A stretch of DNA of 64,000 nucleotides, taken from Acaryochloridaceae cyanobacterium OTE_75_metabat_521 (GTDB taxonomy: Bacteria > Cyanobacteriota > Cyanobacteriia > Thermosynechococcales > Thermosynechococcaceae). Positions 1-64,000 of this stretch are shown here, piece after piece. How positions within the stretch are numbered: position 1 is the stretch's first letter; each line of letters opens with the position of its first letter. Under the pieces are notes generated by a model. It saw only the letters and a list, made by a program, of their open reading frames with translations. It was not told where the DNA came from and ran no database searches. Location: assembly GCA_031387975.1 (NCBI GenBank), contig JANNDV010000008.1:1-64000 (forward strand). The letters run 5' to 3'. The translations under genes were made by a program, and so were the position numbers.

Positions 1-345
1 CACTCTCTCCCATCAAGTCTTCAGGGTTACGGTAGTCTTTGAGGAGTTCATCAATCAGTTCGGGTCGAAAGGTCATGGGTCGTGTCTCCCTTAGTTTGTT
101 CATTAGGTCTTCTTTTGACCTTTGACACAAATTAATTTACACTCCCCAGGAAGTCTAAATTTGGTGGAAATCCAACCGTTTACTTAATAAGTGGTTAGAG
201 TAATGGCTTTTACACCACCTAGAGTAAGTATTATGCGCTTTGCCAAAAAGGTTGAGGGAGCCTATCCATAGCCAAAGTCATGACCAAAGTCATCGTTGTT
301 GCAACACAAGTCCATGCAAAATAAGAGAACTTATTTTGTCTAGGC

Positions 346-1542
346 TTGATAATGGGTTCTAATTCTCTCGCCTCATTGCAAAGAACAGTTCGATTTATTG
401 AGTGGGCAGTTTTACTCGCAGATCTAGCATCAAATCTACTAGGAGGTCACTTTCAAGACAGACCCCAACTTTTGCCAATATTCTGTATTTACGTGGGCAT
501 ATTTTTTCTGTTGAGCTGTAAACTGCCCATAGATCGTCCTATTTGGCAGCGTCGCACCTATATCCTGGTCGAGATTCTTCTGATTCTGTCAGCTAACGGG
601 ATGCAGTTTTGGTTCGAGATTTTACAGTATTTTGTGTTGATTAAAAGCTGCTTATTGCTCCGAAAACGCGAAGTCATTTTAGTGGCACTCATCCTTGGTA
701 TCGGCAGGGTTTCAATCATAAACTGGATATTGCCGGAACAAATTGTAAAGATGGTCGCTCAGATTCAGCGGGGTGATATTAATGCCGTTTTTAATCCACA
801 ATCCATCGTACAGATTCATGCGATCGGCTTCCTCGGAACCAGTTTGTTTGCCATTTGCTTTGGCTTTGTTTTAGTGGCTGAGCGTCAAAGCCGTCAACGA
901 TCTGAGTTTTTGGCACAGCAGGTAGAGACGCAAGCTGCCACGCTAGAGCGGACTCGCATTGCAAGGGAAATTCATGATTCATTAGGCCATTCTCTAGCGA
1001 CTTTAGGTGTGCAGCTTGAGTTAGCACAGCGTTTATTCGATCGCGACCGAACCCAGGCTGGGAATGCCCTCGTCATTGCCCAACAGCTTACCAACCAATG
1101 CTTACAGGATGTGCGGCGATCGGTACAAACAATTCGGCAGACTGATTTTGACCTCAATCAGTCCCTTCAGGTGCTGGCGGCACAAGTGCAACAGAATCAG
1201 CCCCTACAGGTTCAACTTAATTTGCAATTACCCAGGCTTTCGGTACAGGTGAGCCATCAGCTTTATTGCATTGTTCAAGAAGGACTGACAAATATCCAAA
1301 AGCATTCTCAGGCAACCCTTGTGCGTCTGAACGGATGCGTGACAGCGGCTGAAATTAAGATCGATCTTTGGGATAATGGCATTGGCTTTAATCCCAATAT
1401 TCCCTCAACTGGCTTTGGCCTCTCTGGTATTCAGGAGCGGATTCAATTGCTGCACGGACAGGTCAAGATTTACAGTGCTGACGGTCAAGGAACTCACATT
1501 CAGGTCAAAATTCCCCATGATTCGTCTACTTCTAGCGGATGA
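346..1542 (+). CDS. Sensor histidine kinase, NarL-partner type (HisKA_3 + HATPase_c), multi-TM N-terminus
   Basis: The H-box REIHDSLGHSLATLGVQLELAQ is typical of the HisKA_3/NarX-like family. The C-terminus has the GxGxG ATPase motifs (DNGIGF, GFGLSG). The N-terminal ~200 aa are hydrophobic. The gene overlaps the downstream response regulator. Confidence 0.8.
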   Translation: MIMGSNSLASLQRTVRFIEWAVLLADLASNLLGGHFQDRPQLLPIFCIYVGIFFLLSCKLPIDRPIWQRRTYILVEILLILSANGMQFWFEILQYFVLIKSCLLLRKREVILVALILGIGRVSIINWILPEQIVKMVAQIQRGDINAVFNPQSIVQIHAIGFLGTSLFAICFGFVLVAERQSRQRSEFLAQQVETQAATLERTRIAREIHDSLGHSLATLGVQLELAQRLFDRDRTQAGNALVIAQQLTNQCLQDVRRSVQTIRQTDFDLNQSLQVLAAQVQQNQPLQVQLNLQLPRLSVQVSHQLYCIVQEGLTNIQKHSQATLVRLNGCVTAAEIKIDLWDNGIGFNPNIPSTGFGLSGIQERIQLLHGQVKIYSADGQGTHIQVKIPHDSSTSSG

Positions 1543-2149
1543 TCAATCCTTATTTCGTCAAGGACTTGCAGATTTGCTGGCGCTAGAACCCGAACTAGAA
1601 GTCGTTGGGCAGGCGGCTCAGGGTCGAGAAGCGATCGCCCTTACCGAGCAACTGCAACCCGATGTCATCTTGATGGATGTGCGAATGCCAATTTGCGATG
1701 GCGTTACGGCAACCCGCGAAATCCATCAGCGCTTCCCCTGGATTCGCATCCTTGTGTTGACCACGTTTGATGAAGATGAATACATTAAGGATTCTCTCAG
1801 GGCAGGGGCGCTGGGCTATTTGCTCAAGAGTACGCCATCTCAGCAACTCGCAGAAGCCATTCGTACGGTGTATCAAGGACACGGGCATTTGGGACCTACG
1901 ATCGCCCTTAAGGTGTTTTCTCAAGTTGATTTTTTGTCCAAGCAAAAGGAAGACTTCAGCCATCGGTTTAGCGATCGCGAACTGGAAGTGTTGATGCTGT
2001 TAGGCCAAGGTAAAAGCAATCGTGAAATTGCTTGGTCGCTACATCTGACGGAGGGAACGGTGAAGAACCGTGTCACTCGGATCCTAAGTCAACTTGGAAT
2101 GCGCGATCGCACTCAAGTGGCGCTATGGGTACAGCAAAATATGGGGTAA
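1517..2149 (+). CDS. Response regulator, NarL/LuxR family (REC + HTH_LuxR)
   Basis: MIRLLLADDQ...ILMDVRMP is a receiver domain. The C-terminal LSDRELEVLMLLGQGKSNREIA...TVKNRVTRILSQLG is a LuxR-type HTH. The ORF track starts at 1376, but the likely start is the ATG at 1517. The gene overlaps the kinase by 26 nt. Confidence 0.8.
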   Translation: MIRLLLADDQSLFRQGLADLLALEPELEVVGQAAQGREAIALTEQLQPDVILMDVRMPICDGVTATREIHQRFPWIRILVLTTFDEDEYIKDSLRAGALGYLLKSTPSQQLAEAIRTVYQGHGHLGPTIALKVFSQVDFLSKQKEDFSHRFSDRELEVLMLLGQGKSNREIAWSLHLTEGTVKNRVTRILSQLGMRDRTQVALWVQQNMG

Positions 2150-2277
2150 TCAGCAAAGACAATCGAAGCAATAAAGAGAGTGACCAAAGTCATTTTCATG
2201 AATGACTTTAGGCGAAGATTTGAGGTGGACTATCCCGTTATTCTCAAGGTGAAATCTTTCATTTGTAGCGATTTTCT

Positions 2278-2700
2278 ATGAAAAACCGTTGGATGGTGTG
2301 GATGATTGCCCCTAGCGTCTTGGGACTAACGCTAGGGCGAACAGAGATTGCTCAAGCAGGGGCTGAGCCTTGTTTGAGAAGTACGTGCGTTGCTGCTGTT
2401 GACTTTAGCGATGAAGCACCAGTCATATTTTTTGGCAAATCCTCAACGGATAGTGCGCTATTTAAGTTGAGCCTGACGCGGAAGCTTCCTGCTGCGATCG
2501 CTCAGTACAATACGAACTTTGCTGTTGCCCATGCACCGCGATCCGTCAATGGACTCATTGCCCTTCGCTATGAATCGCGCCCAACGCAGGTTGCCTCATC
2601 GACCCTTAGCATTCAATGTCTAACAGCGTCTGGTGAAGCGCATTGGATTGGTTGCAAACCCATCTCAAAAATTTTGGCATTGCGTCTTGTGCTCAAATAA
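2278..2700 (+). CDS. Hypothetical secreted protein (N-terminal signal peptide)
   Basis: 140-aa ORF with a hydrophobic N-terminus (MVWMIAPSVLGLTLG...AQA). No recognisable family. Confidence 0.4.
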   Translation: MKNRWMVWMIAPSVLGLTLGRTEIAQAGAEPCLRSTCVAAVDFSDEAPVIFFGKSSTDSALFKLSLTRKLPAAIAQYNTNFAVAHAPRSVNGLIALRYESRPTQVASSTLSIQCLTASGEAHWIGCKPISKILALRLVLK

Positions 2701-2782
2701 ACCAAAATTATTTGCCTGCTTTACCCCATATGAAAAAGCATGAAGTATTTAATTGTTACTTACAAAGTGAGGGAAAACGGTC

Positions 2783-3184
2783 GTGAATCGAAATATGATT
2801 AGTCCAATCCTAGGCGCTTTATTTTTAGGGTTACTCATCGCTCAAACTCCTTTTTCAGCGGCAAAAGCTCAGCCCATCCCAGAAACGATAATCGATCTGT
2901 TTCTCCGTTCAAATGTGCCAATTCCAGTTGCTGATTCTAAGACTCAGCAACTGTACGTGAGTATGAGAAATTGGCTAGGGTCTTATCAAGGTGTACGAAG
3001 AGTAGGAAACGAATACCTTGCTACGTTTAAGTATGCTTTACTTCCAGTGGTAGTTCAACTCAATAGCAGTGGGCAAATTGAGGGTATCGGTACAGGCTGT
3101 CCTCGTTCTGAGTCGCTCTCGTTGCGTCAGGCTCCAAATAATCTGAGGCAGGCATGGTCAAAATGCACCTCTCTTAAACAGTAG
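2783..3184 (+). CDS. Hypothetical secreted protein
   Basis: 133-aa ORF with a signal-peptide-like N-terminus (ILGALFLGLLIAQTPFSAAKA). An RBS-like GGGAAAACGG lies upstream. Confidence 0.4.
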   Translation: MNRNMISPILGALFLGLLIAQTPFSAAKAQPIPETIIDLFLRSNVPIPVADSKTQQLYVSMRNWLGSYQGVRRVGNEYLATFKYALLPVVVQLNSSGQIEGIGTGCPRSESLSLRQAPNNLRQAWSKCTSLKQ

Positions 3185-3517
3185 CAAAAGCAGCTGACAT
3201 TGCAACCTTCTCAGTCTTAGTTAGTATCCTAGAGTTTGTGCCAGTCTTAAAATGAAAACTCTAGAACGCCTGCACATCTGAAAACCAAGAAGTTAATGGG
3301 ATTCAGTTACAAAAATCTATGGACATTCTCACAAGCACTGTAGCTGGAGGCAAACATATCCAATTTAATCCACTCATTACAACCTAGAGAATGTGATCGC
3401 CCATCAGCCACCAACGCATCTGCCGTTATGGCGATCGCCTACTTTTGAAACTGCGATCGCGCTGAGATCATGATGGTGTAGAGAGGGCGATCGCCGACAA
3501 AAAAATCCAATACCATA

Positions 3518-3823
3518 TCAGGCTGCTTTTTTATCCACCTCAACCCGAACATTCATTCCTGCACGGGATAGCATCTGAACCAGCTTATCGATACTAAACC
3601 GCTCAATGTCGCCATTCATTAAGTCGCTAATCCGAGGTTGCGTTTCGCCAAAGAACAACGCAGCCTTCTTCTGTGTCCATCCCTGAGCCTTGATAAAACG
3701 CCTAATATTCAAGATCAGGTCAGCCCTGATCTTGAGATTCAATGCTTCCTCTGGCTCAAAGCCTAGATCCTCAAATACATTTTTGCTGCCCTGTGTAACC
3801 TCTAGAGCCTTTGTTTGTATCAT
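3518..3823 (-). CDS. higA: HigA-like antitoxin (XRE-family HTH, addiction module antidote)
   Basis: 101 aa. LKIRADLILNIRRFIKAQGWTQKKAALFFGETQPRISDLMNG is a classic HigA/XRE HTH. It lies immediately downstream of a small toxin-like ORF on the same strand. Confidence 0.75.
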   Translation of the reverse strand: MIQTKALEVTQGSKNVFEDLGFEPEEALNLKIRADLILNIRRFIKAQGWTQKKAALFFGETQPRISDLMNGDIERFSIDKLVQMLSRAGMNVRVEVDKKAA

Positions 3824-3897
3824 TTGCCATTACTCCTTCTATTCAAATTTCCGATATTCCAACATTTGCTGATATCGCCTTTGCCCAGTTTCAATAT

Positions 3898-4173
3898 CTA
3901 GCCTTGAAGTCTTCCGAGTCTTTTTCCCAAATGCATGGAGAACATAAACCGCCTCCTTAAACCGTGCGACATAAAAATTCGATAAGCATCATCAGCCCGA
4001 ATCCGAATTTCCTCAACACCAGAACCCACAATGGACATTGGCTTAAAATCTGAAGGTTCCTCCCCACCCTGAATCAGACGAAGCTGAAACCCCGCCTTAC
4101 GACGAGCAGACTCTGGAAAGTCTGACAAATCTTCAAGAGATGAACTCATCCAACAAATTGGCTTATTGGTCAT
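3898..4173 (-). CDS. higB: HigB-like toxin (RelE/ParE superfamily, phage Gp49-like)
   Basis: 91 aa. The toxin-first arrangement with a downstream HTH antitoxin is typical of HigBA. The motif IRIRADDAYRIF resembles the Gp49/HigB core. The C-terminal tail is atypical and may be degenerate. Confidence 0.55.
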   Translation of the reverse strand: MTNKPICWMSSSLEDLSDFPESARRKAGFQLRLIQGGEEPSDFKPMSIVGSGVEEIRIRADDAYRIFMSHGLRRRFMFSMHLGKRLGRLQG

Positions 4174-4430
4174 ATCTCATTATATATCTAATTTGGCATA
4201 TTTCCCAAGCCGCTACAAATTGCCAATTGTTCCTCAACTAGTCTCACTCACCAAAATAAAAGCGTAAAATTCAAGTGACGGGCAGATATAAGGTTAAATC
4301 TGAAGCAATTACCCTACAAATTCCAGATCCCCTCTACCAACGCCTAGCAAACACAGCCCAAGCCACCCATCGTCCCATCGAAGACGTTGTCCTCCATTTC
4401 GACGAAAGGGTTTCTTGAATTGTTGGTCGA

Positions 4431-5550
4431 TTATTCCCCAACCGCCGCGACCTGATTTTCCTTTCGTAGATAGGCTTCAATAAAGGGGTCTAATTCACCA
4501 TCCATAACATTTTCAATTGCGGTGGTTTCTACGCCCGTCCGCAGGTCTTTCACCATTTGGTAGGGGTGAAAAACATAGTTGCGGATTTGGGTGCCCCAAG
4601 CTGCCTCAACAATATCGCCGCGAATATCCGCAATTTCGCGGGCGCGCTGCTCTTGCGCCACAATCAGCAGCTTGGCCTTCAAAATGACCAGGGCTTTCTC
4701 TTTGTTTTGGAGCTGCGATCGCTCTTGGGTACAGCGCACTGCCAACCCCGTCGGCAGGTGAACAATCCGTACCGCCGTCTCGACCTTATTGACGTTTTGA
4801 CCGCCCTTACCCCCAGCGCGAGTCGTGGTAATTTCTAAATCTTTATCAGGGATATTTAGCTCCACGCCGTGGTCTAGTTCTGGCATCACCTCAACGCCAG
4901 CAAAACTGGTTTGGCGCTTGCCGTTGGCGTTAAAGGGCGAAATGCGAACCAGTCGGTGCGTCCCTTTCTCAGCCTTTAGGTAGCCGTAGGCATAGAGACC
5001 AGAGATTTCAAGGGTAACGGATTTAAGACCCGCCTCATCCCCCTCAGAAATTTCGGCTAACTGTACCTTATAGCCCTGCTTTTCGGCCCAGCGCGTATAC
5101 ATTCTCAGCAGCATTTCTGCCCAGTCTTGGGCATCGGTTCCACCTGCGCCTGCATTAATGGTGAGGACTGCGCCACCTTTGTCGTAAATGCCTGACAAAA
5201 GCTGCTGAAGCTCCCACTGATCGAGCTGGTGTGCTAACTGCTTGAGGCTTGTTTGGGCTTCGTTGAGTAAACCTGAATCATCCTCAAGCTCTAATAGTTC
5301 TAAGACCGTCTTTGCATCTTCTACTGTGGTGCGCCAACGCTGTAGGCCATCTAGATGCGCTTTGAGTTCGTTGAGAGCCTGAAGCGCGGTTTGTGCCGTA
5401 GCCTGGTTGTCCCAAAAGCTGGGCTGGGCGGCAACTTGCTCTAAGTCAGAAATTTTTGCATTAAGTGCAGGAACGTCAAAGATACTCCTGGGTTTTACCC
5501 AGGCGCTCAGACAACAGCTCAATATCTCGTTTTAAATCAACAACATCCAT
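4431..5550 (-). CDS. prfB: Peptide chain release factor 2, with programmed +1 ribosomal frameshift
   Basis: The body has the GGQ motif ([18 protein letters not shown]) and the SPF region. The short upstream frame [24 protein letters not shown] ends at CTT TGA C (minus strand, + coordinates 5475-5481). An internal SD AGGAG lies upstream, matching the canonical RF2 autoregulatory frameshift. The ORF track shows only the downstream frame, 4431..5522. Confidence 0.9.
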
Positions 5551-5719
5551 GAACCTTAGCGTTACTCCTCGTTTCTTTTAGGATGTTTGACTGAATACGA
5601 AAAATTTGGAGGGGCAGGTTTTGTAGAGAGGCGCTGTACATCACTCATACAGCACTATCGCAACCTGTCCCCACCGCACAATGGAATGAATTCACGATCC
5701 TTCGCAAAATCGAATGAAG

Positions 5720-5956
5720 CTAAAACTTGTTTAAGTTAAGACCAGCTTGTCTTGCTAGGGCATCAATACCTTGAAGTTGAATTGTTTTAATGGCTTTGGT
5801 TGAGAGGCGGAGCTTAACCCAACGCTTGCCTTCAGGCCACCAAACTCGTTTCCACTGCAAATTGACTTCTTGCAGTTTTTTGGTGCGATGGTGAGAGTGA
5901 GAAACCGCGTAGGCGTTATTCGCTTTTCTACCGGTCAGTTGACACTTACGACTCAT
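5720..5956 (-). CDS. rpmB: 50S ribosomal protein L28
   Basis: 78 aa. [27 protein letters not shown]...[12 protein letters not shown] matches the conserved L28 N-terminus. Confidence 0.85.
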
Positions 5957-6198
5957 TGAAAATGCTCCGAGGATCTGTGAGATGGTGCGATCTACTTTTA
6001 TACACTAGGCACAGCCAAGGTGCAAATCAGTACTCAACCCATTTTAATGCAGATTGGCTGCTGAAACGGTATTTTGGTCAGCATCTTTCAAAATCAAACC
6101 CTCAACGAAGGGCTGTTTTCTTCTTTAAGGCTGACGCGCTATGGTTGACTACAGCGTGACGGCGCAACTTAACCACGCCAATCCAGCAGAAATCAGCT

Positions 6199-8367
6199 AT
6201 GCATATTGTTGTTCTTATCCTCATTGAGCTATTGGTTGTCATTGGGCTATCTCGGCTCATGGGGCTTGGCTTTGAGCGCATTAAACAGCCCCTTGTGATT
6301 GGAGAAATTGTGGCTGGCATTATGCTGGGCCCGTCGCTGCTAGGGTGGTTAGCCCCTACCTGGAAGGCTGCGCTGTTTCCCGCAGAGGCGTTGCCCTCGT
6401 TGGGGGTGCTGGCTCAGATCGGCCTCATCTTTTTTATGTTTTTGATTGGCCTAGAGCTAAACCCAAAGTATTTGCGCGGCAACCTTAATATCGCGGTGCT
6501 GGTTTCTCATGTCAGCATTTTGGTGCCGTTTTCTTTGGGCTGTTTACTCGCGCTGCTGCTCTATCCGCTACTTTCTAATGGTGACGTGAGTTTTACGGCG
6601 TTTGCCCTATTTCTGGGGGCGGCAATGTCGATTACGGCGTTTCCGGTACTGGCGCGCATTATTACAGAAAACAACCTCCAGAGCAGTCGGCTGGGGACTT
6701 TAGCGCTCACCTGTGCTGCGGTGGATGACGTGACGGCTTGGTGTGTACTGGCACTGGCGATCGCCGTAACTCGCACCAACAGTATGGCGGGTGCCATTCC
6801 GACCATTCTGTTCTCCATTGTCTACATCGGGGTGATGGTGACGATTGGGCGGCAGTTCCTCAAAAACTTGTCCAAATACTATGACCGTAAAGGGAAGCTC
6901 CCTCAGTTTTTGGTGGCGATTATCTATATGGGTGTAGTGGCTTCTGCCCTCATCACGGAAGTTATCGGCATTCACTTCATTTTTGGCGCTTTTCTGCTGG
7001 GGGCGGTGATGCCCAAAAATGCAGGGCTGACCCGTGAGCTAGCGGAAAAAACCGAAGATTTTGTTTTAGTCTTTTTGCTGCCGCTCTTTTTTGCCTACAG
7101 CGGCCTCAAAACCGAAGTGGGGCTACTCAATAGCCCTGACAAATGGCTATTGTGCCTTGCGGTGGTTGGGGTTGCCATTATTGGTAAGTATGTGGGCACC
7201 TACATTGCGGCTCGCGTATCTGGCATTGATAAACGCGAATCTGCGGCGCTGGGCTGGCTAATGAATACCCGTGGACTCACGGAGCTGATTGTGCTCAACA
7301 TTGGGCTAGAGCTGAAGGTGATTTCGCCGCTGCTGTTTACCATGCTGGTGATCATGGCGCTTGTGACCACCTTTATGACCTCTCCACTGCTGGAATGGAC
7401 GTACCCTAAGCGGCTGATTCGGTTGGATGTGACGGACACCGAAGCAGCAGAAGCGTCTTCTGAACCTCAGCCGATCTACCGTGTGCTGGTGCCTGTGGCA
7501 AACCCGAAGACGCAAAAGGGGTTGATCAACTTGGCCTTGGCGATCGCAGGCACCCGTCAAAACGCGATTGTGCATCCGCTCAGCCTCGTCGAAATCCAGG
7601 AAAACTATGCCTTTGCCAGTATGCCCATTGAAGCGGATCGGCTGGTAGAGCAGCGTCGTATTCAGATCGAGAGTTTGGTGCAGAGCATCCAACCGCCTGA
7701 GGTCAGAGCGCGGCTGCGTCCTATCGTGCGGGTTTCGAGCGACATTGCTCGAGAGACAAGCAGAATTGCAGCCCTCGATCGCACAGACTTAGTGCTGGTG
7801 GGCTGGCATCGACCCGTCTTTGATCAAAATCGACTGGGGGGTCGTGTGGGTCAGATCTTGAGTTCAGCCCGTGCGGATGTTGCAGTTTTTGTGGATCGAG
7901 GATTGCAGCAAATTTCCAAGATTTTAGTGCCCTATGCACCTAGCCTCCATGACGAGTTGGGGTTAGAACTGGCGTTACGGCTGCTCATTAATGCAGAACA
8001 TATTCAGCTTCAGATCTTACGAGTGACTAGCCCTGGCACCCCTGCCGGGGAATTGAGTCGTGAGTTTATGGAGGTTTTGGCTCAGCTTGCGCCCTCAGTC
8101 CGTAGCCGCATAGAGATGCCTATTCTAGAAACTTATTTAGACCCGCTTCAGGCTGTGGTCGATCATTCCGTTACGGTTGATTTAACCATTGCGGGAGCCA
8201 GCCGCGCCTGGGGTTCTGAACGGCAAACCTTAGGTCGCTATGCCGATGCGCTGGTTACGCAGTGTGTCTCTTCCCTGCTCATTACCCGTAAATATAGTCA
8301 GGTCACGTCCCATCTCGCATCTGTACTAGACATAAACCCCAACGAATCGCAGGTGGAGCAGCTATGA
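6199..8367 (+). CDS. Cation:proton antiporter (CPA2/Kef-type) with C-terminal UspA-like tandem domains
   Basis: 722 aa. About 400 aa form a polytopic membrane domain typical of Na+(K+)/H+ exchangers. The soluble C-terminal half resembles universal-stress-protein domains, as in cyanobacterial NhaS3-5-like proteins. Confidence 0.75.
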   Translation: MHIVVLILIELLVVIGLSRLMGLGFERIKQPLVIGEIVAGIMLGPSLLGWLAPTWKAALFPAEALPSLGVLAQIGLIFFMFLIGLELNPKYLRGNLNIAVLVSHVSILVPFSLGCLLALLLYPLLSNGDVSFTAFALFLGAAMSITAFPVLARIITENNLQSSRLGTLALTCAAVDDVTAWCVLALAIAVTRTNSMAGAIPTILFSIVYIGVMVTIGRQFLKNLSKYYDRKGKLPQFLVAIIYMGVVASALITEVIGIHFIFGAFLLGAVMPKNAGLTRELAEKTEDFVLVFLLPLFFAYSGLKTEVGLLNSPDKWLLCLAVVGVAIIGKYVGTYIAARVSGIDKRESAALGWLMNTRGLTELIVLNIGLELKVISPLLFTMLVIMALVTTFMTSPLLEWTYPKRLIRLDVTDTEAAEASSEPQPIYRVLVPVANPKTQKGLINLALAIAGTRQNAIVHPLSLVEIQENYAFASMPIEADRLVEQRRIQIESLVQSIQPPEVRARLRPIVRVSSDIARETSRIAALDRTDLVLVGWHRPVFDQNRLGGRVGQILSSARADVAVFVDRGLQQISKILVPYAPSLHDELGLELALRLLINAEHIQLQILRVTSPGTPAGELSREFMEVLAQLAPSVRSRIEMPILETYLDPLQAVVDHSVTVDLTIAGASRAWGSERQTLGRYADALVTQCVSSLLITRKYSQVTSHLASVLDINPNESQVEQL

Positions 8368-8870
8368 ATCACTTTCAGCCTAAATCTCTCGTCTTTTATG
8401 GCGGTGCGATCGCCTTTGTGGTGGGCCTATTTGGGGTCGTCACAGCCTATGGCGAAGCAAACCTTAAAGCGGCTCAAAGTATTGGGGGAGAGTATCAAAT
8501 CAGTCTGCCCGTTTCTGCGCCCTGCGGTGGTGGAAAATCTGTTTTACTCTCGGTGCAGCAATCAGGCATATATGTGGCAGCAGCGCTGACCAATCCAGCC
8601 TTAATGCGGAGTCCATCGGTTTCTAAGTCGATGACGTTAAGCGGTCAATGGCAAAATCAACGGCTCAGTCTTACCGGACAGGTTCCAGTGGGAGTGCTGT
8701 GCGATGGGTCGAAAGAAGCTGCGCCTATCGCGGTCAAAATTGACGGGGAGATTTCCCCAACCTCAGCATCCACCAAGGCTACGACCTTAACGGGCGCAAT
8801 CTCTCTCAATGCAGCAGCCAGCCCGTTGATGGCTCAACGCCAGCCCGTTGCCAAAGATGAGGCGAAGTAG
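8364..8870 (+). CDS. Hypothetical protein (membrane-anchored)
   Basis: 168 aa. The start overlaps the antiporter stop (ATGA). The N-terminus is a TM helix. No recognisable family. Confidence 0.35.
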   Translation: MNHFQPKSLVFYGGAIAFVVGLFGVVTAYGEANLKAAQSIGGEYQISLPVSAPCGGGKSVLLSVQQSGIYVAAALTNPALMRSPSVSKSMTLSGQWQNQRLSLTGQVPVGVLCDGSKEAAPIAVKIDGEISPTSASTKATTLTGAISLNAAASPLMAQRQPVAKDEAK

Positions 8871-8995
8871 ATCGAATACATCACAGTAATTTTTGCAGTG
8901 ATGGATCGCATTACTTTGCATCGCTTTAGATCACCGATATCCCCTCTGTTGAAGTGCTAGAGTCGATCTGCTAAGTAGTAATGGCTTAAGGCTAT

Positions 8996-11071
8996 ATGAA
9001 TCGTTTTTTGAGACTTGTGAAGCCGCATAACGCTCATCGGTCTTTAAAGTTTATGGCGTCAATGCTGGCTCCGTTGGCGATCGCCACAGCAATATCCCAG
9101 CCCAGCACTGCCTCACCCCCGTCTGTTAAAGCTCCCGTTACTCAGACTGTCAATCTGCCCATCGCCGCACAGCCTGCGGTTGCTGAGATGGGTTTTCTGC
9201 CATTACCGCTGATCGTTGTGCCCATTCTGCTGGGCGGTGGCATTGTTGGCATTATCTTTTTCTTTGGCCTCGTCATTGTGAGCGAGCAAGAAGTTGGCAT
9301 CGTTGTAAAGAAATTCTCAAGCAAAGGCTTACCACCCGGTCAAATTATTGCCCTCAACGGCGAAGCTGGCTATCAGGCGGATACGCTGGCACCCGGATGG
9401 CACTGGGGGTATTGGCCGCTAAAGTTTGACGTGCGCAAAGAAAAGGCGATTGTGGTGCCCCAGGGCGAAATTGCTCTGATTGTTGCGGCAGATGGACAGC
9501 CCATTCCCCCAGAGCGCCTTCTAGCAAAAGTTATCGAGTGCGACAACTTTCAGGATGCCCGTAAATTTCTGACCAAGGGTGGCGAGAAAGGGCGGCAAAT
9601 GAGTTTTCTGACCGCTGGAACCTACCGCATCAATACCGCACTCTTCACAGTCATCACAGCAGCCAACGCCAACAAAAATGGGATTGCTGCCGAACGGATG
9701 AAAATCCATACCGTTTTGCCAGATCAGGTGGGCATTGTGACCGCCTTAGATGGCACCCCCATTAGCCCTGGCGAAATTGCGGGGCCACTGGTTCCAGGTC
9801 ACGAGAATTTTCAGAATGGGCAAACATTTATTAGCAGTGGGGGGCGACGCGGACTTCAAGAACAGGTTTTGCTCTCTGGGTCTTGGAATCTCAACCCTTG
9901 GTTTGCTCAAGTTGAGCAGGTGCCCATGACCGAAATCCCCATTGGCTATGTGGGAGTTGTGATTTCCTACGTGGGGCAAGCCCATGAAGACGTGAGCGGC
10001 AGTGACTTTACCCACGGCGACTTAGTGCGTCCAGGTCATAAAGGCGTATGGACAGAACCGCTTTACCCAGGCAAGCATCCGCTCAACTCTAGAGTGATGA
10101 AGATCGAGCTGGTGCCCACCACCAATATTGTGCTCAACTGGTCTAACCGAACCGAAGGCCATCGCTACGATGACAAACTCAATACGTTGAAGGTGCGTTC
10201 TAGGGATGGGTTTGCCTTTGAGCTGCAAGTAGCTCAAATTATTCATGTGGGCGCACTGGATGCGCCCAAGGTAATCTCCCGCGTCGGCTCTATGCAAAAT
10301 CTGGTAGACCACGTTCTAGAACCCACCATCGGCAACTACTTCCGCAACTCGGCTCAAGACTACACCGTGCTAGATTTTTTAAGCGCCCGCAGCGAACGCC
10401 AGTCAGAGGCAGCGGAATACATTCGGCAGGCGTTGCGGATCTATGACGTTCAGGCGATCGATACTTTAATCGGCGAAATTCAGCCCCCCGCTGAGCTAAT
10501 GGTGACGCAGACCGAGCGCAAAATTGCCGAGGAGCAGCGCAAAACCTATGAAACCCAGCAGGCGGCGCAAACCCAGCGTCAGCAGCTTGTGCGCGAAACG
10601 GCCTTAGCCGAAATCCAGCAGGAGATGGTGAAGTCTGAGCAGAGCGTCCAGATTTCTCGACTCAAGGCCGATGCCCACGTTCAGGAAGCCACGGGCGCGG
10701 CGGAATCCACCAAACTCAGGGCGGTCGGGGAAGCCGAAGGGATTCGAGCCATTGGTCAGGCCAAAGCCGAAACCTATCGGGCTGGGGTAGAAGCGATTGG
10801 CGGACAGGGCTTTACGGCGATGCAGCTCATGCAGATTATTGGCGATCGCCAAGTTCGGCTCATCCCCGATGTGCTGGTGGGCGGCGGCGGCAATGGCGGC
10901 ACCAGCGGCGGGTTAGTCGATGGCTTACTTTCGATGCTGCTGTGGAATCAGTCCGGCAAAGACTGGCATCACCCCACGCCCAATGGTGCTGTCATCCAAG
11001 AACCCAGCGTTTTATCAGACGTTGAAATCGCGAACGTTATACCGCCGACCGAACCGATTGAGCCGACTTAA
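8996..11071 (+). CDS. SPFH/band-7 (flotillin-like) domain protein with long C-terminal coiled-coil
   Basis: 691 aa. An N-terminal TM segment is followed by an SPFH-like region (VGIVVKKFSS...VVPQGEIALI). A Q/A/E-rich coiled-coil follows (QQAAQTQRQQLVRETALAEIQQEM...), typical of flotillin/YqiK family proteins. Confidence 0.6.
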   Translation: MNRFLRLVKPHNAHRSLKFMASMLAPLAIATAISQPSTASPPSVKAPVTQTVNLPIAAQPAVAEMGFLPLPLIVVPILLGGGIVGIIFFFGLVIVSEQEVGIVVKKFSSKGLPPGQIIALNGEAGYQADTLAPGWHWGYWPLKFDVRKEKAIVVPQGEIALIVAADGQPIPPERLLAKVIECDNFQDARKFLTKGGEKGRQMSFLTAGTYRINTALFTVITAANANKNGIAAERMKIHTVLPDQVGIVTALDGTPISPGEIAGPLVPGHENFQNGQTFISSGGRRGLQEQVLLSGSWNLNPWFAQVEQVPMTEIPIGYVGVVISYVGQAHEDVSGSDFTHGDLVRPGHKGVWTEPLYPGKHPLNSRVMKIELVPTTNIVLNWSNRTEGHRYDDKLNTLKVRSRDGFAFELQVAQIIHVGALDAPKVISRVGSMQNLVDHVLEPTIGNYFRNSAQDYTVLDFLSARSERQSEAAEYIRQALRIYDVQAIDTLIGEIQPPAELMVTQTERKIAEEQRKTYETQQAAQTQRQQLVRETALAEIQQEMVKSEQSVQISRLKADAHVQEATGAAESTKLRAVGEAEGIRAIGQAKAETYRAGVEAIGGQGFTAMQLMQIIGDRQVRLIPDVLVGGGGNGGTSGGLVDGLLSMLLWNQSGKDWHHPTPNGAVIQEPSVLSDVEIANVIPPTEPIEPT

Positions 11072-11112
11072 ATCCTTTAGAAAAGTCAGTCTATTTTGGA
11101 TCTAAATACCGC

Positions 11113-11853
11113 ATGAAGCATTTGATCCCTGCCGATGCCCGTCGCACATTCCGAATTGCCACCCGCTGGCTAAAGGATGTTGCTAATGGACAGCGATCGC
11201 AGTTTGTCAAACCCGCCGCAGCCTCTGCGCTGAACGCAGGTCAACATTGGCCTGTTCAGCTAGAGCTAACTCAGGCCATTAAGGTCACAGATTTTTCTGA
11301 AAACAAAATCCATAACCTGGCTTTAGCGGCTCAATCCATTAACGACGTGATCATTACCCCCCAGCAAATCTTTTCGCTGTGGGTGTTAATTGGCGCACCC
11401 ACTCAGCAACGGGGCTACTTACCAGGGCGATCGCTTGTCAAGCAGCAGCTCCAGGCAGAATACGGCGGGGGGTTATGCCAGCTCTCGGGGTTGCTGTATC
11501 ACCTCGCGCTTATTGCAGGGTTAACCGTCTTAGAACGCCATCCCCACTCTGTGGATCTCTATACCGATGAAACTCGCTTTGCGCCCCTCGGCTCCGACGC
11601 AACGGTGGTTTACGGGTATAAAGACTTTCGATTTGTCAATTCGCTGCCTCAGCCTATTCGCGTACAGATTGTAGTGGGGACAGACTTTGTGACGGGGCAG
11701 ATCTGTGGGGAAGGGGTGATCGCAGAACATCAGATTGAGTTTATTTCTCAACCTTCTGAACATGGCGTTACCGTCGAGACAATTCAGCGATGTTTTGGCA
11801 GTGAAAAGCCCTTGAGCTTAGGTAAATCCTGCTACCAAAAACCATCACAGTAA
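11113..11853 (+). CDS. VanW-like domain protein
   Basis: 246 aa. GGGLCQLSGLLYHLALIAGLTVLERHPHSVDLY matches the conserved core of VanW family proteins (GGGVCQ.S..LY.A...GL...R..H). Confidence 0.55.
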   Translation: MKHLIPADARRTFRIATRWLKDVANGQRSQFVKPAAASALNAGQHWPVQLELTQAIKVTDFSENKIHNLALAAQSINDVIITPQQIFSLWVLIGAPTQQRGYLPGRSLVKQQLQAEYGGGLCQLSGLLYHLALIAGLTVLERHPHSVDLYTDETRFAPLGSDATVVYGYKDFRFVNSLPQPIRVQIVVGTDFVTGQICGEGVIAEHQIEFISQPSEHGVTVETIQRCFGSEKPLSLGKSCYQKPSQ

Positions 11854-13122
11854 ATGAACATAGGATAAATTTTGAGCGCTAAAGTGCGCAGTCCAAGCCA
11901 GATTAAGCTTCTCTAAACAGCGAACTAACCAGTCTACAGATCCACGGGCTTGTAGCTCATAGTGCTGAAACAGAAGAGATATCCGCCGTTCTAAATAAGG
12001 CTTCACCTTATTGCAGAGCAGCACGACCTTTAGCAGCAGCCCTACGGTTACGGTAGACCCTAAATTATTTAATAAATCCATAAACACAGAGTGATTGGGC
12101 CGCTGCTTACTTTCAATCACCATAAAATTGAGCACCTGATTGCAGGTGCGCACCAACAGAAAATCATTCATCGCAGCAGTATTACTCTCGGGGTGAAGGC
12201 TATTGAGATACCCCCGAAACTGATCATTAAATCGGCACTGCCCAAACTTTGACGGAATGCTGCTGGCAATATAATCGGTCAACTCCACCTTAAAACGGCC
12301 ATAGGTTTGAGGCTGCTCCCCTGGCATCCAAAACTGCTGCGCCATATCTTTATAGGTGCCGCGCGAGTCTACTTTTGCGACGTAGTGCTTTAGGCTTGAG
12401 CACATATCTTGGTGGGTCAACAGCGTCGGGTTCTTTGAGGGTTCTGTAGAGATAACTTGCCGCTGCTTTTCTTTATTGATCATCGAATACGTTAGATAGC
12501 TAGATAAATCCTGCTGAAACTTCTGACTCGCATTGCGTTGGGTCACGACAATCAGTTTTTGGTAGTCTTCGCCATCATCTTGATTGGTTAGACAGTGCGG
12601 GTAAAGATACGGATAACGGTGCAGAAGGGTAGATAAAGGTCGCTGTTTATCAGCATCGTTATTCGGGTTTAGCAGGTCAGCTAACTGGCGAATCCGCTGA
12701 AAGTAGGGGCTTCGCACATACTCATGCACCGAAAACCGTAGGCGTCCGGCTGGGCTGGGCTGTCCGCTAATCACTGATGCGCCACGGCATTGGTGGAGGA
12801 GATCAACTAACGCTACGATGGCCTCTCGATGGAGAACATTCATCTGCCAGCGGTTGATCAAGATAAAGCAGCAGCGGTTAAAAAACGGCTGAAAACTATG
12901 CCTTAGGTTCCCACCTCGCATGAGTTCATGCAGGGTCGTGCGGATGCTGGGTTCAGGGTACATTCCACCCTGAACAAACAAAAGTTGAAATCGCTGGAGT
13001 ACCTGTTCTGGCAACTCCGTACGGACGCACTGGAGCAAATGATCATAGATGTCTTGCTCTAGCGCTTCAACAGATCGATGGGTATGAGTGTCTAAGACGT
13101 TCACGGCAGTTTCCACCGTCAC
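11845..13122 (-). CDS. Hypothetical protein, no recognisable family
   Basis: 425-aa ORF in a coding-like context. It is soluble, and Cys/His residues are scattered through it. No motif that I can assign. Confidence 0.4.
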   Translation of the reverse strand: MTVETAVNVLDTHTHRSVEALEQDIYDHLLQCVRTELPEQVLQRFQLLFVQGGMYPEPSIRTTLHELMRGGNLRHSFQPFFNRCCFILINRWQMNVLHREAIVALVDLLHQCRGASVISGQPSPAGRLRFSVHEYVRSPYFQRIRQLADLLNPNNDADKQRPLSTLLHRYPYLYPHCLTNQDDGEDYQKLIVVTQRNASQKFQQDLSSYLTYSMINKEKQRQVISTEPSKNPTLLTHQDMCSSLKHYVAKVDSRGTYKDMAQQFWMPGEQPQTYGRFKVELTDYIASSIPSKFGQCRFNDQFRGYLNSLHPESNTAAMNDFLLVRTCNQVLNFMVIESKQRPNHSVFMDLLNNLGSTVTVGLLLKVVLLCNKVKPYLERRISLLFQHYELQARGSVDWLVRCLEKLNLAWTAHFSAQNLSYVHLL

Positions 13123-13418
13123 TGTAACGAAGGGTTTATAACTAATTAAGGCTTCGCTGTCAGAGAATAACTTACTTCAAATGGCTCTAAAGAGATTTCA
13201 CTTGGGTAGAGTCTTAGTCGTAAAACGAACCTAATCTAGAGTGCCCTTCTGATTTCCCATTTCTTACATTCACCTCAATTTAATTTTCAAAGAGATAAAT
13301 AGTGAAAAAGACACGGTGTACAAAGAGACATATGCTACAAAGAGACACGGAGTGTGACGAACTGCTGCAACCCTGTAATGGTCAGTAACGTACCGTCATA
13401 AAATGAAAATGCCCAATC

Positions 13419-14354
13419 TTGTGCAGAACGACCCGTTTGAGCAGCATAACGACAGAAGCACTCCCCCTTTCTAGACGTAAGCTATGGCTGGCAGCGATTA
13501 AGCCACCCATGTATAGCGTTGCTGTGGTGCCAATTTGGGTGGGCACTGCGATCGCCGCACACCAAGGGGCGACTCCACATCACATCAATGGCTGGATTGC
13601 CTCAACGTTTTTGCTCTCTGCCATCAGCATTGTGGCCTGGAGTAATGTCAGTAACGATGTCTACGACGCGGAAACCGGAATTGATCAAAACAAGCACCAT
13701 TCGTTGGTAAACCTGACGGGCAATCGCCCCCTTATGTTTTGGATCGGCAATACTTTACTCGCGCTGGGCGTGCTGGGCATTGTGGCAATTTCTGTCATGC
13801 AACAAGACCTCACGGTACTGGGGCTGGTACTGCTGTGCTGTTGTTTGGGCTATCTCTATCAAGGGCCACCGTTCCGGTTGGGGTATAAAGGCTTAGGCGA
13901 ATTTTTGTGCTTTTTTGCCTATGGGCCATTAGCACTCTCGGCGGTGTACTACAGCCAAACGAAAGGCTGGTCAGCGACTGTTCTGTGCGCCTCTGTGTTT
14001 TTGGGCATTATCACCAGCATCATTTTGTTTTGTTCCCATTTTCATCAGGTCGAAGATGACATTGCCGCAGGGAAGCGATCGCCCATCGTCCGTCTGGGCA
14101 CAAAGCGCGGTGCAGCTTTACTGCCGTGGCTCTGTGGTACCGCCTATGCTTCAGTCCTGCTATCTGTGATTTTTGGGTTTATGCCCGTGGGTTCTCTCCT
14201 CACCTTGGGCAGTTTGCCGTTTGCCGTTAAGCTGTGTCAGTTTGTCGGGCAATACCACGACCAACCCCAGCGCGTTAATAACTGTAAATTTATTGCCGTG
14301 GCGCTACATTTTTGGAGTGGGCTGCTGCTGGGGCTAAGCTTTTTGGTACTATGA
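13419..14354 (+). CDS. menA: 1,4-dihydroxy-2-naphthoate phytyl/prenyltransferase (UbiA superfamily)
   Basis: Polytopic membrane protein. NVSNDVYDAETGIDQNKHH is the MenA-type Asp-rich prenyl-diphosphate binding motif (NDxxDxxxG.D). An OSB synthase gene follows. Confidence 0.8.
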   Translation: MCRTTRLSSITTEALPLSRRKLWLAAIKPPMYSVAVVPIWVGTAIAAHQGATPHHINGWIASTFLLSAISIVAWSNVSNDVYDAETGIDQNKHHSLVNLTGNRPLMFWIGNTLLALGVLGIVAISVMQQDLTVLGLVLLCCCLGYLYQGPPFRLGYKGLGEFLCFFAYGPLALSAVYYSQTKGWSATVLCASVFLGIITSIILFCSHFHQVEDDIAAGKRSPIVRLGTKRGAALLPWLCGTAYASVLLSVIFGFMPVGSLLTLGSLPFAVKLCQFVGQYHDQPQRVNNCKFIAVALHFWSGLLLGLSFLVL

Positions 14355-15271
14355 GCGGCTATCGCTTGCTGCTCAAGCCCTATGAATGGGAATTTGAGCA
14401 GCCCCTTCGAACCCATCATGGGCGATGGAAAGTCCGGCAAGGACTGATCATTGGTCTTGAGCGGGAGGATGGTGTGATCGGCTGGGGAGAGATTGCGCCT
14501 ATTCCTTGGTTTGGCACAGAAACCTTGGCAGCGGCGATCGCCTTTTGCCAAACCCTTCCCGTTCTGCTTACAGAAGCAGACATTCTTTGCGTCCCCAACG
14601 CTTTGCCAGCCTGTCAGTTTGGGTTTGGCAGCGCCTGGGAATCTTTTTCTACGCCGCCATCTGCCATAGAACTTAAGCCTTCGCAGGTCAGCGCGCTGCT
14701 GCCTGCGGGGACGGCGGCACTCTCCAATTGGTCTGCCCTTTGGGAAAAAGGGCACCGTACTTTTAAATGGAAGATTGGGGTTTTAGACGTGCCACAAGAG
14801 TTAGAGCTGTTCCAACAATTAGCGACAGCATTGCCCAAAGATGCAAAACTACGCCTAGATGCAAACGGTGGCCTGACGTTAGAACAGGCGAAGCAGTGGC
14901 TAGAGACCTGCGATCGCAGTTCCCGTCTCAGCATCGAATATCTAGAGCAGCCACTCCCACCCGATCAGTTTGAAGCGATGACGCAACTTGCTCAAGCCTA
15001 CAGAACCCCGCTGGCTCTGGATGAATCTGTAGCAACGGTGGCTCAACTTCAGCAGTGTCATGCGCGTGGATGGCGTGGGGTGATGGTAGTTAAGGCGGCG
15101 ATCGCCGGATATCCTCAAGCGCTTAGAGATTTCCTCAATACCCATACAGTAGACGTGGTCTTTTCTTCTGTCTTTGAAACTAAGGTGGGTCGCAGGGCAG
15201 CATTGGCATTAGCCCAAGCCCTTAACGCGAGCGATAGAGCCATTGGATTTGGGGGTGAATCGAAGCTTTAG
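14351..15271 (+). CDS. menC: o-Succinylbenzoate synthase (enolase superfamily)
   Basis: YRLLLKPYEWEFEQPLRTHHGRWKVRQGLIIGLEREDGVIGWGEIAP is a MenC-like N-terminal capping/barrel domain. It overlaps menA, so translational coupling is likely. The probable start is the MSGYRLL at 14351 rather than the ORF-track start. Confidence 0.7.
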   Translation: MSGYRLLLKPYEWEFEQPLRTHHGRWKVRQGLIIGLEREDGVIGWGEIAPIPWFGTETLAAAIAFCQTLPVLLTEADILCVPNALPACQFGFGSAWESFSTPPSAIELKPSQVSALLPAGTAALSNWSALWEKGHRTFKWKIGVLDVPQELELFQQLATALPKDAKLRLDANGGLTLEQAKQWLETCDRSSRLSIEYLEQPLPPDQFEAMTQLAQAYRTPLALDESVATVAQLQQCHARGWRGVMVVKAAIAGYPQALRDFLNTHTVDVVFSSVFETKVGRRAALALAQALNASDRAIGFGGESKL

Positions 15272-15389
15272 GGTGATTTTCTAAAAATAGGACTTTGGGG
15301 GATTAAGCCTTGTTTATGACGCTCGCGCTACAATCAAGACTACTTAATGTCGCTGGATTGTATCCAGCATTTCACTGTTGTTTTAACGA

Positions 15390-16256
15390 TTGTGCATAAT
15401 GTGGCCGTTTAAATCCGCTGCTCGAAAACAAATTGCCAAAATTGAAGTAAAAGGGGCGATCGCCGGAGGAACCCGAACCTCAGTCCTCAAAGCCCTCAAG
15501 ACCGTCGAAGAAAAACAGTATCCCGTCTTGCTGCTGCGGATTGATAGCCCTGGTGGCACCGTCGTTGACTCCCACGAAATTTATAGCGCCCTCAAACGGC
15601 TCCAAAAAAAGGTCAAAATTGTCGCCAGTTTTGGCAATATTTCGGCCTCTGGTGGCGTTTATATCGGCATGGGTGCCCAGCACATCATGTCAAACCCAGG
15701 CACCATTACGGGCAGCATTGGCGTAATTTTGCGGGGCAATAACCTAGAGCGGCTGCTCGAAAAAGTAGGCGTGTCTTTTAAGGTGATTAAATCTGGCCCC
15801 TACAAAGATATTTTGGCCTTTGACCGCGAACTCACCGAGCCAGAACAGCACATCCTGCAAGACCTGATTGACACCACCTACGGACAGTTTGTCCAAACCG
15901 TCGCTGAAGCCCGAAAACTAGAGATAGACGCAGTCAAAAGCTTTGCCGATGGACGCGTTTTTACAGGTCAACAGGCGCTTGACCTTGGGCTAGTCGATCG
16001 CCTGGGCACCGAAGAAGACGCACGATGTTGGGCCGCAGAGCTAGCGGGTCTAGATCCAGACAAAGTTAAGTGCATAGACATTGAAGACCCCAAGCCGTTT
16101 TGGAGCCGCTTTATCCCAGGGAACCAGAGCGCTAAGACTTTAGATCTTGCAATACCCATGACAATAATACCCGTTGAAATGCAAACTTGGCTCAACTTTG
16201 AAATGGCTTCTAATGGGTTGCCATTGTGGATGTATCACCCGTCTGGACGTCTATAA
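15390..16256 (+). CDS. sppA: Signal peptide peptidase SppA (36K type, ClpP/crotonase fold)
   Basis: 288 aa. LLRIDSPGGTVVDSHEIYSALKRL...ISASGGVYIGMGAQ carries the catalytic Ser-containing motif of SppA/protease IV. Confidence 0.8.
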   Translation: MCIMWPFKSAARKQIAKIEVKGAIAGGTRTSVLKALKTVEEKQYPVLLLRIDSPGGTVVDSHEIYSALKRLQKKVKIVASFGNISASGGVYIGMGAQHIMSNPGTITGSIGVILRGNNLERLLEKVGVSFKVIKSGPYKDILAFDRELTEPEQHILQDLIDTTYGQFVQTVAEARKLEIDAVKSFADGRVFTGQQALDLGLVDRLGTEEDARCWAAELAGLDPDKVKCIDIEDPKPFWSRFIPGNQSAKTLDLAIPMTIIPVEMQTWLNFEMASNGLPLWMYHPSGRL

Positions 16257-16391
16257 ATTAATTAGGACGTCTACAGATAGGACAGATGTAGAATAGACTC
16301 TGAACCGCCCCCCGTAAGATGTCAAGTTTGCTAACAGGATGCAGATAGCGGCCTTATTCTGGGGCATGATGAACCTAAGGAGGATGCTGTA

Positions 16392-16796
16392 GTGACCTGG
16401 AAAGTAAAGGCAATTCGTGGGGCAACCACTGCCACTGAAAATTCAATGGCGGCCATTCGAGAAGTTGTACACGAACTCCTCGACGAGATCGAGGCTCGTA
16501 ATGACCTGGATTTGTCTGAGGTGGTGAACGTGACGTTTTCTGTTACGCGAGATTTAGATCGGGTTTTTCCGGCGGCGATCGCCCGTCAGCGCTCCCATTG
16601 GCAAAGTGTGCCGTTACTAGACGTACAGCAGATGTACGTCATCACCGATTTGCCCTACTGCATACGGTGCCTCATTCAGTTCAATACGCCAGATCCTGCC
16701 CTTGAAGTTCAGCATGTGTATCTACGGCAAGCCAAAACCTTAAGACCTGATCGCAGTCTTTCAGAAGCGGGTCTTAGTGCTGCTACAGCAGGGTAG
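16392..16796 (+). CDS. aroH: Chorismate mutase, AroH class
   Basis: 134 aa. VKAIRGATTATENSMAAIREVVHELLDEIEARNDL...VVNVTFSVTRDLDRVFPAAIAR matches the B. subtilis-type AroH (IRGIRGATT...ATPDL.AVFPA). GTG start with a strong SD AAGGAGGA upstream. Confidence 0.75.
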   Translation: MTWKVKAIRGATTATENSMAAIREVVHELLDEIEARNDLDLSEVVNVTFSVTRDLDRVFPAAIARQRSHWQSVPLLDVQQMYVITDLPYCIRCLIQFNTPDPALEVQHVYLRQAKTLRPDRSLSEAGLSAATAG

Positions 16797-16849
16797 CATT
16801 GCGAATCAAACGCATCAGCAGCCTTTTTATCTAGTACCGGAGAAAATTT

Positions 16850-17335
16850 ATGTCCATCACAACTGCTCTCGTGAAGGATTTTATGACTCCTAACCCCGTG
16901 GTGATTCAGCCCACGGAATCGGTTGAGGCGGCCATTCAGCTGATGGAAGAACGTCGCATTAGTGGACTGCCTGTCACGAACGATCAGGGAAAGGTCATTG
17001 GCATTCTGTCAGAAGGCGATTTGTTGGTGAGAGAGTCGCCCGTGCAGCCGCCGCTGTATATGACGCTGTTGGGCAGCATTATTTATTTTGAATCGCCGCT
17101 ACACTTTCATCAGCACATGAAAAAGGCGCTCGGGATGTTTGTCCAAGATGCCATGACAGAAAACCCAGTTACCATTGGCCCTAATGCGCCATTGGCAGAT
17201 GCCGCACATCTCATGCTAGATAAGAAAGTGAATCGCTTACCCGTTGTGGATGAACAGCAAAAGCTGATTGGCATTCTCACCCGTCATGACCTATTATTTG
17301 CGCTAAAGCCCCAGGCTGAGGTCAAAAATCGCTAA
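16850..17335 (+). CDS. CBS domain pair protein
   Basis: 161 aa with two CBS repeats (FMTPNPVVIQP...ISGLPVTN; AMTENPVTIGP...VNRLPVVD). Confidence 0.75.
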   Translation: MSITTALVKDFMTPNPVVIQPTESVEAAIQLMEERRISGLPVTNDQGKVIGILSEGDLLVRESPVQPPLYMTLLGSIIYFESPLHFHQHMKKALGMFVQDAMTENPVTIGPNAPLADAAHLMLDKKVNRLPVVDEQQKLIGILTRHDLLFALKPQAEVKNR

Positions 17336-17718
17336 CCCAGAGACTTTTCAGGCGTACTTTTAATGAGATTCCAGCCCTTGTTGTCGGCGATCGCCTGATT
17401 GAGTTTTTCGTACATTTGATAGCAGTGGTTGTTAGCCTGGAGCGGCAATTCTTCATTTTTGACCACCACGCTAAGGTGCGTAATATCTTGGGTGGCGCGG
17501 GTGCTGTCTACAAAAATTTCGACGGTCACAAGCCTAGAAAACGGGATGTTTCCAGGTGTTTCCCTTGCCACCACAAAATCTTCTTTGAAATAGAGAACTT
17601 CAAAGCTACAGGCTTTCAATACCTCTTTGACTTGCTCGTAGAATTGGCTGAGGGGAACAGCCACGGTTAAATCATGCGTGTATCGAGCCATACTCAAACT
17701 TTGAGTTAAAAACGCCAT
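17332..17718 (-). CDS. Hypothetical protein
   Basis: 128-aa ORF convergent with the CBS gene. No family assignable. Confidence 0.35.
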   Translation of the reverse strand: MAFLTQSLSMARYTHDLTVAVPLSQFYEQVKEVLKACSFEVLYFKEDFVVARETPGNIPFSRLVTVEIFVDSTRATQDITHLSVVVKNEELPLQANNHCYQMYEKLNQAIADNKGWNLIKSTPEKSLG

Positions 17719-17772
17719 CTATTTTGCCTATGATACTCAATATTGATCGGCGTTTTATAATTTGAGGCAGAG

Positions 17773-18501
17773 ATGGACGTGCGAAGGGGACGGTTCATCG
17801 TTTTTGAAGGGACGGAAGGCGCAGGTAAATCAACGCAACTGAAGCGTTTAAAGCAGTGGTTGGCAGACAGCGGATGGCTTCACCATTTGCAGCAGTTTTT
17901 GCCACCAGAAGTATCGCCCGTCTTGGTCACGCGAGAGCCAGGGGGAACCGACTTAGGCCAGCGACTGCGACTCCTGTTACTAGATAGTTCTCTTACTGAA
18001 GCACAGGGGCTACCCAGCATTACAGAACTGCTGCTGTATGCCGCCGATCGCGCTCAGCATGTCTTCACCACCCTCAACCCTGCCCTAGAGAAAGGCACGC
18101 TGATTTTGTGCGATCGCTATACTGCCTCTACGGTGGCCTACCAAGGCTACGGGCGAGCCTTGGATCTCGCCCTGATTCAGCAGCTCAATGCGATCGCCAC
18201 CTGTGGTCTAACCCCCGATCTCACCCTTTGGTTAGACTTAGATGTTGAGCAGGGTCTACGTCGCGCCCGTCAGCGTCAGCCTAAAGTATTAGAACTCGCA
18301 GGCGCAGATCGGATGGAAGCGGCTGACTTGGCCTTTCATCAGCGGGTGCAGCAGGGCTTTGCCGCTCAAGCAAAGGCCAACCCTCAGCACATGATCCGGA
18401 TTGAGGCAGGATGCTCAGAAGATCAGGTGGCAGCACAAATTCAAACGATGATGGAGCAGTATTTACAGCAATGGTATCCGCAGCCTTTAACGACCTTGTA
18501 G
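17773..18501 (+). CDS. tmk: Thymidylate kinase
   Basis: GRFIVFEGTEGAGKSTQ P-loop, a DRY-like motif (LCDRYTAST) and lid-region Arg residues. Confidence 0.85.
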   Translation: MDVRRGRFIVFEGTEGAGKSTQLKRLKQWLADSGWLHHLQQFLPPEVSPVLVTREPGGTDLGQRLRLLLLDSSLTEAQGLPSITELLLYAADRAQHVFTTLNPALEKGTLILCDRYTASTVAYQGYGRALDLALIQQLNAIATCGLTPDLTLWLDLDVEQGLRRARQRQPKVLELAGADRMEAADLAFHQRVQQGFAAQAKANPQHMIRIEAGCSEDQVAAQIQTMMEQYLQQWYPQPLTTL

Positions 18502-19412
18502 AGCAAACCCAGGCCGCTGAACTGCTGACTCAGGCCATTGAACGCGATCGCATTGCACCTGCCTACCTTTTTGTCGGCCCAGAGGGCGTGGGGCGCAAGC
18601 GAGCCGCCCGTTTTTTCTTAGATGCCTTACTTGGGCAGTCGCCGCCGTCATCAGCTAGGGGACGCGCCTCCCAAGACAACCATCCCGATATTCTTTGGGT
18701 AGAGCCAACCTATCAGCATCAGGGCAAAGCCATGAGTGCAGCGGCGTTGATTGAAAAAGGCGTTGCGCTCCCAAAGGGTCGCCCTCAAGTGCGCTTAGAG
18801 CAAATCCGCAGTATCACCCGCTTTGTGAGCCAAGCGCCCATGGAAGCACCGCGTTTGCTCGTCATTTTAGATGAAGCACAAACCATGGGGGAATCTGCCG
18901 CCAATGGGCTGCTCAAAACCTTAGAAGAGCCTGGAAACTGCACGTTGATTTTGATTGCCCCCAGCGTGGATTCCCTCTTGCCGACGATCGTATCCCGATG
19001 CCAGCGCATTCCGTTTCGTCGGTTGAGCGCTGAGGGATTAAGTGCGGTGCTGCAACGGCTAGAACTGCATGAGATTTTAGCCCATCGCCCCATTTTGACA
19101 ATGGCGCAGGGCAGCCCAGGTTGCGCTATCCAGTATTGGGAAAAATTACAGGCCATTCCGGCTGAAGTGTTAACAGCCTGCCAAACCCCTCCTTCCACCG
19201 CTAGCAGTTGCCTTGCCTTGGCACGAGAGATTGATAAAGCCCTTGAGCTTGAGTCTCAGCTTTGGCTGTTAGATTACCTCCAGCAGCAATACTGGGATGC
19301 CGGCTTAACGGCCTCGCTTGCGCCCTTAGAGCAGGCTAAGGCCTATCTGATACAGTATGTTCAGTCTCAATTGGTTTGGGAGGTCACGTTGTTGAAGCTA
19401 GCAAACCTTTAG
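18471..19412 (+). CDS. holB: DNA polymerase III delta-prime subunit
   Basis: RIAPAYLFVGPEGVGRKRAARFFLDALL is an AAA+ clamp-loader N-terminus, and SRCQRIPFRRL is sensor-1-like. It overlaps the tmk 3-prime end, a gene pairing conserved in cyanobacteria. The start is uncertain; the ORF track begins at 18411. Confidence 0.75.
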   Translation: MVSAAFNDLVEQTQAAELLTQAIERDRIAPAYLFVGPEGVGRKRAARFFLDALLGQSPPSSARGRASQDNHPDILWVEPTYQHQGKAMSAAALIEKGVALPKGRPQVRLEQIRSITRFVSQAPMEAPRLLVILDEAQTMGESAANGLLKTLEEPGNCTLILIAPSVDSLLPTIVSRCQRIPFRRLSAEGLSAVLQRLELHEILAHRPILTMAQGSPGCAIQYWEKLQAIPAEVLTACQTPPSTASSCLALAREIDKALELESQLWLLDYLQQQYWDAGLTASLAPLEQAKAYLIQYVQSQLVWEVTLLKLANL

Positions 19413-19500
19413 ACTGAAGGAGAGATTTTGCAAAATCTCTATTAAAAGGCTTGCCAAGTCCTCAACAGTCCGTTACGATAGTGAAGCTAAAATTCAATTC

Positions 19501-19573
<73 letters not shown>

Positions 19574-19596
19574 TTTTACTAAATTGTGATCAGAGT

Positions 19597-20679
19597 TTAG
19601 TCAATTGCAGCGGTCGTGGGACTGAGGGGCGATAGCTCCACATCAGGAGTCCGCATAATATCCGTCATGCGCTTAATCACGCTGGCAATAGGAACCGCAA
19701 TCACCAAGCCCAGAACCCCCGCAACTTTGCCGCCAATAAATAGCGCAATAATCAGCCAAATAGGATTTAGCCCAATCGAGCTACCGACCAAACGTGGAGA
19801 CACCACATTATCGTTAATTAGGCCAATCATAATTGCGGAGGCCAATACCTTTAGCCCCAAAGTAAAATCTTGGAGCGCAACCAGCACGCTAACCACCACC
19901 ACCATGACGGTGCTGGCATAGGGAATGAGCGTGGTTAAGCCAATGCTAACCCCAAATAAAACTGCGTAGGGAACCCCTAATGCCAGAAAAATTGCGGTTT
20001 GGGCGACGCTCAAAATGCCAGCCAGTAACGCCTGCGCCGCAAAGTAATTTTGAAACGTCTGCTGAAGCGAAGTTTGCAGCGGCTGGCTCCAGTTTAGGGG
20101 CAGCCAGCTAAAAATGCCCTGCCAAGATCGTTCGCCATTAAACACCATAAAAATGGTCAGCACTAACAGCAGAAAAATGTTGAATAGGCTATTGATGGTG
20201 CCCAAAATAAAGCTAAGAAGCTGACTGCTGGTGGCCTGAAGGATACCCGATAGCTGTTCAATTTCACGGGCAGCCACATCCCCAATGTTGGAAGGGAGCT
20301 TTTGGGCGATCGCCCACTTTTGAATTGCCGCTAGCTGTTGGGTACCGGAGTCAATTAAGGCGGGCAGACTGGTGACAAGTCCACTCAACTGCTCAACAAT
20401 CAGCGGCACTAACGTTAAGCCCAAAACGCCTAGGGCAAGCAGCGCCAACGTTAAGACAATGCTGATGGCAACAAACCGCTGAATGCCCCGTTGCTGAAGC
20501 AGCTGAATGGGAAAATTGAGTAAAAACGCCAAAATAATGGCCGTAACTAGCAGGCTGGCAAGGGGCTGAAGGTAGCTTAACAGCAGCAAAAATAGCCAGC
20601 CATTTAAAAATGCTAGCGGGAAAATGAGCCAGAGTCTGAGCCAGAAGGGAATCTCTTTCGGCAATTGGAGCATGGGCAC
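19597..20679 (-). CDS. AI-2E family transporter (UPF0118/PerM-like)
   Basis: 360 aa and polytopic. Its organisation and conserved C-terminal region resemble AI-2E/TqsA family transporters. A paralog lies at 42928..44079. Confidence 0.7.
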   Translation of the reverse strand: MPMLQLPKEIPFWLRLWLIFPLAFLNGWLFLLLLSYLQPLASLLVTAIILAFLLNFPIQLLQQRGIQRFVAISIVLTLALLALGVLGLTLVPLIVEQLSGLVTSLPALIDSGTQQLAAIQKWAIAQKLPSNIGDVAAREIEQLSGILQATSSQLLSFILGTINSLFNIFLLLVLTIFMVFNGERSWQGIFSWLPLNWSQPLQTSLQQTFQNYFAAQALLAGILSVAQTAIFLALGVPYAVLFGVSIGLTTLIPYASTVMVVVVSVLVALQDFTLGLKVLASAIMIGLINDNVVSPRLVGSSIGLNPIWLIIALFIGGKVAGVLGLVIAVPIASVIKRMTDIMRTPDVELSPLSPTTAAID

Positions 20680-20699
20680 CCTTTAGGACTTATGCCAGA

Positions 20700-21923
20700 T
20701 TAGCATCTCAATAAAACGTCCTTCAGGCCATCTCGAACTTGTTCTTGCTCAGCAACCGTCAGTTCAGGAAACATCGGCAAAGATAAAACCTCCAGTGCAG
20801 CTTTATCCGCTATGGGCAACTGACCGAGTTCATAGCCAAGATGCGCATAGACAGGCTGAAGATGCAGCGGTAATGGGTAGTACACCATCGACTGTATGCC
20901 TTGCTCTGCTAAAGCTGCCCGAACCTGATCGCGCCGAGGGGCTGGGGGTTCAATCCCGCTGGCGCTGAGAACCACATCTGCCGCTGAGGTAAGGGCGCGA
21001 TCGCGGCTTCTGCTGAGGTAATGCAAATCGCCGTCGTGGCTGACGCGAATGGTGTACTGATTCCATACGCTGTCTTGGTGCGCTTGGGGAATAGTAATGC
21101 CTGGGATATTGCCCAGAAGCTGAGCATAGTGCTGAGCAACCGCTTTTCGCTGAAGATTCCAATGGTTTAAATGACGCAGTTTAACGCTTAAAATTGCCGC
21201 CTGAATCGCATCTAGACGACTGTTCATGCCAATGGCTTCGTGGATATAGCCGCTGCGTCGCCCGTGGTCGCGCACAATCCGCATTTTTTCGGCGAGTGCG
21301 GCACTGTGTGTTGTAATCGCACCGCCATCACCGTAGCCCCCTAGGTTTTTGCTGGGGTAAAAGCTAAAGCAGCCAATCTCTCCAATGCTGCCTACTTTTT
21401 GCGTTTGCCCAGTTGAGTTTTGCCAAACTGCTCCTGTGGCCTGGGCGCAGTCTTCAATGACAGGTAGCGAGTATGCCTGGGCGATTGCCATTACCCGCGC
21501 CATATCTGCGGTTTGCCCAAAGAGGTGAACGGGCATAATGGCTTTTGTGCGTGGGGTAATTGCCGCCTCTAGCTGCTCGGCATCTAGGTTAAAGGTTTCG
21601 GGCGCAATATCGACAAAAACGGGCGTAGCCCCCGCCATGCTGATCACCTCTGCGGTGGCAATAAACGTAAAGGGGCTGGTGATGACCTCATCTCCTGGGC
21701 CAATATCAAAGGCGCGTAGCGCTAAATAGAGGGCATCGGTACCAGAATTACAGCTAATGCAAAACGGGGTCTGAGTATAGTCTGCGAATGCCTGCTCAAA
21801 TTGGGCAACCACGGGGCCGCCAATATACTGACTGGACGCTAATACTGCTAAAACTGCTGCATTGATATCGTCTTGAAGGGCTTGATACTGTCGGGCAAGG
21901 TCAAGGGGGGGAATGGTGTTCAC
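20700..21923 (-). CDS. DegT/DnrJ/EryC1/StrS-family PLP-dependent sugar aminotransferase
   Basis: 407 aa. The motifs match nucleotide-sugar aminotransferases, with the FSFYPSKNLG lysine motif and GDEVITSPFTF. Confidence 0.8.
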   Translation of the reverse strand: MNTIPPLDLARQYQALQDDINAAVLAVLASSQYIGGPVVAQFEQAFADYTQTPFCISCNSGTDALYLALRAFDIGPGDEVITSPFTFIATAEVISMAGATPVFVDIAPETFNLDAEQLEAAITPRTKAIMPVHLFGQTADMARVMAIAQAYSLPVIEDCAQATGAVWQNSTGQTQKVGSIGEIGCFSFYPSKNLGGYGDGGAITTHSAALAEKMRIVRDHGRRSGYIHEAIGMNSRLDAIQAAILSVKLRHLNHWNLQRKAVAQHYAQLLGNIPGITIPQAHQDSVWNQYTIRVSHDGDLHYLSRSRDRALTSAADVVLSASGIEPPAPRRDQVRAALAEQGIQSMVYYPLPLHLQPVYAHLGYELGQLPIADKAALEVLSLPMFPELTVAEQEQVRDGLKDVLLRC

Positions 21924-22160
21924 TCAATCGGTTCCTAACAATTTAAAAGGGCGCAGCCCAGAACAGACCTATACCCACTGGGGAATTGAAAGATTGCTCT
22001 ACGACTTGGATGCCACAGAATCTTTGAGCAATCGAAGAATCATTTCAGACACAAGCCTTAATGTACCGTGATCGGCTCAAATGTTCTACCGTGAGCCGCT
22101 AGTTTTTAGCAAACGTTAAGTTCATAAGCAACAATTGGGTAAGACACGCTGATTTCTCTC

Positions 22161-22856
22161 TCAATTGCTAACGCTCATTTCTTCAGCACGAGTCCCTTCA
22201 TATCCAAAAAATCTAAGTCCTTTGATCCCTGCTTCCTCAAGCGTTTCTTTAGCAGTAGGTGAGACAAAAAGAGCGGTTGTTGCTCTATCTGTAAGTCTAA
22301 ATATGGGTGGAAATCCACCAACTGGTTCCCTCAAAACAAGCTTTGGAATATAGGTGTAGACAGGATCCTCATTAAATTTAAATTCAGTCCGGTCATAGTC
22401 AATAACATCCAAATGCTCTAAGAGTTGTAAGCCTACATAATCCTCATTAAATTCCCCCATTAGAGGAACTGTTTGTCCCTTTAAGTTATACCTGCCTTGG
22501 TCTAGAAATCTGTAGTCATAAATTCGAGTTGGGATTGCTTTATAGGAAAAACTTCCTACAGAATGCAACGTGTACAGCATCCGCTTGGAAATCAAAGTCC
22601 AACCTAAGTCACATTCGAGGAAGTCAGTTTGATGAAACCGATCAAAAAAACCTAACCACTCGACAGGCTCAGGCTCATCGTAAGGTTTAGAAAAGGTAAG
22701 TTCATCACCAGAAAATCTACTTTGCCTATGAGAATTGTAAATCAACACGTCACAACTCTCTGCTTCGCCGTACTCTCGATCTAGCGGATCTTCAGGTAGT
22801 TCATGAATGCGATCAAGTTGTTGGAAGACTATATAAGCAACAATCGAATCAGTCAT
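22161..22856 (-). CDS. Putative polymorphic-toxin immunity protein, paralog 3 of a tandem array
   Basis: 231 aa. It is paralogous to 22866..23429 and 23658..24371. Shared blocks are IVAY, EDPLDREYGEAE, ISKRMLY.L.S.G.F..K, EFNEDYV.LQLLEH.D.IDYD, LVL.EPVGGFPPIFRL and EEAGIKGL.F. It sits downstream of and co-oriented with the candidate toxin gene. Confidence 0.5.
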   Translation of the reverse strand: MTDSIVAYIVFQQLDRIHELPEDPLDREYGEAESCDVLIYNSHRQSRFSGDELTFSKPYDEPEPVEWLGFFDRFHQTDFLECDLGWTLISKRMLYTLHSVGSFSYKAIPTRIYDYRFLDQGRYNLKGQTVPLMGEFNEDYVGLQLLEHLDVIDYDRTEFKFNEDPVYTYIPKLVLREPVGGFPPIFRLTDRATTALFVSPTAKETLEEAGIKGLRFFGYEGTRAEEMSVSN

Positions 22857-22865
22857 TTTTACCTC

Positions 22866-23429
22866 TTAGCTAGCCGTACTGACTTCTTGAGCGCGGGTGC
22901 CTTCATACTCAGTAAATCTAAGCCCTTTGATACCTGCTTCTTCTAAAGCTTCTTTCGTAGCAGAGGAAACGAATAACGAACCATCTTCACCGATTCTATC
23001 GAGTCTAAAAATCGGTGGAAACCCGCCAACTGGCTCTTTTAAGACAAGATTTATAACGTAGGGGGGCATATTCGGATTTAGGCGGAATCTGAAGTCAGAC
23101 TGGTCGTAATCGATACCATCTACATGTTCTAAAAGCTGCAATCCAACATAGTCTTCATTAAATTCACCTCCAGGTGCAATAGAAGGCCCTTCATAGTCAT
23201 GTTTCCCATAGCTTCCTTTACCTTGGTCTTGAAAGCTATAGTCATAAATCCGGGTAGATATTGCCTTATGGGGAAACTCACCTACAGAGCGCAATACATA
23301 GAGCATTCGTTTAGAAATAATCGGTTCAAAGCCATCGGTGCTCAAGAAATCTGTTTGATGAGGCAAACGATCCAGAAAACCTACAAAGTCAATAGGTTCT
23401 GGCCCAGGATAGGGAATCGTGTCACTCAT
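22866..23429 (-). CDS. Putative immunity protein paralog 2, N-terminally truncated by an upstream in-frame TAG
   Basis: 187 aa. The reading frame continues upstream in-frame to ATG 23583-23585, encoding MSYSIVAYK...EDPLDREYSEAEDYD, the same N-terminal module as paralogs 1 and 3. It is interrupted by TAG at 23436-23438. That stop aligns with a Trp codon in paralog 1, consistent with TGG to TAG. The ORF as called reinitiates two codons downstream. Confidence 0.5.
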   Translation of the reverse strand: MSDTIPYPGPEPIDFVGFLDRLPHQTDFLSTDGFEPIISKRMLYVLRSVGEFPHKAISTRIYDYSFQDQGKGSYGKHDYEGPSIAPGGEFNEDYVGLQLLEHVDGIDYDQSDFRFRLNPNMPPYVINLVLKEPVGGFPPIFRLDRIGEDGSLFVSSATKEALEEAGIKGLRFTEYEGTRAQEVSTAS

Positions 23430-23657
23430 GCCGCCCTAAGACAGACCTCTTGGTCTCGTAGGTTTATGAGTAATCGCATCATAATCTTCCGCCTCACTAT
23501 ACTCTCTATCCAGCGGGTCTTCAGGTAGAGAATCTAGGCGTTCGAGATTATGACCTATTTTGTAAGCAACAATCGAGTAAGACATAATGATCTCTTCTTC
23601 TAAGCAACTTCAGAATGATCTAGAGACTCACCCTGAGCAAGGCTGCCTATTTGATAT

Positions 23658-24371
23658 CTAACTAGCTGTACTGGCTTCTTGAGCGCGAGTGCCTTCGTAC
23701 TCAAGAAAATCGAGTCCTTTGATGCCTGCTTCTTCAAGGGCTTCTTTCGCAGCAGGGGAAACGAATAACGAACCATCTTCACCGATTCTATCGAGTCTAA
23801 AAATAGGTGGAAACCCGCCGACGGGTTCCTTTAAGACAAGACTTGTAACGTAGGGGGGCATATTCGGATTTAGGCGGAATCTGAATTCAGACTGATCGTA
23901 GTCAATGCCATCCACATGTTCTAGAAGCTGCAAACTCACGTAATCTTCATTAAATTCACCCGCTGGTGGAGTCGTATTCCCCTCATAATGATTTTTTCTA
24001 CCTTGATCTTGAAAGCCATAATCATAAATCCGCGTAGAAATTACCTTATGCGGAAACTCACCAAGAGAACGCAGTACGTACAGCATTCGCTTGGAGATGA
24101 TTGGCTTTAAGTCAAGATCATCTACATACAAATAGTCCGTTTGATGAAGTCGCTCATCCAGAAACCCAACAAAATCAATAGGTTCAGGGCCAGGGTAAGG
24201 TATCGTTCCTCTCGTACCGCTCCAAGGAATTTCCTTTGGCTCTGTAGGTTTATAAACCCAGGCATTATATGTTTCTGCTTCGCCATACTCCCTGTCCATT
24301 GGGTCTTCAGCTAGTGAATCTAGAAAGTCAAGACTAGGAGTCATTTTATAGGCAACTATTGGGTAAGACAC
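23658..24371 (-). CDS. Putative immunity protein paralog 1 (full length), translationally coupled to upstream toxin gene
   Basis: 237 aa. The GTG start lies 14 nt after the toxin stop, with AAGGAG in between. It is paralogous to the two downstream genes. Confidence 0.5.
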   Translation of the reverse strand: MSYPIVAYKMTPSLDFLDSLAEDPMDREYGEAETYNAWVYKPTEPKEIPWSGTRGTIPYPGPEPIDFVGFLDERLHQTDYLYVDDLDLKPIISKRMLYVLRSLGEFPHKVISTRIYDYGFQDQGRKNHYEGNTTPPAGEFNEDYVSLQLLEHVDGIDYDQSEFRFRLNPNMPPYVTSLVLKEPVGGFPPIFRLDRIGEDGSLFVSPAAKEALEEAGIKGLDFLEYEGTRAQEASTAS

Positions 24372-24385
24372 GCTGATTTCTCCTT

Positions 24386-26599
24386 TTACGCAACTTCAGA
24401 ATTATCTGAATTCTCGCCCTGAGCAAGACTCCCAGTTGGTCTGGTTATCTTCTTGAGGTCTTTATAAAGCGCTTTATCCTCATTCATTAATCCATCCCTC
24501 ATCCGTGTAAGTGATTCATCCCATACAGCCTTTATTTCCTCCTTCGTCATTTGCGGTATGAATTTTTCATTTTTACCAGAAATCCCTTTTGCCTCTCTAA
24601 TCGCGGTGATTTCATCGTCAACCACTGTCTGCATCAACGCATCAAACTTCTTGTGCTGAGTATTGTGAACAAAATCAGAGAACTGCACATTCCGATGCGC
24701 TTGCCTTGCCGCCTTGAGACTATCGAGACTATTCGCCAACTCAATGAGATTCATTGCATCGTCAGGATTCACCGCACCCAACCGTAACGCCCGCTGCCCA
24801 AAGGGCGTTGAGCGCAGCATATTGTCCGCATACAGGTGATGCACCTGAGAACCCTTTCCCAAAATCTTTCCAGGCTCCCCTGGAATCGTCTCTACATTTT
24901 TGGGATATGCGCCATCATCGACAATGCGATACTCACCCTTCGCCCCCATCTGAATTTTGCCCTTACTATCCACCTTCAAAGGCACCATCGTTTTATCAGA
25001 ACCCGACATATAAACCACCTCTCGAAACGTGCCATCCTTGAGCGGAATCTTGCCATATAGATAGCCCTCCGGCAGGTTATTCGGGTCAACCTTCGTCCCA
25101 ATAAACGACTTCACCGACCCTGCATTGGCATAATCGCCCAGCACATGCTTCTTTGCCTTCGCTGTCTTCAGCGCCTCTTCCGTCGTCATCTGCGCCGTCT
25201 GCCCTCTCATCTCACTACGCGACAGCTTACCAACCCCCACAATCTCCTGAGACGGCCTCAGCACCTCCATCACCTCATCCACCATTGATTGGGGCACCCC
25301 CTTCGCCTTCATCAAAAGTTCTCGCGCCCTCTCCAAACCTGCATCTCCCTGACGCGCCAAACTCATAACCTGCACCCACGTCTGGCGTAACACCTGCGCA
25401 CCTTGCACACTCCCCTGACCCACCAGCCGCTCCAGACCCCGAATTACCCCAACCTCAGCCCCCACATCCAGACCCGCCAGCGCCACATTCGCATAGCCCA
25501 TCACCAAATTAAACCGCGCCTGCTCCAGTGACTGACTTGTGAGCTGCCCTGCACCCCCACGCCCCGACTGTGCCGCCGCATTCAACAGCATCAAATCCGG
25601 TACATCATAGGCAAACGTCGCGCTCATCGTCCCCGCACCCACCATTCGCAGTAATGCAGCACCCCCGCGCAACTGCGGAATAAACGACGCCAGAAATAAC
25701 CCACCCCCAACGGCCTGGCCTAACTGCGACAAGCGCTCCTTATTGCCACGCTCATCCTCTAACCAACTCGTCAGATCCTTGCGTTGTGCTTGGTTATGAC
25801 CTTCCTTCAACAGCTCACTCGTCACCACAGAATCAAACAGCAGCGCTGTCGATGGATCCTTTGTTACCTCAGCGCTAAGCTTGTTGATATTGCCTCGTAT
25901 CCCATCAAACTCTTCGGGCAAACGCCTCTGCACACGCTTAATATCTTCAGGATTCGCCCCCATCTCATTCTTCACCGCAGACAGCGCCGGATACAAATAT
26001 TCGAGCGATACCTGCATCTGTTTGGCAACCGCAATGCGCTCCCCTAGCCGCTTCTTCTGCTCACTCAATGCCAACAGTCGCTTATTTTTAAAGCTGTTTT
26101 GCCTCTCTTGAGGGGTTGCCATTAAACCCATTCCATCTGGGATATCGCTGAGGTTATGAATCTCAGCCGTCGTAAATTCGAGCTGCTGCAGTAAATTCGC
26201 ATGTTGAGCCTGAAACTCACGGCGTTGTGCTGCCACCTGCCAGAGGCGTGACCAGCGATCGCTCTTAGGGTTGTTGTCCTGAAGGTATTGCGTTTGTTCT
26301 GCATTGAGACGGTCTTTGTTGGCCTTCAGCAACCCCTGTGCTCTGGCGGCAACATTGGCTTCAAACTGATGGTGAATCTGTGTTTGGGGCTGTTTACTCT
26401 TCGGTTCTGTCTCAGAAGGCTCGGATTCTTTCGCTTTTGCATCTGCACGCAGTTTCGCCTTTCGCTTTTCTTCTTCGCGAATCTTGGCTTTTCGTTTTTC
26501 TTCTTCTAGACGTAGTTTCTTCTGACGCTCTTGTTCAGCTCGGATTTTGAGTTGACGTTCTTGTTCTTCGCGACGTGCTTTCTGCGGGTCTACAAACAT
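24386..26599 (-). CDS. Candidate polymorphic toxin: KR/E-rich coiled-coil N-terminus, Gly/Ala-rich central region, C-terminal xHH-type (HNH/EndoVII-like) nuclease-like domain
   Basis: 737 aa. The C-terminal ~150 aa contain GSQVHHLYADN and a downstream HNTQHKK motif. Both motifs are shared with the orphan toxin fragment at 32736..33800. Three paralogous small genes follow on the same strand, and a copy of this gene's last ~50 nt reappears within that array. Confidence 0.5.
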   Translation of the reverse strand: MFVDPQKARREEQERQLKIRAEQERQKKLRLEEEKRKAKIREEEKRKAKLRADAKAKESEPSETEPKSKQPQTQIHHQFEANVAARAQGLLKANKDRLNAEQTQYLQDNNPKSDRWSRLWQVAAQRREFQAQHANLLQQLEFTTAEIHNLSDIPDGMGLMATPQERQNSFKNKRLLALSEQKKRLGERIAVAKQMQVSLEYLYPALSAVKNEMGANPEDIKRVQRRLPEEFDGIRGNINKLSAEVTKDPSTALLFDSVVTSELLKEGHNQAQRKDLTSWLEDERGNKERLSQLGQAVGGGLFLASFIPQLRGGAALLRMVGAGTMSATFAYDVPDLMLLNAAAQSGRGGAGQLTSQSLEQARFNLVMGYANVALAGLDVGAEVGVIRGLERLVGQGSVQGAQVLRQTWVQVMSLARQGDAGLERARELLMKAKGVPQSMVDEVMEVLRPSQEIVGVGKLSRSEMRGQTAQMTTEEALKTAKAKKHVLGDYANAGSVKSFIGTKVDPNNLPEGYLYGKIPLKDGTFREVVYMSGSDKTMVPLKVDSKGKIQMGAKGEYRIVDDGAYPKNVETIPGEPGKILGKGSQVHHLYADNMLRSTPFGQRALRLGAVNPDDAMNLIELANSLDSLKAARQAHRNVQFSDFVHNTQHKKFDALMQTVVDDEITAIREAKGISGKNEKFIPQMTKEEIKAVWDESLTRMRDGLMNEDKALYKDLKKITRPTGSLAQGENSDNSEVA

Positions 26600-26868
26600 C
26601 GTGCCAGCCTTAGTCTGTCGTCAACCGTTTATGATTTGGAAAATTAGCCCCATTTTAGTCCTACTCTCCTCGAAAAGCTTAGCGCCTTTAGTTTTATTTT
26701 TTAAGGGGGGTGCGCTATTTTCCTGGCATCCTCTGTTACTGTCAAAATCTGAATGTGTAATTGCTGCAACGGTTCAGTCCGAATACATAAGGTTCAGCGC
26801 TAAGCTTAGGATCTCAAACTGTAGCTTCAAATGAGCATTTTCCTTCACGTCTCTTTCCTTTAGGTGCC

Positions 26869-27654
26869 ATGACCAACCTGATTCAGCTACAGCCTACAGA
26901 TTTTGTGGGTGCCGTTGGCATGATGGCGATCGCAGTCGCCCTTTCCGCATGGCAGCGGCTCAACCTAGAACGGGATCTCATGGTCGCCACTGCTCGAACC
27001 ACCATTCAGCTTGTAGTGGTGGGCTATATTCTGTGGTTTGTGTTTGACCTAAAACATCCCCTCGCAGTTTTAGGGGTAATTGCCGCAATGCTGGTGATTG
27101 CCACCCTCGAAACCCGTAACCGCATTGGTAAAACGATGCCTAATGAGCTATGGCTGCTGGGCGGCTCTCTCTTGACGAGCCTCGTGATTACCCTTACCTA
27201 TACCACCGTATTGGTGATTCGCCCTGCGCTTTGGTACGACCCGCAGTATCTCATTCCCCTGGCTGGCATTGTGTTGGGGAACGTCATGAATGGGGCGGCG
27301 ATCGCCGGAGAGCGGCTGATGCAGATGGTGCAAACCCACCGCGCTGAAATCGAAACGCATCTGTGCCTGGGCGCGACCCCAGAGGAGGCGATCGCACTCT
27401 ATCGCAGAACCGCCATCCGCACTGGACTGATTCCTACCCTGAACGCCATGATGGTGGTGGGTGTAGTGACCCTACCTGGCATTATTACAGGGCAGCTCTT
27501 GAGCGGCGTCAATCCGCTAGATGCAGCGTCTTATCAAATGTTGATTATGTTTATGCTGGCCTTCTCAACCCTGGTGACAACGGTACTCGTGGTGCAGGGC
27601 TTAGCAAAGCAGTGTTTTAATGCAGCCGCCCAACTTGTCGTGCCGCAGTCTTAG
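26869..27654 (+). CDS. ABC transporter permease, FetB/YbbM (UPF0014) family
   Basis: 261 aa and polytopic. The N-terminal region (MMAIAVALSAWQRLNLERDLMVATARTTIQLVVVGYIL) resembles the FetB-type iron-export permease. No cognate ATPase lies adjacent. Confidence 0.6.
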   Translation: MTNLIQLQPTDFVGAVGMMAIAVALSAWQRLNLERDLMVATARTTIQLVVVGYILWFVFDLKHPLAVLGVIAAMLVIATLETRNRIGKTMPNELWLLGGSLLTSLVITLTYTTVLVIRPALWYDPQYLIPLAGIVLGNVMNGAAIAGERLMQMVQTHRAEIETHLCLGATPEEAIALYRRTAIRTGLIPTLNAMMVVGVVTLPGIITGQLLSGVNPLDAASYQMLIMFMLAFSTLVTTVLVVQGLAKQCFNAAAQLVVPQS

Positions 27655-27671
27655 AAGCAGATCCAACGCTC

Positions 27672-28502
27672 ATGGCAGAAAGACTCCAAAAAATTCTGGC
27701 TCAGTGGGGCATTGCCTCTCGCCGTCGTGCAGAGCAGCTCATCTTAGAGGGGCAGGTACGGGTGAATGGCCGCATTGCGGTCTTGGGTCAAAAGGCAGAT
27801 CCTAATGCAGATTTGATTGAAGTGAATGGGAACTGTGTAGGGCGGACTCTTGGCGCGGACTCTTGGTGCGAAGCTAAGCTATCGCCGTCTCGCCCCACCC
27901 ACATCTATCTGCTGCTCCATAAGCCCTTGGGCGTTGTGAGTACCTGTGCTGACCCCCAAGGGCGACCCACTGTTTTAGCGCTGCTGCCGTTAGAGTACCA
28001 AAACATCGGGCTGCACCCCGTTGGGCGACTGGATGTACAAACAACCGGAGCGCTACTGCTCACCAATGACGGTGAGTTTACGTTTCACCTCACCCATCCG
28101 AGGCACCAAGTCACCAAAACCTATGAAGTATTGGTGCAGGGTAATCCTAGCCCGAGAACCCTTAACCAATGGCGAATTGGAATTTTACTAGATGGGCGAC
28201 AAACGCGGCCTGCCCAAGTGCAGGTTTTACGGCCTTGGACAACATCGCAAAATAATGTATTACTTCAGGTTATTTTACAAGAAGGGCGCAAACGTCAGAT
28301 TCGGCTTGTTGCAAAAGCGCTAGGCCATCGGGTGCTGAAGCTCCATCGAAGTCATATTGGATCCATTGCGCTACAGGATATTGATGGATGTATATTAAGC
28401 CCAGGGCAATATCGATCCCTAACGTCTTCTGAAACTTCGGCGTTGCATCCTATTATCAATATCAAGGATCGCGCTGCACCCCTAAAGGAACCCACCCCAT
28501 GA
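27672..28502 (+). CDS. rRNA pseudouridine synthase (RsuA/RluB family; S4 + PseudoU_synth_2)
   Basis: The N-terminal S4 domain (ERLQKILAQWGIASRRRAEQLILEGQVRVNGR) is followed by the catalytic motif HPVGRLDVQTTGALLLTNDG. Confidence 0.8.
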   Translation: MAERLQKILAQWGIASRRRAEQLILEGQVRVNGRIAVLGQKADPNADLIEVNGNCVGRTLGADSWCEAKLSPSRPTHIYLLLHKPLGVVSTCADPQGRPTVLALLPLEYQNIGLHPVGRLDVQTTGALLLTNDGEFTFHLTHPRHQVTKTYEVLVQGNPSPRTLNQWRIGILLDGRQTRPAQVQVLRPWTTSQNNVLLQVILQEGRKRQIRLVAKALGHRVLKLHRSHIGSIALQDIDGCILSPGQYRSLTSSETSALHPIINIKDRAAPLKEPTP

Positions 28503-29251
28503 GTAGCCCTAGCCCTACTAGCTTCGACCAAGAGCAAGTTCAAAAACTGACTGAAATTGGTACACATCTACGCAATCTCCGCGCTAAAAAAGGGCTGTCC
28601 CTTGAAGAAATCGCAACCAAAACAATGGTGCAGCAGCGTTTTCTAGATGCCATTGAAAAAGGAGATATCGAACAGCTCCCAGAACCGCTCTATATTCGCG
28701 GCTTTATTCGTCGCTTTGCAGACACTTTAGGCATTGACGGTACGCCCCTCTCCGAGTCTTTCCCCTTGGGCAACGCCCAGGTTGGCTCTGCTAACGCTAA
28801 GTTTTCAAACGGGGGCAGTACGCCGCTACGGCCTTGGCATCTCTATGCAATTTACTTGGCAGCCGTGTTGGGGGCTGTCGCATTGCTATACGCGTTGTTT
28901 AAGCCCGCAGAGTCCCCTTCTGGGACGCTAAGTAGCCGCCCTTCTCCTGCCGTCGCTTCCTCTAGCCCTTCTCAAAAGGCAGTCGCCAAGCCGCCCGTTA
29001 AAACCGCCCCTGTGCAGGCTCAGCTTAATATCAAAGCGGATTCTTATCTCACCATTCAGGCCGACGGGCAGCCCAGCTATGACGGCATTCTGAAGGCTGG
29101 TGAAGCCAAAACAATTACGGCGAAACAATCTATTCAGCTTTTTGCTGGCAATGCTGGGGGCGTGATGCTGGGTATCAATGGTCAACCCGCAAAGCTCATG
29201 GGTCAACCCGGTGAGGTCAAGGATGTAACCCTGACCCCCACCAGCAAATAG
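28499..29251 (+). CDS. rodZ: RodZ-like cytoskeleton protein (HTH_25 + Pro/Ser-rich linker + DUF4115)
   Basis: The N-terminal HTH is LTEIGTHLRNLRAKKGLSLEEIATKT. A TM segment and a Pro/Ser/Ala-rich spacer follow. The conserved C-terminal domain matches RodZ architecture. Confidence 0.6.
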   Translation: MSSPSPTSFDQEQVQKLTEIGTHLRNLRAKKGLSLEEIATKTMVQQRFLDAIEKGDIEQLPEPLYIRGFIRRFADTLGIDGTPLSESFPLGNAQVGSANAKFSNGGSTPLRPWHLYAIYLAAVLGAVALLYALFKPAESPSGTLSSRPSPAVASSSPSQKAVAKPPVKTAPVQAQLNIKADSYLTIQADGQPSYDGILKAGEAKTITAKQSIQLFAGNAGGVMLGINGQPAKLMGQPGEVKDVTLTPTSK

Positions 29252-29287
29252 TTGGGTTGAATAGAGACTGTGACGGCTTTTTCTAAT

Positions 29288-30196
29288 CTAACGTCTAGCT
29301 TGAGCCGCAGCGGGTGCCGTTATGATTGAGCGCCCAATGGGAAGAATGCGATCGCCGTCAGAAGCCACTGTCGTGCCGTCACGATTGACTGCTACAAGGG
29401 CAGTATTTTGCTCCCCTAAGATAGCAGTGCGAAATAGAATCTGATCGGGATTGCGATGACTCCAGCCCAGCAGAATTGCGGTGTCATAGTCTTGTGGGAC
29501 TGGCGCAACGGTTTTGAACTGCTGGGTGTTTCGATTCCAGACGAGGGCGTAGTCTGAAGAGACGTCTGACCCAAAGACGGCCTCAAACTGTCGAGCCAAA
29601 AGCTGCTGTCCGTCTTTAGACCAAGTGGCAGGCATCAGAATACTCAGGGTGCCGATGGCTGCGGTGCCTGAAGTTTCTTTTACCATTCCATCTCCTAAAT
29701 GCATGGAGGAGGCGATGTTCTGGACCTCAGCGCCCTTTGCATTGGTAATAATGAGATGACTCACCACACGACTTTGTGTCACCACTGGATGCAGCTCAAG
29801 GCTAATCTCTGAATGTGCGTTTCGTTGACCATCTGGAGAGGCGATCACCCCGCTGATAGACCGTAGTGTGATCACTTTTCCGGTCTGAGTCGCCTGAGTC
29901 TGGTTCTGCCAGATCATGCCCCAAGGGATAGGGTAGGCACTCTGGAGTGGATCTTGCGCTTGCGTTGCAGGAGCTGCTTGAGATGAATTTCGCACCGGAG
30001 CAGTGCGTGAAACTGGCGATGAGACTGGGGGTGCAGATTGAATCAGCGAGAGGGGCGTCACTAAAGACTGCGACCTTGCTGGGAACTGCATTAAGCCTTG
30101 CAGTCCTGATGTCAAAAGAATAGAAGCCGCTAAAAATCCACACACAAACTGGGGACAGCGTCCCCACTGAAGCAGCACGACGCGAGGCGAAATCAT
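29288..30196 (-). CDS. Hypothetical secreted protein
   Basis: 302 aa with an N-terminal signal/TM. No assignable family. Confidence 0.4.
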   Translation of the reverse strand: MISPRVVLLQWGRCPQFVCGFLAASILLTSGLQGLMQFPARSQSLVTPLSLIQSAPPVSSPVSRTAPVRNSSQAAPATQAQDPLQSAYPIPWGMIWQNQTQATQTGKVITLRSISGVIASPDGQRNAHSEISLELHPVVTQSRVVSHLIITNAKGAEVQNIASSMHLGDGMVKETSGTAAIGTLSILMPATWSKDGQQLLARQFEAVFGSDVSSDYALVWNRNTQQFKTVAPVPQDYDTAILLGWSHRNPDQILFRTAILGEQNTALVAVNRDGTTVASDGDRILPIGRSIITAPAAAQARR

Positions 30197-30452
30197 GGTG
30201 AAGTCTCAAATGAAGTGTCGCGCTTGGGAGACCTGTTGCAAAGGCCAACGCGCTCTATATCCGGTATAGCAATCCTGAGAGGGAAACGCAATGGTTAATG
30301 GCACTCGTTCACGAGATTTAATTTAGCTGTATAAATCCGTCACAAATCTACGTGTAAATGAGAGACCATCCAGGACGGATATCTCTCCAGTTTTGGGGCA
30401 ATTCCATCGGTTTTCTGGGACAATCTAAACCAAGGGAGAACCGTACAATAAA

Positions 30453-30497
30453 GGCAACCCCATCAGGCAGCCCCATCAGGCAACCCCATCAGGCAAC
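30453..30497. repeat. Tandem 13-bp repeat, 3.5 copies (GGCARCCCCATCA)
   Basis: ggcaaccccatca ggcagccccatca ggcaaccccatca ggcaac is read directly from the sequence. It is intergenic, ~90 nt upstream of the 30587 ORF. Confidence 0.7.
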
Positions 30498-30586
30498 AAT
30501 TTCCTTTTCGCTCTCGTCAAGTTAGCGATAAAGCCTTTCTGATTAAGAACTCTCATTAAGAATTTTTTCTTACCCCCATACCTCCT

Positions 30587-31084
30587 ATGTTCAGTCGTCT
30601 TTCTCAATGGGTTACAGTCAGCCTTCTGGTTTCTGGCACGGCGACAGGATTATTTGCTGCCGCTCCAGCAAGGGCTGAACTAGAGCAGGGGACAACTTTA
30701 GTGCTAGCTGCTCCGGCTCAAAATGTAGATATGCGAGGCTATGTGAAAGGAGCAGTGGCGCTTTTTAAGACCGTGGGCGATCGCGACAGTAATCAAAAGC
30801 GCTGCATGGGCTACGGATCTTTGACCCCAGACCACACGCTGCAAGTTTCGCAAAAAACGTCTCAGGTGACGCTTCAAGTTAGAAGCAAACAGCAGCAAGA
30901 CACAACGCTAGTGGTCGAAGGGCCAGACAATCGGCTGTACTGCTCCGATGATTCTTCTCAGGGCGGCAAAGAAGCAAGGCTGGTGCTAACAGACCTTAAA
31001 GCTGGAAACTATCGGGTCTGGATTGGCGCTTTTGAGCCAGGCGCAGGATTCCGATACACTCTTAATGTTAAATCTCAACCCTAA
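30587..31084 (+). CDS. Hypothetical secreted protein
   Basis: 165 aa. Signal peptide (LLVSGTATGLFAAAPARA). No family. Confidence 0.4.
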   Translation: MFSRLSQWVTVSLLVSGTATGLFAAAPARAELEQGTTLVLAAPAQNVDMRGYVKGAVALFKTVGDRDSNQKRCMGYGSLTPDHTLQVSQKTSQVTLQVRSKQQQDTTLVVEGPDNRLYCSDDSSQGGKEARLVLTDLKAGNYRVWIGAFEPGAGFRYTLNVKSQP

Positions 31085-31358
31085 GGTTTTCGGGATTCTC
31101 GATGATTTAGAACATCAACCCATATTCCAGTAACAATAGTTCGAGCAGAATTTTGGCAGGTTCTGAGGCTCAAACTTTTATCCAGCAATAAGCAGGATTT
31201 TTTGTCAGAGCTTTGTAAACCCATTCAGAAAACTGTCTATGGTATTGCCATAAGGATTTCAATGGAACGGATAATCACGATATCCTTATGTTGCAAGTTC
31301 GTCCGCTAACACGCAATTCGTCAAAAAAATAATATTTCTAAAGAAGAGATATTTAAAA

Positions 31359-32015
31359 ATGAGTGTTAAGTATAACTTTACGGGCTTAAAAAATATCTAT
31401 TTAGAGGCTCTCATACGAGCTGACCCAACATTAGTATTTGAGATAGTGCAAGGGCGTGGTCGATTTGTTTTTATGATGTTTTTCTCTAGCGAAGATAAAG
31501 AATCAAAAGATAGATTGTTCATTCAATTGAGGAATACAAAGGTATTCTTAGAGCTGAAGGTGTATGGCAGTCACAGAAACGGTGACTTCCTAATTTATTT
31601 GGATGACAGTAATCAACAAAAAATCATTAATGAGTTGCAGCTTGAAAAAAGTGGAGAAGGATTTTTCTTTGACAACTTTTTGTCACAATTGAATCAGCAA
31701 ATTCCAATTAAGCTAACTCTTCAAACCAAATTAGTGAAGGTTAGGGAAGTCTGGCCAGAAGTGGGACATCGCTTGAGTAGCGTAGTTGATGAAGCAGACA
31801 AAAATATCTTAATGGGTATCAAGAAATTACCGGAGGGCAAGAAACCTCAGGATAAAACCCTCAGAAAGCTATATATTTACACTAATGGTCATGCTGATGT
31901 CATTACGAATCTGATTTCTTCACTCAAAGCTGCAAGAGTAACCCTAGCATGGACTCATAGGCAAGATGTTGCAGAAAAAAGTCTCTCAGAGATCATGGCT
32001 ATGATAAATTCTTGA
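31359..32015 (+). CDS. Hypothetical protein in AT-rich island
   Basis: 218 aa. Its AT-rich composition contrasts with the flanking chromosome. No family. Confidence 0.35.
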   Translation: MSVKYNFTGLKNIYLEALIRADPTLVFEIVQGRGRFVFMMFFSSEDKESKDRLFIQLRNTKVFLELKVYGSHRNGDFLIYLDDSNQQKIINELQLEKSGEGFFFDNFLSQLNQQIPIKLTLQTKLVKVREVWPEVGHRLSSVVDEADKNILMGIKKLPEGKKPQDKTLRKLYIYTNGHADVITNLISSLKAARVTLAWTHRQDVAEKSLSEIMAMINS

Positions 32016-32200
32016 CACTATGTTAAATTTTTCAAAACTTAGGTCTAATAACCCCACTAAGGGCTGCTCAAAATACCTTGCCATTTAGTCTATTTGATAT
32101 TTTTACTAACGCTCTTTATGACGGATCGTTAATCTAGTCTCTTTTCTAACTCAACTTCATATCTATTCTTTGTCTGTATTTTCTTGACTTCTTTTATACT

Positions 32201-32734
32201 TCAAAAGAAGGCTTCTAACCCAAGCTCTTTCGCTGAATCTTTTGCACTCGGTACTGATTGTACATATCTTTCAACAGCAGCAGCCATGTATTCCTCGGAA
32301 GGCCAATACCCTTCGACAAAAGTAACAATTGATTCTGCTACTTCAATTCCTGATTCTTCGTCTAACTTTGGACCTGTAGAAATCTTAAGTACATGACTAA
32401 TAAAAGTGTCATCTCTAATATCAAGATGTGGATCATTTTCCAGCATCCAGCTAAAAAGACGTTCCCAACTTAGACTAAGAAGATCTATATTCTGATATTT
32501 ATCTTTGTAAATTAATTCTGAGTCACTAATTTCTATGGCAAGGCATATTTCGGTGTTAGTATTATAGTCTATACGAAGCCTACTGAAATCATAGTAATCT
32601 GACAAATATAAATTGTCTGAATAAGAAGACTTTGGTTCTCCAAATATAGATATGACTTCCTGGCGAGCCATTCCTAATTTGATTAGTCCTACTCCTTTGC
32701 CTAATTCAATTTCATATCTATTTTTTGCTTGCAT
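32201..32734 (-). CDS. Putative immunity protein of degenerate toxin module
   Basis: The ATG at 32732-32734 lies 1 nt after the stop of the upstream toxin-like ORF, with AAGGAG 8 nt upstream, as in the 24.4-kb locus. A truncated paralogous N-terminus (QTKNRYEVELEKRLD*) lies just downstream at ~32150-32200. The ORF track's longer version (to 32800) overlaps the toxin ORF. Confidence 0.4.
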   Translation of the reverse strand: MQAKNRYEIELGKGVGLIKLGMARQEVISIFGEPKSSYSDNLYLSDYYDFSRLRIDYNTNTEICLAIEISDSELIYKDKYQNIDLLSLSWERLFSWMLENDPHLDIRDDTFISHVLKISTGPKLDEESGIEVAESIVTFVEGYWPSEEYMAAAVERYVQSVPSAKDSAKELGLEAFF

Positions 32735-32735
32735 T

Positions 32736-33800
32736 TTATTGACTCCTTCTATATTTTTTGAGCATTTGTCGAATTGAAATATCGTACAAGCCTGGAGCAA
32801 CTCTATTTACATCTTTTATATCCTCGATGATTGCTTCATCTGTCTTGCCATGATCTATCAATGATTTCTGGTTGGCGCGATAACGAACAGCTCTAGGGCC
32901 TCTTCCATTGCTGGCAGTTTCCTTATGATGTTCGGTATACATCCAAATTGCAGAACCTTGAGCCGTCGGAAGCAGATTCACAGAGTCTGCTGGCATGTGA
33001 TGCACCTGACCGCCTACCGTATTGGCTCTCACCTCGCCATGCGTCCCACCCAGTTTTGCCTCAATAATTTTTATTCCTGGAGGAGCATTCACTAGACCGT
33101 TATTCACCCACTGCACTAAATCCGCATCCGGTATGGCTACCCTCATGCCATACCCGCACTGATTGGCAATAATTGACTGTCGCTCTCACTCTGGAAGTTT
33201 GCCTTTAATAAACTTTTGCGCTTTGGCCTCTTCCACCTTGCTTGATGGCGGCATAATCGGCTCAACTTCATACACCTGCTTTTTTAGCCCTTGGTGCTTT
33301 TTCTCGTCTCCGCGATACATTCCGTCGAATAAGGCGGAATGACCGTTTGGGTCAACAATTAAGGTTGGGTTATCGGATCCGGTTAGAGCTTTCACTATCA
33401 TCGATTTAGGTTGTCCACCATTGCCAATCCCCAACTGCATGACCGTACAGAAGCGATCATTTCTGAAACTGCCATCGGCGTATTTGAGTGCTTCTTTATG
33501 CTTACTGTTCTCTAGTCCTTTAATTTGTTCTGCCGTCAAATTCTTGAATGCTTTTTTCTCAGCTTCGCTGCCGATGGTTTCGCCCGTTAGGGGATTCTTA
33601 CCCATCTTCTGCATGTTGTAAATTTTCTTAAAATCCTCTTGGGTCATCCAAGGAATTTTAGGGATAGGAAAGGGAAAGGGAAGACCGCGCGGAATCGGAA
33701 CAGCCTGGGCAATCTGTTGAGGTTTAGCTTTTGGAATTTGCTTATGAAAGTCATTGTTACGATTGTTATCTGGGCGTTTGCCGGAATCGAAAACCATCAC
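32736..33800 (-). pseudogene. Orphan toxin C-terminal module of the same xHH family as 24386..26599, interrupted by an in-frame TGA
   Basis: ORFs 33186..33800 and 32736..33146 are in the same frame, separated only by TGA at 33186-33188 (…KGKLPE*ERQSII…). The downstream part contains GGQVHHMPADS and TEHHKET. These are homologous to GSQVHHLYADN and HNTQHKK of the 737-aa protein. There is no long N-terminal delivery region. Confidence 0.5.
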
Positions 33801-34083
33801 CTAAGCCCTGGATAAATTGCCTGAGTAATAGTTTGACAAAAAATGGTGCTTTTGAGCTACTGAATACCCAAGTTGATGTTCCGATATTTTTGCCCCCTTG
33901 AAATGAACACCCTAGAATGACGATACAGCAAGCGTCTTTGAGTCCTTTAGGTTAGCATCTGCGATTATTAAGCAAGTAAAAATCACAATGCTGGCGGTAA
34001 AATAACTTCAGCGGTTCAGGTCACTATCCTTAGTCTGTCTGGCTCCTGCATATACTGCAATAGAGCGTTATGCTATTTCATGC

Positions 34084-34731
34084 TTATTTTGCAAGTCCAT
34101 CCGGTGATGCAGATGATGGTAGTGGTGTTGAAGTAGAGACTGATTTAGGCGCAACCGCCGCCTTGACCTGCCATTCCGATAAAGGGCGATTCACTGCATC
34201 TAGAAACCCTGTGGGCACTAGAACAACCTCTATTTTTTTTGTCGCAGCAGCAGAACCTGGATCAATTTGGGCATACACCGCGCTCTGATTAAAATTTTGG
34301 ATGCCCAACATGATTTGGTGAGTTTTTTGGTCTTTAAGCTTTAGAACAAGGGTTGCGGTGGGCTTGTCTAGACCAAATTCTTTGAGCTGAGCTGGCTCAA
34401 CCTGAAGGGTGCGCTCACTGGTGCCTGTTGCTAAAAGATTTAGCAACAAGGTGACAGCGCCTTCATCGGCAGCACCAGCCTTAGGAGCCTTGAGCTGCCA
34501 GCCTTTATCCGTTTTTTCTAGCTTTAGACTTTGGTTTTTAGCTTCAATAGTGAGCTGCGTAACGTCGGCTTCTTTGAGCGCGAAGATCGGTTTCGCTGCC
34601 TTTTTTGCCTCAGAAGTTTGAGGTTGCCCAGAGCGGGATTGATCCCACGCATAGATGCCGATCGCCGATAAGAGGGCGATCGCCAGCATTACCACCGTGC
34701 TTAATTTCAGTTTCATCGGCGTTTCCACCAT
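34084..34731 (-). CDS. DUF4340-like protein (GldG-associated)
   Basis: 215 aa with an N-terminal TM anchor. It is the last gene of an ABC ATPase / ABC-2 permease / GldG operon, the position DUF4340 proteins typically occupy in cyanobacteria. Confidence 0.5.
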   Translation of the reverse strand: MVETPMKLKLSTVVMLAIALLSAIGIYAWDQSRSGQPQTSEAKKAAKPIFALKEADVTQLTIEAKNQSLKLEKTDKGWQLKAPKAGAADEGAVTLLLNLLATGTSERTLQVEPAQLKEFGLDKPTATLVLKLKDQKTHQIMLGIQNFNQSAVYAQIDPGSAAATKKIEVVLVPTGFLDAVNRPLSEWQVKAAVAPKSVSTSTPLPSSASPDGLAK

Positions 34732-36332
34732 AGGTAAGCGGCGGAACCAAAGGCGGATAGAGGTAGAAATCCTAGACCCACCAGCGTTAAAATCCGCCAG
34801 TTGGTTGGGTTTAGCTCAATGCGACGATCTTTGAGTTCTTTGGGACGAATAGAGAGGCTCGGGTCGTCGGCACCGCTGCCCAGCCACGTAACTGCGTTCA
34901 GAAATAGGTCGCTATTGAGGACTTGAGGATTGGCTACGGTGGCAAAGTCAGAATCTCCAATCACCACCATCTTGGCCTGTACTTTTGTCGGAGATGGCTT
35001 TGCGGCAGCGCCAGCTTTGGCCTTATCGGTCACAGCAGGCGTCGTCTCAAAGGTGCGGGTAATGGCAACACCCACGGTTAAAGGTCCCTTGCGATCGCGG
35101 GCTGCATCAAACTGAAGTTTCGGCTGATTAGAGTCGGCCTCTGCCCAGCTTTGAGGGCTGGTCTTGAGCAATTCTGTAACCTGCTCCTCGGCAGAAGGCG
35201 GCTGAACCGTGATGGCCTGTACCAGCGGAAAGAACGATGGCCCTTGTCCAAAATCTTTGGTGATGGGGTGTGCGCCATACTGCGTCACGAGGGGGATGGC
35301 AGGCCCTAAGCCCAAGAGCTGACCAGAGCCAGAGGCATCGACCACCACGCGGTTGTCGAGGGTAACACCCCAGTCTTTGAGCAGTGGGTCAAGCCCCGTC
35401 TTGACGGCGGGGTCTAGCATTAGCATGAGCGCTCTACCCTGCTTGAGATAGTCCTGAAGCAGTTTAACTTCACCCTCTAAATACACGCGCTTTGGTCCTG
35501 TAATCACCAGCACGTTTGCGTCGGTCGGAATCTGCTTTTGCTCTAGCAAATTAAGCACATTAACGTTAAAGTCTCGTTTTTTTAGCTCTGTAATTGCGCC
35601 GTCAATATTGCCCTGTCCGCCATTGATGGGCGCTTCGCCGTGCCCCTGAAGAATGTACGCATTGGCTTTGCGATCGCGCAGTAGAGAAGCCACCGCAGGG
35701 GTGAGGTTGGTTTCGCTGAGGTCGCCTTCTAAGGTTTTGGTGCGATCGCCTGTTTCCAAAACAACCTCACCCAGGGCGCGCACCTTATACTTTTCGGCAA
35801 GTGTCGGCTGGGCTTGGGGGTCAATAAATTCAAAGCTGAGGCGATCGGGGTTTTGGCGACGGTACTGCTCGAGTAGACCCTGCTGAACGGGGGTCGGCTG
35901 ATTGCTAAAAACGCGCACCTTCAGGGGCTGCTTGAGGGTTTTGATGAGCTGTTTGGTTTGGGGCGCTAAAGAAAACTGCTGGTTCTCGGTGAAGTCAATT
36001 TGGCCTGGAATCCGCACCGCCAAAAAATTGAGTCCGCCCAAAATGACCACCACTGCAATTGTGGTGAGTAGCGCGTTGGTACCCGTCTGGACAGAGCGCT
36101 GCCGCCACCAAGGAGACGCGGAGTCACTGGCATTCATCCAGCGCAGAGAGAGCCAAAGGGCGATCGCCACCAGCCCTGCTACCACTAACCCAATCCCCAC
36201 GGGCGACCAAGCGCCAGAGATTAAACTCGCGCTCCCCCCCGCAATCATTAGCCCAAGACCCACCCAAAAAAGTGGATTGACCAGCTTTGGATTGAGATTT
36301 AGCTTTGGCTTTGCCAACAAACGTTTCACCAC
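34713..36332 (-). CDS. GldG-like ABC-transporter auxiliary component
   Basis: 539 aa. An N-terminal TM pair and a large periplasmic domain match the ABC-type uncharacterized transport system auxiliary component (GldG family) architecture. It overlaps the downstream gene. Confidence 0.65.
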   Translation of the reverse strand: MVKRLLAKPKLNLNPKLVNPLFWVGLGLMIAGGSASLISGAWSPVGIGLVVAGLVAIALWLSLRWMNASDSASPWWRQRSVQTGTNALLTTIAVVVILGGLNFLAVRIPGQIDFTENQQFSLAPQTKQLIKTLKQPLKVRVFSNQPTPVQQGLLEQYRRQNPDRLSFEFIDPQAQPTLAEKYKVRALGEVVLETGDRTKTLEGDLSETNLTPAVASLLRDRKANAYILQGHGEAPINGGQGNIDGAITELKKRDFNVNVLNLLEQKQIPTDANVLVITGPKRVYLEGEVKLLQDYLKQGRALMLMLDPAVKTGLDPLLKDWGVTLDNRVVVDASGSGQLLGLGPAIPLVTQYGAHPITKDFGQGPSFFPLVQAITVQPPSAEEQVTELLKTSPQSWAEADSNQPKLQFDAARDRKGPLTVGVAITRTFETTPAVTDKAKAGAAAKPSPTKVQAKMVVIGDSDFATVANPQVLNSDLFLNAVTWLGSGADDPSLSIRPKELKDRRIELNPTNWRILTLVGLGFLPLSAFGSAAYLWWKRR

Positions 36333-36418
36333 TGAATTTTCCTATTTTGTGAATCAGCCAATCATGCAGTTTCTATACAAGGCGCAAAAGCCCTGCTAGG
36401 CTTCGTTTAAGTCATCCG

Positions 36419-37222
36419 TCAAGACTGCTGAAAGCGAATAAGATCAATCGACTGAGCCGTCAAGAACAGCCCTAAGACCACATAGCTGACAAATAAGACC
36501 ACGCTGGAGCTATCGAGCATCCCTTGGGTCAAACTGGTGTAGTGCTTGAGCAGCGAAAGATGCTTTAAAATCTCTCCTCCTGCGCCCCCCAGGGTCTGAC
36601 CCAGAAAATCTAGAATCCACAGCACCAGTACCAGCACAAAGGTTAAAAATGCTGCCACAATGGCGCTGTCATTGAGAGAAGAAATGAACATCCCCAAAGA
36701 AAGCACTGCTGCCGCCAGCAAAATAATGCCAAGATGCCCCACAAAGAAAATTTGTAGCGGAAATGCAGGTTTGGCAGCGTTCAGCAAAAACAGCTCCAGC
36801 ATCGCAATCGGGAAAATTAGTGTGATCACAAAGACCAGTACCGCCATCAGCTTGCCCACGGCAACCGCCCAATTGGTAATGGGGGACGTAGCTAAAAGCT
36901 CTAAGGTGTGGCGCTTACGCTCCTCGGTATAGAGATTCATCGACAGCACGGGCAGAATAAACAGCAAAATGGAACCCATCACCGACAAGAAATTTTGCAA
37001 AACGAGGGTGGGCACATCAAGGGGTGCGCCGCCGCCTTGCCCCATCTGCCGCCCCAAATCGTTTTGAGTGGCGTACTGAATCACCTGCTGAGACACCAGC
37101 ACCAGAAACAGCGCTGTCAAAATCCAAAAGAAGCCAGCGATGATGTACGACAGCGGCGACTTAAAGTAGCTTTGCAGCTCCTTGCGGAAGATGGCGTCAA
37201 TATTAGCCAATACCGTAATCAT
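36419..37222 (-). CDS. ABC-2 family transporter permease
   Basis: 267 aa with six predicted TM segments. It overlaps the ATPase gene (ATGA-type coupling). Confidence 0.75.
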   Translation of the reverse strand: MITVLANIDAIFRKELQSYFKSPLSYIIAGFFWILTALFLVLVSQQVIQYATQNDLGRQMGQGGGAPLDVPTLVLQNFLSVMGSILLFILPVLSMNLYTEERKRHTLELLATSPITNWAVAVGKLMAVLVFVITLIFPIAMLELFLLNAAKPAFPLQIFFVGHLGIILLAAAVLSLGMFISSLNDSAIVAAFLTFVLVLVLWILDFLGQTLGGAGGEILKHLSLLKHYTSLTQGMLDSSSVVLFVSYVVLGLFLTAQSIDLIRFQQS

Positions 37223-38247
37223 TCTGTTTCCCCCGTCTGTATGTAATCGGTTTGGATGGTTTCTGCCATAGCGTCTGTTTCAATGGTAGATGCAGCCTCA
37301 ACAGCCGTTTCTTCGGTGGTGAGCTGTAAAAATACGTCCTCTAGGCTCGCGCCGACTTTCCGCATTTCATAAAGTCCCACATGGTCAGAGACTAACGCTG
37401 CGGCTAACTGTTTCCCAAAGTCTGCATTGGTTTCGGTACTTACTCGCAGCCTGTGGCGCTGTTCGGGTAGCTCATCGGCAGCAAGCCAGTGGAGTTCTTT
37501 GAGATCTGCCACACGCTGAAGTCGCTCGGTGATATAGCTGCGATCGCCCTCCACCTCTAGCTCATAGCGCATGCCGCCCGAGAGCTGAAGCATCAGGTCA
37601 TCGGGTGTCCCAGAGCTGACCACGCGACCTTTGTTAATAATGGCAACGCGATCGCAGGTCATACTTACTTCTGGCAAAATGTGGGTCGAGAGAATGACGG
37701 TGGTTTGCCCTGCCAAATTTTTAATCAGGTTGCGCACCTCAATAATTTGGCGCGGATCTAACCCAACGGTCGGCTCATCCAAAATAATGGCAGGTGGGTC
37801 ATGCACGATCGCCTGGGCAATGCCTACGCGCTGCCGAAAGCCCTTAGACAGCTTGCGAATGATCACCTTACGCTTTTCTTGCAGATTGCAGCGCTCAATG
37901 GCAGAAGTGATTTTAGTGGCGCGATCGCCCGCCGCAACGCCCTTAATACGAGCGACAAAGTTGAGATAGTCCTCAACGGTCATGTCTGTATAGAGCGGAG
38001 GCGTTTCGGGGAGATACCCAATGCGTTGACGCACCGCCATCGGGCTTTCATGAACCTCATAACCTGCCACTCTCGCCGTACCGTGACTGGCGGGGAGGTA
38101 CCCCGACAAAATTCTCATGGTGGTGGTTTTACCCGCACCGTTTGGCCCCAGTAACCCTAAGATTTCTCCAGGTTCCGCCTGAAATGTAACATCATTAATA
38201 GCAGTGGTTGAGCCATAGGTTTTGCTCAAGTGCTCAACATCAATCAT
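37219..38247 (-). CDS. ABC transporter ATP-binding protein
   Basis: Walker A GPNGAGKTT, signature LSKGFRQRVGIA, Walker B ILDEPTVGLD and H-loop STHIL. Confidence 0.85.
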   Translation of the reverse strand: MIDVEHLSKTYGSTTAINDVTFQAEPGEILGLLGPNGAGKTTTMRILSGYLPASHGTARVAGYEVHESPMAVRQRIGYLPETPPLYTDMTVEDYLNFVARIKGVAAGDRATKITSAIERCNLQEKRKVIIRKLSKGFRQRVGIAQAIVHDPPAIILDEPTVGLDPRQIIEVRNLIKNLAGQTTVILSTHILPEVSMTCDRVAIINKGRVVSSGTPDDLMLQLSGGMRYELEVEGDRSYITERLQRVADLKELHWLAADELPEQRHRLRVSTETNADFGKQLAAALVSDHVGLYEMRKVGASLEDVFLQLTTEETAVEAASTIETDAMAETIQTDYIQTGETE

Positions 38248-38379
38248 GATTTAACCCCAGTTATTTGACCTTAGCTGCTTGACCTAGCTGCTGTGGCTAC
38301 GTCCTTTCTACCACCATTGTGTCTCTGTGATCACATTTCGGAGAATGTCGTGGTTTCAATTTTGTCGGTCACGACCTAG

Positions 38380-39201
38380 ATGAACCTATCAAAAAAACAC
38401 GATCCGCATTGGCTGCACTGGCTAGAGACCTGCCCCAGCACCAACACTTGGGCGATACACAATGCAGCCCATCTCAATCATGGGGATGTTGTCTTTACCC
38501 AAAACCAAACGGCTGGCAGGGGGCAGAATGATCGGATCTGGCATTCCCCTGCTGGGGTATTGACCGCAAGCGTGGTATTAACGCAAATACCTTCAGCACA
38601 ACTCCCTGAACTCAGCTTGGCGGCAGGGCTTGCAGTCATTTATGCCGTTGAAGATTTGGTCATAGACCGTCAAAACGGCTTCCGCCTAAAGTGGCCTAAT
38701 GACATTCTATTTAATGGGCGTAAGCTGGCAGGCATTTTATGCGAAGCCAGCTCTCTTGGCGCAGAAGGTCGCGTTGTCGTGGGGATTGGACTCAACCGTT
38801 GTGTCGCGATCAAGCACGAAACGCTTGAGGCAATCTCTCATCAAATCGTGAGCCTCCATCAAATTTCGGCGACCGTACCCACCGAATTAGAACTATTAGA
38901 AAAATTTCGCAGCTATCTTATGCAGTTGGCGGGGCTACTGCGGTACAAAAATAATGGGCCTGATGATCAGGCCCATTATCAAACCCATTATCAAGCCCAT
39001 CATGGATTCAGCGCATTATTGCCCTCTCTGCGCAACCGAGACGCACTGAACGGGCAACCGATTACCCTAGCGGTGGGTCAGCAGAGCATTATGGGTCAGG
39101 CTGCGGGTATCAGCGATCGCGGTCATCTGCTGCTTCGCCTTCAGAATGGGGATATCCAGGCATTTGCCTCAGGGCACATCGTGTCTGATGGCTGCATTTA
39201 G
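38380..39201 (+). CDS. birA: Biotin--[acetyl-CoA-carboxylase] ligase (group I, no HTH)
   Basis: TQNQTAGRGQNDRIWHSPAG (GRGRxGR.W biotin-binding motif) and KWPNDILFNGRKLAGIL. Confidence 0.8.
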   Translation: MNLSKKHDPHWLHWLETCPSTNTWAIHNAAHLNHGDVVFTQNQTAGRGQNDRIWHSPAGVLTASVVLTQIPSAQLPELSLAAGLAVIYAVEDLVIDRQNGFRLKWPNDILFNGRKLAGILCEASSLGAEGRVVVGIGLNRCVAIKHETLEAISHQIVSLHQISATVPTELELLEKFRSYLMQLAGLLRYKNNGPDDQAHYQTHYQAHHGFSALLPSLRNRDALNGQPITLAVGQQSIMGQAAGISDRGHLLLRLQNGDIQAFASGHIVSDGCI

Positions 39202-40703
39202 ACAGACGCGAGCGCCGTTTCCCCTGCTGGTTTTAACCGATGCAGCGTCTGCTGTACCAAATGCTTAAACACCTCAAGCCGCTGATGTTGCCCAAAAACA
39301 CGCTGAACAATCTGCCCTAAAGTGCCGTTATCCAGCCGCCATCCAGCCTCAGCGGTACGATACACCTCAAACAGTTCAATCAGACTCAGTCCGGCAATGC
39401 GCGTAAAGTAGGCTGCACCCACACCCTGAATGCTTCCACCCACCATAAACGTCGCGGCATTGCCCTTTAATACAGCGCTTATCAGCTGACTCGAAGCTTC
39501 GACTAAACCCATCTGAATCATGATTTTGGCTAACACGCCAGCAATCTCCGTGGCACGATCTAACGAAAGCTGAATCTGATAGTTTTGGGCTAAATCCTGA
39601 ATCATTTTGCCCGTAATGGCAGCGGTTGCCACCATATCCAGGGACGGCAGTGGGTTTGCAAAGGCGGCTCCTGCTGCAATCCACTGGTAGCGCTCAATCA
39701 GGGGCACTGCGCGATCGCGCCGAATCTGGTTCAGCTCCTGCTGGATCTGTGTCTGTAATGCCAGCGTCTGCTGATGGGCACGCTGAAGCACGAGCTGCTT
39801 GACTTCTTGGGCTGCCACTTCCTGCATCTGGTCTAGCAACGGCTGAATCTGTGGCGGTGGCGTTTCCCAATGGTCTTCATACGCGCCATCGGTTTGATAG
39901 CGCCTTACCTTGAGGGGCTGAGGAGACGTGGAGATCGCCATTACATCTTTCGCCCCCACTATGCTCTGCACCCGCTGCTTAATTTGCGCCAATAACAGCT
40001 CGGCTTGAGCGGGTAAATACTGGTCTTGCTTATTGAGCAGCAGCAGCACCCGCTTATGCTGTGCCTGGATCTGCTGGAGTGCCACCCATTCACCCTGGGT
40101 TAAATCTCCCTGCACCACAAATAAAACAACATCTATATCACTAAGGGCTGCTGTACCGTCAGGCTGAACAGATTCTGCGGCAATCGCCTCAGATCCTGCC
40201 AGGCTCCACTGCATTGAATACGGTTCAGAGCACTGCTGGGCTAAAAGCTGCCGCAAAGTGGTTTTACCTACGGCGCGGGTGCCTACAATCTGAAGTTCTA
40301 GGGTTTGACGACTCAGGCTTTGCTCAATCTCTAGCAGCGTAGCGGCATAGTGTTCTCGTACCGTTTGCCCATCCAGAGATTCGGCCACAAGCTGTTCAAG
40401 CTGGGCTTGCGTTTGGGCGATCGTCTGTTTGAGCAGATCTAGCGTCAGCGATCGCACTACAGCCGAGTCCAGCACATCTGACGAGCGCCAAAACCGACGG
40501 ACTCCCCAGAATCCAGCGCCAGCCAGCCCAGCCCAGCTCAATAGCTCAATGGGTGAAGGCAGATGGGTCATACCGTAAGCTGCAAATGCTAAGCCTGCCC
40601 CACCCCAAACAAGAAGTCGTTTTGAAGATGGGGGCGAACCAAACCACTGCTGCATCAGATTTTGGGATAAAGGCGCTTGGGCAGACATAGCAGACTCAAC
40701 CAT
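39198..40703 (-). CDS. GTPase-domain protein with C-terminal DUF697-like region
   Basis: 501 aa. P-loop-like VGTRAVGKTTL and NKQD (NKxD G4 motif). The N-terminus has a TM pair. The C-terminus resembles YcjF/DUF697. Confidence 0.5.
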   Translation of the reverse strand: MVESAMSAQAPLSQNLMQQWFGSPPSSKRLLVWGGAGLAFAAYGMTHLPSPIELLSWAGLAGAGFWGVRRFWRSSDVLDSAVVRSLTLDLLKQTIAQTQAQLEQLVAESLDGQTVREHYAATLLEIEQSLSRQTLELQIVGTRAVGKTTLRQLLAQQCSEPYSMQWSLAGSEAIAAESVQPDGTAALSDIDVVLFVVQGDLTQGEWVALQQIQAQHKRVLLLLNKQDQYLPAQAELLLAQIKQRVQSIVGAKDVMAISTSPQPLKVRRYQTDGAYEDHWETPPPQIQPLLDQMQEVAAQEVKQLVLQRAHQQTLALQTQIQQELNQIRRDRAVPLIERYQWIAAGAAFANPLPSLDMVATAAITGKMIQDLAQNYQIQLSLDRATEIAGVLAKIMIQMGLVEASSQLISAVLKGNAATFMVGGSIQGVGAAYFTRIAGLSLIELFEVYRTAEAGWRLDNGTLGQIVQRVFGQHQRLEVFKHLVQQTLHRLKPAGETALASV

Positions 40704-40782
40704 AGAACTGGAGACATTGTCCCTGAAAGCGCGGCAATCTGACCAGGGTTGTAATACCCCTTCATGGATATAGCTAAAATGA

Positions 40783-40817
40783 AAAAAACCGCACCTGTTA
40801 ATTTAGGTGCGGTTTTT
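40783..40817 (-). terminator. Rho-independent terminator downstream of tRNA-fMet
   Basis: The stem is an 8-bp perfect inverted repeat, CCGCACCT with an 8-nt loop and AGGTGCGG. An A-run (+) and T-run flank it, so the minus strand reads hairpin plus TTTTTTT immediately 3-prime of the tRNA. Confidence 0.55.
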
Positions 40818-40822
40818 ATGGG

Positions 40823-40896
<74 letters not shown>

Positions 40897-41183
40897 TCGC
40901 TTTACTAAATATAGCGCACATATTCTAAAAGTGGGAATCTTTTTTAGAAATGAGCTGCCCAGCATTAACGCAGCCCACAAGAAACCGTAGATAACGTCTA
41001 GTTTTGAAGGCATTGAGCGTTTCTCCTCATTCAAAACTTAAATCAAATCGTCCTTGGAATCGCTGATCGCATCTGCGTTAGACTTTTTGTAGCAGAGTGA
41101 ACCAGGGGTGTGCAGCAATTGCCCCCCATCTTAGAGCCACGACCTGCTGCCTGCATCCAAACTGCTGATATTAGAGACTCAGA

Positions 41184-42365
41184 ATGCGCGTAATTTTAAT
41201 GACTGGCAAAGGTGGCGTCGGTAAAACCTCCGTCGCGGCTGCCACAGGCTTGCGATGTGCCGAACTAGGCTACAAAACCCTCGTCTTGAGTACAGACCCA
41301 GCCCACTCCCTTGCCGATAGCTTTGACCTACCCCTAGGGCATGAGGCCGTACAGATTAAGCCCAACCTCTGGGGTGCAGAGCTAGACGCGCTGATGGAGC
41401 TAGAAAGCAATTGGGGAGCTGTCAAGCGCTATATCACGCAGGTTTTACAGGCACGGGGATTAGATGGCATCCAGGCCGAAGAACTTGCCATTTTACCTGG
41501 AATGGATGAGATTTTTGGCCTTGTTCGCATGAAGCGTCACTATGACGAAGACCAGTACGATGTCCTCATTATTGATTCTGCCCCAACGGGTACTGCGCTT
41601 CGGCTGTTAAGCCTGCCAGAAGTGGGCGGTTGGTACATGCGCCGCTTCTATAAGCCCTTCCAAAAAATGTCCGTGGCGCTACGCCCCCTGGTTGAGCCAT
41701 TCTTTAGGCCGATCGCCGGATTTTCGCTGCCCGACAAAGAGGTGATGGATGCACCCTATGAGTTCTATGAGCAGATCGAGGCGTTAGAAAAAGTCTTAAC
41801 GGACAACACTCAGACCTCTGTGCGCCTAGTGATGAACCCCGAAAAAATGGTCATCAAAGAATCGCTGCGCGCCCATGCCTATTTGAGCTTGTACAACGTC
41901 TCCACCGATATGGTGGTTGCCAATCGGATTATCCCCGATCACGTCACTGACCCATTCTTTATGGGCTGGAAGGCTACCCAGACCATCTACCGCAAAGAGA
42001 TTCACGAAAACTTTCACCCGCTGCCCATCAAAGAAGTACCGCTGTTTCAAGAAGAAATGTGCGGACTGGCAGCCCTAGAGCGCCTGAAAGACATTTTGTA
42101 TGAGGGGGAAGATCCGGCTCAGGTTTACTACAAAGAAAACACTCTGCGCGTGGTGCAGCACGATAAAGAATACAGTCTTGAAATTTATCTGCCTGGAATC
42201 CCCAAAGATCAGGTTGAGTTAAGCAAGTCTGCCGATGAGCTAAATATTCGGATTGGCAACCATCGCCGGAATCTGGTCTTACCTCAGGCGTTAGCCGCCA
42301 TGCAGCCCGCTGGCGCAAAAATGGAAGACGACTACCTGAAAATTAGGTTTGCAGCCATGACTTAG
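41184..42365 (+). CDS. ArsA/GET3-family anion-transporting ATPase
   Basis: [17 protein letters not shown] deviant Walker A, DTAPTGH-like [12 protein letters not shown], and the DPAHSL motif. Confidence 0.8.
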
Positions 42366-42589
42366 GAATGAGAATAAAATAACATGCAGGTTTTGTAGGG
42401 GCAGGTTTTTCCAATAAATCTAGGATTCTCCAATTCAGTATTAGCCAAACCTGCCCCTACGTACATGAGGGTTTTCTAAAAATTGGACTTTACTAAATTC
42501 ACGATCCTTCGTTCAAATTCAGTGCAAAACGGTGCTCTTTTTCAGCACCGTTCAGGTTTCAACTGTCAGTGAAACGATTGATGTTGAAG

Positions 42590-42766
42590 TTAGGCCGGAA
42601 ACATTTCGCTTTTTGCCATCGCCCTAACGGCGTTATCTTTCATCATGATGATTTGAGACAGATGGACGATCATTTCTTTCATCTGTTGAGGATCCATGCG
42701 CTCAACGGAACTCTCAACCAGTTTCATCTGAAACTGCTGCTCTAATGTCAAGTTGGATTTTTCCAT
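42590..42766 (-). CDS. nblA: NblA-like phycobilisome degradation protein (58 aa; below ORF-track cutoff)
   Basis: Translation: MEKSNLTLEQQFQMKLVESSVERMDPQQMKEMIVHLSQIIMMKDNAVRAMAKSEMFPA. The LSLEQQF N-terminal motif and the helix with MxKDN match cyanobacterial NblA family proteins of ~60 aa. The gene is intergenic and has its own start and stop. Confidence 0.55.
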   Translation of the reverse strand: MEKSNLTLEQQFQMKLVESSVERMDPQQMKEMIVHLSQIIMMKDNAVRAMAKSEMFPA

Positions 42767-42927
42767 GGTTTAACCGAGAAACTCAATTTGCTCTGCTTTA
42801 CCTTATGTTGCCCATCATAGCAAACTTTTGTTAAATATTGTTACCTTTGTGCGCAGGTGAGTTTTTGGAGCCAGACCCCAGGCTAGGGAAAAGAAGACGT
42901 GACCTAGGGGCTGGATTTTTGAGAACC

Positions 42928-44079
42928 CTATGAGAAGGGGACTTTAGAGAGCTTTTCTGGCTCTGAAGCAGTAGGCACAATTTCAATCGTGGTTTCTGGC
43001 TGTGGTAATGTCATCTGCGATCGCAGATTCATAAGGCTGGTCTTCGCAACGACCGCCATGGGCACCGCCACCACCACACCAATGAGTCCTCCGGTTTTTG
43101 CGCCCACCAGTACAGAAATAAAGACCCAAACAGGGTTTAGCCCTGTTACGCTGCCCAAAACACGCGGAGCCACTAGATTTTCAAGCACCTGCTGCACAAT
43201 CGCCGCCGCAATCAGAACCTTTAGCCCCAGCCAAATATTTTGGAGCGCCACCAGCAGCGTGACCGAAATAATGCCCACCGTCCCCCCAAAGGGAATCAGG
43301 GCCATGGTGCCAATGGTCAGGCCAAACAGGAGGCCAAAGGGTACTTTTAGCACCAAAAAAGTAGGAATTAGCGCGAAGGCCATGCAGCTACCCAAGATGA
43401 GCTGCCCAATGAAGTAGTTTTGAAAACTTAGGCGCAATAGATTAGAAACGCTCTTGCGTCTAGATTGGGGCAGCCACTCAACCAAGCTTCCCCATAGTTC
43501 GTCGCCGTGCTGCAAGAGGTAAAACGTCAGAATGGTGGTGATAAGAATTGCAATAGCAGATTCAAAGAGGCTGCTGACGGTGCCGAGGGTCAGATTGACG
43601 AGACTTTTGGTGAGGGACTGGATTTGTCCCTGTAGTCGATCGACAATCTGAGCGGTCATGCCGTCTAGGTTGAGATGAATGCCGCGTTCTTCGGCCTCCA
43701 TGCCCAGCACAATGAGCTGCTGACGACCGGATTCAATCCAGTCGGGCAGGCGCACTGCTAACTGCTGCACCTGGGCATAGGCAAGTGGAAACAGCGTGAT
43801 GCCTAGACCCAATAGCACCGAGAGTGCCAGCAAAAAGATAATGATAGAAGCAGGTTCGCGTTTAAGGTTGCGGTCTACACACCAGCTGACTGGATAGTTG
43901 AGCAAAAAAGCCAGCAGTGAAGCGACGATGATGATGCCGATGAGTGCGCCAAAAAATTTGGAAATGGACGCCACCGCCCAAAAGTTCAGCACCAATATAG
44001 GAGCCGACAAACCTATCATCAGAAGCCGCGCGGGAACTGTAAGTTGGTTCCACCACTGAAAATAGTTGGATCGATTCAT
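42928..44079 (-). CDS. AI-2E family transporter (second paralog)
   Basis: 383 aa and polytopic. Similar over the C-terminal half to 19597..20679 (…PRLVGSSIGLNPIWLIIALFIGGKVAGVLGLVIAVP vs …PRVLGSVTGLNPVWVFISVLVGAKTGGLIGVVVAVP). Confidence 0.7.
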   Translation of the reverse strand: MNRSNYFQWWNQLTVPARLLMIGLSAPILVLNFWAVASISKFFGALIGIIIVASLLAFLLNYPVSWCVDRNLKREPASIIIFLLALSVLLGLGITLFPLAYAQVQQLAVRLPDWIESGRQQLIVLGMEAEERGIHLNLDGMTAQIVDRLQGQIQSLTKSLVNLTLGTVSSLFESAIAILITTILTFYLLQHGDELWGSLVEWLPQSRRKSVSNLLRLSFQNYFIGQLILGSCMAFALIPTFLVLKVPFGLLFGLTIGTMALIPFGGTVGIISVTLLVALQNIWLGLKVLIAAAIVQQVLENLVAPRVLGSVTGLNPVWVFISVLVGAKTGGLIGVVVAVPMAVVAKTSLMNLRSQMTLPQPETTIEIVPTASEPEKLSKVPFS

Positions 44080-44120
44080 GGTTCGGTTTGACCGCGAATG
44101 ATGTCATTATCTCTATCATT

Positions 44121-45125
44121 TTACGGTTTTGTTGGGGGCATCGCCCGTGCCACAATAATGCCGATCGCATCTTTAACACGGCTGGTATAGGTTTGCAGGT
44201 CTATTGCTCGCCTTACAACGCCCCCTGGCGACGCATGGATAAAGCCCACGCCTCCATCGGAATGCCGTTCGGCAAAGCCCGTGTGGGTTACGTCTAGTCC
44301 TGGTTCTGCGGTGGCGATCGCTACAATATCCCCAGGCCGCAGTTGAGAATAAATGCGGTGGATCTGTGCGGTCGGAATATAAGTGAGGGGGAGGGTCTTG
44401 AGGTTTGCTTCGACCGACTGGATGCATCGAAAGGCTACGTCATCAGACTTAAGCTGCCCATAGCTGCTGCGGTGGGCAGACATAAAATTGAGGGTTTTGT
44501 TGAACGGTACACCGCCCAAGGTTGGGGTTAAGTTTGTGACTAAGCCCCGTTTTTCACCATCGGCAATCCAGTCGCTAAAGTAGTGCAGACGGCTACAGTA
44601 ATTTTGTAGTTGCCCGTTGCGATAGCGCTGAGCCTCTACCTGCTGCACAAAGTAAGCACTGGAGGGGGTGGGCTGAACGATGGTTCGGGCTAGAGCGACG
44701 ACGGCTTCAAGCAGCAGTACACAGTCAAACTGCTGTAGAGAAACGATCAACTGTTCCGTTGGGGTTTGATCCAGTAGCCCCGCTTTATATTCGGCACCCA
44801 AAAACTCAAGGGCGATCGCCTGAATTCCGTTTCCCATTGGTTTGGCGGAAAGTTTTTCTTGACGCGCCAAGGCCAAAATCTGATTCAGTCGAGTTTGATC
44901 GAGGGGCGAAAATTGAGCCAAAGGGCGAGCCAGTGCCACAGCACCATTCAAAGAAACCTTCGGGAACTTCAGCGTATGAGAAGGGTCTGGCTGAAACATC
45001 ACCTGTTTTGGAGCTGCTTTGAAAGCGACCGGATTCTCTTGATTAAGATTCAAAAAACACCATAAACTCCAAAGGCAGCCTGCTCCGGTAAGGCTCCCCA
45101 ACAACACTGAGTTCCAACGCCTCAT
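44121..45125 (-). CDS. Hypothetical secreted protein, possibly DUF1460/amidase-like
   Basis: 334 aa with an N-terminal signal peptide. The family assignment is tentative. Confidence 0.35.
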   Translation of the reverse strand: MRRWNSVLLGSLTGAGCLWSLWCFLNLNQENPVAFKAAPKQVMFQPDPSHTLKFPKVSLNGAVALARPLAQFSPLDQTRLNQILALARQEKLSAKPMGNGIQAIALEFLGAEYKAGLLDQTPTEQLIVSLQQFDCVLLLEAVVALARTIVQPTPSSAYFVQQVEAQRYRNGQLQNYCSRLHYFSDWIADGEKRGLVTNLTPTLGGVPFNKTLNFMSAHRSSYGQLKSDDVAFRCIQSVEANLKTLPLTYIPTAQIHRIYSQLRPGDIVAIATAEPGLDVTHTGFAERHSDGGVGFIHASPGGVVRRAIDLQTYTSRVKDAIGIIVARAMPPTKP

Positions 45126-45240
45126 AAGTTAAAAATTAAAAGTTAAAAGCTAAATGGTTACTGTTTTGGTAACTTCGTGACGGTCACCAATGGGTTTGTG
45201 CGATGTTCTTAGAACAGAATTCCCTAAATGTTATTGAACC

Positions 45241-46041
45241 ATGCAAAACCAATCTCTACGCCCCCTCTCTGTAAAGAACAATGTAGTTTCTACATGGAAG
45301 CAATGGTCTGTTGCTGCGATCACCACTGTCTGCACGTTAGGGTCCCTAGGGGTTAGCATGACACCCTTACCCGTTTTGGCACAGTCGCGTTTCCCTCAGC
45401 CCACCTCAGAAAGAATGTTGCGGACACTTACCGTTACAGGTCAATGCACCGAAAAAATTCCGTCAACCCTGGCCCAAGTCCAGCTTGGCGTTGAGGCTCA
45501 GGGCAAAACTGCCCAGCAGGTGCAGCAAGAAGTTGCCAGGCGCTCTAGTGCAGTGGTGGCGCTGCTCAAGTCTCGTAGCGTTGAGAAGCTGCAAACTACA
45601 GGCATTAACCTCAGCCCCCAGTACAGCTACGACAACGGTAAACAGACCCTGACGGGCTACCAAGCCAGCAATACTGTCAGCTTCCGCGTCCCGACGGGTC
45701 AAGCTGGAGTGATTATGGATGATGCGGTTAAGGCTGGAGCCAGTAAGATTGACAGCGTTTCGTTTGCGGCGACAGATCAGGCGATCGCCGATGCCCAAAA
45801 AGTAGCCCTTCGCAAGGCTACCCAAGATGCCCAAGAACAAGCCAAGGCGGTGTTGAGCGCACTCGGCTTTACCCCTAAAGATGTCGTTGGTATTCAAATA
45901 AATGGCGCTGAAACACCAGCACCCAGACCGTATTTGATGCTTCAAGGCAGAGCAAAGAGTGCAGATTCTGCTTCATCGACCCCTGTGGAGGCTGGAGAAC
46001 AGCCAGTGCAGGCTTCTGTTACGCTACAAATTAGCTATTAG
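45241..46041 (+). CDS. SIMPL/DUF541 domain periplasmic protein
   Basis: 266 aa with a signal peptide. The core RTLTVTGQ...VQLGVEAQGKTA...GYQASNTVSFRV is typical of the 26-kDa periplasmic immunogenic protein (SIMPL) family. Confidence 0.6.
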   Translation: MQNQSLRPLSVKNNVVSTWKQWSVAAITTVCTLGSLGVSMTPLPVLAQSRFPQPTSERMLRTLTVTGQCTEKIPSTLAQVQLGVEAQGKTAQQVQQEVARRSSAVVALLKSRSVEKLQTTGINLSPQYSYDNGKQTLTGYQASNTVSFRVPTGQAGVIMDDAVKAGASKIDSVSFAATDQAIADAQKVALRKATQDAQEQAKAVLSALGFTPKDVVGIQINGAETPAPRPYLMLQGRAKSADSASSTPVEAGEQPVQASVTLQISY

Positions 46042-46074
46042 ATCTGTTTCAAAAATGGAAACGATAACCATTTC

Positions 46075-46103
46075 GTAGGGGCGAAAGGTATGTGCGCCCC
46101 TAC
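46075..46103. terminator. Possible bidirectional terminator hairpin between convergent SIMPL gene and ssb
   Basis: GTAGGGGCG plus an 11-nt loop plus CGCCCCTAC, a 9-bp perfect stem. It is followed on + by AATTCGGTAATTTT. The termini GTAGGGGC/GCCCCTAC are shared with the palindromic element at 42394-42460. Confidence 0.35.
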
Positions 46104-46132
46104 AATTCGGTAATTTTGGGTCTAGAAATTAC

Positions 46133-46507
46133 CTAAAACTCTTCCATGTTGCTGGGTGCGTTTGCAGCTCCGGCCTCATTGTCTCGCTTAGAACCCAGCA
46201 AATCGAGACGATCGACGCGCACTACAGGCTGATTGCGATCCATGCCCGTGCTGCGATCTTTCCAGTGGTCAAACTTGAGGGACCCCGTAATGCCCACTAA
46301 GCTGCCCTTGCGGACATACTGAGCAGCAATTTCGGCATTTTTGCCCCATAGCTCTAAGTTAAACCAGTCGGGCTGGTCATTATTGCGGGTGCGACGATCT
46401 ACTGCCAGCGTTAACTTGCAAACCACGCTGCCAGATTCAAAATAGCGCACGTCGGGTTCTGTCCCAACGCGACCGACTAAGCTGACTACATTTAGACTCA
46501 TACCCAC
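46133..46507 (-). CDS. ssb: Single-stranded DNA-binding protein
   Basis: LNVVSLVGRVGTEPDVRYFESGSVVCKLTLAVDRR...WFNLELWGKNAE is an OB-fold SSB. The acidic C-terminal tail ends ...NMEEF (DIPF-like). Confidence 0.85.
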   Translation of the reverse strand: MGMSLNVVSLVGRVGTEPDVRYFESGSVVCKLTLAVDRRTRNNDQPDWFNLELWGKNAEIAAQYVRKGSLVGITGSLKFDHWKDRSTGMDRNQPVVRVDRLDLLGSKRDNEAGAANAPSNMEEF

Positions 46508-46689
46508 CTAATCTGGTTTACGCGTCAGATTTTACGCACAATTTCTTCCCTATCCTAAACTACGGTTTGCCTCTGAGGCTAAAGTCCTCAGGTGAATGAG
46601 CTACTTTATTGACCCAAAAGAACCTCGATTTTCATACCAGACGAGGATCTATTAAAAGCATTCCCGCTTGAAGCCACTCGTTGAAGCCA

Positions 46690-46977
46690 TTAGTTGAGGC
46701 GGGAGGCATCTCGTTCTAAAGTCCAGATGGCATAGGCTTTAGGCGTTTGAGTAATAACGCCATCGTTGCCGTTGTCATAAAGCCGACCGACGATGTCTAA
46801 AGCTTTATTGCGATCTGAGACGGTTTTAAAAAAGCTGTAGAGCTGAGAACCGAATGCGATCGCCGCCAGTCGCTCTTGGGTATCGCTGATCTGAATGTGG
46901 CAGGTTTGATAGTCTTCTTTGGTCAAGAACAGCTTACGTTTCATGGCTGACGCGGGGGACTGAAGGACTAAACTCAT
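46690..46977 (-). CDS. Hypothetical protein
   Basis: 95-aa ORF. No family. Confidence 0.35.
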   Translation of the reverse strand: MSLVLQSPASAMKRKLFLTKEDYQTCHIQISDTQERLAAIAFGSQLYSFFKTVSDRNKALDIVGRLYDNGNDGVITQTPKAYAIWTLERDASRLN

Positions 46978-47273
46978 AACTTCCTTATTTTGCTTGCTTT
47001 GCTGTGTGGCTGTGATTTAACTCGAATGAGGCGCGGAAGAAGCCGTGTAGTGTGGCCTCTCTATTAAGATATGTAACTTATTTTAATTTGAACACCGTAT
47101 TTTTGCTGAGATGTTTGCTGCGCTAAGGTTTTAGGCTTAAGACAAGATCAAGTGCTCAAGGGGGGATAGGGTGTGACATTTAGACCGAGATCGCCCATAC
47201 TAAAGGTGAGTAGCGCATCATAACTAGGTAATGCTGTGGCAATTTGAGCCGTTTTTTACCGTTTTAATGACCC

Positions 47274-47603
47274 ATGGCACAAATCCGAATTGTTGAAAGC
47301 TTTGATACTAGTTTTACCCTTAACCCTGAAGCGAAGGCTGCCCTATTTGAGCTTTTGCGGGGTGAAGTATTTTTGGGGCAGCTCACCGCACAGCTTCAGT
47401 GCAAAAGCGTCGAGTTTACTGAACTGCTCTTTCAGCCTGTTCCCTATAGTGCAAATACCCCCAAAGGAATGCCGTCGGAGTTTGAACCGTATTTTGAATC
47501 GGCTGATCACGCTATTGTGAATGTGCCGCCTAACTTTATGTTTAAAGCGAAGGTATTTAGCCCGAGCCGCCTCTGTGCGGTCTATCGACTGATCCAAAGC
47601 TGA
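47274..47603 (+). CDS. Hypothetical protein
   Basis: 109-aa ORF. No family. Confidence 0.3.
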   Translation: MAQIRIVESFDTSFTLNPEAKAALFELLRGEVFLGQLTAQLQCKSVEFTELLFQPVPYSANTPKGMPSEFEPYFESADHAIVNVPPNFMFKAKVFSPSRLCAVYRLIQS

Positions 47604-47819
47604 TAACTGTTTTTACTTTTGGCTTTATGTTGGTCTTACTTTGGCTTTGTCTGGGCACAGGTTGCCTTGGGTAGTCTAATAACGGATACAGACGAGTGAG
47701 TTTGTCTTTAGAAACTGGGTTTTGCCCTAAAAATAGGGCTTAAACAAGGTTTAAATTGACAGACCTTCAATTTTCGCGTCAAGATTGAGATGTGTAACAT
47801 TACTTAAAGGCAAGCCGAA

Positions 47820-48467
47820 ATGTCCTTGGAGTTGATCCCCCTCGAACAGTTAGAAGAATTTGCCCGAACCTATGGTTACTGGGCGGTTCTGTTTGGGATC
47901 ATGCTCGAGAATCTAGGCATTCCTTTGCCTGGAGAGTCGATTGTCTTGGTCGGCGGTTTTTTGGCAGGTCGGGGAGACTTAGGCTTTTGGCAGGTTTTAG
48001 CCTGCGTTATTTTTGGCGGCGTTGTCGGCAACACCTTTGGCTATTGGGTGGGTGTCTACGGCGGTTGGCCTTTGGTATTACGGGTTAGCCGCTGGTTTCG
48101 GATCGATGAACAGAAGCTGCTGGATATTAAGCAGCGCTTTAGCTTAAACGCAGCGAGAGCGGTCTTCTTTGGACGCTTTATTACCCTTCTCCGGATCTTT
48201 GCAGGGCCGCTGGCGGGAATTGTTGAAATGCCCTTTGCACAGTTTATGCTCTACAACGTTTTGGGTGCTGTGCTGTGGTCTTCGGTGATGGTGAGCGGGG
48301 CTTATTTTGCGGGTCAGTGGGTGGACTTAACCCAGCTCATTAAATGGGTAAGCCAGTTTAGCGTGGTGGTACTGGGGGCGATCGCCGCTTGGTTCCTCGT
48401 ACCCATTGCGGTTAAGACCATTCGCAAGACTTGGTTTAAGCCCATCAGCGAATCTGAAACGCCTTAG
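47820..48467 (+). CDS. DedA/SNARE-associated family membrane protein
   Basis: 215 aa. GYWAVLFGIMLENLGIPLPGESIVLVGGFLAG is the characteristic DedA N-terminal motif. Confidence 0.75.
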   Translation: MSLELIPLEQLEEFARTYGYWAVLFGIMLENLGIPLPGESIVLVGGFLAGRGDLGFWQVLACVIFGGVVGNTFGYWVGVYGGWPLVLRVSRWFRIDEQKLLDIKQRFSLNAARAVFFGRFITLLRIFAGPLAGIVEMPFAQFMLYNVLGAVLWSSVMVSGAYFAGQWVDLTQLIKWVSQFSVVVLGAIAAWFLVPIAVKTIRKTWFKPISESETP

Positions 48468-48477
48468 AGAAAGCGCC

Positions 48478-48900
48478 ATGACGACAGTTGCAGAGCGGAT
48501 AGAGTCGCTAAAGGCAGGGCTGATTGCTGGCGGTATAGCAGCAGGGACAGAGGGCACTATTCAACTGGTTCAGCGTTTCTCTAGCATCAGTGGATTCGCC
48601 GCTGATGCATTAGACATGGGGTATTGGGTGGGTGTGGCGATCGCCGCTTTTTCAGGTTTCCTCTTTGGCGTGACCTGTCGCTATGCCATCCGCAAAGATG
48701 AAAACCCCCATCTGTCATCGGGGGTAGTGCTGGCCTTTGGGCTAGTGCGGGGGCTGGCGCAGGTGAATTGCACAGATTTGAGCGTTTCTGTCGTGCCACT
48801 GATCTTGTTTGCGGTACTGGAGAGCATTTTGCTGTTTGCCGTTGCCTACCTTGGGTTATCTATTGCAATGCGATTAAGCTGGGTTAAGCCTTGTCTATGA
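48478..48900 (+). CDS. Hypothetical membrane protein
   Basis: The probable start MTTVAERIESL lies 10 nt after the dedA stop (the ORF track starts earlier, inside dedA). Four hydrophobic segments. Confidence 0.35.
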   Translation: MTTVAERIESLKAGLIAGGIAAGTEGTIQLVQRFSSISGFAADALDMGYWVGVAIAAFSGFLFGVTCRYAIRKDENPHLSSGVVLAFGLVRGLAQVNCTDLSVSVVPLILFAVLESILLFAVAYLGLSIAMRLSWVKPCL

Positions 48901-49211
48901 GGATTTAGGCGGCTGCGCACCAAAGAACAGATTACCTCCAACAACTCAAAGCGCATGACGATGCTCAGTATATCTCCGAGCTTCAATTGGGGCAGAAGAC
49001 CATTCTCTAGCTACATCTCAAATAAATCTCGATTGCAGGTACCTTCAAACGTCATCGGAGCAAAGGTGCTTTTTTGTCTTAACGCAGCGATTTAACTGAC
49101 GCGTTCGGTGCGTTTGCCTGATTTGAGAGCATGGAAGCGTTCGCCAACTTCACAGTAACCATAAGGATAATTTTCTTGGTTATCACGTCCTATGACAGCC
49201 CCGTAGTGATA

Positions 49212-49787
49212 TTAGTTCAGGCTTAAGGGCTGCGTGAGCGCATTCGATTTCAACACCTTCGGGATTTCTGTAATAATCTGATGGGCGACTTCTTCTATAG
49301 AGATTTGGGGTTCTATTAACACCCGCAGATCGGCTTGGGCATATAAATGCTGTCGCTGTTGTAATAGATCTTCTAGCTTTTGCAGGGGATTGGAGTCTTG
49401 TAAAAGTGGACGAGACTGATCTTCTTTAAGTCGTTCCCACAGCGTTTGAGAGGATGCATCTAGCCAAACGACGATCCCATGATGGAGGTAGCTCCAGTTC
49501 ATTTGCTGGGTGACAATACCGCCCCCCGTTGCCACCACAAGGCGCGTATGGGCAGAAAGTTGACCTAAGGTTTGAGTCTCAATTTGCCGAAAGCCAGCCT
49601 CGCCAGAGTCTGCAAAAATCTCAGGGATGGAGAATCCGGTGGCTTGGGTAATAACGGCATCGGTATCAAAAAAGTGATAGCGAGGTAGCCGCTGGGCGAG
49701 CAGATGACCGACGGTGCTTTTACCCGCTCCCATCATACCGATCAGGTAAATATTGGCACCTTGTAGGCTCAATTCAAGGGCTGTCAT
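49212..49787 (-). CDS. aroK: Shikimate kinase
   Basis: [16 protein letters not shown]-loop. It overlaps the dapB stop. Confidence 0.85.
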
Positions 49788-50605
49788 AGAATTTTCTCAA
49801 GGCCATAAACCAGGGTTTGGAGCTGAGTCACTTTACGAATAGAGAGCAATACCCCCGCCATATAGCAGGCGCGATCGCTGGTGTCGTGGCGCAGGGTATA
49901 GAGCTGCCCTGGCGCACCAAACAGCACTTCTTGATGAGCAATCAATCCTGGCAGCCGCACGCTGTGGATGCGGATGCCTTCGTCGGCGAGGCTCCCCCTT
50001 GCTCCAGCGATAAGCTCTTTTTCTTCGACCATTGCAGGGTTATAGGTTTTGCCGAGTTCTGCCAACATTTGAGCGGTTTGGATGGCTGTACCGCTGGGGG
50101 CATCGGCTTTTTGGTTGTGGTGAAGCTCAATAATTTCGACGTGGTCAAAGTACTGAGAGGCGGCGATCGCCGCTTGTTGCAGCAATACCATCCCAATCGA
50201 AAAGTTAGGAATCACCAGACAGCCTGTGCTGGCCTTGTCGGCAAAGGCACTTAAGGTGCCCAGCTGTGCGGCACTGAGTCCTGTGGTACCTACCACAGGG
50301 CGGATTCCGTAGGCGATCGCCGAGCGCACATTTTCGTACACTGCATTGGGGTGAGTAAAGTCCACCATGACGCCAAGCTGTTTTTCTTGGGCGGCTGCTA
50401 CCAACACAGATTCTAGGTCACTGAGCATCGGAATCTCTAATGGCTCAAGGCCACAAACCTCACCAATATCTTGACCTTGGAGTTCGGGGTTACGATCAAT
50501 CGCACCAAATAGAATCAAATCATCGGCTTGGGCAACGGCCTTAATGACCTCACGACCCATTTTGCCAGCCGCTCCGTTGACAATGACAGGAATTTTAAGG
50601 GTCAT
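49784..50605 (-). CDS. dapB: 4-hydroxy-tetrahydrodipicolinate reductase
   Basis: [20 protein letters not shown] Rossmann N-terminus. [18 protein letters not shown] is the DapB catalytic motif. Confidence 0.85.
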
Positions 50606-50657
50606 GCTGAATTGCGTTCCTTTTTTGCAAACATAATTATCTTAATTGGATGACGCC

Positions 50658-53399
50658 CTAAAGATAATCTTTAACTTTTTGAGCCGCAATCATCATGAGC
50701 AACATAATGCCGATAAACGAACTGAAGATCAGTAAATGAGTCGTGATGTTGACATCAAAAGCTTGCCCAAATTTCTCTCTAATCCCATTAATATTACCTT
50801 CGGCTTCGCTAATCGCTCTGCTATTGTTTACACTCCAATCCGTATAGACCTTACTCCATTTTTTGCTATCGTCTGGGTATTTCTCTATATCTTTCTTGTA
50901 AGCAATCTGCTCTTCAGCAGTAGCATTTTCAGGGCGCGTTGGCTGCACAGGCTGTATTGGTTCTGGTTCGTCAATTGCAGCATTCTTAAATGCTCTTACT
51001 CCGGCAAAATTACACTGCTTAAATACATTTGTTCCCATGCAGTTGCAGTCTTTTTTATCCTCTTTGGTCAGAGCATCCCGTTCTTTTTTGGTTTCTAAAG
51101 CCCAACAACTTTTCTTGGCTGGATCTTTTCCGGTATCTCTAGCAACGTCTCTCCCAAAGGCTGTTAAAGTTACAAGGGTTTCAAAAGGCCATTTAGTAAG
51201 AGATGTATTGTTCAATAAAATTCCGGGTGGCCCAAAGGTTTGGATGGGCAGAACACCACCGCCAAACAAGATCTGAGGAATCAGGAGCATCAGCACCAGC
51301 ATCGGCGCAACGCTTTGATTGGGTGAAATCGCTGAACCCAACAGACCCATCATCATGCCGCTTAGGGTTGCTAAGGTGAGGGTTAAAAACATTCCACCAA
51401 TAAAGGCTGGGGTATGCGGTAGGTCGATGGCGAGATTTTTGAATAAGACGAAAATGATGCCTTGATAGATTGATAAAATCACCGCAACCCAGACTTTAGA
51501 AAAGACGTAGGGCGCAATTTGAAGACCAATCATTCGCTCTCGTTTATAGATATCCATCTCTTTGACGATCTCACGCATCATGGAGACGCTGCCCACCATG
51601 AGCGTGAGCAGAACGGAGGTAAATAACATCGAAATAGTCAGGCTGGGGTTGCCCTTATTAATGTCGAGCAGGGTGCTCGGCCATGCCACTTTATCCAATA
51701 ACCCCAGCATGGGCGCTACCGCCAGCATCAGCATGAGACTAATGCGATCCCGCGATAAAATCGCAAGATTTCGCTGAGACAAAATCATAAACTGTCGCCA
51801 GCTAGAGGTGCGCTTAACCTTTGCCCCAGACTCTACTTTGCGCTGACGTTTTTTATCTTTGAGATTATCACCTTTGACGTTCAGGGACTGCTGGCGGCTG
51901 ACGATATATTTTTGGTAATAGGGAGACTGAAGATATTTGTTCCGCCATTCCTCAGGCGATCGCTCATTTTCAACCTTTTTGTAAATATCATCAAATCCCT
52001 CCACCCCAAAATATTTAAGGGCTTCCTGGGGCGGCCCAAAGAAGGCCAAATTCCCCCCAGGAGCCATGAAGACCACTTGGTCGCAGAGTTTCACGTTTGT
52101 AGTGGCATGGGTAATCAGCAAAACGGTACGGCCTTGATCCGCCAGAACCCGTAACAGCTCCATGAGATCTTTCTCGGTGCCAGGGTCTAATCCAGAAGTG
52201 GCTTCATCTAGAAAGAACAGACTGGGTTTGGTCAGTAGCTCTACGCCAATGGAAACCCGCTTAAGCTGACCGCCGCTCAACTTCTTAATCTGGACATCCC
52301 GTCGCACCGTGAGGTTTAGCTCACCCATCACCTCTTCAACCCGCTGATGGCGTTCGGCACGGGTGGTGTCCATCGGCATGCGCAGCTTGGCCGCATACTG
52401 AAGCGACTCTTCGACGGTTAACTCCATGTGAACAATGTCCTTTTGGGGGACATAGCCAATCTCAGTCCGGTAGGCGTTGAAGTTTTTGTACAGATCGATG
52501 CCATTGACATAGACTGAACCGCTGGTGGCAGGCCGGAACCCACTGATGGCGTCCATTAACGTTGACTTACCGCCGCCGCTCACCCCTGCGATCGCCACAA
52601 ATTCTCTCGGCTGAATCGAGAGCGAAATATCGTTAAGTAAATTGAGTCCCTTTGCCACCACCTTATTGATACGTAGGGCATCAATGCGAAGGTTGCCTTC
52701 CTCATTGGTTTTGACAAGGGTTTCATCTACATTAAAGGCAAGCTGCGTTGAACCAATCCGAATCGTGTCTCCCACTTTAAGCGCATGGCTACCTGCCACT
52801 AGCTCACCATTGAGAAAGGTTCCGTTTGTGGAGTTGAGATCGTACAGAACGTAGTTTCCTTGTTCCAGCTTAATTTGGCTGTGGAACCGTGAAGACGAGG
52901 GGTGATTGATCACCAAATCATTCGTCGCGTCGCGTCCAATATTAAGAAGGTTGCGTCCCCGCAGATTCATGCGCTGAGAAGACTCCAGCGCTTGGACGGG
53001 GAACGCATTAAACGGCAACACAACCGTTTTGTCAGAAGGCGGCAAATTATTGGGGGCTGGAGGCGCTGACACGGGAACGGCAGCCTCCGTTGCCTTAAAC
53101 GCAAACTGACAGACAGACCCAATTAAGATCTGGTCTCCATCTTTAAGTGGGTGTGGAATATACGCCTGAATGCGCTGGTTATTTAAGTAAGTGCCATCGG
53201 AACTGCCAACATCCGTTAAAAGGTAAACGCCATTCCCTAGGGCAACTTGGGCATGATGTCGAGATACCGTCAGGTCATCGCTAAGACAGAGAAGGTTATC
53301 GGGCGCACGCCCAATGGTGACAATGGTTTCATTCAGCCATAGATCTTGAAAAAACTGACCTTCGCTGTGAATGACAAGTTTGGCATTGGTTTGGGACAT
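50658..53399 (-). CDS. FHA-FHA-ABC(G-type) transporter: two N-terminal FHA domains, NBD, C-terminal ABC-2-like TMD with Cys-rich extracytoplasmic insert
   Basis: 913 aa. FHA-like TIGRAPDNLLCLSDDLTVSRHHAQV...SDGTYLNNQRI and IGRDATNDLVINHPSSSRFHSQIKL...NGTFLNGELV. NBD motifs GVSGGGKSTL and LSGGQLKRVSIGVELL, with Walker B FLDEATSGLD. The membrane domain carries CNCMGTNVFKQC. Confidence 0.8.
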   Translation of the reverse strand: MSQTNAKLVIHSEGQFFQDLWLNETIVTIGRAPDNLLCLSDDLTVSRHHAQVALGNGVYLLTDVGSSDGTYLNNQRIQAYIPHPLKDGDQILIGSVCQFAFKATEAAVPVSAPPAPNNLPPSDKTVVLPFNAFPVQALESSQRMNLRGRNLLNIGRDATNDLVINHPSSSRFHSQIKLEQGNYVLYDLNSTNGTFLNGELVAGSHALKVGDTIRIGSTQLAFNVDETLVKTNEEGNLRIDALRINKVVAKGLNLLNDISLSIQPREFVAIAGVSGGGKSTLMDAISGFRPATSGSVYVNGIDLYKNFNAYRTEIGYVPQKDIVHMELTVEESLQYAAKLRMPMDTTRAERHQRVEEVMGELNLTVRRDVQIKKLSGGQLKRVSIGVELLTKPSLFFLDEATSGLDPGTEKDLMELLRVLADQGRTVLLITHATTNVKLCDQVVFMAPGGNLAFFGPPQEALKYFGVEGFDDIYKKVENERSPEEWRNKYLQSPYYQKYIVSRQQSLNVKGDNLKDKKRQRKVESGAKVKRTSSWRQFMILSQRNLAILSRDRISLMLMLAVAPMLGLLDKVAWPSTLLDINKGNPSLTISMLFTSVLLTLMVGSVSMMREIVKEMDIYKRERMIGLQIAPYVFSKVWVAVILSIYQGIIFVLFKNLAIDLPHTPAFIGGMFLTLTLATLSGMMMGLLGSAISPNQSVAPMLVLMLLIPQILFGGGVLPIQTFGPPGILLNNTSLTKWPFETLVTLTAFGRDVARDTGKDPAKKSCWALETKKERDALTKEDKKDCNCMGTNVFKQCNFAGVRAFKNAAIDEPEPIQPVQPTRPENATAEEQIAYKKDIEKYPDDSKKWSKVYTDWSVNNSRAISEAEGNINGIREKFGQAFDVNITTHLLIFSSFIGIMLLMMIAAQKVKDYL

Positions 53400-53656
53400 T
53401 GGTGTGTCGATACCTTTAACACAATTATTTTTTATCCCTGAAAGATTTTCTAGGGATTTTTCGCTGAACTTATCTTGACAGAAGTTTATCTATTTCGATA
53501 CTGGCTTATTCTTGCACTTTATGTATTTTATTTCTGAAGCTGTAAAGCGATCATTGACTTGAGCGGCAGCAAGAAAATTTGTGCCCGCCTGAGGAATTAC
53601 CTACAAACAGTGTTTAATGGGGTTAATCTTGACCTCTTCGCCTCTGTGAGACGCTC

Positions 53657-56413
53657 ATGACGTCTAGCCTAGCCCGTTTGCAAATCTTGTCAGATTCTGG
53701 TGATGATCAGCGTCAAATACCGCTACATCCCCAGAGCGTTACCTTAGGCCGTGGCTACGATAATCACTTAGTGATTAATGAAACCTTTGTCTCTCGCTAC
53801 CATGCCCGTATTGACCGAGGCGAAAACGGATACACCATTATCGACCTGGGTAGCGCCAACGGCACTAAGGTGAATGACCAAAACATTACGCCCCAGGTGC
53901 CGCTACCGCTAAATCATGGCGATCGCATCGAGATTGGCGGCCTAAAAGTCTCTTTTTTAGTCAACGAAGCTACTGCCATCGCGCCCAGCGATTTAACGTC
54001 TCAACGGACTGTCCTGGCACCGACAGACATGGATTCGAGGCTAAAGTTAGGCGTACCGCCTGAAACGCTGTCATTAAGGGGGCGCGATAGCTTTACGATG
54101 GGTCGTGATCCTAAAAACGATCTCTCTATTCCCCATCCCATCGTCTCTCGTTTCCATGTCCGTATTCATCGGCGAGATGGTGCATTTATTATTACTGACC
54201 TCAACTCCAGTAACGGCACCTTCGTCAACGGTAAAGCGGTCAAAGGCTCGGTTGCCCTACGCCCCAACGATACGATTCAGGTGGGTCCTTGCAGCCTTGT
54301 TCTCAACCTCAACGAAACACTGACGCAGAATTTTGAAGAAGGCAATCTGCGGCTAGACGGCGTTCGACTGGGTAAGGTGGTGGGCAAAAATGTGAAACTG
54401 CTCAATGATGTTTCGCTCTCCATTTTGCCCCGAGAATTTGTGGCGCTGCTTGGCTCTAGTGGGAGTGGTAAATCAACGCTTCTAGACGCTTTGAATGGGC
54501 TTAGACCCGCTACTTCGGGTCAGGTACTCGTGAATGGCATGGATTTGTACAAAAACTTCCAAGTTTTTGCCACCCAAATGGGCTACGTGCCTCAGCAAAA
54601 TATCATCCATGCCGATCTCACGGTCGAACAGGCCATGTCTTTTGCGGCCCAGATGCGGATGCCGTCAGACACCACCCCCGCCGAACGTCAGCAGCGCATC
54701 CATGAGGTTTTGGATGACGTTGGGCTGTCTCACCGACGTAAGGTGCAAATTAAGCTCCTGAGTGGCGGTCAGCAGCGGCGGGTTTCGATTGGTGTGGAGC
54801 TGCTCAATAAGCCCAGCCTTTTCTTTTTGGATGAGGCTACCTCTGGGCTAGACCCTGGCACCGAGGCAGACATGATGGTGCTGTTGCGACAGTTGGCCGA
54901 CCAGGGGCGCACTATTCTGCTGATTACCCACGCCACCCAAAATATTCGGCAGTGCGATCTGGTGCTGTACCTGGCGGAGGGGGGGCGGATGGCCTACTTT
55001 GGCCCACCGGACAAAATCCTAGAATACTTCCGACATTACTTCCCCAAGGAATGCGAAGGGTTTGGGCTAGATGATTTCTCTGGCATTTATCGCTTTCTAG
55101 ACCCAGAGAAAAATCCTCAGGCTCCATCGGCAGAGCGCCTAGAGCAGCAGTTCCGCGACTCGCCGCTGTACCAACAGTATGTGGTTGAGCGTCAGCGCGA
55201 AGTGTTGCCCAATGCAGAAGAACGCTCTGCGAAAGTTGGCCGCAGGGCTGGCGGTAAGGCTGGCGGCAAAAGCAAGGTTCAAAATCGGATTTCGGGTTGG
55301 CGACAGTTCAGAATTTTGTCTTCGCGCAATTTGGCGGTGTTGGCAAAGGATAAGGCGACGCTGGCGCTCATGTTTGCGATCGCCCCGCTCCTCGGCATGC
55401 TGGACTTTATCACCTGGAAGTCTGACCTTTTCAGTGTTCAAAACGGCAGCGCTACCCAGTCCACTACCATGCTCTTTGTCAGCGCCCTGATTGCGGTGAT
55501 GATTGGCGAAATTACGACCATGAATGAGCTGGTCAAGGAAGATGAAATCTACCGTCGGGAACGACTGTATGGACTCAAGGTCGTGCCTTATATTTTGTCA
55601 AAGGTGTGGATTGCCTTTTTGTTTTCGGTGTATCAAGGGGCGGCGTACCTGCTCGTCAAGATGATTGCGGTGCAGTTCCCGGGTGGTTGGGAGGTGCTAT
55701 TCCATTTTTACCTAGACTTCACCATTGCCATTATGGCAGGGGCAATGCTGGGGCTGTTGGTGTCGGCAATCGCCCCCAACCAAAGCATGTCTCCGTTACT
55801 CATGATTATGGTGCTGGTGCCCCAGATTATCTTTAGCGGTGGCATCCAGCCCGCCAGCAACTTTGGGCCACCGGGTCAGCTCCTCAACCGAGTCAATGTG
55901 ATCAAATGGCCCTTTGAGCTGCTGGTGACGCATTCCGGCTTAGGGCAAGATGTGGCGAAAGATCCCTGTCTCAAAAAGACAACCGATGAGCGCGAAAAAT
56001 TTACGGCGGCAGAGTTAGAGCAATGTCAGTGCATTGGACCAAACGTCTTTAAAAGCTGCCGTTTTCCAGGCATCTTAACCAAATATGTGCCTGAAATTGA
56101 TCAGACCGAACCGTTACAGCCAAAGCTAGCGAAGCCCCCCAGCGATCCATCACCGGAGGCTCAACTCGCCTCTCAAAAAAAGGCAGCGATATTTCAGGTC
56201 AAGCTTAAAGCGTGGCAAAAAGACTATCAAACCTGGCAGCAAAAACGCCAAAAAGCCATCAGCGAAGCCGAAGGGGTCATCACCAAAACTTACGATGAAT
56301 TGGGCTATCTCTTTAACATCAATCCATTAGCTCACTTTGCCACTCAGGGGCTACTCATCCTCAGCATTCTGATTGCGCTGCCGTTTGTGCAAAAGCGCAA
56401 AGACGCAGTGTAA
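53657..56413 (+). CDS. FHA-FHA-ABC(G-type) transporter, divergent paralog of 50658..53399
   Basis: 918 aa with the same architecture. FHA: LGRGYDNHLVINETFVSRYHARI...NGTKVNDQNI and MGRDPKNDLSIPHPIVSRFHVRI...NGTFVNGKAV. NBD: GSSGSGKSTL and LSGGQQRRVSIGVELL. The TMD carries CQCIGPNVFKSC. It is divergently transcribed from its paralog across a ~260-bp intergenic region. Confidence 0.8.
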   Translation: MTSSLARLQILSDSGDDQRQIPLHPQSVTLGRGYDNHLVINETFVSRYHARIDRGENGYTIIDLGSANGTKVNDQNITPQVPLPLNHGDRIEIGGLKVSFLVNEATAIAPSDLTSQRTVLAPTDMDSRLKLGVPPETLSLRGRDSFTMGRDPKNDLSIPHPIVSRFHVRIHRRDGAFIITDLNSSNGTFVNGKAVKGSVALRPNDTIQVGPCSLVLNLNETLTQNFEEGNLRLDGVRLGKVVGKNVKLLNDVSLSILPREFVALLGSSGSGKSTLLDALNGLRPATSGQVLVNGMDLYKNFQVFATQMGYVPQQNIIHADLTVEQAMSFAAQMRMPSDTTPAERQQRIHEVLDDVGLSHRRKVQIKLLSGGQQRRVSIGVELLNKPSLFFLDEATSGLDPGTEADMMVLLRQLADQGRTILLITHATQNIRQCDLVLYLAEGGRMAYFGPPDKILEYFRHYFPKECEGFGLDDFSGIYRFLDPEKNPQAPSAERLEQQFRDSPLYQQYVVERQREVLPNAEERSAKVGRRAGGKAGGKSKVQNRISGWRQFRILSSRNLAVLAKDKATLALMFAIAPLLGMLDFITWKSDLFSVQNGSATQSTTMLFVSALIAVMIGEITTMNELVKEDEIYRRERLYGLKVVPYILSKVWIAFLFSVYQGAAYLLVKMIAVQFPGGWEVLFHFYLDFTIAIMAGAMLGLLVSAIAPNQSMSPLLMIMVLVPQIIFSGGIQPASNFGPPGQLLNRVNVIKWPFELLVTHSGLGQDVAKDPCLKKTTDEREKFTAAELEQCQCIGPNVFKSCRFPGILTKYVPEIDQTEPLQPKLAKPPSDPSPEAQLASQKKAAIFQVKLKAWQKDYQTWQQKRQKAISEAEGVITKTYDELGYLFNINPLAHFATQGLLILSILIALPFVQKRKDAV

Positions 56414-56421
56414 GCCAGCTT

Positions 56422-56829
56422 CTAATGGTCTTTCCCTTTCCATTCTCCGCTGGCAATCCATCTGCCGTCATACTGCTCAACCTTGGGCAGCGTCATAAAA
56501 TAAGTCCAGGCTAAATCCAGCGATCGCCCTTCCGCTTCAAACACCTCAACTTCTCGGCGCTGGTACTCATTTTGAGCTTCAGCACGATGCGGCTGATAAT
56601 CTTCTAGCCCGTCTAATGCTGCCAAAATGCTTTCGTCCGCCAGCTCTAGTAAATAGCCTTTGACCCACATCTCACCCAAGGTCATACCAGGGTAGCCTAG
56701 CGAGAGTTCAAAGAGTTTGCCCCGCACTTGGGCTGGTAGAGGAGAGGCTAGGGTGCGATCGCCCCCACAATAGCGTTCAAAATTGACCTGTCCAGGCTTC
56801 AGCGTCCCGTAGACAAACACCCTTAGCAT
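56422..56829 (-). CDS. Gamma-glutamyl cyclotransferase-like (AIG2/GGCT fold)
   Basis: MLRVFVYGTLKPGQVNFERY is the canonical YGTL N-terminus. Confidence 0.7.
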   Translation of the reverse strand: MLRVFVYGTLKPGQVNFERYCGGDRTLASPLPAQVRGKLFELSLGYPGMTLGEMWVKGYLLELADESILAALDGLEDYQPHRAEAQNEYQRREVEVFEAEGRSLDLAWTYFMTLPKVEQYDGRWIASGEWKGKDH

Positions 56830-56831
56830 GG

Positions 56832-57782
56832 CTAATTGTCGGCCTTCACCACATCTAATAATTCGAGAGTAGACACATTGCGGATATCAAACGTGATGAC
56901 ATCGGGATGATCGGGAAGCCTCAGCTCTCCTAACCCAATCCAGCCTTGATGCTGCAACACATACTCTTCGCGATGAATAAAGGCTTGAGTTTGGTCTTTT
57001 GCCACAATAAACGTGCCGTTGGTACTTTGGTCAATCAGCACAAACTTTCCCTTACGAAAAATAATTTGCACATGGTGGCGAGAGGTATAGTCATCGCAAA
57101 TCGACAGATCGTTCTCTGAGTTGCGTCCAATCGTAAAACCGCTTTGCTCGGGCCTCAGCTGTACCACCTGATCATGGTGCTTGAGCTGAAGCACGATTGT
57201 AAACACGGCAGTGTTTGGAATGTAGGTTCTCGCCGTTGTTAATTCTCGCCGCTCCCAAATAATTTGATGTACGCTAATGCGCCCGGTCTTACCAGGGCTG
57301 GGGATGCGCTCCATCGGTCGCGTTTGCATCTGAAGCGGAACCGACAGTGCCTGTACCGTTTCTTGACTCGTGAGAATCTGACCTGATTGTGCAAAGGCTA
57401 CGATTCGCGCAGCGGCATTAACCGTACCGCCAAAGATATCATCATTTTCTGTGATAACGGAGCCAAAGTTTAGCCCAATTCTTAAACCCAACTGAAGATC
57501 GTTAGTGGCGGCATACTGCGTGATGTTTTCCTGCATCTTGCAAGCCGCCCACACGGTCTTGTCCACCTGGGGAAAAATCGCCATAATCTCATCCCCAATC
57601 ACTTTAATCACCTGACCCTCGTGCTGCTGCACGATCTCAGTCAAACGCGTTAAGCAATTTTCGATAATGGTCTTAGCGGCTTCATCCCCCAGAACTTCGT
57701 AAAGTCTGGAGCTACGGCTAATGTCGGCAAACAGAACGGTTTGAAACAAGCTCATAGCCAGGTCACGCGCGAAAGCCGGCAA
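56832..57782 (-). CDS. Class III adenylate/guanylate cyclase fused to C-terminal FHA domain
   Basis: The N-terminal CHD is VLFADISRSSRLYEVLGDEAAKTIIENCLTRLTEIVQQHEGQVIKVIGDEIMAIF...GLNFGSV. The C-terminal FHA is FTIGRNSENDLSICDDYTSRHHVQIIFRKGKFVLIDQSTNGTFI. Confidence 0.7.
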   Translation of the reverse strand: MPAFARDLAMSLFQTVLFADISRSSRLYEVLGDEAAKTIIENCLTRLTEIVQQHEGQVIKVIGDEIMAIFPQVDKTVWAACKMQENITQYAATNDLQLGLRIGLNFGSVITENDDIFGGTVNAAARIVAFAQSGQILTSQETVQALSVPLQMQTRPMERIPSPGKTGRISVHQIIWERRELTTARTYIPNTAVFTIVLQLKHHDQVVQLRPEQSGFTIGRNSENDLSICDDYTSRHHVQIIFRKGKFVLIDQSTNGTFIVAKDQTQAFIHREEYVLQHQGWIGLGELRLPDHPDVITFDIRNVSTLELLDVVKADN

Positions 57783-57995
57783 ACGTTAGCGCTCATCCAC
57801 CCACCCTTGCCAGATAAAGTCTGTTGACGACAGCTGCAAATGGGGTCAATCTTTGGCTTCATGTTAAAGAAAGGCACAAGTTTATAGGTGAATCATCCAG
57901 GGTTAAAAGGGAAGATTCGTCACCGATAGCCTCTAAAACAATAGCCTATTCACCCTGCCTGTGTCAGTAGCTTAGGGTCAGTAGATTAGGCTGTT

Positions 57996-59306
57996 TTAGA
58001 GGGTTTTTGTCAGGTCTTGAAACACGCGCTCAAGAATAGAGATAGCTTCTGCGACTTCTGCCCCGCTCACAATCAACGGCGGCACAAAGCGCACAACTTT
58101 AGGCCCGGCTGGCACGAGTAACAGCCCTTTTTCCATCGCTGCTTTGACCACTTCTGGCGCAGTAAGAGCCACATCGGCGCTAATCTCCAGGCCGTTAATG
58201 AGTCCCCAACCGCGCACTTCGGTCATCAAGGTTGGGTACTGATGAGCCATCGCCCTTAACCCTTCTCTCAACTGTTCGCCGCGCGCCAGCACGTTTGCCA
58301 GCAGATTTTCTTGGGTGAGGGTTTGGCAAACCGCCAAAGCTGCCGCGCAGGCAAAGGGGTTGCCGCCAAAGGTGCTGGCGTGATCCCCAGGGGTAAATAC
58401 ATTACAGAAGGCCTTACACAGCATTGCACCAATGGGGATACCGCCCGCTAAGCCCTTGGCGGATGTAAAAATATCGGGTTCAATCCCTAAGTTTTCGTAG
58501 CCCCAGAGTTGACCACTGCGGCCTATGCCGACCTGTACTTCATCGAGCATGAGCAAAATGCCCTTGTCGCTACAGAGCTGACGCACCTTCTGGAAGTAGC
58601 TCACCTCTCCAGGTCGCACGCCGCCCTCGCCTTGCAGTGGCTCTAGCAGAATAGCGGCAACTTGACGTTCGGAAGCATCGAGTTGGGCGATCGCCGCTTC
58701 TAATGCCGCAATATCGTTATAGGGCACGTAGTGAAACCCTGGCACCAGCGGTGAGAAATTTTGATGGTACTTAGGCTGCGCCGTAGCCGTGACGGTGGCA
58801 AGGGTACGACCGTGAAAGCTGGCATTTGCCGTAATAATGACGGGGTTATGAATGCCTAACACCGTATGGGCGTACTTACGCGCTAACTTGATGGCCCCTT
58901 CATTGGCCTCAGCGCCAGAGTTGCAGAAAAATGCAAAATCTGCACAGGAGTTCTGGGTGAGCCACTGGGCTAAGTCCCCCTGTTGCGGAATGTAGTAAAG
59001 GTTTGAAACATGATGCAGCGTCTGAATCTGTTTCGTCACTGCATCCACCAGTGCCGGATGGGCATGACCCAAAGTGCAGGTGGCAATGCCTGCCACAAAA
59101 TCAAGGTAGCTGTTGCCGTCTGTATCCCAAAGGCGGCAGCCCTCTCCACGGGCGATCGCCAACGGAAACCGACCGTAGGTGGACATAACGCAGCGGTCAA
59201 AGGCAGCAGCGTCAAACCCTGAATCGGATGATATCGCCGCAGCAGGAGAGAGGGTTTCAAGACTCACAAGACTATCCTCGACTGGAATAATGGCTATGTG
59301 CTTCAA
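57996..59306 (-). CDS. argD: Acetylornithine aminotransferase (class III PLP aminotransferase)
   Basis: NSGAEANEGAIKLARKY, LLMLDEVQVGIGRSGQLWGYE and FTSAKGLAGGIPIGA, with the pyridoxal-Lys motif. Confidence 0.85.
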   Translation of the reverse strand: MKHIAIIPVEDSLVSLETLSPAAAISSDSGFDAAAFDRCVMSTYGRFPLAIARGEGCRLWDTDGNSYLDFVAGIATCTLGHAHPALVDAVTKQIQTLHHVSNLYYIPQQGDLAQWLTQNSCADFAFFCNSGAEANEGAIKLARKYAHTVLGIHNPVIITANASFHGRTLATVTATAQPKYHQNFSPLVPGFHYVPYNDIAALEAAIAQLDASERQVAAILLEPLQGEGGVRPGEVSYFQKVRQLCSDKGILLMLDEVQVGIGRSGQLWGYENLGIEPDIFTSAKGLAGGIPIGAMLCKAFCNVFTPGDHASTFGGNPFACAAALAVCQTLTQENLLANVLARGEQLREGLRAMAHQYPTLMTEVRGWGLINGLEISADVALTAPEVVKAAMEKGLLLVPAGPKVVRFVPPLIVSGAEVAEAISILERVFQDLTKTL

Positions 59307-59519
59307 ATTGTATTATGCGCATAATACAATTTGCAAGGCAAACTTTCTTCGATCATGGCACTTTTTTGAAAATCTTAAGCCGAAGATCTCAGGAGAGAGC
59401 GGGAGATCGCGCCCAAGACTGTAACAAAACACAGGTCTAACTGATCTCGATCACATCACTCAAAGATAGAAATGATACTCTAATAGCATCTCAAAAATGA
59501 TCAAATTTGGACTCGCTGT

Positions 59520-59864
59520 ATGCGTCACCTTAATTCTTTATGTGCTGCATGTTCGGGGTTTGCGGTTGCAACCACCCTCCTGATATCTTTTCAGGCTGCT
59601 GCTGCTGTCCCTACTGAAATGAAAGGAACTCAGATTGCTGCTGTAGAACAAGAATCTCAATCCACAGCCGTGTCCCCCAACCAAACGAAAGTTGTTTGCA
59701 GCCGCAATAAGCCACTGTCTTTGACTGCCGAAGGGGTCAAGGTTGCTTCAGGTATTGCCCCTACAAGTGCAGATTGGCTGCCTAACGTGGTTCAGCTTTT
59801 TTGTCGAGATGTACGCATCAATACGATTGTGGTTCGTGATTATTGCGCGGTCATTCGTAACTAG
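59520..59864 (+). CDS. Small secreted protein sharing a Cys-bracketed motif with adjacent protease
   Basis: 114 aa with a signal peptide. The C-terminal FCRDVRINTIVVRDYC matches VCKDVRINTIVIKRC in the C-terminal region of 59967..61538. The match is also visible at the nucleotide level. Confidence 0.4.
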   Translation: MRHLNSLCAACSGFAVATTLLISFQAAAAVPTEMKGTQIAAVEQESQSTAVSPNQTKVVCSRNKPLSLTAEGVKVASGIAPTSADWLPNVVQLFCRDVRINTIVVRDYCAVIRN

Positions 59865-59966
59865 CGACTTGTTCTAGTTTTTCAGTGATCATTCTCTAAA
59901 CAGCATCTTTAAACACAACTCTCTACACAGCCAATCTATTCCTTTACAACAGATCAACGTTTAGCC

Positions 59967-61538
59967 ATGAACGCCTCCTCCCGCCTAACTGCCCTACTTT
60001 TGGGAACAACCGTAATGGTGGCTCAGCCTTTCCATTGGGAAAAGGCCATAGCAGGGGCTTCTATTGGCAAACTTGCCCCTGAAGTAACCGTTTTTATTCA
60101 GGGGGTTAATAACCCTGATAATTTTGGCTCTGGCGTTGTGATTGGACGCACTGGCAAAAACTATCTCGTTTTAACCGCAGCCCACGTCGTTGCAGCGGCA
60201 GATCGATACACTATTCAGGCCAGTGACGGTGTCCAGTACACGCTGCAAAACATTAGAAGGCTCCCTAATGTTGATATGGCAGTCGTTCAGTTTGAAAGCA
60301 GTAGCAGCTATACCGTTGCTCAGATGGGCAACTCCGATGAAGTTAGCTTAACCACTGGCGTATATGTGGCGGGGTACCCGAAACCAGGGCAAAACATTAG
60401 AGTGCCTGTACTCACCATTACAAACGGTGAAATTGCCCAGGTTCTTCCAGCCAATGCTTCTGTTGATGGTTATGGGTTTGCCTATACAAACTCAACCCGC
60501 GCTGGCATGAGTGGTGGGCCTGTGTTTAATAGCCTTGGAGAAGTGATCGCCATTCACGGACGAAAAGAAGGCGAAGCGGGCGGTGGGGCAACCAATGGTG
60601 CTTGGCTGAATCTTGGTATTCCCATTAATCGCTATAAGGGAGCAGGGACAGGCGGCATTCAAATGGCGGCAGCATCCAATGTCGATCTTCAGCAAAAGGC
60701 ACGGGAATCTGCCCAGCGCCAAGCCCAAGAGCAAGCCAAACGCCAAGCTCAGGAACAAGCTCAAGAGCAAGCTCAGCGCCAAGCTCAAGAGCAACAAGCT
60801 AAAGAACAACAAGCTAAAGAACAAGCACGGCAGCGAGCGGCGGCATCAGAAGCGGCTCAGCGCCAAGCGCAAGAACAGGCTCAACGTCAGGCGACAGAGG
60901 CTCAGCGCCAAGCGCAAGCACAACAACAAACTGCTTTGGCGGCGCGGCAGGCGCAGGCGCAAGCCCAACAAAGAGCGGCAGCATTAGAAGCGGCTCAGCG
61001 CCAAGCGCAGGAGCAAGCCCAACAAAAAAATATCCAGGCACAGCAAGCCAATGCCCAACGGCAAGCTCAGATTTCCGCTTCCGCAAAGAACCTTTTGGCA
61101 AGTGCTTCACCCTTTGCGGCCTCTGCAATGTCAGCCCAGCCTTCTAGCATCTCGTCTACGCGAGAAGTTTGTAAGGATGTTCGCATTAATACGATTGTGA
61201 TTAAGCGCTGTAGTACCGAAGTGGTTAATCAAATTCAAGAATCCGCCTCTTCGCCTTCGTCTAACAGTTCAGGGAATGCGGTCAATAGCGGGAATGCGCG
61301 GGCTGCAAGTGGTAATTATCAAGCGGCTGTAGATGAGTATAATTCGGCAATTCAAGGTAATTCTGGCCTTGCGATCGCATTTTTCAATCGCGGTTTAGCC
61401 CACTACAACTTAGGCCAAAAAGATCGGGCGATCGCAGACTTTTCTAAGGCCGCAGAGTTATTTAGATCCCAAGGAGACTCTCAAAAATTCCAAAAAACAC
61501 AGGATATTCTACAGGCGCTTACCCAGGCTAATTCTTAG
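59967..61538 (+). CDS. Secreted trypsin-like serine protease domain + Q/A-rich low-complexity linker + TPR-like C-terminus
   Basis: 523 aa. The protease domain has a His motif (VLTAAHVV), an Asp, and a Ser motif (GMSGGPVF), a chymotrypsin-fold triad order. About 120 aa of AQRQAQEQA repeats follow. The C-terminus (AIQGNSGLAIAFFNRGLAHYNLGQKDRAIADFSKAAELF) is TPR-like. Confidence 0.65.
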   Translation: MNASSRLTALLLGTTVMVAQPFHWEKAIAGASIGKLAPEVTVFIQGVNNPDNFGSGVVIGRTGKNYLVLTAAHVVAAADRYTIQASDGVQYTLQNIRRLPNVDMAVVQFESSSSYTVAQMGNSDEVSLTTGVYVAGYPKPGQNIRVPVLTITNGEIAQVLPANASVDGYGFAYTNSTRAGMSGGPVFNSLGEVIAIHGRKEGEAGGGATNGAWLNLGIPINRYKGAGTGGIQMAAASNVDLQQKARESAQRQAQEQAKRQAQEQAQEQAQRQAQEQQAKEQQAKEQARQRAAASEAAQRQAQEQAQRQATEAQRQAQAQQQTALAARQAQAQAQQRAAALEAAQRQAQEQAQQKNIQAQQANAQRQAQISASAKNLLASASPFAASAMSAQPSSISSTREVCKDVRINTIVIKRCSTEVVNQIQESASSPSSNSSGNAVNSGNARAASGNYQAAVDEYNSAIQGNSGLAIAFFNRGLAHYNLGQKDRAIADFSKAAELFRSQGDSQKFQKTQDILQALTQANS

Positions 61539-61689
61539 AGAATGCCTGTGTCTAAGGGGTCTGAATTAAATAATGCGGCCTGCGTGGCTATCTTCAAACT
61601 TTTGTGATACATGATCGATTTTAAATAAAAGATTCCCATACTAGGGATATAAGCATTTATCTTAATTCCGTATAGCTTATCTATAAAAT

Positions 61690-62553
61690 ATGCGTTTAAA
61701 CGGTTTGACGATTGGGATTGTATTGTGCGGCAGTTTGTTGACGTTTGCGTGTCGATCCACTTCAGCGACAGCACCTGATCGCATTAAAACAAGCAATCAA
61801 ATCGCGCCGTCGCCTTCACTGCATAGTTTTGCGCTAACTCAGAACAAAATTCAGCTTTTACAGCGGCATGCTCGTGGCATTACCGTAAAGGTTATTTCTG
61901 GAGATGACTGGGGTTCTGGGATCTTAATTCGGCAGCAGGGACAGCGCTATACCGTCTTAACCAATGAGCATGTTTTGTGGATCGGCGATCGCTACACGGT
62001 TCAGACCTATGACGGAAAGCAGCACCTGGCACAACGACAATCCTCAGGCAAGTTTGGCAAAAATGACTTAGGGCTACTGGAATTTAGCAGTACCCCATCC
62101 ACGATCTATCCGGTTGCTGCGATCGGCTGCTCTCTAGAACTATCGGCGGGTACCCCTGTCTATGCCGCAGGGTTTCCACTGCCACTCATGGACACTGCTG
62201 TCAAAGGGTTCAAATTTACAACGGGAAAAATCTCGCTCATTGCGTCTAAAGCCCTAGAAGGCGGCTATCAGGTCGGCTACTCTAACAATATTGAAAAAGG
62301 CATGAGTGGCGGCCCAGTGCTCAATGCGCAGGGTGAAGTGATTGCCGTTAACGGCATGCATCAAGAGCCATTATGGGGCGACCCCTACATTTACCAAGAT
62401 GGTTCTAAGCCGAAGTCAAGCTTATTTTCGATGTTTTCGCGCTCAAGCTGGGCGATTCCGATGGAGACTGCCCTCCAAACTAAAGCCCTAACCGCAGCAC
62501 ATTTTGCTCGCCAGTGCCCTACCGCTAGCTCCGTTAAACAGGCTCAAGGCTGA
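61690..62553 (+). CDS. Secreted trypsin-like serine protease (paralog)
   Basis: 287 aa. VLTNEHVL and GMSGGPVLNAQGEVIAVNG parallel the upstream protease (GMSGGPVFNSLGEVIAIHG). Confidence 0.65.
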   Translation: MRLNGLTIGIVLCGSLLTFACRSTSATAPDRIKTSNQIAPSPSLHSFALTQNKIQLLQRHARGITVKVISGDDWGSGILIRQQGQRYTVLTNEHVLWIGDRYTVQTYDGKQHLAQRQSSGKFGKNDLGLLEFSSTPSTIYPVAAIGCSLELSAGTPVYAAGFPLPLMDTAVKGFKFTTGKISLIASKALEGGYQVGYSNNIEKGMSGGPVLNAQGEVIAVNGMHQEPLWGDPYIYQDGSKPKSSLFSMFSRSSWAIPMETALQTKALTAAHFARQCPTASSVKQAQG

Positions 62554-62639
62554 AGTCTTAGAAATCAATACTCCAGGCACTGCTAAGCACGTAGCTGTAA
62601 GGCTTATGCTTTGGCTGGATTAGACCATTCTAATCGCTT

Positions 62640-63155
62640 CTAATGTATTTTTGTCACCGTTTTAGTGTGAAGCAGAGGCATAATATAAGCCCCTAACCCT
62701 AACCCAGAGACGAGTCCAAAGGCCGTCACAATCGGGTTGCTGTAGCTCCACCAGCCCCAGTATTGTGCCCATAGTTCCGCTGGGTAAGCGAGGCAAAGCA
62801 AGACCGTTAGGCAAAATCCGGCGATGCCGTATTGGTTGAGCCAGTAAGCCTCGCGCCCCGAGTTACGGCTAATCAGCCAGCGCATTAGGACAAGCCCCAT
62901 CAAGGTGCCATAGCAGCGCATACAGACTGCCATAATGTATGGCGGAGACAGCACCAGCCCCATCTCTGGCTGGGGGCAAACGTGATCGCCCATGAAGTAA
63001 ATAATGTTGGCAATGAGCGGCAGCAGCGGCAGTGAGGTAGAGGCTAAAAAGGGCGCTGCCAATGGCCCCCCCACAAGCGCCACTAATACAATATCTGCCA
63101 CCATACTCTTACGAGGGCGCTGCTGTGCTGTTGATTGACTTTGCCAAACCGTCAT
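62640..63155 (-). CDS. DUF2085-like membrane protein
   Basis: 171 aa. A Cys-x-x-Cys-like pair (HVCPQ...CMRC) sits within a 4-TM protein, typical of the DUF2085 family. Confidence 0.45.
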   Translation of the reverse strand: MTVWQSQSTAQQRPRKSMVADIVLVALVGGPLAAPFLASTSLPLLPLIANIIYFMGDHVCPQPEMGLVLSPPYIMAVCMRCYGTLMGLVLMRWLISRNSGREAYWLNQYGIAGFCLTVLLCLAYPAELWAQYWGWWSYSNPIVTAFGLVSGLGLGAYIMPLLHTKTVTKIH

Positions 63156-63196
63156 GTTGCTTTTGCCTTAATTTTTTAGCCTTAAAAGCTCTAGCC

Positions 63197-63859
63197 TTAA
63201 AACTCAATACCCGCCTGTGCCTTAACCCCTTGCTCTCGAAATGGGTGCTTTACCAAAGTCATTTCTGTCACCAAGTCTGCGGCTTCAATGAGAGCAGCAG
63301 GCGCACCGCGTCCCGTTAAGATGACGTGAGACTGCTCGGGCTTTTGGCCTATCCCTGCCAAAATCTCGTCGAGCTTTAAATACTCAAGCTTGAGCGCAAT
63401 ATTGATTTCATCTAACAATACAAGCTGATAATCTGGATTCTGGATATATTCTAAAGCTTTAACCCAAGCCTCTTGAGCTTTTAAAATGTCTCGCGCCCGA
63501 TCCTGTGTTTCCCAGGTGAACCCTTCGCCCATCGCGTGGAACTGGATCTGGTCAGGCCATAGGGCAAATACCGATTTCTCTGCGGGTTCCCAGCCGCCTT
63601 TAATAAATTGAATAATGGCAACCTTATGACCGTGACCCAGCGATCGCAGCACCATCCCTAATGCCGCCGTGGTTTTGCCTTTACCATTACCTGTATGGAC
63701 AATAATTAGACCTTTTTGCTGCGATCTCGCGTCTAGCCGCTGTTCTTGAACCTCTTTGCGGCGCTGCATTTTTTTACGATACTGTTCTTCGCTCAAGCCT
63801 TCGTACTGCTTAGGGTCTAGGGTATTAAGCGAACCCGTTTTATCTTCAGAAAAAGCCAT
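63197..63859 (-). CDS. cobO: Cob(I)yrinic acid a,c-diamide adenosyltransferase
   Basis: GLIIVHTGNGKGKTTAALGMVLRSLGHGHKVAIIQFIKG is the CobA/CobO/BtuR P-loop. The C-terminus carries DEINIALKL. Confidence 0.85.
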   Translation of the reverse strand: MAFSEDKTGSLNTLDPKQYEGLSEEQYRKKMQRRKEVQEQRLDARSQQKGLIIVHTGNGKGKTTAALGMVLRSLGHGHKVAIIQFIKGGWEPAEKSVFALWPDQIQFHAMGEGFTWETQDRARDILKAQEAWVKALEYIQNPDYQLVLLDEINIALKLEYLKLDEILAGIGQKPEQSHVILTGRGAPAALIEAADLVTEMTLVKHPFREQGVKAQAGIEF

Positions 63860-64000
63860 CGGTTTAGCAATAAAGAGCTGCCTTCTTTAAGATATAGCAG
63901 TTTTAGAATGATGTCTGTGATGCCTGACTTAAGCATTTGGGTTGCATCATGATGTTCAACAGCGGTCTTAAAGCTGTAATAATTAGAAGGTTTTCTAAAA

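What the first reader, a model, noticed from the sequence alone, without database searches (positions are those of the whole stretch)
50606..57782. FHA-domain signalling island: divergent pair of FHA-FHA-ABCG transporters plus an FHA-fused adenylate cyclase
Two 913- and 918-aa paralogs face each other across a 260-bp intergenic region. Each has two N-terminal FHA domains, an ABC NBD and a C-terminal ABC-2-like membrane domain. This is the architecture of mycobacterial Rv1747, which is regulated by Ser/Thr-kinase phosphorylation read by its FHA domains. Both carry a conserved Cys-rich extracytoplasmic insert (CNCMGTNVFKQC / CQCIGPNVFKSC) and a terminal TM helix after a coiled-coil. The divergent pairing suggests a heterodimeric half-transporter. 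Two genes downstream, a class III nucleotide cyclase has its own C-terminal FHA domain. That makes three proteins and five FHA domains within 7 kb, with no Ser/Thr kinase in the window. This looks like a phosphothreonine-gated export plus second-messenger module. Its substrate and controlling kinase are unknown.
Basis: partly seen in the sequence, partly recalled or inferred. Interest (0 to 1): 0.65.

Follow-up and report, generated by a model that had tools for sequence, protein, structure and literature searches.

The report
Paired FHA-gated ABCG-type exporters, cyanobacterial
Two back-to-back genes encode Rv1747-like ABC exporters whose N-terminal FHA domains read phosphothreonine; they belong to a widespread but unstudied cyanobacterial family, and the nearby FHA-fused adenylate cyclase looks like a lineage-specific neighbour, not a proven partner.

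Summary
ABC-A (50658-53399, minus strand, 913 aa) and ABC-B (53657-56413, plus strand, 918 aa) are divergent paralogs, 46% identical. Each has FHA-FHA-NBD-ABC2 membrane domains. A 307-aa class III cyclase with a C-terminal FHA domain lies at 56832-57755. No Ser/Thr kinase is found in the window.

A high-confidence AlphaFold model matches eukaryotic ABCG2/G5/G8/G1. The "Cys-rich insert plus terminal helix" is the ABCG loop between TM5 and TM6 (EL3), enlarged to about 140 aa. It has four conserved cysteines and a 53-residue helix, with no Pfam or PDB counterpart.

A threonine followed by two hydrophobic residues is conserved in the disordered linker between the FHA domains. It occurs in both paralog clades and resembles the Rv1747 phospho-acceptor site. 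Kinase genes sit directly beside homologs elsewhere, including Acaryochloris marina.

The divergent pair is kept in at least five relatives with different flanking genes. However, genomes with only A or only B exist, and both ATPase sites are canonical, so an obligate heterodimer is unproven.

The cyclase travels with argD. It is beside the pair only in the closest relatives, so the "island" is weakly supported.

Verdict: a new member of a known kind, of moderate interest.

The parts
50658..53399 (-). ABC-A: FHA-FHA-NBD-ABCG-type TMD half-transporter, 913 aa
   Evidence: ORF. Pfam hits FHA x2, ABC_tran and ABC2_membrane. AF2 model with pLDDT 85. Foldseek top hits are ABCG2/G5G8/G1 with target TM-scores of 0.69-0.85 across the ten best hits.
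53091..53384 (-). ABC-A FHA1 (about aa 6-103). The GR, SRxH and distal N residues are present, but the Asn of the 'NGT' motif is replaced by Asp (SSDGT).
   Evidence: Best PDB relatives are GarA/Rv1827.
52980..53087 (-). ABC-A disordered linker between the FHA domains (about aa 105-140). It contains the conserved K-T125-V-V (codon 53025-53027), the candidate phospho-acceptor.
   Evidence: pLDDT below 50. The Thr is conserved in 107 of 118 homologs while the surrounding columns vary. It is also kept in 101 of 119 sequences outside the B-search set in a second alignment.
52704..52976 (-). ABC-A FHA2 (about aa 142-232), with a fully canonical pThr-binding set (G155 R156, S170 R171 H173, N192 G193 T194)
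   Evidence: Matches Rv1747 FHA-2 (6cah, E 1e-6) and FHA-1 (6ccd).
51891..52685 (-). ABC-A nucleotide-binding domain, with canonical Walker A, Q-loop, LSGGQ signature, Walker B with Glu, D-loop and H-loop
51165..51803 (-). ABC-A membrane domain, TM1-TM5 plus short helices (ABC2_membrane)
50748..51164 (-). ABC-A enlarged extracytoplasmic loop EL3 (about aa 746-884). It has four conserved Cys (765, 785, 787, 796), a Pro-rich stretch and a 53-residue amphipathic helix.
50664..50747 (-). ABC-A terminal TM6 helix, followed by the conserved cytoplasmic QKxKD tail
53400..53656 (.). Shared divergent control region. It has two blocks conserved across four genomes: 53411-53431 (GTGTTAAAGGTA on the ABC-A strand, 23 nt upstream of the start) and 53606-53644 (CAGTGTTTAATGGGGTTAATC, 47 nt upstream of ABC-B). 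It also has a sigma-70-like TTGACA-16-GATACT site at 53475-53502 (plus strand).
   Evidence: No Rfam family and no significant RNA fold.
53657..56413 (+). ABC-B: paralogous FHA-FHA-NBD-ABCG-type half-transporter, 918 aa. Both FHA domains are canonical. The linker has R-T118-V-L (codon 54008-54010). EL3 Cys are at 771, 790, 792, 801. TM6 is about aa 893-911.
   Evidence: An identical protein exists on an NCBI contig of 67,038 bases.
56832..57755 (-). Class III adenylate cyclase (aa 6-160) with a C-terminal FHA domain (aa 208-273), 307 aa from the ATG. D11, K51, D55, D106, N113 and R117 are all present.
   Evidence: (closest PDB entry is Ma1120, E 7e-16). A promoter-like site lies at 57938-57967 on the minus strand.
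56422..56829 (-). GGACT/AIG2-like gamma-glutamyl cyclotransferase-like gene. It starts 2 bp after the cyclase stop and is probably co-transcribed with the cyclase. Context only.
   Evidence: The same order is seen in L084-86 and in Altericista.
57996..59306 (-). argD-family acetylornithine aminotransferase. It lies next to the cyclase in every close relative examined. Context only.
   Evidence: (TIGR00707, 522 bits against a cutoff of 410)

Best explanation
ABC-A and ABC-B are cyanobacterial members of the Rv1747 type of transporter. Each is an ABCG-fold (type V) half-exporter whose cytoplasmic N-terminus carries two phosphothreonine-binding FHA domains joined by a disordered linker.

Proposed mechanism:
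1. A Hanks-type Ser/Thr kinase encoded outside this window phosphorylates the conserved linker threonine (T125 in A, T118 in B; motif T followed by two hydrophobic residues).
2. The FHA domains of the same or a neighbouring subunit bind that pThr, or pThr on the kinase or on other partners.
3. As in Rv1747, this switches on or clusters the dimeric transporter.
4. The transporter then uses two fully competent ATP sites to expel a hydrophobic or lipid-like envelope component across the plasma membrane.
5. The enlarged EL3 loop faces the periplasm. Its four cysteines probably form disulfides. It forms a cap or stalk above the exit, and this part has no characterised counterpart.

The two genes are co-regulated from one divergent control region. 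They can probably form A/A, B/B and possibly A/B dimers.

The neighbouring cyclase-FHA protein is an independent pThr-regulated adenylate cyclase in a cyclase-GGACT unit next to argD. It may share upstream kinases with the transporters, but it is not demonstrably part of the same module.

Shown here: domain content, fold, motif integrity, conservation of the Thr and the Cys residues, and synteny.
Inferred: phosphorylation, activation, direction and substrate of transport, dimer composition and disulfides.
For: Architecture:
- Pfam domains.
- AF2 model with pLDDT 85. The linker at model residues 104-139 has pLDDT below 50.
- All 50 top Foldseek hits are ABCG/PDR-type transporters; ABCG2/G5/G8/G1 hits reach target TM-scores of 0.75-0.85.
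- A single HMMER stretch covers NBD plus TMD of ABCG2.

FHA competence:
- GR, SRxH and NGT residues are invariant or nearly so in FHA2 and mostly so in FHA1.
- Sequence matches to the Rv1747 FHA-1/FHA-2 and GarA structures.

Linker threonine:
- Conserved in 107 of 118 homologs within an otherwise variable, disordered segment.
- Thr followed by hydrophobic residues is conserved in the B-type sequences out to Gloeomargarita (Thr in 45 of the 53 sequences tallied).
- Rv1747 is phosphorylated at linker Thr-150 (PPApTTRIP) and Thr-208, and this positively regulates it (PMC3138270).

Kinase linkage elsewhere:
- A Pkinase gene lies 165 bp upstream of, and co-directional with, the A. marina ABC-A-type homolog.
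- Kinase-like ORFs begin within about 600 bp downstream of FHA-ABC genes in at least 10 loci from other phyla.

ATPase motifs are canonical in both proteins.

Topology: hydropathy plus the positively charged tail place EL3 outside the cytoplasm.

Location: an FHA-ABC transporter was reported in the Spirulina plasma-membrane proteome (PMC6584798).

Co-regulation: conserved blocks in the shared spacer.
Against: - No kinase or phosphatase is in the 64-kb window, so the regulator is unidentified.
- FHA1 of ABC-A has Asp in place of the conserved Asn, and only about half of the family keeps either residue. It may bind weakly or bind something else.
- No phosphorylation data exist for any cyanobacterial member.
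- Export direction and substrate rest only on analogy with ABCG and Rv1747.
- The monomer model cannot show how EL3 packs in a dimer.
Confidence: 0.62

Rival explanations
1. Obligate A/B heterodimer. The two half-transporters work only together, like ABCG5/G8, which is why they are kept head to head under one control region.
For: The divergent A|B pair is retained in at least five distinct relatives although the flanking genes differ. These are metagenome contigs L084-86, Altericista sp. CCNU0014, GCA_965187715 and GCA_964644325. A probable further case is the 44,905-base contig that carries both P0008 and P0260. A and B fall in two deep clades of an NJ tree (46% identity), so the adjacency has outlasted long divergence. 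Cis elements in the shared spacer are conserved.
Against: ABC-A-type genes occur without a partner within 8-10 kb (GCA_031422435 and A. marina). ABC-B-type genes likewise occur alone (Synechococcus PCC 6312, Gloeomargarita, Synechococcales C). No Acaryochloris protein appears among the close hits to B. Both ATPase sites are fully canonical, unlike the degenerate site of G5/G8. No dimer model could be computed.
Confidence: 0.3
2. Two independent homodimeric exporters. After an ancient duplication they took on different substrates or different kinase inputs, and they share only a bidirectional promoter.
For: Genomes showing only A or only B exist. All motifs are canonical in both proteins. EL3, the likely substrate-exit or partner-facing part, is the most divergent region: 36-56% identity to P0007 there against 90-100% in the N-terminal half. 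The FHA1 Asn/Asp difference between A and B may mean different ligands.
Against: The adjacency persists through rearrangements of the flanks. That is not expected for unrelated functions, although co-regulation alone could explain it.
Confidence: 0.4
3. A three-gene 'export plus cAMP' module. The FHA-cyclase and both transporters are wired to one kinase, so that one phosphorylation signal gates export and cAMP synthesis together.
For: Five FHA domains lie within 7 kb. The order argD-cyclase-GGACT-ABC-B-ABC-A is identical in metagenome contigs whose cyclase is 84% identical and in Altericista (82%). The cyclase has every catalytic residue and a canonical FHA domain.
Against: The cyclase is on the opposite strand and belongs to a different transcription unit. 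In a Thermosynechococcaceae MAG (72% identity) it is still next to argD, but no ABC pair is within 10 kb. Homologs at 53% and 44% identity have unrelated neighbours. Two genomes that carry the pair (L082, L097) have no cyclase beside it. In the genomes that do share the arrangement, ordinary housekeeping neighbours such as argD (and dapB-aroK in L084) are conserved as well, so this synteny does not discriminate.
Confidence: 0.15
4. The FHA domains act mainly as phospho-independent scaffolds that cluster the transporter or recruit other proteins, rather than as a kinase-controlled switch.
For: The unphosphorylated Rv1747 regulatory module can still phase-separate at high concentration (review PMC9312465). 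FHA1 varies at the Asn position. There is no local kinase.
Against: Conservation of the phosphate-contacting Arg, Ser and His in all five FHA domains and of the linker Thr is hard to explain without pThr binding. Kinase genes are adjacent in many homolog loci.
Confidence: 0.1

Closest known systems
Mycobacterium tuberculosis Rv1747 (FHA-FHA-NBD-TMD ABC exporter regulated by PknF)
   Same: Same domain order. Two FHA domains are joined by a disordered linker that carries a Thr followed by hydrophobic residues (Rv1747 pT150: PPApTTRIP). The NBD precedes an ABC-2-type TMD. FHA2 matches the Rv1747 FHA structures 6cah and 6ccd. A kinase gene lies directly upstream in the A. marina homolog, as pknF does in M. 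tuberculosis.
   Different: There is no kinase in the operon or in the window. There are two diverged paralogs head to head instead of one gene. The linker is much shorter (about 36 aa) and has one conserved Thr rather than two mapped sites. EL3 is enlarged (about 140 aa, 4 Cys), whereas an actinobacterial (Thermoleophilia) homolog has about 76 aa and no Cys. Rv1747 itself was not aligned here. The host has two membranes and a periplasm. The substrate is certainly different, because PIMs are mycobacterial lipids.
Eukaryotic ABCG half-transporters (ABCG2, ABCG5/G8, ABCG1)
   Same: Best structural matches (target TM-score 0.75-0.85, about 20-26% identity). NBD-then-TMD order. A TM5-EL3-TM6 arrangement with cysteines in EL3. 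They function as dimers, and G5/G8 is a heterodimer of products of divergently transcribed genes (the last point is from my own knowledge).
   Different: ABCG proteins have no FHA domains. The score against the White/ABCG model TIGR00955 is 218 bits against a cutoff of 736. EL3 here is about twice as long, includes a 53-residue helix, and has no detectable structural similarity to solved structures. Both ATP sites are canonical, unlike G5/G8.
Cyanobacterial FHA-containing adenylate cyclases (Synechocystis Cya1/slr1991, Anabaena CyaD); minimal mycobacterial cyclase Ma1120
   Same: A class III catalytic domain with a Lys/Asp pair specifying ATP and two metal-binding Asp residues. The closest solved relative is Ma1120 (E 7e-16). 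An FHA domain is fused to a cyclase, as in Cya1 and CyaD (from my own knowledge; not confirmed in the papers I read).
   Different: The domain order is reversed: cyclase first, FHA at the C-terminus. It is a compact protein of about 300 aa. In the word-limited search its family is small (163 proteins at E of 1e-10 or better). It occurs in one cyanobacterial clade and at 35-40% identity in Proteobacteria.

Membership tests
Rv1747-type FHA-regulated ABC exporter | Two N-terminal FHA domains that keep the pThr-contacting residues (GR, SxxH, NG) | tested here: met
   Pfam FHA x2 in both proteins. The residues are invariant or nearly so. The exception is FHA1 of ABC-A, which has Asp instead of the Asn.
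Rv1747-type FHA-regulated ABC exporter | Intrinsically disordered linker between the FHA domains that carries phospho-acceptor threonine(s) | tested here: inconclusive
   The linker has pLDDT below 50. A single Thr followed by two hydrophobic residues is conserved in 107 of 118 homologs and is kept in both paralog clades. Phosphorylation itself cannot be tested here.
Rv1747-type FHA-regulated ABC exporter | NBD followed by an ABC-2/ABCG-type membrane domain in one polypeptide | tested here: met
Rv1747-type FHA-regulated ABC exporter | Cognate Hanks-type kinase encoded in the same operon (pknF-Rv1747) | tested here: not met
   No kinase is in the window. The feature is met in the A. marina homolog and in at least 10 loci from other phyla. 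It is typical of the family but not required for membership.
Rv1747-type FHA-regulated ABC exporter | Phosphorylation-dependent activation or clustering | not testable with these tools
   Needs biochemistry or genetics. The reference data are in PMC3138270 and PMC9312465.
ABCG / type V ABC exporter fold | Fold match over NBD plus TMD, with TM5-EL3-TM6 | tested here: met
   Foldseek E 1e-25, target TM-score 0.69-0.85 in the ten best hits. Hydropathy agrees.
Eukaryotic White/ABCG subfamily (TIGR00955) | Score above the curated cutoff | tested here: not met
   218 bits against a cutoff of 736. These are relatives of that subfamily, not members.
Obligate heterodimeric half-transporter pair (ABCG5/G8-like) | Asymmetric ATP sites, one of them degenerate | tested here: not met
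   Walker A, Q-loop, signature, Walker B with Glu, D-loop and H-loop are canonical in both proteins.
Obligate heterodimeric half-transporter pair (ABCG5/G8-like) | Strict co-occurrence and adjacency of the two partners across genomes | tested here: inconclusive
   Adjacent in at least five relatives. But loci with only A or only B exist. Whole genomes could not be searched.
Class III adenylate cyclase | Two metal-binding Asp, the substrate Lys and Asp, and the transition-state Asn and Arg | tested here: met
   D11, D55, K51, D106, N113 and R117 are present. They align to Ma1120.
Cya1/CyaD-type FHA-cyclase | FHA domain N-terminal to the catalytic domain | tested here: not met
   Here the cyclase is at aa 6-160 and the FHA at aa 208-273. 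The Cya1 domain order is from my own knowledge.

The most novel reading that the evidence does not exclude
The pair forms a phosphothreonine-gated A/B heterodimeric ABCG-type exporter. Its disulfide-braced, 53-residue periplasmic helices form a stalk of a previously undescribed fold that hands a cyanobacterial envelope lipid or glycolipid towards the outer layers. The same orphan kinase also drives the adjacent FHA-cyclase. This would couple envelope export to cAMP signalling.
Probability: 0.12. Interest if true: 0.65.

Novelty: new member of a known kind. Interest (0 to 1): 0.35.

Why it matters
FHA-regulated ABC exporters have been studied only in M. tuberculosis (Rv1747), where phosphorylation by PknF controls virulence-related export and membrane clustering.

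This locus shows that the same design is widespread in cyanobacteria, down to a conserved linker threonine. It comes with features that can be tested directly:
- a single conserved candidate phospho-site;
- a paralog pair that may or may not heterodimerise;
- a large Cys-rich periplasmic domain with no structural precedent.

It offers a non-pathogenic system for asking how Ser/Thr phosphorylation gates an ABCG-fold transporter, and what such transporters export in bacteria with two membranes. It does not reveal a new principle.

Tried and rejected
- Search for a kinase or phosphatase in the window: Pfam on 50 of the 53 ORFs of at least 150 aa, a six-frame motif scan, and tblastn with the A. 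marina kinase. Nothing was found.
- Riboswitch or structured leader in the shared spacer: no Rfam family apart from a chance snoRNA-like hit below threshold, and the fold z-score was -0.8. Rejected.
- A common 11-nt motif upstream of both genes (GTGTTWAAWGG): only the ABC-B copy fits exactly. The ABC-A copy is one base shorter. I kept it only as two separately conserved blocks.
- The afdb50 library was unavailable, so no direct structural comparison with the Rv1747 model was possible.
I worked out synteny with the look-up of encoding contigs instead.
- The exact-sequence look-up of ABC-A and of the cyclase failed because my coordinates dropped the Met or included the stop codon. The source organism therefore remains unnamed. 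The closest named relative is Altericista sp. CCNU0014.
- Numbering note: models and alignments A1 and A2 lack the initial Met, so their numbering is the protein numbering minus 1.

Full report
**1. What is there**

The region holds two long ORFs transcribed away from each other:
- ABC-A, 50658-53399 on the minus strand, 913 aa.
- ABC-B, 53657-56413 on the plus strand, 918 aa.
- A 257-bp spacer separates them.

Pfam finds in each protein two FHA stretches, ABC_tran and ABC2_membrane, with E-values from 1e-17 to 1e-41. BLASTP gives 46% identity over the full length.

Converging on ABC-B from the other strand is a GGACT-like gene (56422-56829). Two bases upstream of it is a 307-aa protein (56832-57755 from its ATG) with an N-terminal class III cyclase domain and a C-terminal FHA domain. 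Next come an argD-family aminotransferase (57996-59306) and trypsin-TPR proteins. ABC-A is followed by dapB and a shikimate kinase gene.

Five FHA domains in three proteins within 7 kb is therefore correct.

No Pkinase or PP2C domain occurs in any of the 50 window ORFs of at least 150 aa that were scanned. No HRDxKxxN motif occurs in any frame. A cyanobacterial kinase gives no tblastn hit in the window.

**2. Fold and topology**

An AlphaFold2 model of ABC-A built from 118 homologs is confident (pLDDT 85, pTM 0.70). Model numbering is protein numbering minus 1. The model shows:
- FHA1 (5-102);
- a disordered linker (104-139, pLDDT below 50);
- FHA2 (141-231);
- the NBD (238-502);
- membrane helices (532-744);
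- a region of short helices (745-826);
- one 53-residue helix (827-879);
- a final membrane helix (884-911).

All 50 best Foldseek hits in the PDB are eukaryotic ABCG/PDR-type transporters. They include ABCG2, G5/G8, G1, the plant transporters G25 and G16, and fungal Cdr1. For the ABCG2, G5/G8 and G1 hits, E is about 1e-25 and the target TM-score is 0.75-0.85. HMMER aligns NBD plus TMD to ABCG2 in one stretch. The White/ABCG model TIGR00955 is the top NCBIfam hit but scores far below its cutoff (218 against 736 bits).

Hydropathy gives five helices, a long hydrophilic segment and a sixth helix followed by a conserved basic tail, QKxKD.

**3. The EL3 domain**

Four cysteines are invariant or nearly so in 118 homologs (A: 765, 785, 787, 796; B: 771, 790, 792, 801). 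The motifs CW, CxCxG, FKxCxFPG and AEG are also conserved.

A rough survey of homolog loci gives:
- about 160-210 aa with 4 Cys in cyanobacteria and in Anaerolineae;
- about 75 aa with 2 Cys in other Chloroflexi;
- about 52 aa with no Cys in Chromatiaceae;
- about 76 aa with no Cys in a Thermoleophilia (actinobacterial) homolog.

Searched alone against 1.84 billion cluster representatives, the 143-aa EL3 finds only 102 proteins. In every full-length match checked it lies near the C-terminus. The eight matches checked by Pfam are ABC proteins with zero, one, two or three FHA domains, and one carries a CHAT domain as well.

EL3 is also the fastest-evolving part of the protein.

**4. Evidence for phosphothreonine control**

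All five FHA domains keep the Arg, Ser and His that contact the phosphate. The only departure is FHA1 of ABC-A, which has SSDGT instead of SxNGT. That position varies across the family (Asp in 62 of 118 sequences).

FHA2 matches the solved Rv1747 FHA-2 and FHA-1 domains, and FHA1 matches GarA.

The strongest new point is in the linker. In an otherwise unalignable, disordered segment, one threonine is conserved in 107 of 118 homologs, as [K/R]-T-[T/V]-[V/I/L]. An independent alignment shows a Thr followed by two hydrophobic residues at the matching place in the B-type sequences, out to Gloeomargarita (Thr in 45 of the 53 sequences tallied). In the window these are T125 of ABC-A (KTVVLP) and T118 of ABC-B (RTVLAP).

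In Rv1747, PknF phosphorylates linker Thr-150 (PPApTTRIP) and Thr-208. Both FHA domains bind these sites, and phosphorylation positively regulates the transporter (PMC3138270). The phosphorylated FHA module also drives clustering (PMC9312465).

Kinase genes are physically linked to homologs elsewhere. In Acaryochloris marina a Pkinase gene lies 165 bp upstream of the ABC-A-type homolog and in the same direction. In at least ten loci from Chloroflexota, Chromatiaceae, Thermoleophilia and a Victivallaceae MAG, a kinase-like ORF begins within about 600 bp downstream of the FHA-ABC gene.

Phosphorylation itself remains an inference.

**5. Heterodimer or not**

For the heterodimer:
- The divergent A|B pair recurs in metagenome contigs L084-86, Altericista sp. 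CCNU0014, GCA_965187715 and GCA_964644325.
- The outer neighbours differ between these genomes: dapB, DUF2518, an unannotated ORF or DUF411 on one side, and GGACT, Cupin_2 or YaaC on the other.
- An NJ tree places A and B in two deep cyanobacterial clades.
- Two short blocks in the spacer are conserved across four genomes. A TTGACA-16-GATACT site faces ABC-B.

Against the heterodimer:
- ABC-A-type genes stand alone in GCA_031422435 and in A. marina.
- ABC-B-type genes stand alone in Synechococcus PCC 6312, Gloeomargarita and Synechococcales cyanobacterium C.
- Both proteins have fully canonical ATPase motifs, unlike ABCG5/G8.

My estimates are roughly 0.3 for an obligate heterodimer and 0.4 for independent homodimers. 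The remainder is for mixed assemblies.

**6. The cyclase**

It has both metal-binding Asp (D11, D55), the Lys/Asp pair that specifies ATP (K51, D106) and the Asn/Arg pair (N113, R117). It aligns best to the minimal mycobacterial cyclase Ma1120. Its FHA domain is canonical.

The cyclase-then-FHA family of about 300 aa looks small: 163 proteins at E of 1e-10 or better in a word-limited search. It occurs in one cyanobacterial clade and, at 35-40% identity, in Proteobacteria.

Synteny:
- The order argD-cyclase-GGACT-ABC-B-ABC-A is identical in L084-86 and in Altericista.
- In a Thermosynechococcaceae MAG (72% identity) the cyclase is still next to argD, but no ABC pair is within 10 kb.
- Homologs at 53% and 44% identity have unrelated neighbours.
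- Two genomes that carry the pair have no cyclase beside it.

The cyclase is also on the opposite strand from ABC-B and has its own promoter-like site. The three-gene "island" is therefore most simply local synteny within one lineage. A shared kinase remains possible but has no support here.

**7. What is known, and novelty**

The family is large: more than 6,600 hits at E of 1e-20 or better for each paralog. Sources annotate members as "FHA domain-containing protein" or "ABC transport system ATP-binding/permease protein".

I found no functional study of a cyanobacterial member. The only mention is a review reporting an FHA-ABC transporter up-regulated in the Spirulina plasma membrane in the cold (PMC6584798; searches).

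The locus is thus a new member of the Rv1747 kind. Its lineage-specific features are the enlarged EL3, the paralog pair and the absence of a local kinase. The source is an unnamed cyanobacterium. An identical ABC-B is on an NCBI contig of 67,038 bases, and the closest named relative is Altericista.

**8. Verdict**

Interest is moderate (0.35). The useful outputs are a precise candidate phospho-site, a testable question about the dimer, and an uncharacterised periplasmic domain.

Noticed in passing
window 22161-26599 (- strand): A polymorphic-toxin cassette. A 737-aa protein with a C-terminal AHH nuclease domain (24386-26599) is followed by three tandem Imm11 immunity-like paralogs (23658-24371, 22866-23429, 22161-22856). 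GC skew is strongly negative (-0.30) across 24-26 kb.
   Followed up: no
window 29288-33800: A low-GC stretch (0.40-0.44 against about 0.51 elsewhere). It holds five ORFs of 165-302 aa with no Pfam hit. It may be an acquired island.
   Followed up: no
window 53411-53431 and 53606-53644; L084, L087, L082, L081: Two short blocks in the ABC-A/ABC-B spacer are conserved across four or five genomes while the rest of the spacer has diverged. One is GTGTTAAAGGTA, 23 nt upstream of ABC-A. It is also present where ABC-A has no partner. The other is CAGTGTTTAATGGGGTTAATC, upstream of ABC-B. The two cores resemble each other in inverted orientation. No Rfam family or stable RNA fold was found.
   Followed up: partly
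L081 (GCA_031422435.1) 10001-12727 versus window 50658-53399: The ABC-A ortholog P0007 is 100% identical to the window protein over the first ~100 residues and 90-98% over residues ~150-350. It is only 36-56% identical in the periplasmic EL3 region. This mosaic pattern suggests recombination or very fast EL3 evolution.
   Followed up: partly
proteins P0060, P0069, P0117, P0120, P0257-P0268, P0299, P0305, P0314-P0331: The FHA module is modular in this transporter family. Variants exist with three FHA domains (about 1000-1040 aa, for example in Thermosynechococcus and Synechococcus PCC 6312), one FHA domain or none. One protein has a CHAT protease-like domain ahead of the FHA domains. All keep the same Cys-rich EL3.
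   Followed up: partly
window 59967-62553; L084-86, L096: Genes for trypsin-like (Trypsin_2) plus TPR proteins recur near ABC-B-type genes in the window, in L084-86 and in Synechococcales cyanobacterium C; a COP23 gene accompanies them in L084-86 and L096. This may be the ancestral neighbourhood of ABC-B.
   Followed up: no
window 34084-38247 (- strand): A separate ABC-2 operon: an ATPase, an ABC2_membrane_2 permease, a GldG-like ABC_transp_aux protein and DUF4340. It is unrelated to the FHA transporters.
   Followed up: no
L091 6511-7836 (Acaryochloris marina): The kinase directly upstream of the A. marina ABC-A-type homolog is 441 aa. It has an N-terminal Cys-rich (zinc-ribbon-like) segment, a Pkinase domain and a C-terminal DUF8082. 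It is a concrete candidate type for the missing regulator, and its ortholog could be sought in the source genome.
   Followed up: partly

What the first reader, a model, noticed from the sequence alone, without database searches (positions are those of the whole stretch)
59520..61538. Shared Cys-x-DVRINTIV-x3-Cys module between a small secreted protein and the neighbouring secreted protease
The 114-aa secreted protein ends FCRDVRINTIVVRDYC. The protease 100 nt downstream contains VCKDVRINTIVIKRC between its Q/A-rich linker and TPR-like tail. The nucleotide sequences are also similar (gt[ta]cgcat[tc]aatacgattgtg[ag]tt). A 9-residue invariant core bracketed by Cys residues in two adjacent secreted proteins suggests a disulfide-closed loop. 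It could serve as a recognition, docking or inhibitor element, such as a pro-peptide-like partner of the protease. It could also be a recent partial duplication. A second trypsin-like paralog follows.
Basis: seen in the sequence. Interest (0 to 1): 0.5.

Follow-up and report, generated by a model that had tools for sequence, protein, structure and literature searches.

The report
Shared beta-hairpin in protease and neighbour
A small exported cyanobacterial protein and the exported protease encoded right after it carry the same short hairpin-shaped peptide. It has been kept by selection for a long time and is found almost nowhere else, so it probably links the two proteins functionally, though what it does is untested.

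Summary
The 114-aa ORF (59520-59864) ends ...LFCRDVRINTIVVRDYCAVIRN. The 523-aa Trypsin_2/TPR protease (59967-61538) carries EVCKDVRINTIVIKRC between its Q/A linker and TPR tail (BLASTP E 1e-4; profile-profile E 3e-8).

It is not a recent duplication. The small protein has at least 84 homologues, and the last 21 residues are almost invariant while the rest is about 45% identical (pN/pS 0.11 against 0.63, with synonymous sites saturated). About 70 orthologous proteases keep C-x2-[VI]RINTI[VI]-x3-C, and these are the only two Cys of the mature protein. The two genes are adjacent in 17 of 17 loci.

AlphaFold2 and cross-strand charge pairs, including a D-K to K-E swap, indicate a beta-hairpin with an N-T turn. 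The shared part is the hairpin tip.

A profile search of 1.84 billion representatives finds the module only in these two families and in two protease-less hairpin+TPR proteins. One lineage has the same T-to-M change in both partners.

No Pfam, NCBIfam, PDB or literature match exists. Best guess: the tip is a ligand for one common site, probably the TPR tail, which would make the small protein a trans-acting partner or regulator of the protease. The mechanism is inferred, not shown.

The parts
59520..59864 (+). Gene for a 114-aa exported small protein with no known family. It has an N-terminal signal-like segment (aa 1-~29, read by eye), disordered variable stretches, a conserved strand and an invariant C-terminal hairpin.
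   Evidence: ORF. No Pfam, NCBIfam, PADLOC or PDB hit. At least 84 homologues of about 111 aa. Alignments A1 and A2.
59685..59705 (+). Conserved strand TKVVCSR (aa 56-62) carrying the invariant third cysteine C60.
   Evidence: C60 is invariant; V58, S61, N63 and P65 are at least 90% conserved. AlphaFold2 strand E56-62.
59796..59858 (+). Small-protein copy of the module, LFCRDVRINTIVVRDYCAVIR (aa 93-113). It is a long beta-hairpin with its turn at N101-T102; Cys95 and Cys109 are spaced x13.
   Evidence: Nearly invariant in 85 sequences. pN/pS 0.11 against 0.63 for the rest of the mature protein. AF2 strands 89-100 and 103-113, pLDDT about 70.
59865..59966 (+). 102-nt spacer between the two genes; no terminator-like site.
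   Evidence: the only terminator-like hit in 59250-61800 lies inside the protease gene. The spacer is short (about 40-110 nt) in all related loci.
59967..61538 (+). Gene for a 523-aa exported serine protease: signal-like N-terminus, Trypsin_2 domain, Q/A-rich linker, Cys-stapled hairpin, flexible spacer, short TPR tail.
60126..60554 (+). Trypsin_2 (S1C-like) catalytic domain. Putative triad H73 (TAAH), D103 (VDMAV), S182 (GMSGGP).
   Evidence: Pfam PF13365, E 4e-25, aa 54-196. Motif positions. The triad is assigned by sequence motif, an inference.
60672..61121 (+). Q/A-rich low-complexity linker (aa ~236-385), a degenerate tandem repeat that varies in length between orthologues.
   Evidence: Composition Q49 and A46 of 150 residues. 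Tandem repeats at 60720-60824. Orthologue lengths range from 419 to 585 aa.
61170..61211 (+). Protease copy of the module, CKDVRINTIVIKRC (aa 402-415). It is a beta-hairpin with an N-T turn, closed by the only two cysteines of the protein.
   Evidence: 47 distinct modules; tip I-R-I-N-T-I-V conserved; cross-strand pairs E-R and D-K with a K-E swap. AF2 hairpin E13-22/E25-34 of the tail construct.
61290..61535 (+). C-terminal TPR tail: two repeats plus a capping helix, five helices in total.
   Evidence: Pfam TPR_11 and TPR_1, aa 442-499. AF2 pLDDT above 90. Foldseek best matches are consensus TPR proteins, 1na3 TM 0.91.
61690..62553 (+). Second, shorter Trypsin_2 protease (287 aa) without linker, hairpin or TPR. 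It belongs to the same conserved cluster in relatives.
   Evidence: Pfam. Orthologues in L006, L007, L010 and L022.

Best explanation
The shared element is an old, strongly selected beta-hairpin module. Its turn is at Asn-Thr and its tip reads [V/I]-R-I-N-T-I-V. In the protease it is stapled by a disulfide and sits on flexible tethers between the Q/A linker and a short TPR domain. In evolution, hairpin plus TPR behaves as one unit that can also exist without any protease domain. The small protein encoded immediately upstream is a free-standing, TPR-less copy of the same hairpin, extended to a three-stranded sheet.

What the two copies share is the hairpin tip rather than the stems. The most likely mechanism is therefore that both tips are ligands for one and the same binding site. 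The most parsimonious site is on the protease itself, in its peptide-binding-type TPR tail. The protease's own hairpin would occupy it in cis or between protomers. The small protein would occupy it in trans and so act as a dedicated partner or regulator of this extracytoplasmic protease. This is analogous in logic to peptide control of DegS/DegP through their PDZ domains.

Shown: the module exists, it is conserved at protein level, the two genes are obligatorily adjacent, the distribution is restricted, and the evidence indicates a hairpin. Inferred: export and disulfide formation, any binding, which site is bound, and any regulatory effect.
For: 1. Selection on the peptide. The 21 C-terminal residues are nearly invariant in 85 small proteins that are otherwise about 45% identical. 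Over 16 genomes the module has pS 0.76 and pN 0.084, against pS 0.69 and pN 0.43 for the rest.
2. The protease copy is conserved in about 70 orthologues. Exactly two Cys of the mature protein bracket it.
3. Adjacency holds in 17 of 17 loci that have downstream DNA. This includes a 44%-identical protease lineage in a different genomic neighbourhood (L026).
4. Hairpin. AF2 gives strand-NT-strand in both proteins. Independent support comes from cross-strand charge pairs: pos2-pos13 E-R in 32 of 47 modules; pos3-pos12 D-K 22, E-K 6 and the swapped K-E 3. The same register gives R96-D107 and D97-R106 in the small protein.
5. Tip conservation. Positions 4-10 (I R I N T I V) are 70-98% conserved in the protease copies (the first Ile about 70%, the others about 85-98%), while stem positions vary.
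6. Hairpin+TPR is a unit. P0218 (signal peptide, FCRDVRINTIVIPSYC, TPR) and P0215 (two hairpins plus TPR) lack a protease domain yet align to the window's tail end to end (E 1e-18 and 2e-21).
7. The module is otherwise absent. Only 18 of 1.84 billion representative proteins match at E <= 1e-3, all of them in these architectures.
8. Joint change. In L013 and L015 both partners carry RINM instead of RINT. In L011 both tips deviate.
9. The TPR tail resembles 2-3-repeat peptide-binding TPR domains.
10. A protease relative with a short Cys loop and no RINTIV (Lyngbya confervoides, L029) has no small protein.
Against: - AF2 of the tail does not pack the hairpin onto the TPR domain. The hairpin has pLDDT about 57-64 and is followed by a spacer below 50, so there is no structural support for a cis hairpin-TPR contact.
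- No complex could be predicted and no coordinates could be inspected.
- In L019 and L020 the protease tip has decayed (RLGVMV, RIGSVT) while the small protein stays at consensus. The protease's own copy is therefore dispensable for whatever keeps the small protein invariant.
- In L028 a protease with a consensus tip has no small gene beside it.
- The joint T-to-M change amounts to one or two evolutionary events in related lineages and could be coincidence.
- Both faces of the small protein's hairpin are invariant. That is more than a tip-in-pocket model needs.
Confidence: 0.4

Rival explanations
1. Homotypic pairing. The two hairpins bind each other, edge to edge or face to face. They would form a mixed beta-sheet, or a larger beta-assembly or amyloid-like stack, that physically tethers the small protein to the protease or drives hetero-oligomerisation.
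For: - The same motif occurs in adjacent genes, which is the genomic signature used to find amyloid-signalling motif pairs (10.1101/2020.01.06.895854).
- Isolated hairpins with only moderate pLDDT suggest they need a partner.
- A three-stranded sheet with no hydrophobic core of its own, and with both faces invariant, fits an assembly.
- The same T-to-M change appears in both partners.
Against: - The small module stays invariant where the protease tip has decayed (L019, L020).
- The conserved part shared by the two is the tip, not the strand edges.
- The stems carry intra-hairpin salt bridges rather than a sticky edge.
- The proteins are exported and Cys-containing, unlike known amyloid-signalling pairs.
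Confidence: 0.2
2. Substrate-like or inhibitor-like loop. The hairpin tip is read by a protease active site, either protease 1 or the downstream 287-aa protease. In the small protein it would act as a tight-binding pseudo-substrate or inhibitor, or as a cleavage site. In the protease it would be an autoinhibitory or autoprocessing site that can release the TPR tail.
For: - It is a disulfide-framed exposed loop next to protease genes.
- Arg followed by aliphatic residues sits at the tip.
- Proteases often share a recognition sequence between their autoprocessing site and their substrates (general knowledge, not tested here).
- Two active-looking proteases lie in the cluster.
Against: - Hairpin+TPR proteins exist without any protease domain, and one of them has no protease gene nearby (P0218 in L024).
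- There is no similarity to any known inhibitor family.
- The loop has 12-13 residues and no cis-Pro framework, unlike Bowman-Birk/SFTI loops.
- The protease's own copy can decay.
Confidence: 0.15
3. Common third-party anchor. Both hairpins dock to another envelope component, so the module is a localisation tag rather than a protease-regulatory element. Candidates are the COP23 protein or SLH/OprB porin of the ancestral cluster, or peptidoglycan.
For: - Synteny with an SLH/OprB porin and COP23 is conserved in most relatives.
- P0215 (two hairpins plus TPR) lies directly after a COP23 gene.
- The small protein stays invariant when the protease tip decays.
Against: - The window itself has neither a porin nor a COP23 gene in 64 kb, yet it keeps both modules intact.
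- L026 lacks both neighbours too.
- COP23/protease pairing exists without the hairpin (L029).
Confidence: 0.15
4. No function. The similarity is a leftover of a partial duplication, or of gene conversion between neighbouring genes.
For: Adjacent genes. In the window 22 of 24 core nucleotides are identical.
Against: - Both copies are conserved across lineages whose small proteins are only 37-50% identical to the window's (protease catalytic domains 44-58%).
- Synonymous sites are saturated (pS 0.76) while pN is 0.08.
- Codon sharing is 0.52 within genomes and 0.44 between them.
Confidence: 0.02

Closest known systems
HtrA/DegP/DegS family (MEROPS S1C) periplasmic serine proteases
   Same: Exported trypsin-fold protease (Pfam Trypsin_2; weak partial hits to the NCBIfam HtrA/DegP/DegS models over the catalytic domain). 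It has a C-terminal protein-interaction domain that could gate activity through bound peptides.
   Different: There is no PDZ domain. The tail is a Q/A linker, a Cys hairpin and a TPR. Scores are 37-50 bits against family cut-offs of 400-750. Peptide regulation here is only an analogy.
Cyanobacterial 'tetratricopeptide repeat-containing S1 family peptidase' (NCBI name), often next to COP23 (PF14218)
   Same: Same Trypsin_2 plus TPR architecture. COP23 is a neighbour in most relatives.
   Different: Most members (Nostoc, Planktothricoides, Rivularia, Merismopedia) have no Cys and no hairpin. Only one subclade has the RINTIV hairpin and the small partner. No published functional work was found.
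Disulfide-closed reactive loops of canonical serine-protease inhibitors (Bowman-Birk, SFTI-1)
   Same: A short beta-hairpin framed by a disulfide, with a basic residue near the tip, encoded next to a serine protease.
   Different: The loop has 12-13 residues, not 9, and no Pro-Pro framework. There is no sequence or profile match. The tip is invariant rather than hypervariable. Inhibition was not tested.
Amyloid-signalling motif pairs (bacterial BASS, fungal HET-s/PP, RHIM)
   Same: A motif of about 20 residues is shared between the C-terminus of a small protein and the protein encoded by the adjacent gene; it is beta-rich (10.1101/2020.01.06.895854).
   Different: Those pairs are cytoplasmic, joining a Bell or other effector domain to an NLR N-terminus. 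Here both proteins carry signal peptides and conserved Cys, the partner is a protease, and the motif is internal. No NLR or Bell domain is present.
TPR-peptide recognition (Hop/CHIP/SGT with EEVD tails; APC/C TPR subunits with C-terminal Ile-Arg tails)
   Same: The tail is a 2-3-repeat TPR whose closest solved folds include such peptide-binding TPRs. The small protein ends in a conserved [VIL]-R-x.
   Different: The ligand proposed here is a hairpin tip, not an extended acidic tail. The resemblance to IR tails is recalled from memory and was not tested.
C-terminal sorting tags with a dedicated processing enzyme (PEP-CTERM/exosortase, LPXTG/sortase, GlyGly-CTERM/rhombosortase)
   Same: A highly conserved C-terminal tag on a small exported protein, encoded next to a protease.
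   Different: No transmembrane helix or basic cluster follows the motif. The protease is a soluble S1 enzyme, not a membrane sortase-type enzyme. There is no NCBIfam tag model hit.

Membership tests
HtrA/DegP/DegS (S1C with PDZ) | Trypsin-fold catalytic domain with a His-Asp-Ser triad | tested here: met
   Pfam Trypsin_2, E 4e-25. Motifs TAAH73, D103 and GMS182GGP. The triad is assigned by motif only.
HtrA/DegP/DegS (S1C with PDZ) | One or two C-terminal PDZ domains | tested here: not met
   No PDZ hit in Pfam; the C-terminus is TPR.
HtrA/DegP/DegS (S1C with PDZ) | Score above the NCBIfam family cut-off | tested here: not met
   Best score is 50 bits against a cut-off of 416 (TIGR02037). The HhoA/HhoB/HtrA model gives 42 against 450.
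Tetratricopeptide repeat-containing S1 family peptidase (Trypsin_2 + TPR) | Trypsin_2 domain followed by TPR repeats in one polypeptide | tested here: met
   Pfam PF13365 plus PF00515/PF13414 above their cut-offs. Homologues carry this name from NCBI.
Bowman-Birk / SFTI-type canonical inhibitor loop | Nine-residue disulfide-closed loop C-T-[KR]-S-x-P-P-x-C, or a match to the family profile | tested here: not met
   The loop is C-x12-C or C-x13-C without Pro-Pro. No Pfam or PDB match.
Bowman-Birk / SFTI-type canonical inhibitor loop | Stoichiometric inhibition of a serine protease | not testable with these tools
   Needs enzyme assays.
Amyloid-signalling motif pair (BASS/HET-s-like) | Motif at the C-terminus of an effector (Bell, HeLo etc.) and at the N-terminus of an adjacent NLR/STAND protein | tested here: not met
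   The partner is a Trypsin_2-TPR protease and the motif is internal (aa 402-415). There are no NACHT/NB-ARC or Bell hits. Both proteins have signal-like N-termini.
Amyloid-signalling motif pair (BASS/HET-s-like) | Motif forms amyloid or prion-like fibrils | not testable with these tools
   Needs fibril assays.
C-terminal sorting tag (PEP-CTERM and similar) | Signature motif, then a hydrophobic transmembrane helix, then a basic cluster at the extreme C-terminus | tested here: not met
   Only AVIRN follows the second Cys, so there is no transmembrane segment. No NCBIfam hit.
Bacterial lipoprotein (small protein) | Invariant lipobox Cys after a signal peptide of adequate length | tested here: not met
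   Cys11 in 'LAAC-SG' is replaced by G, F or Y in several homologues and lies only 10 residues from the start.
TPR domain | Helix-turn-helix repeats matching TPR profiles | tested here: met
   Pfam TPR_1 and TPR_11. AF2 gives five helices with pLDDT above 90. Foldseek to CTPR2 1na3, TM 0.91.

The most novel reading that the evidence does not exclude
The hairpin is the cognate ligand of the TPR tail, and the small protein is a genetically dedicated trans-acting regulator (activator, inhibitor or substrate adaptor) of an extracytoplasmic serine protease. That would be a new hairpin/TPR control module doing the job that PDZ domains and C-terminal peptides do in DegS/DegP. The protease would carry its own tethered pseudo-ligand.
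Probability: 0.25. Interest if true: 0.6.

Novelty: new variant of a known kind. Interest (0 to 1): 0.45.

Why it matters
Trypsin_2-TPR proteases are common in cyanobacteria, often sit next to COP23, and have no assigned function. This case gives a concrete handle on them. The element is about 20 residues long and almost invariant. It is present in a protease and in its obligatory neighbour, can be made as a synthetic peptide, and can be mutated at defined positions (R-I-N-T).

If the hairpin turns out to be a TPR ligand, it would define a new small recognition module and a new way of controlling envelope proteases. If it does not, it remains an unannotated conserved family of at least 84 sequences and a new domain boundary for database curation. 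The distribution is narrow: 10 of 185,579 species genomes. The impact would therefore be mechanistic rather than broad.

Tried and rejected
- Word-index search with the protease tail alone returned only 6 fragments. The full-length query was needed.
- Two scans of metagenome contigs were useless. The first gave 81 pattern matches, none confirmed. A degenerate DNA pattern for C-x-DVRINTIV then gave only 3 chance hits in gut metagenomes.
- The exact source contig of the window could not be recovered. P0091 is 100% identical but not on record.
- The gene-conversion / recent-duplication idea was tested by codon sharing and rejected.
- Nucleotide-level constraint (RNA element or overlapping feature) is rejected, because synonymous sites are saturated.
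- The small protein is not a lipoprotein.
- It is not an anti-phage defence system. PADLOC gives only generic trypsin-domain hits.
- Sequence search of the PDB found nothing for the small protein, and only a chance 16-residue match (E 2.8) for the module.
- Literature searches for the motif, for COP23 and for TPR-S1 peptidases found nothing relevant.
- A RiPP-precursor reading was considered. It was not pursued because no modifying enzymes are conserved nearby and the 'core' is invariant.
- AF2 gave only moderate confidence for both hairpins.
- The small-protein model (mean pLDDT 54) was judged too poor for a fold search.
Full report
**Observation**

The window holds three consecutive + strand ORFs:
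- 59520-59864, 114 aa.
- 59967-61538, 523 aa.
- 61690-62553, 287 aa.

The first ends ...VVQLFCRDVRINTIVVRDYCAVIRN. The second contains ...STREVCKDVRINTIVIKRCSTEVV at aa 399-419.

Pfam finds nothing in the small protein. In the 523-aa protein it finds Trypsin_2 (aa 54-196, E 4e-25) and TPR (aa 442-499). In the third protein it finds Trypsin_2 only. NCBIfam gives only sub-threshold HtrA/DegP-type hits over the catalytic domain.

The motif occurs exactly twice in the six-frame translation of the 64 kb. The pairwise match has E 1e-4. A profile-profile comparison of the two families gives 95% probability, E 3e-8, over 17 columns.
- Five conserved residues follow the second Cys of the small protein.
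- The Cys spacing is x13 in the small protein and x12 in the protease.
- The small protein has a third conserved Cys.

**The small protein is a family with an almost invariant tail**

A search of 5.8 billion proteins returned 84 homologues, all about 110 aa and none with a Pfam domain. The named ones come from Thermosynechococcaceae/Acaryochloridaceae MAGs and Altericista.

In alignments of 29 and 85 sequences the body is only about 45% identical. In contrast, LFCRDVRINTIVVRDYCA[VIL][IVL]R is invariant or at least 90% conserved at every position. C60 within TKVVCSRNRPL is also invariant.

I computed a Nei-Gojobori comparison over 16 genomes:

| Region | pS | pN | pN/pS |
|---|---|---|---|
| Module (21 codons) | 0.76 | 0.084 | 0.11 |
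| Rest of the mature protein | 0.69 | 0.43 | 0.63 |

Synonymous sites are saturated. The constraint is therefore on the peptide, not on DNA or RNA.

**The protease copy is also old**

The full-length protease retrieved about 70 orthologues.
- All have just two Cys in the mature protein, spaced x12. They bracket C-[EK]-x-[IV]-R-I-N-T-I-[VI]-x-[KP]-R-C, and always lie between the Q/A linker and the TPR tail.
- A few lineages have altered tips: RINMIV, RIAVMV, RLGVMV, RIGSVT.
- More distant relatives have short loops (CGAAGC, CQLPGDQSC).
- The Nostoc-type Trypsin_2-TPR proteases have no Cys at all.

**Co-occurrence**

In 17 distinct loci that carry the small gene and have downstream DNA, the protease gene follows within about 40-110 nt every time. 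These loci are the window, L001-L011, L013, L015, L019, L020 and L026. The set includes Altericista sp. CCNU0014, Petrachloros mirabilis ULC683, a Stenomitos MAG, and a lineage whose protease is only 44-46% identical and sits in a different neighbourhood (L026).

The window has no terminator-like site between the two genes.

The reverse does not always hold:
- One protease with a consensus tip has no small gene beside it (L028).
- A Lyngbya confervoides relative has a short Cys loop, no small gene, and no RINTIV anywhere in 13 kb (L029).

Only 10 of 185,579 species-level genomes carry the small protein.

**Not a duplication artefact**

At codons encoding the same residue, the small-gene and protease-gene modules of one genome share the codon in 52% of cases. 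Modules taken from different genomes do so in 44%. The window (7 of 9 codons shared) is at the high end; other genomes show 1/6, 2/8 and 3/9. There is therefore no sign of recent duplication or ongoing gene conversion.

**Structure**

AlphaFold2 of the small protein, with 85 sequences, is poor overall (mean pLDDT 54). It does give three strands: 56-62, 89-100 and 103-113. The last two form a long hairpin with its turn at N101-T102 and pLDDT of about 70.

AlphaFold2 of the protease tail (aa 386-523, 32 sequences) gives three parts:
- A hairpin, strands 13-22 and 25-34 of the construct, with the same N-T turn and pLDDT about 57-64.
- A disordered spacer.
- A confident five-helix TPR domain with pLDDT above 90.

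The closest solved folds to that TPR domain are 2-3-repeat consensus and peptide-binding TPRs.

Residue statistics over 47 distinct protease modules support the same register independently of AlphaFold:
- Position 2 pairs with position 13 as E-R in 32 modules.
- Position 3 pairs with position 12 as D-K (22), E-K (6), or the swapped K-E (3).
- The two Cys fall directly opposite each other.

Applied to the small protein, this register gives R96-D107 and D97-R106 pairs. It also puts C95 opposite Y108 and C109 opposite F94. A simple intrahairpin disulfide is therefore doubtful there, and the third Cys (C60, on the neighbouring strand) may be involved. I could not measure distances because model coordinates are not exposed.

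**What is shared, and where else it occurs**

The residues common to both families are the end of strand 1, the turn, and the start of strand 2: [VI]-R-I-N-T-I-V. This is the hairpin tip. The stems differ.

A profile of the module was searched against 1.84 billion representative proteins. Only 18 hits reached E <= 1e-3. They are small proteins, proteases and fragments of these, plus two new architectures:
- P0218: signal peptide, FCRDVRINTIVIPSYC, TPR.
- P0215: signal peptide, two hairpins, TPR.

Both align with the window's tail from the hairpin to the end of the TPR, minus the flexible spacer (E 1e-18 and 2e-21). P0218 is a solitary gene (L024). P0215 follows a COP23 gene (L025).

Hairpin plus TPR is therefore an evolutionary unit that does not depend on the protease domain. 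The small protein is a hairpin without the TPR.

**Joint changes**

In L013 and L015 the protease tip is RINM, and the small protein's tip is also RINM. This is the only place where T102 of the small protein changes. In L011 both tips deviate: RFNTL in the small protein and RIAVMV in the protease.

In L019 and L020, however, the protease tip has decayed while the small protein is at consensus. Over the 16 loci where both modules could be read (L009 ends inside the linker), tip deviation in the small protein is found only where the protease also deviates (3 of 3). These represent at most two independent events, so the signal is suggestive only.

**Mechanism**

The following are shown:
- A protein-level-selected hairpin module exists in two obligatorily adjacent genes for exported-looking proteins.
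- It is stapled by the only two Cys in the protease.
- It is evolutionarily coupled to a short TPR domain.
- It is essentially unique to this clade.

The mechanism is inferred. I think the most likely reading (about 0.4) is that the conserved tip is a ligand for a single binding site, most economically the TPR tail. On this view the protease carries a tethered copy and the small protein supplies a free copy that acts in trans as partner or regulator. This parallels peptide/PDZ control of DegS and DegP.

Evidence against this reading:
- AlphaFold does not dock the hairpin on the TPR.
- The protease's own tip can be lost.
- The small protein is invariant on both faces of its hairpin, which is more than the model needs.

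Rivals:
- Direct hairpin-hairpin pairing (0.2).
- A substrate- or inhibitor-like loop read by a protease active site (0.15).
- A shared anchor on a third envelope component such as COP23 or the SLH/OprB porin (0.15).
- A functionless remnant (0.02, effectively refuted).

**Comparison with known systems**

The protease belongs to the loosely defined cyanobacterial 'TPR-containing S1 family peptidases'. It is not an HtrA/DegP member: it has no PDZ domain and scores far below the family cut-offs.

The hairpin fails the membership tests for each family considered:
- Bowman-Birk/SFTI loops: wrong length, no Pro-Pro, no profile match.
- Amyloid-signalling motif pairs: no NLR or Bell domain, exported proteins, internal position.
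- C-terminal sorting tags: no transmembrane helix.
- Lipoproteins: the candidate Cys is not conserved.

No Pfam, NCBIfam, PADLOC or PDB entry covers the small protein or the module, and no paper in the searchable library does either.

**Verdict**

This is a real and previously unannotated conserved module with an unusually invariant sequence and an obligatory gene pairing. Its function is unknown and its taxonomic range is narrow. I rate it as a new variant within a known kind (an extracytoplasmic S1 protease with a C-terminal interaction domain and a cognate partner). Interest is moderate, 0.45.

Noticed in passing
L004, L006, L007, L010, L011, L013, L015 (relatives); whole window: Relatives keep a larger cluster: SLH/OprB porin, small protein, hairpin-TPR protease, COP23 (PF14218), then the 287-aa protease. 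The window has no porin or COP23 homologue anywhere in its 64 kb (tblastn). Only the small gene and the two protease genes stayed together.
   Followed up: partly
L029 (Lyngbya confervoides) 5141-7224: COP23 lies directly upstream (45 nt) of a Trypsin_2-TPR protease that has a short Cys loop (CQLPGDQSC), no RINTIV and no small protein. The COP23/protease pairing looks older and wider than the hairpin and small protein.
   Followed up: partly
L024 527-1003 (P0218); L025 534-1160 (P0215): These are protease-less exported proteins made of one or two RINTIV hairpins fused directly to the same TPR type. P0215 follows a COP23 gene. P0218 is solitary, next to phosphoribulokinase.
   Followed up: partly
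L008 3829-5031; L022 364-1566 / L023 889-2091: Tandem duplicates of the hairpin-TPR protease in which the second copy has a degenerating hairpin (HCATVKINTISTPSPFC; CIETRINTIVVPC with odd Cys spacing).
   Followed up: no
window 60672-61121: The Q/A-rich linker is a degenerate tandem repeat (periods 12/15/36 at 60720-60824). Its length varies among orthologues (419-585 aa). It generates spurious ORFs on both strands (60492-60824 -, 60613-60987 +, 60814-61128 -). It also coincides with N-runs or split gene calls in other assemblies (L007; P0085-P0087).
   Followed up: partly
window 59967-60014: The database gene call identical to this protease (P0091, 507 aa) starts 16 codons downstream, which would delete the signal-like N-terminus. 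The longer N-terminus is conserved at protein level in L004, L006, L008 and L010, so the 523-aa start is more likely.
   Followed up: partly
window 61690-61760; L007 10340-11245: The second protease has a Cys at the end of its signal-like segment (LTFAC in the window, a canonical LAGC lipobox in L007). It may be a lipoprotein in some lineages.
   Followed up: no
window 59520-61538: The small gene and the protease gene are in the same reading frame, separated by 34 codons that contain three in-frame stops (TAG, TGA, TAA). There is no evidence of readthrough, and the frame relation was not checked in other loci.
   Followed up: no
window 56832-57782 (-), 57996-59306 (-), 62640-63155 (-), 63197-63859 (-): The flanking genes are unrelated housekeeping or signalling genes: an adenylate/guanylate cyclase-FHA protein, a class-III aminotransferase, a DUF2085 membrane protein and the corrinoid adenosyltransferase CobO.
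   Followed up: yes
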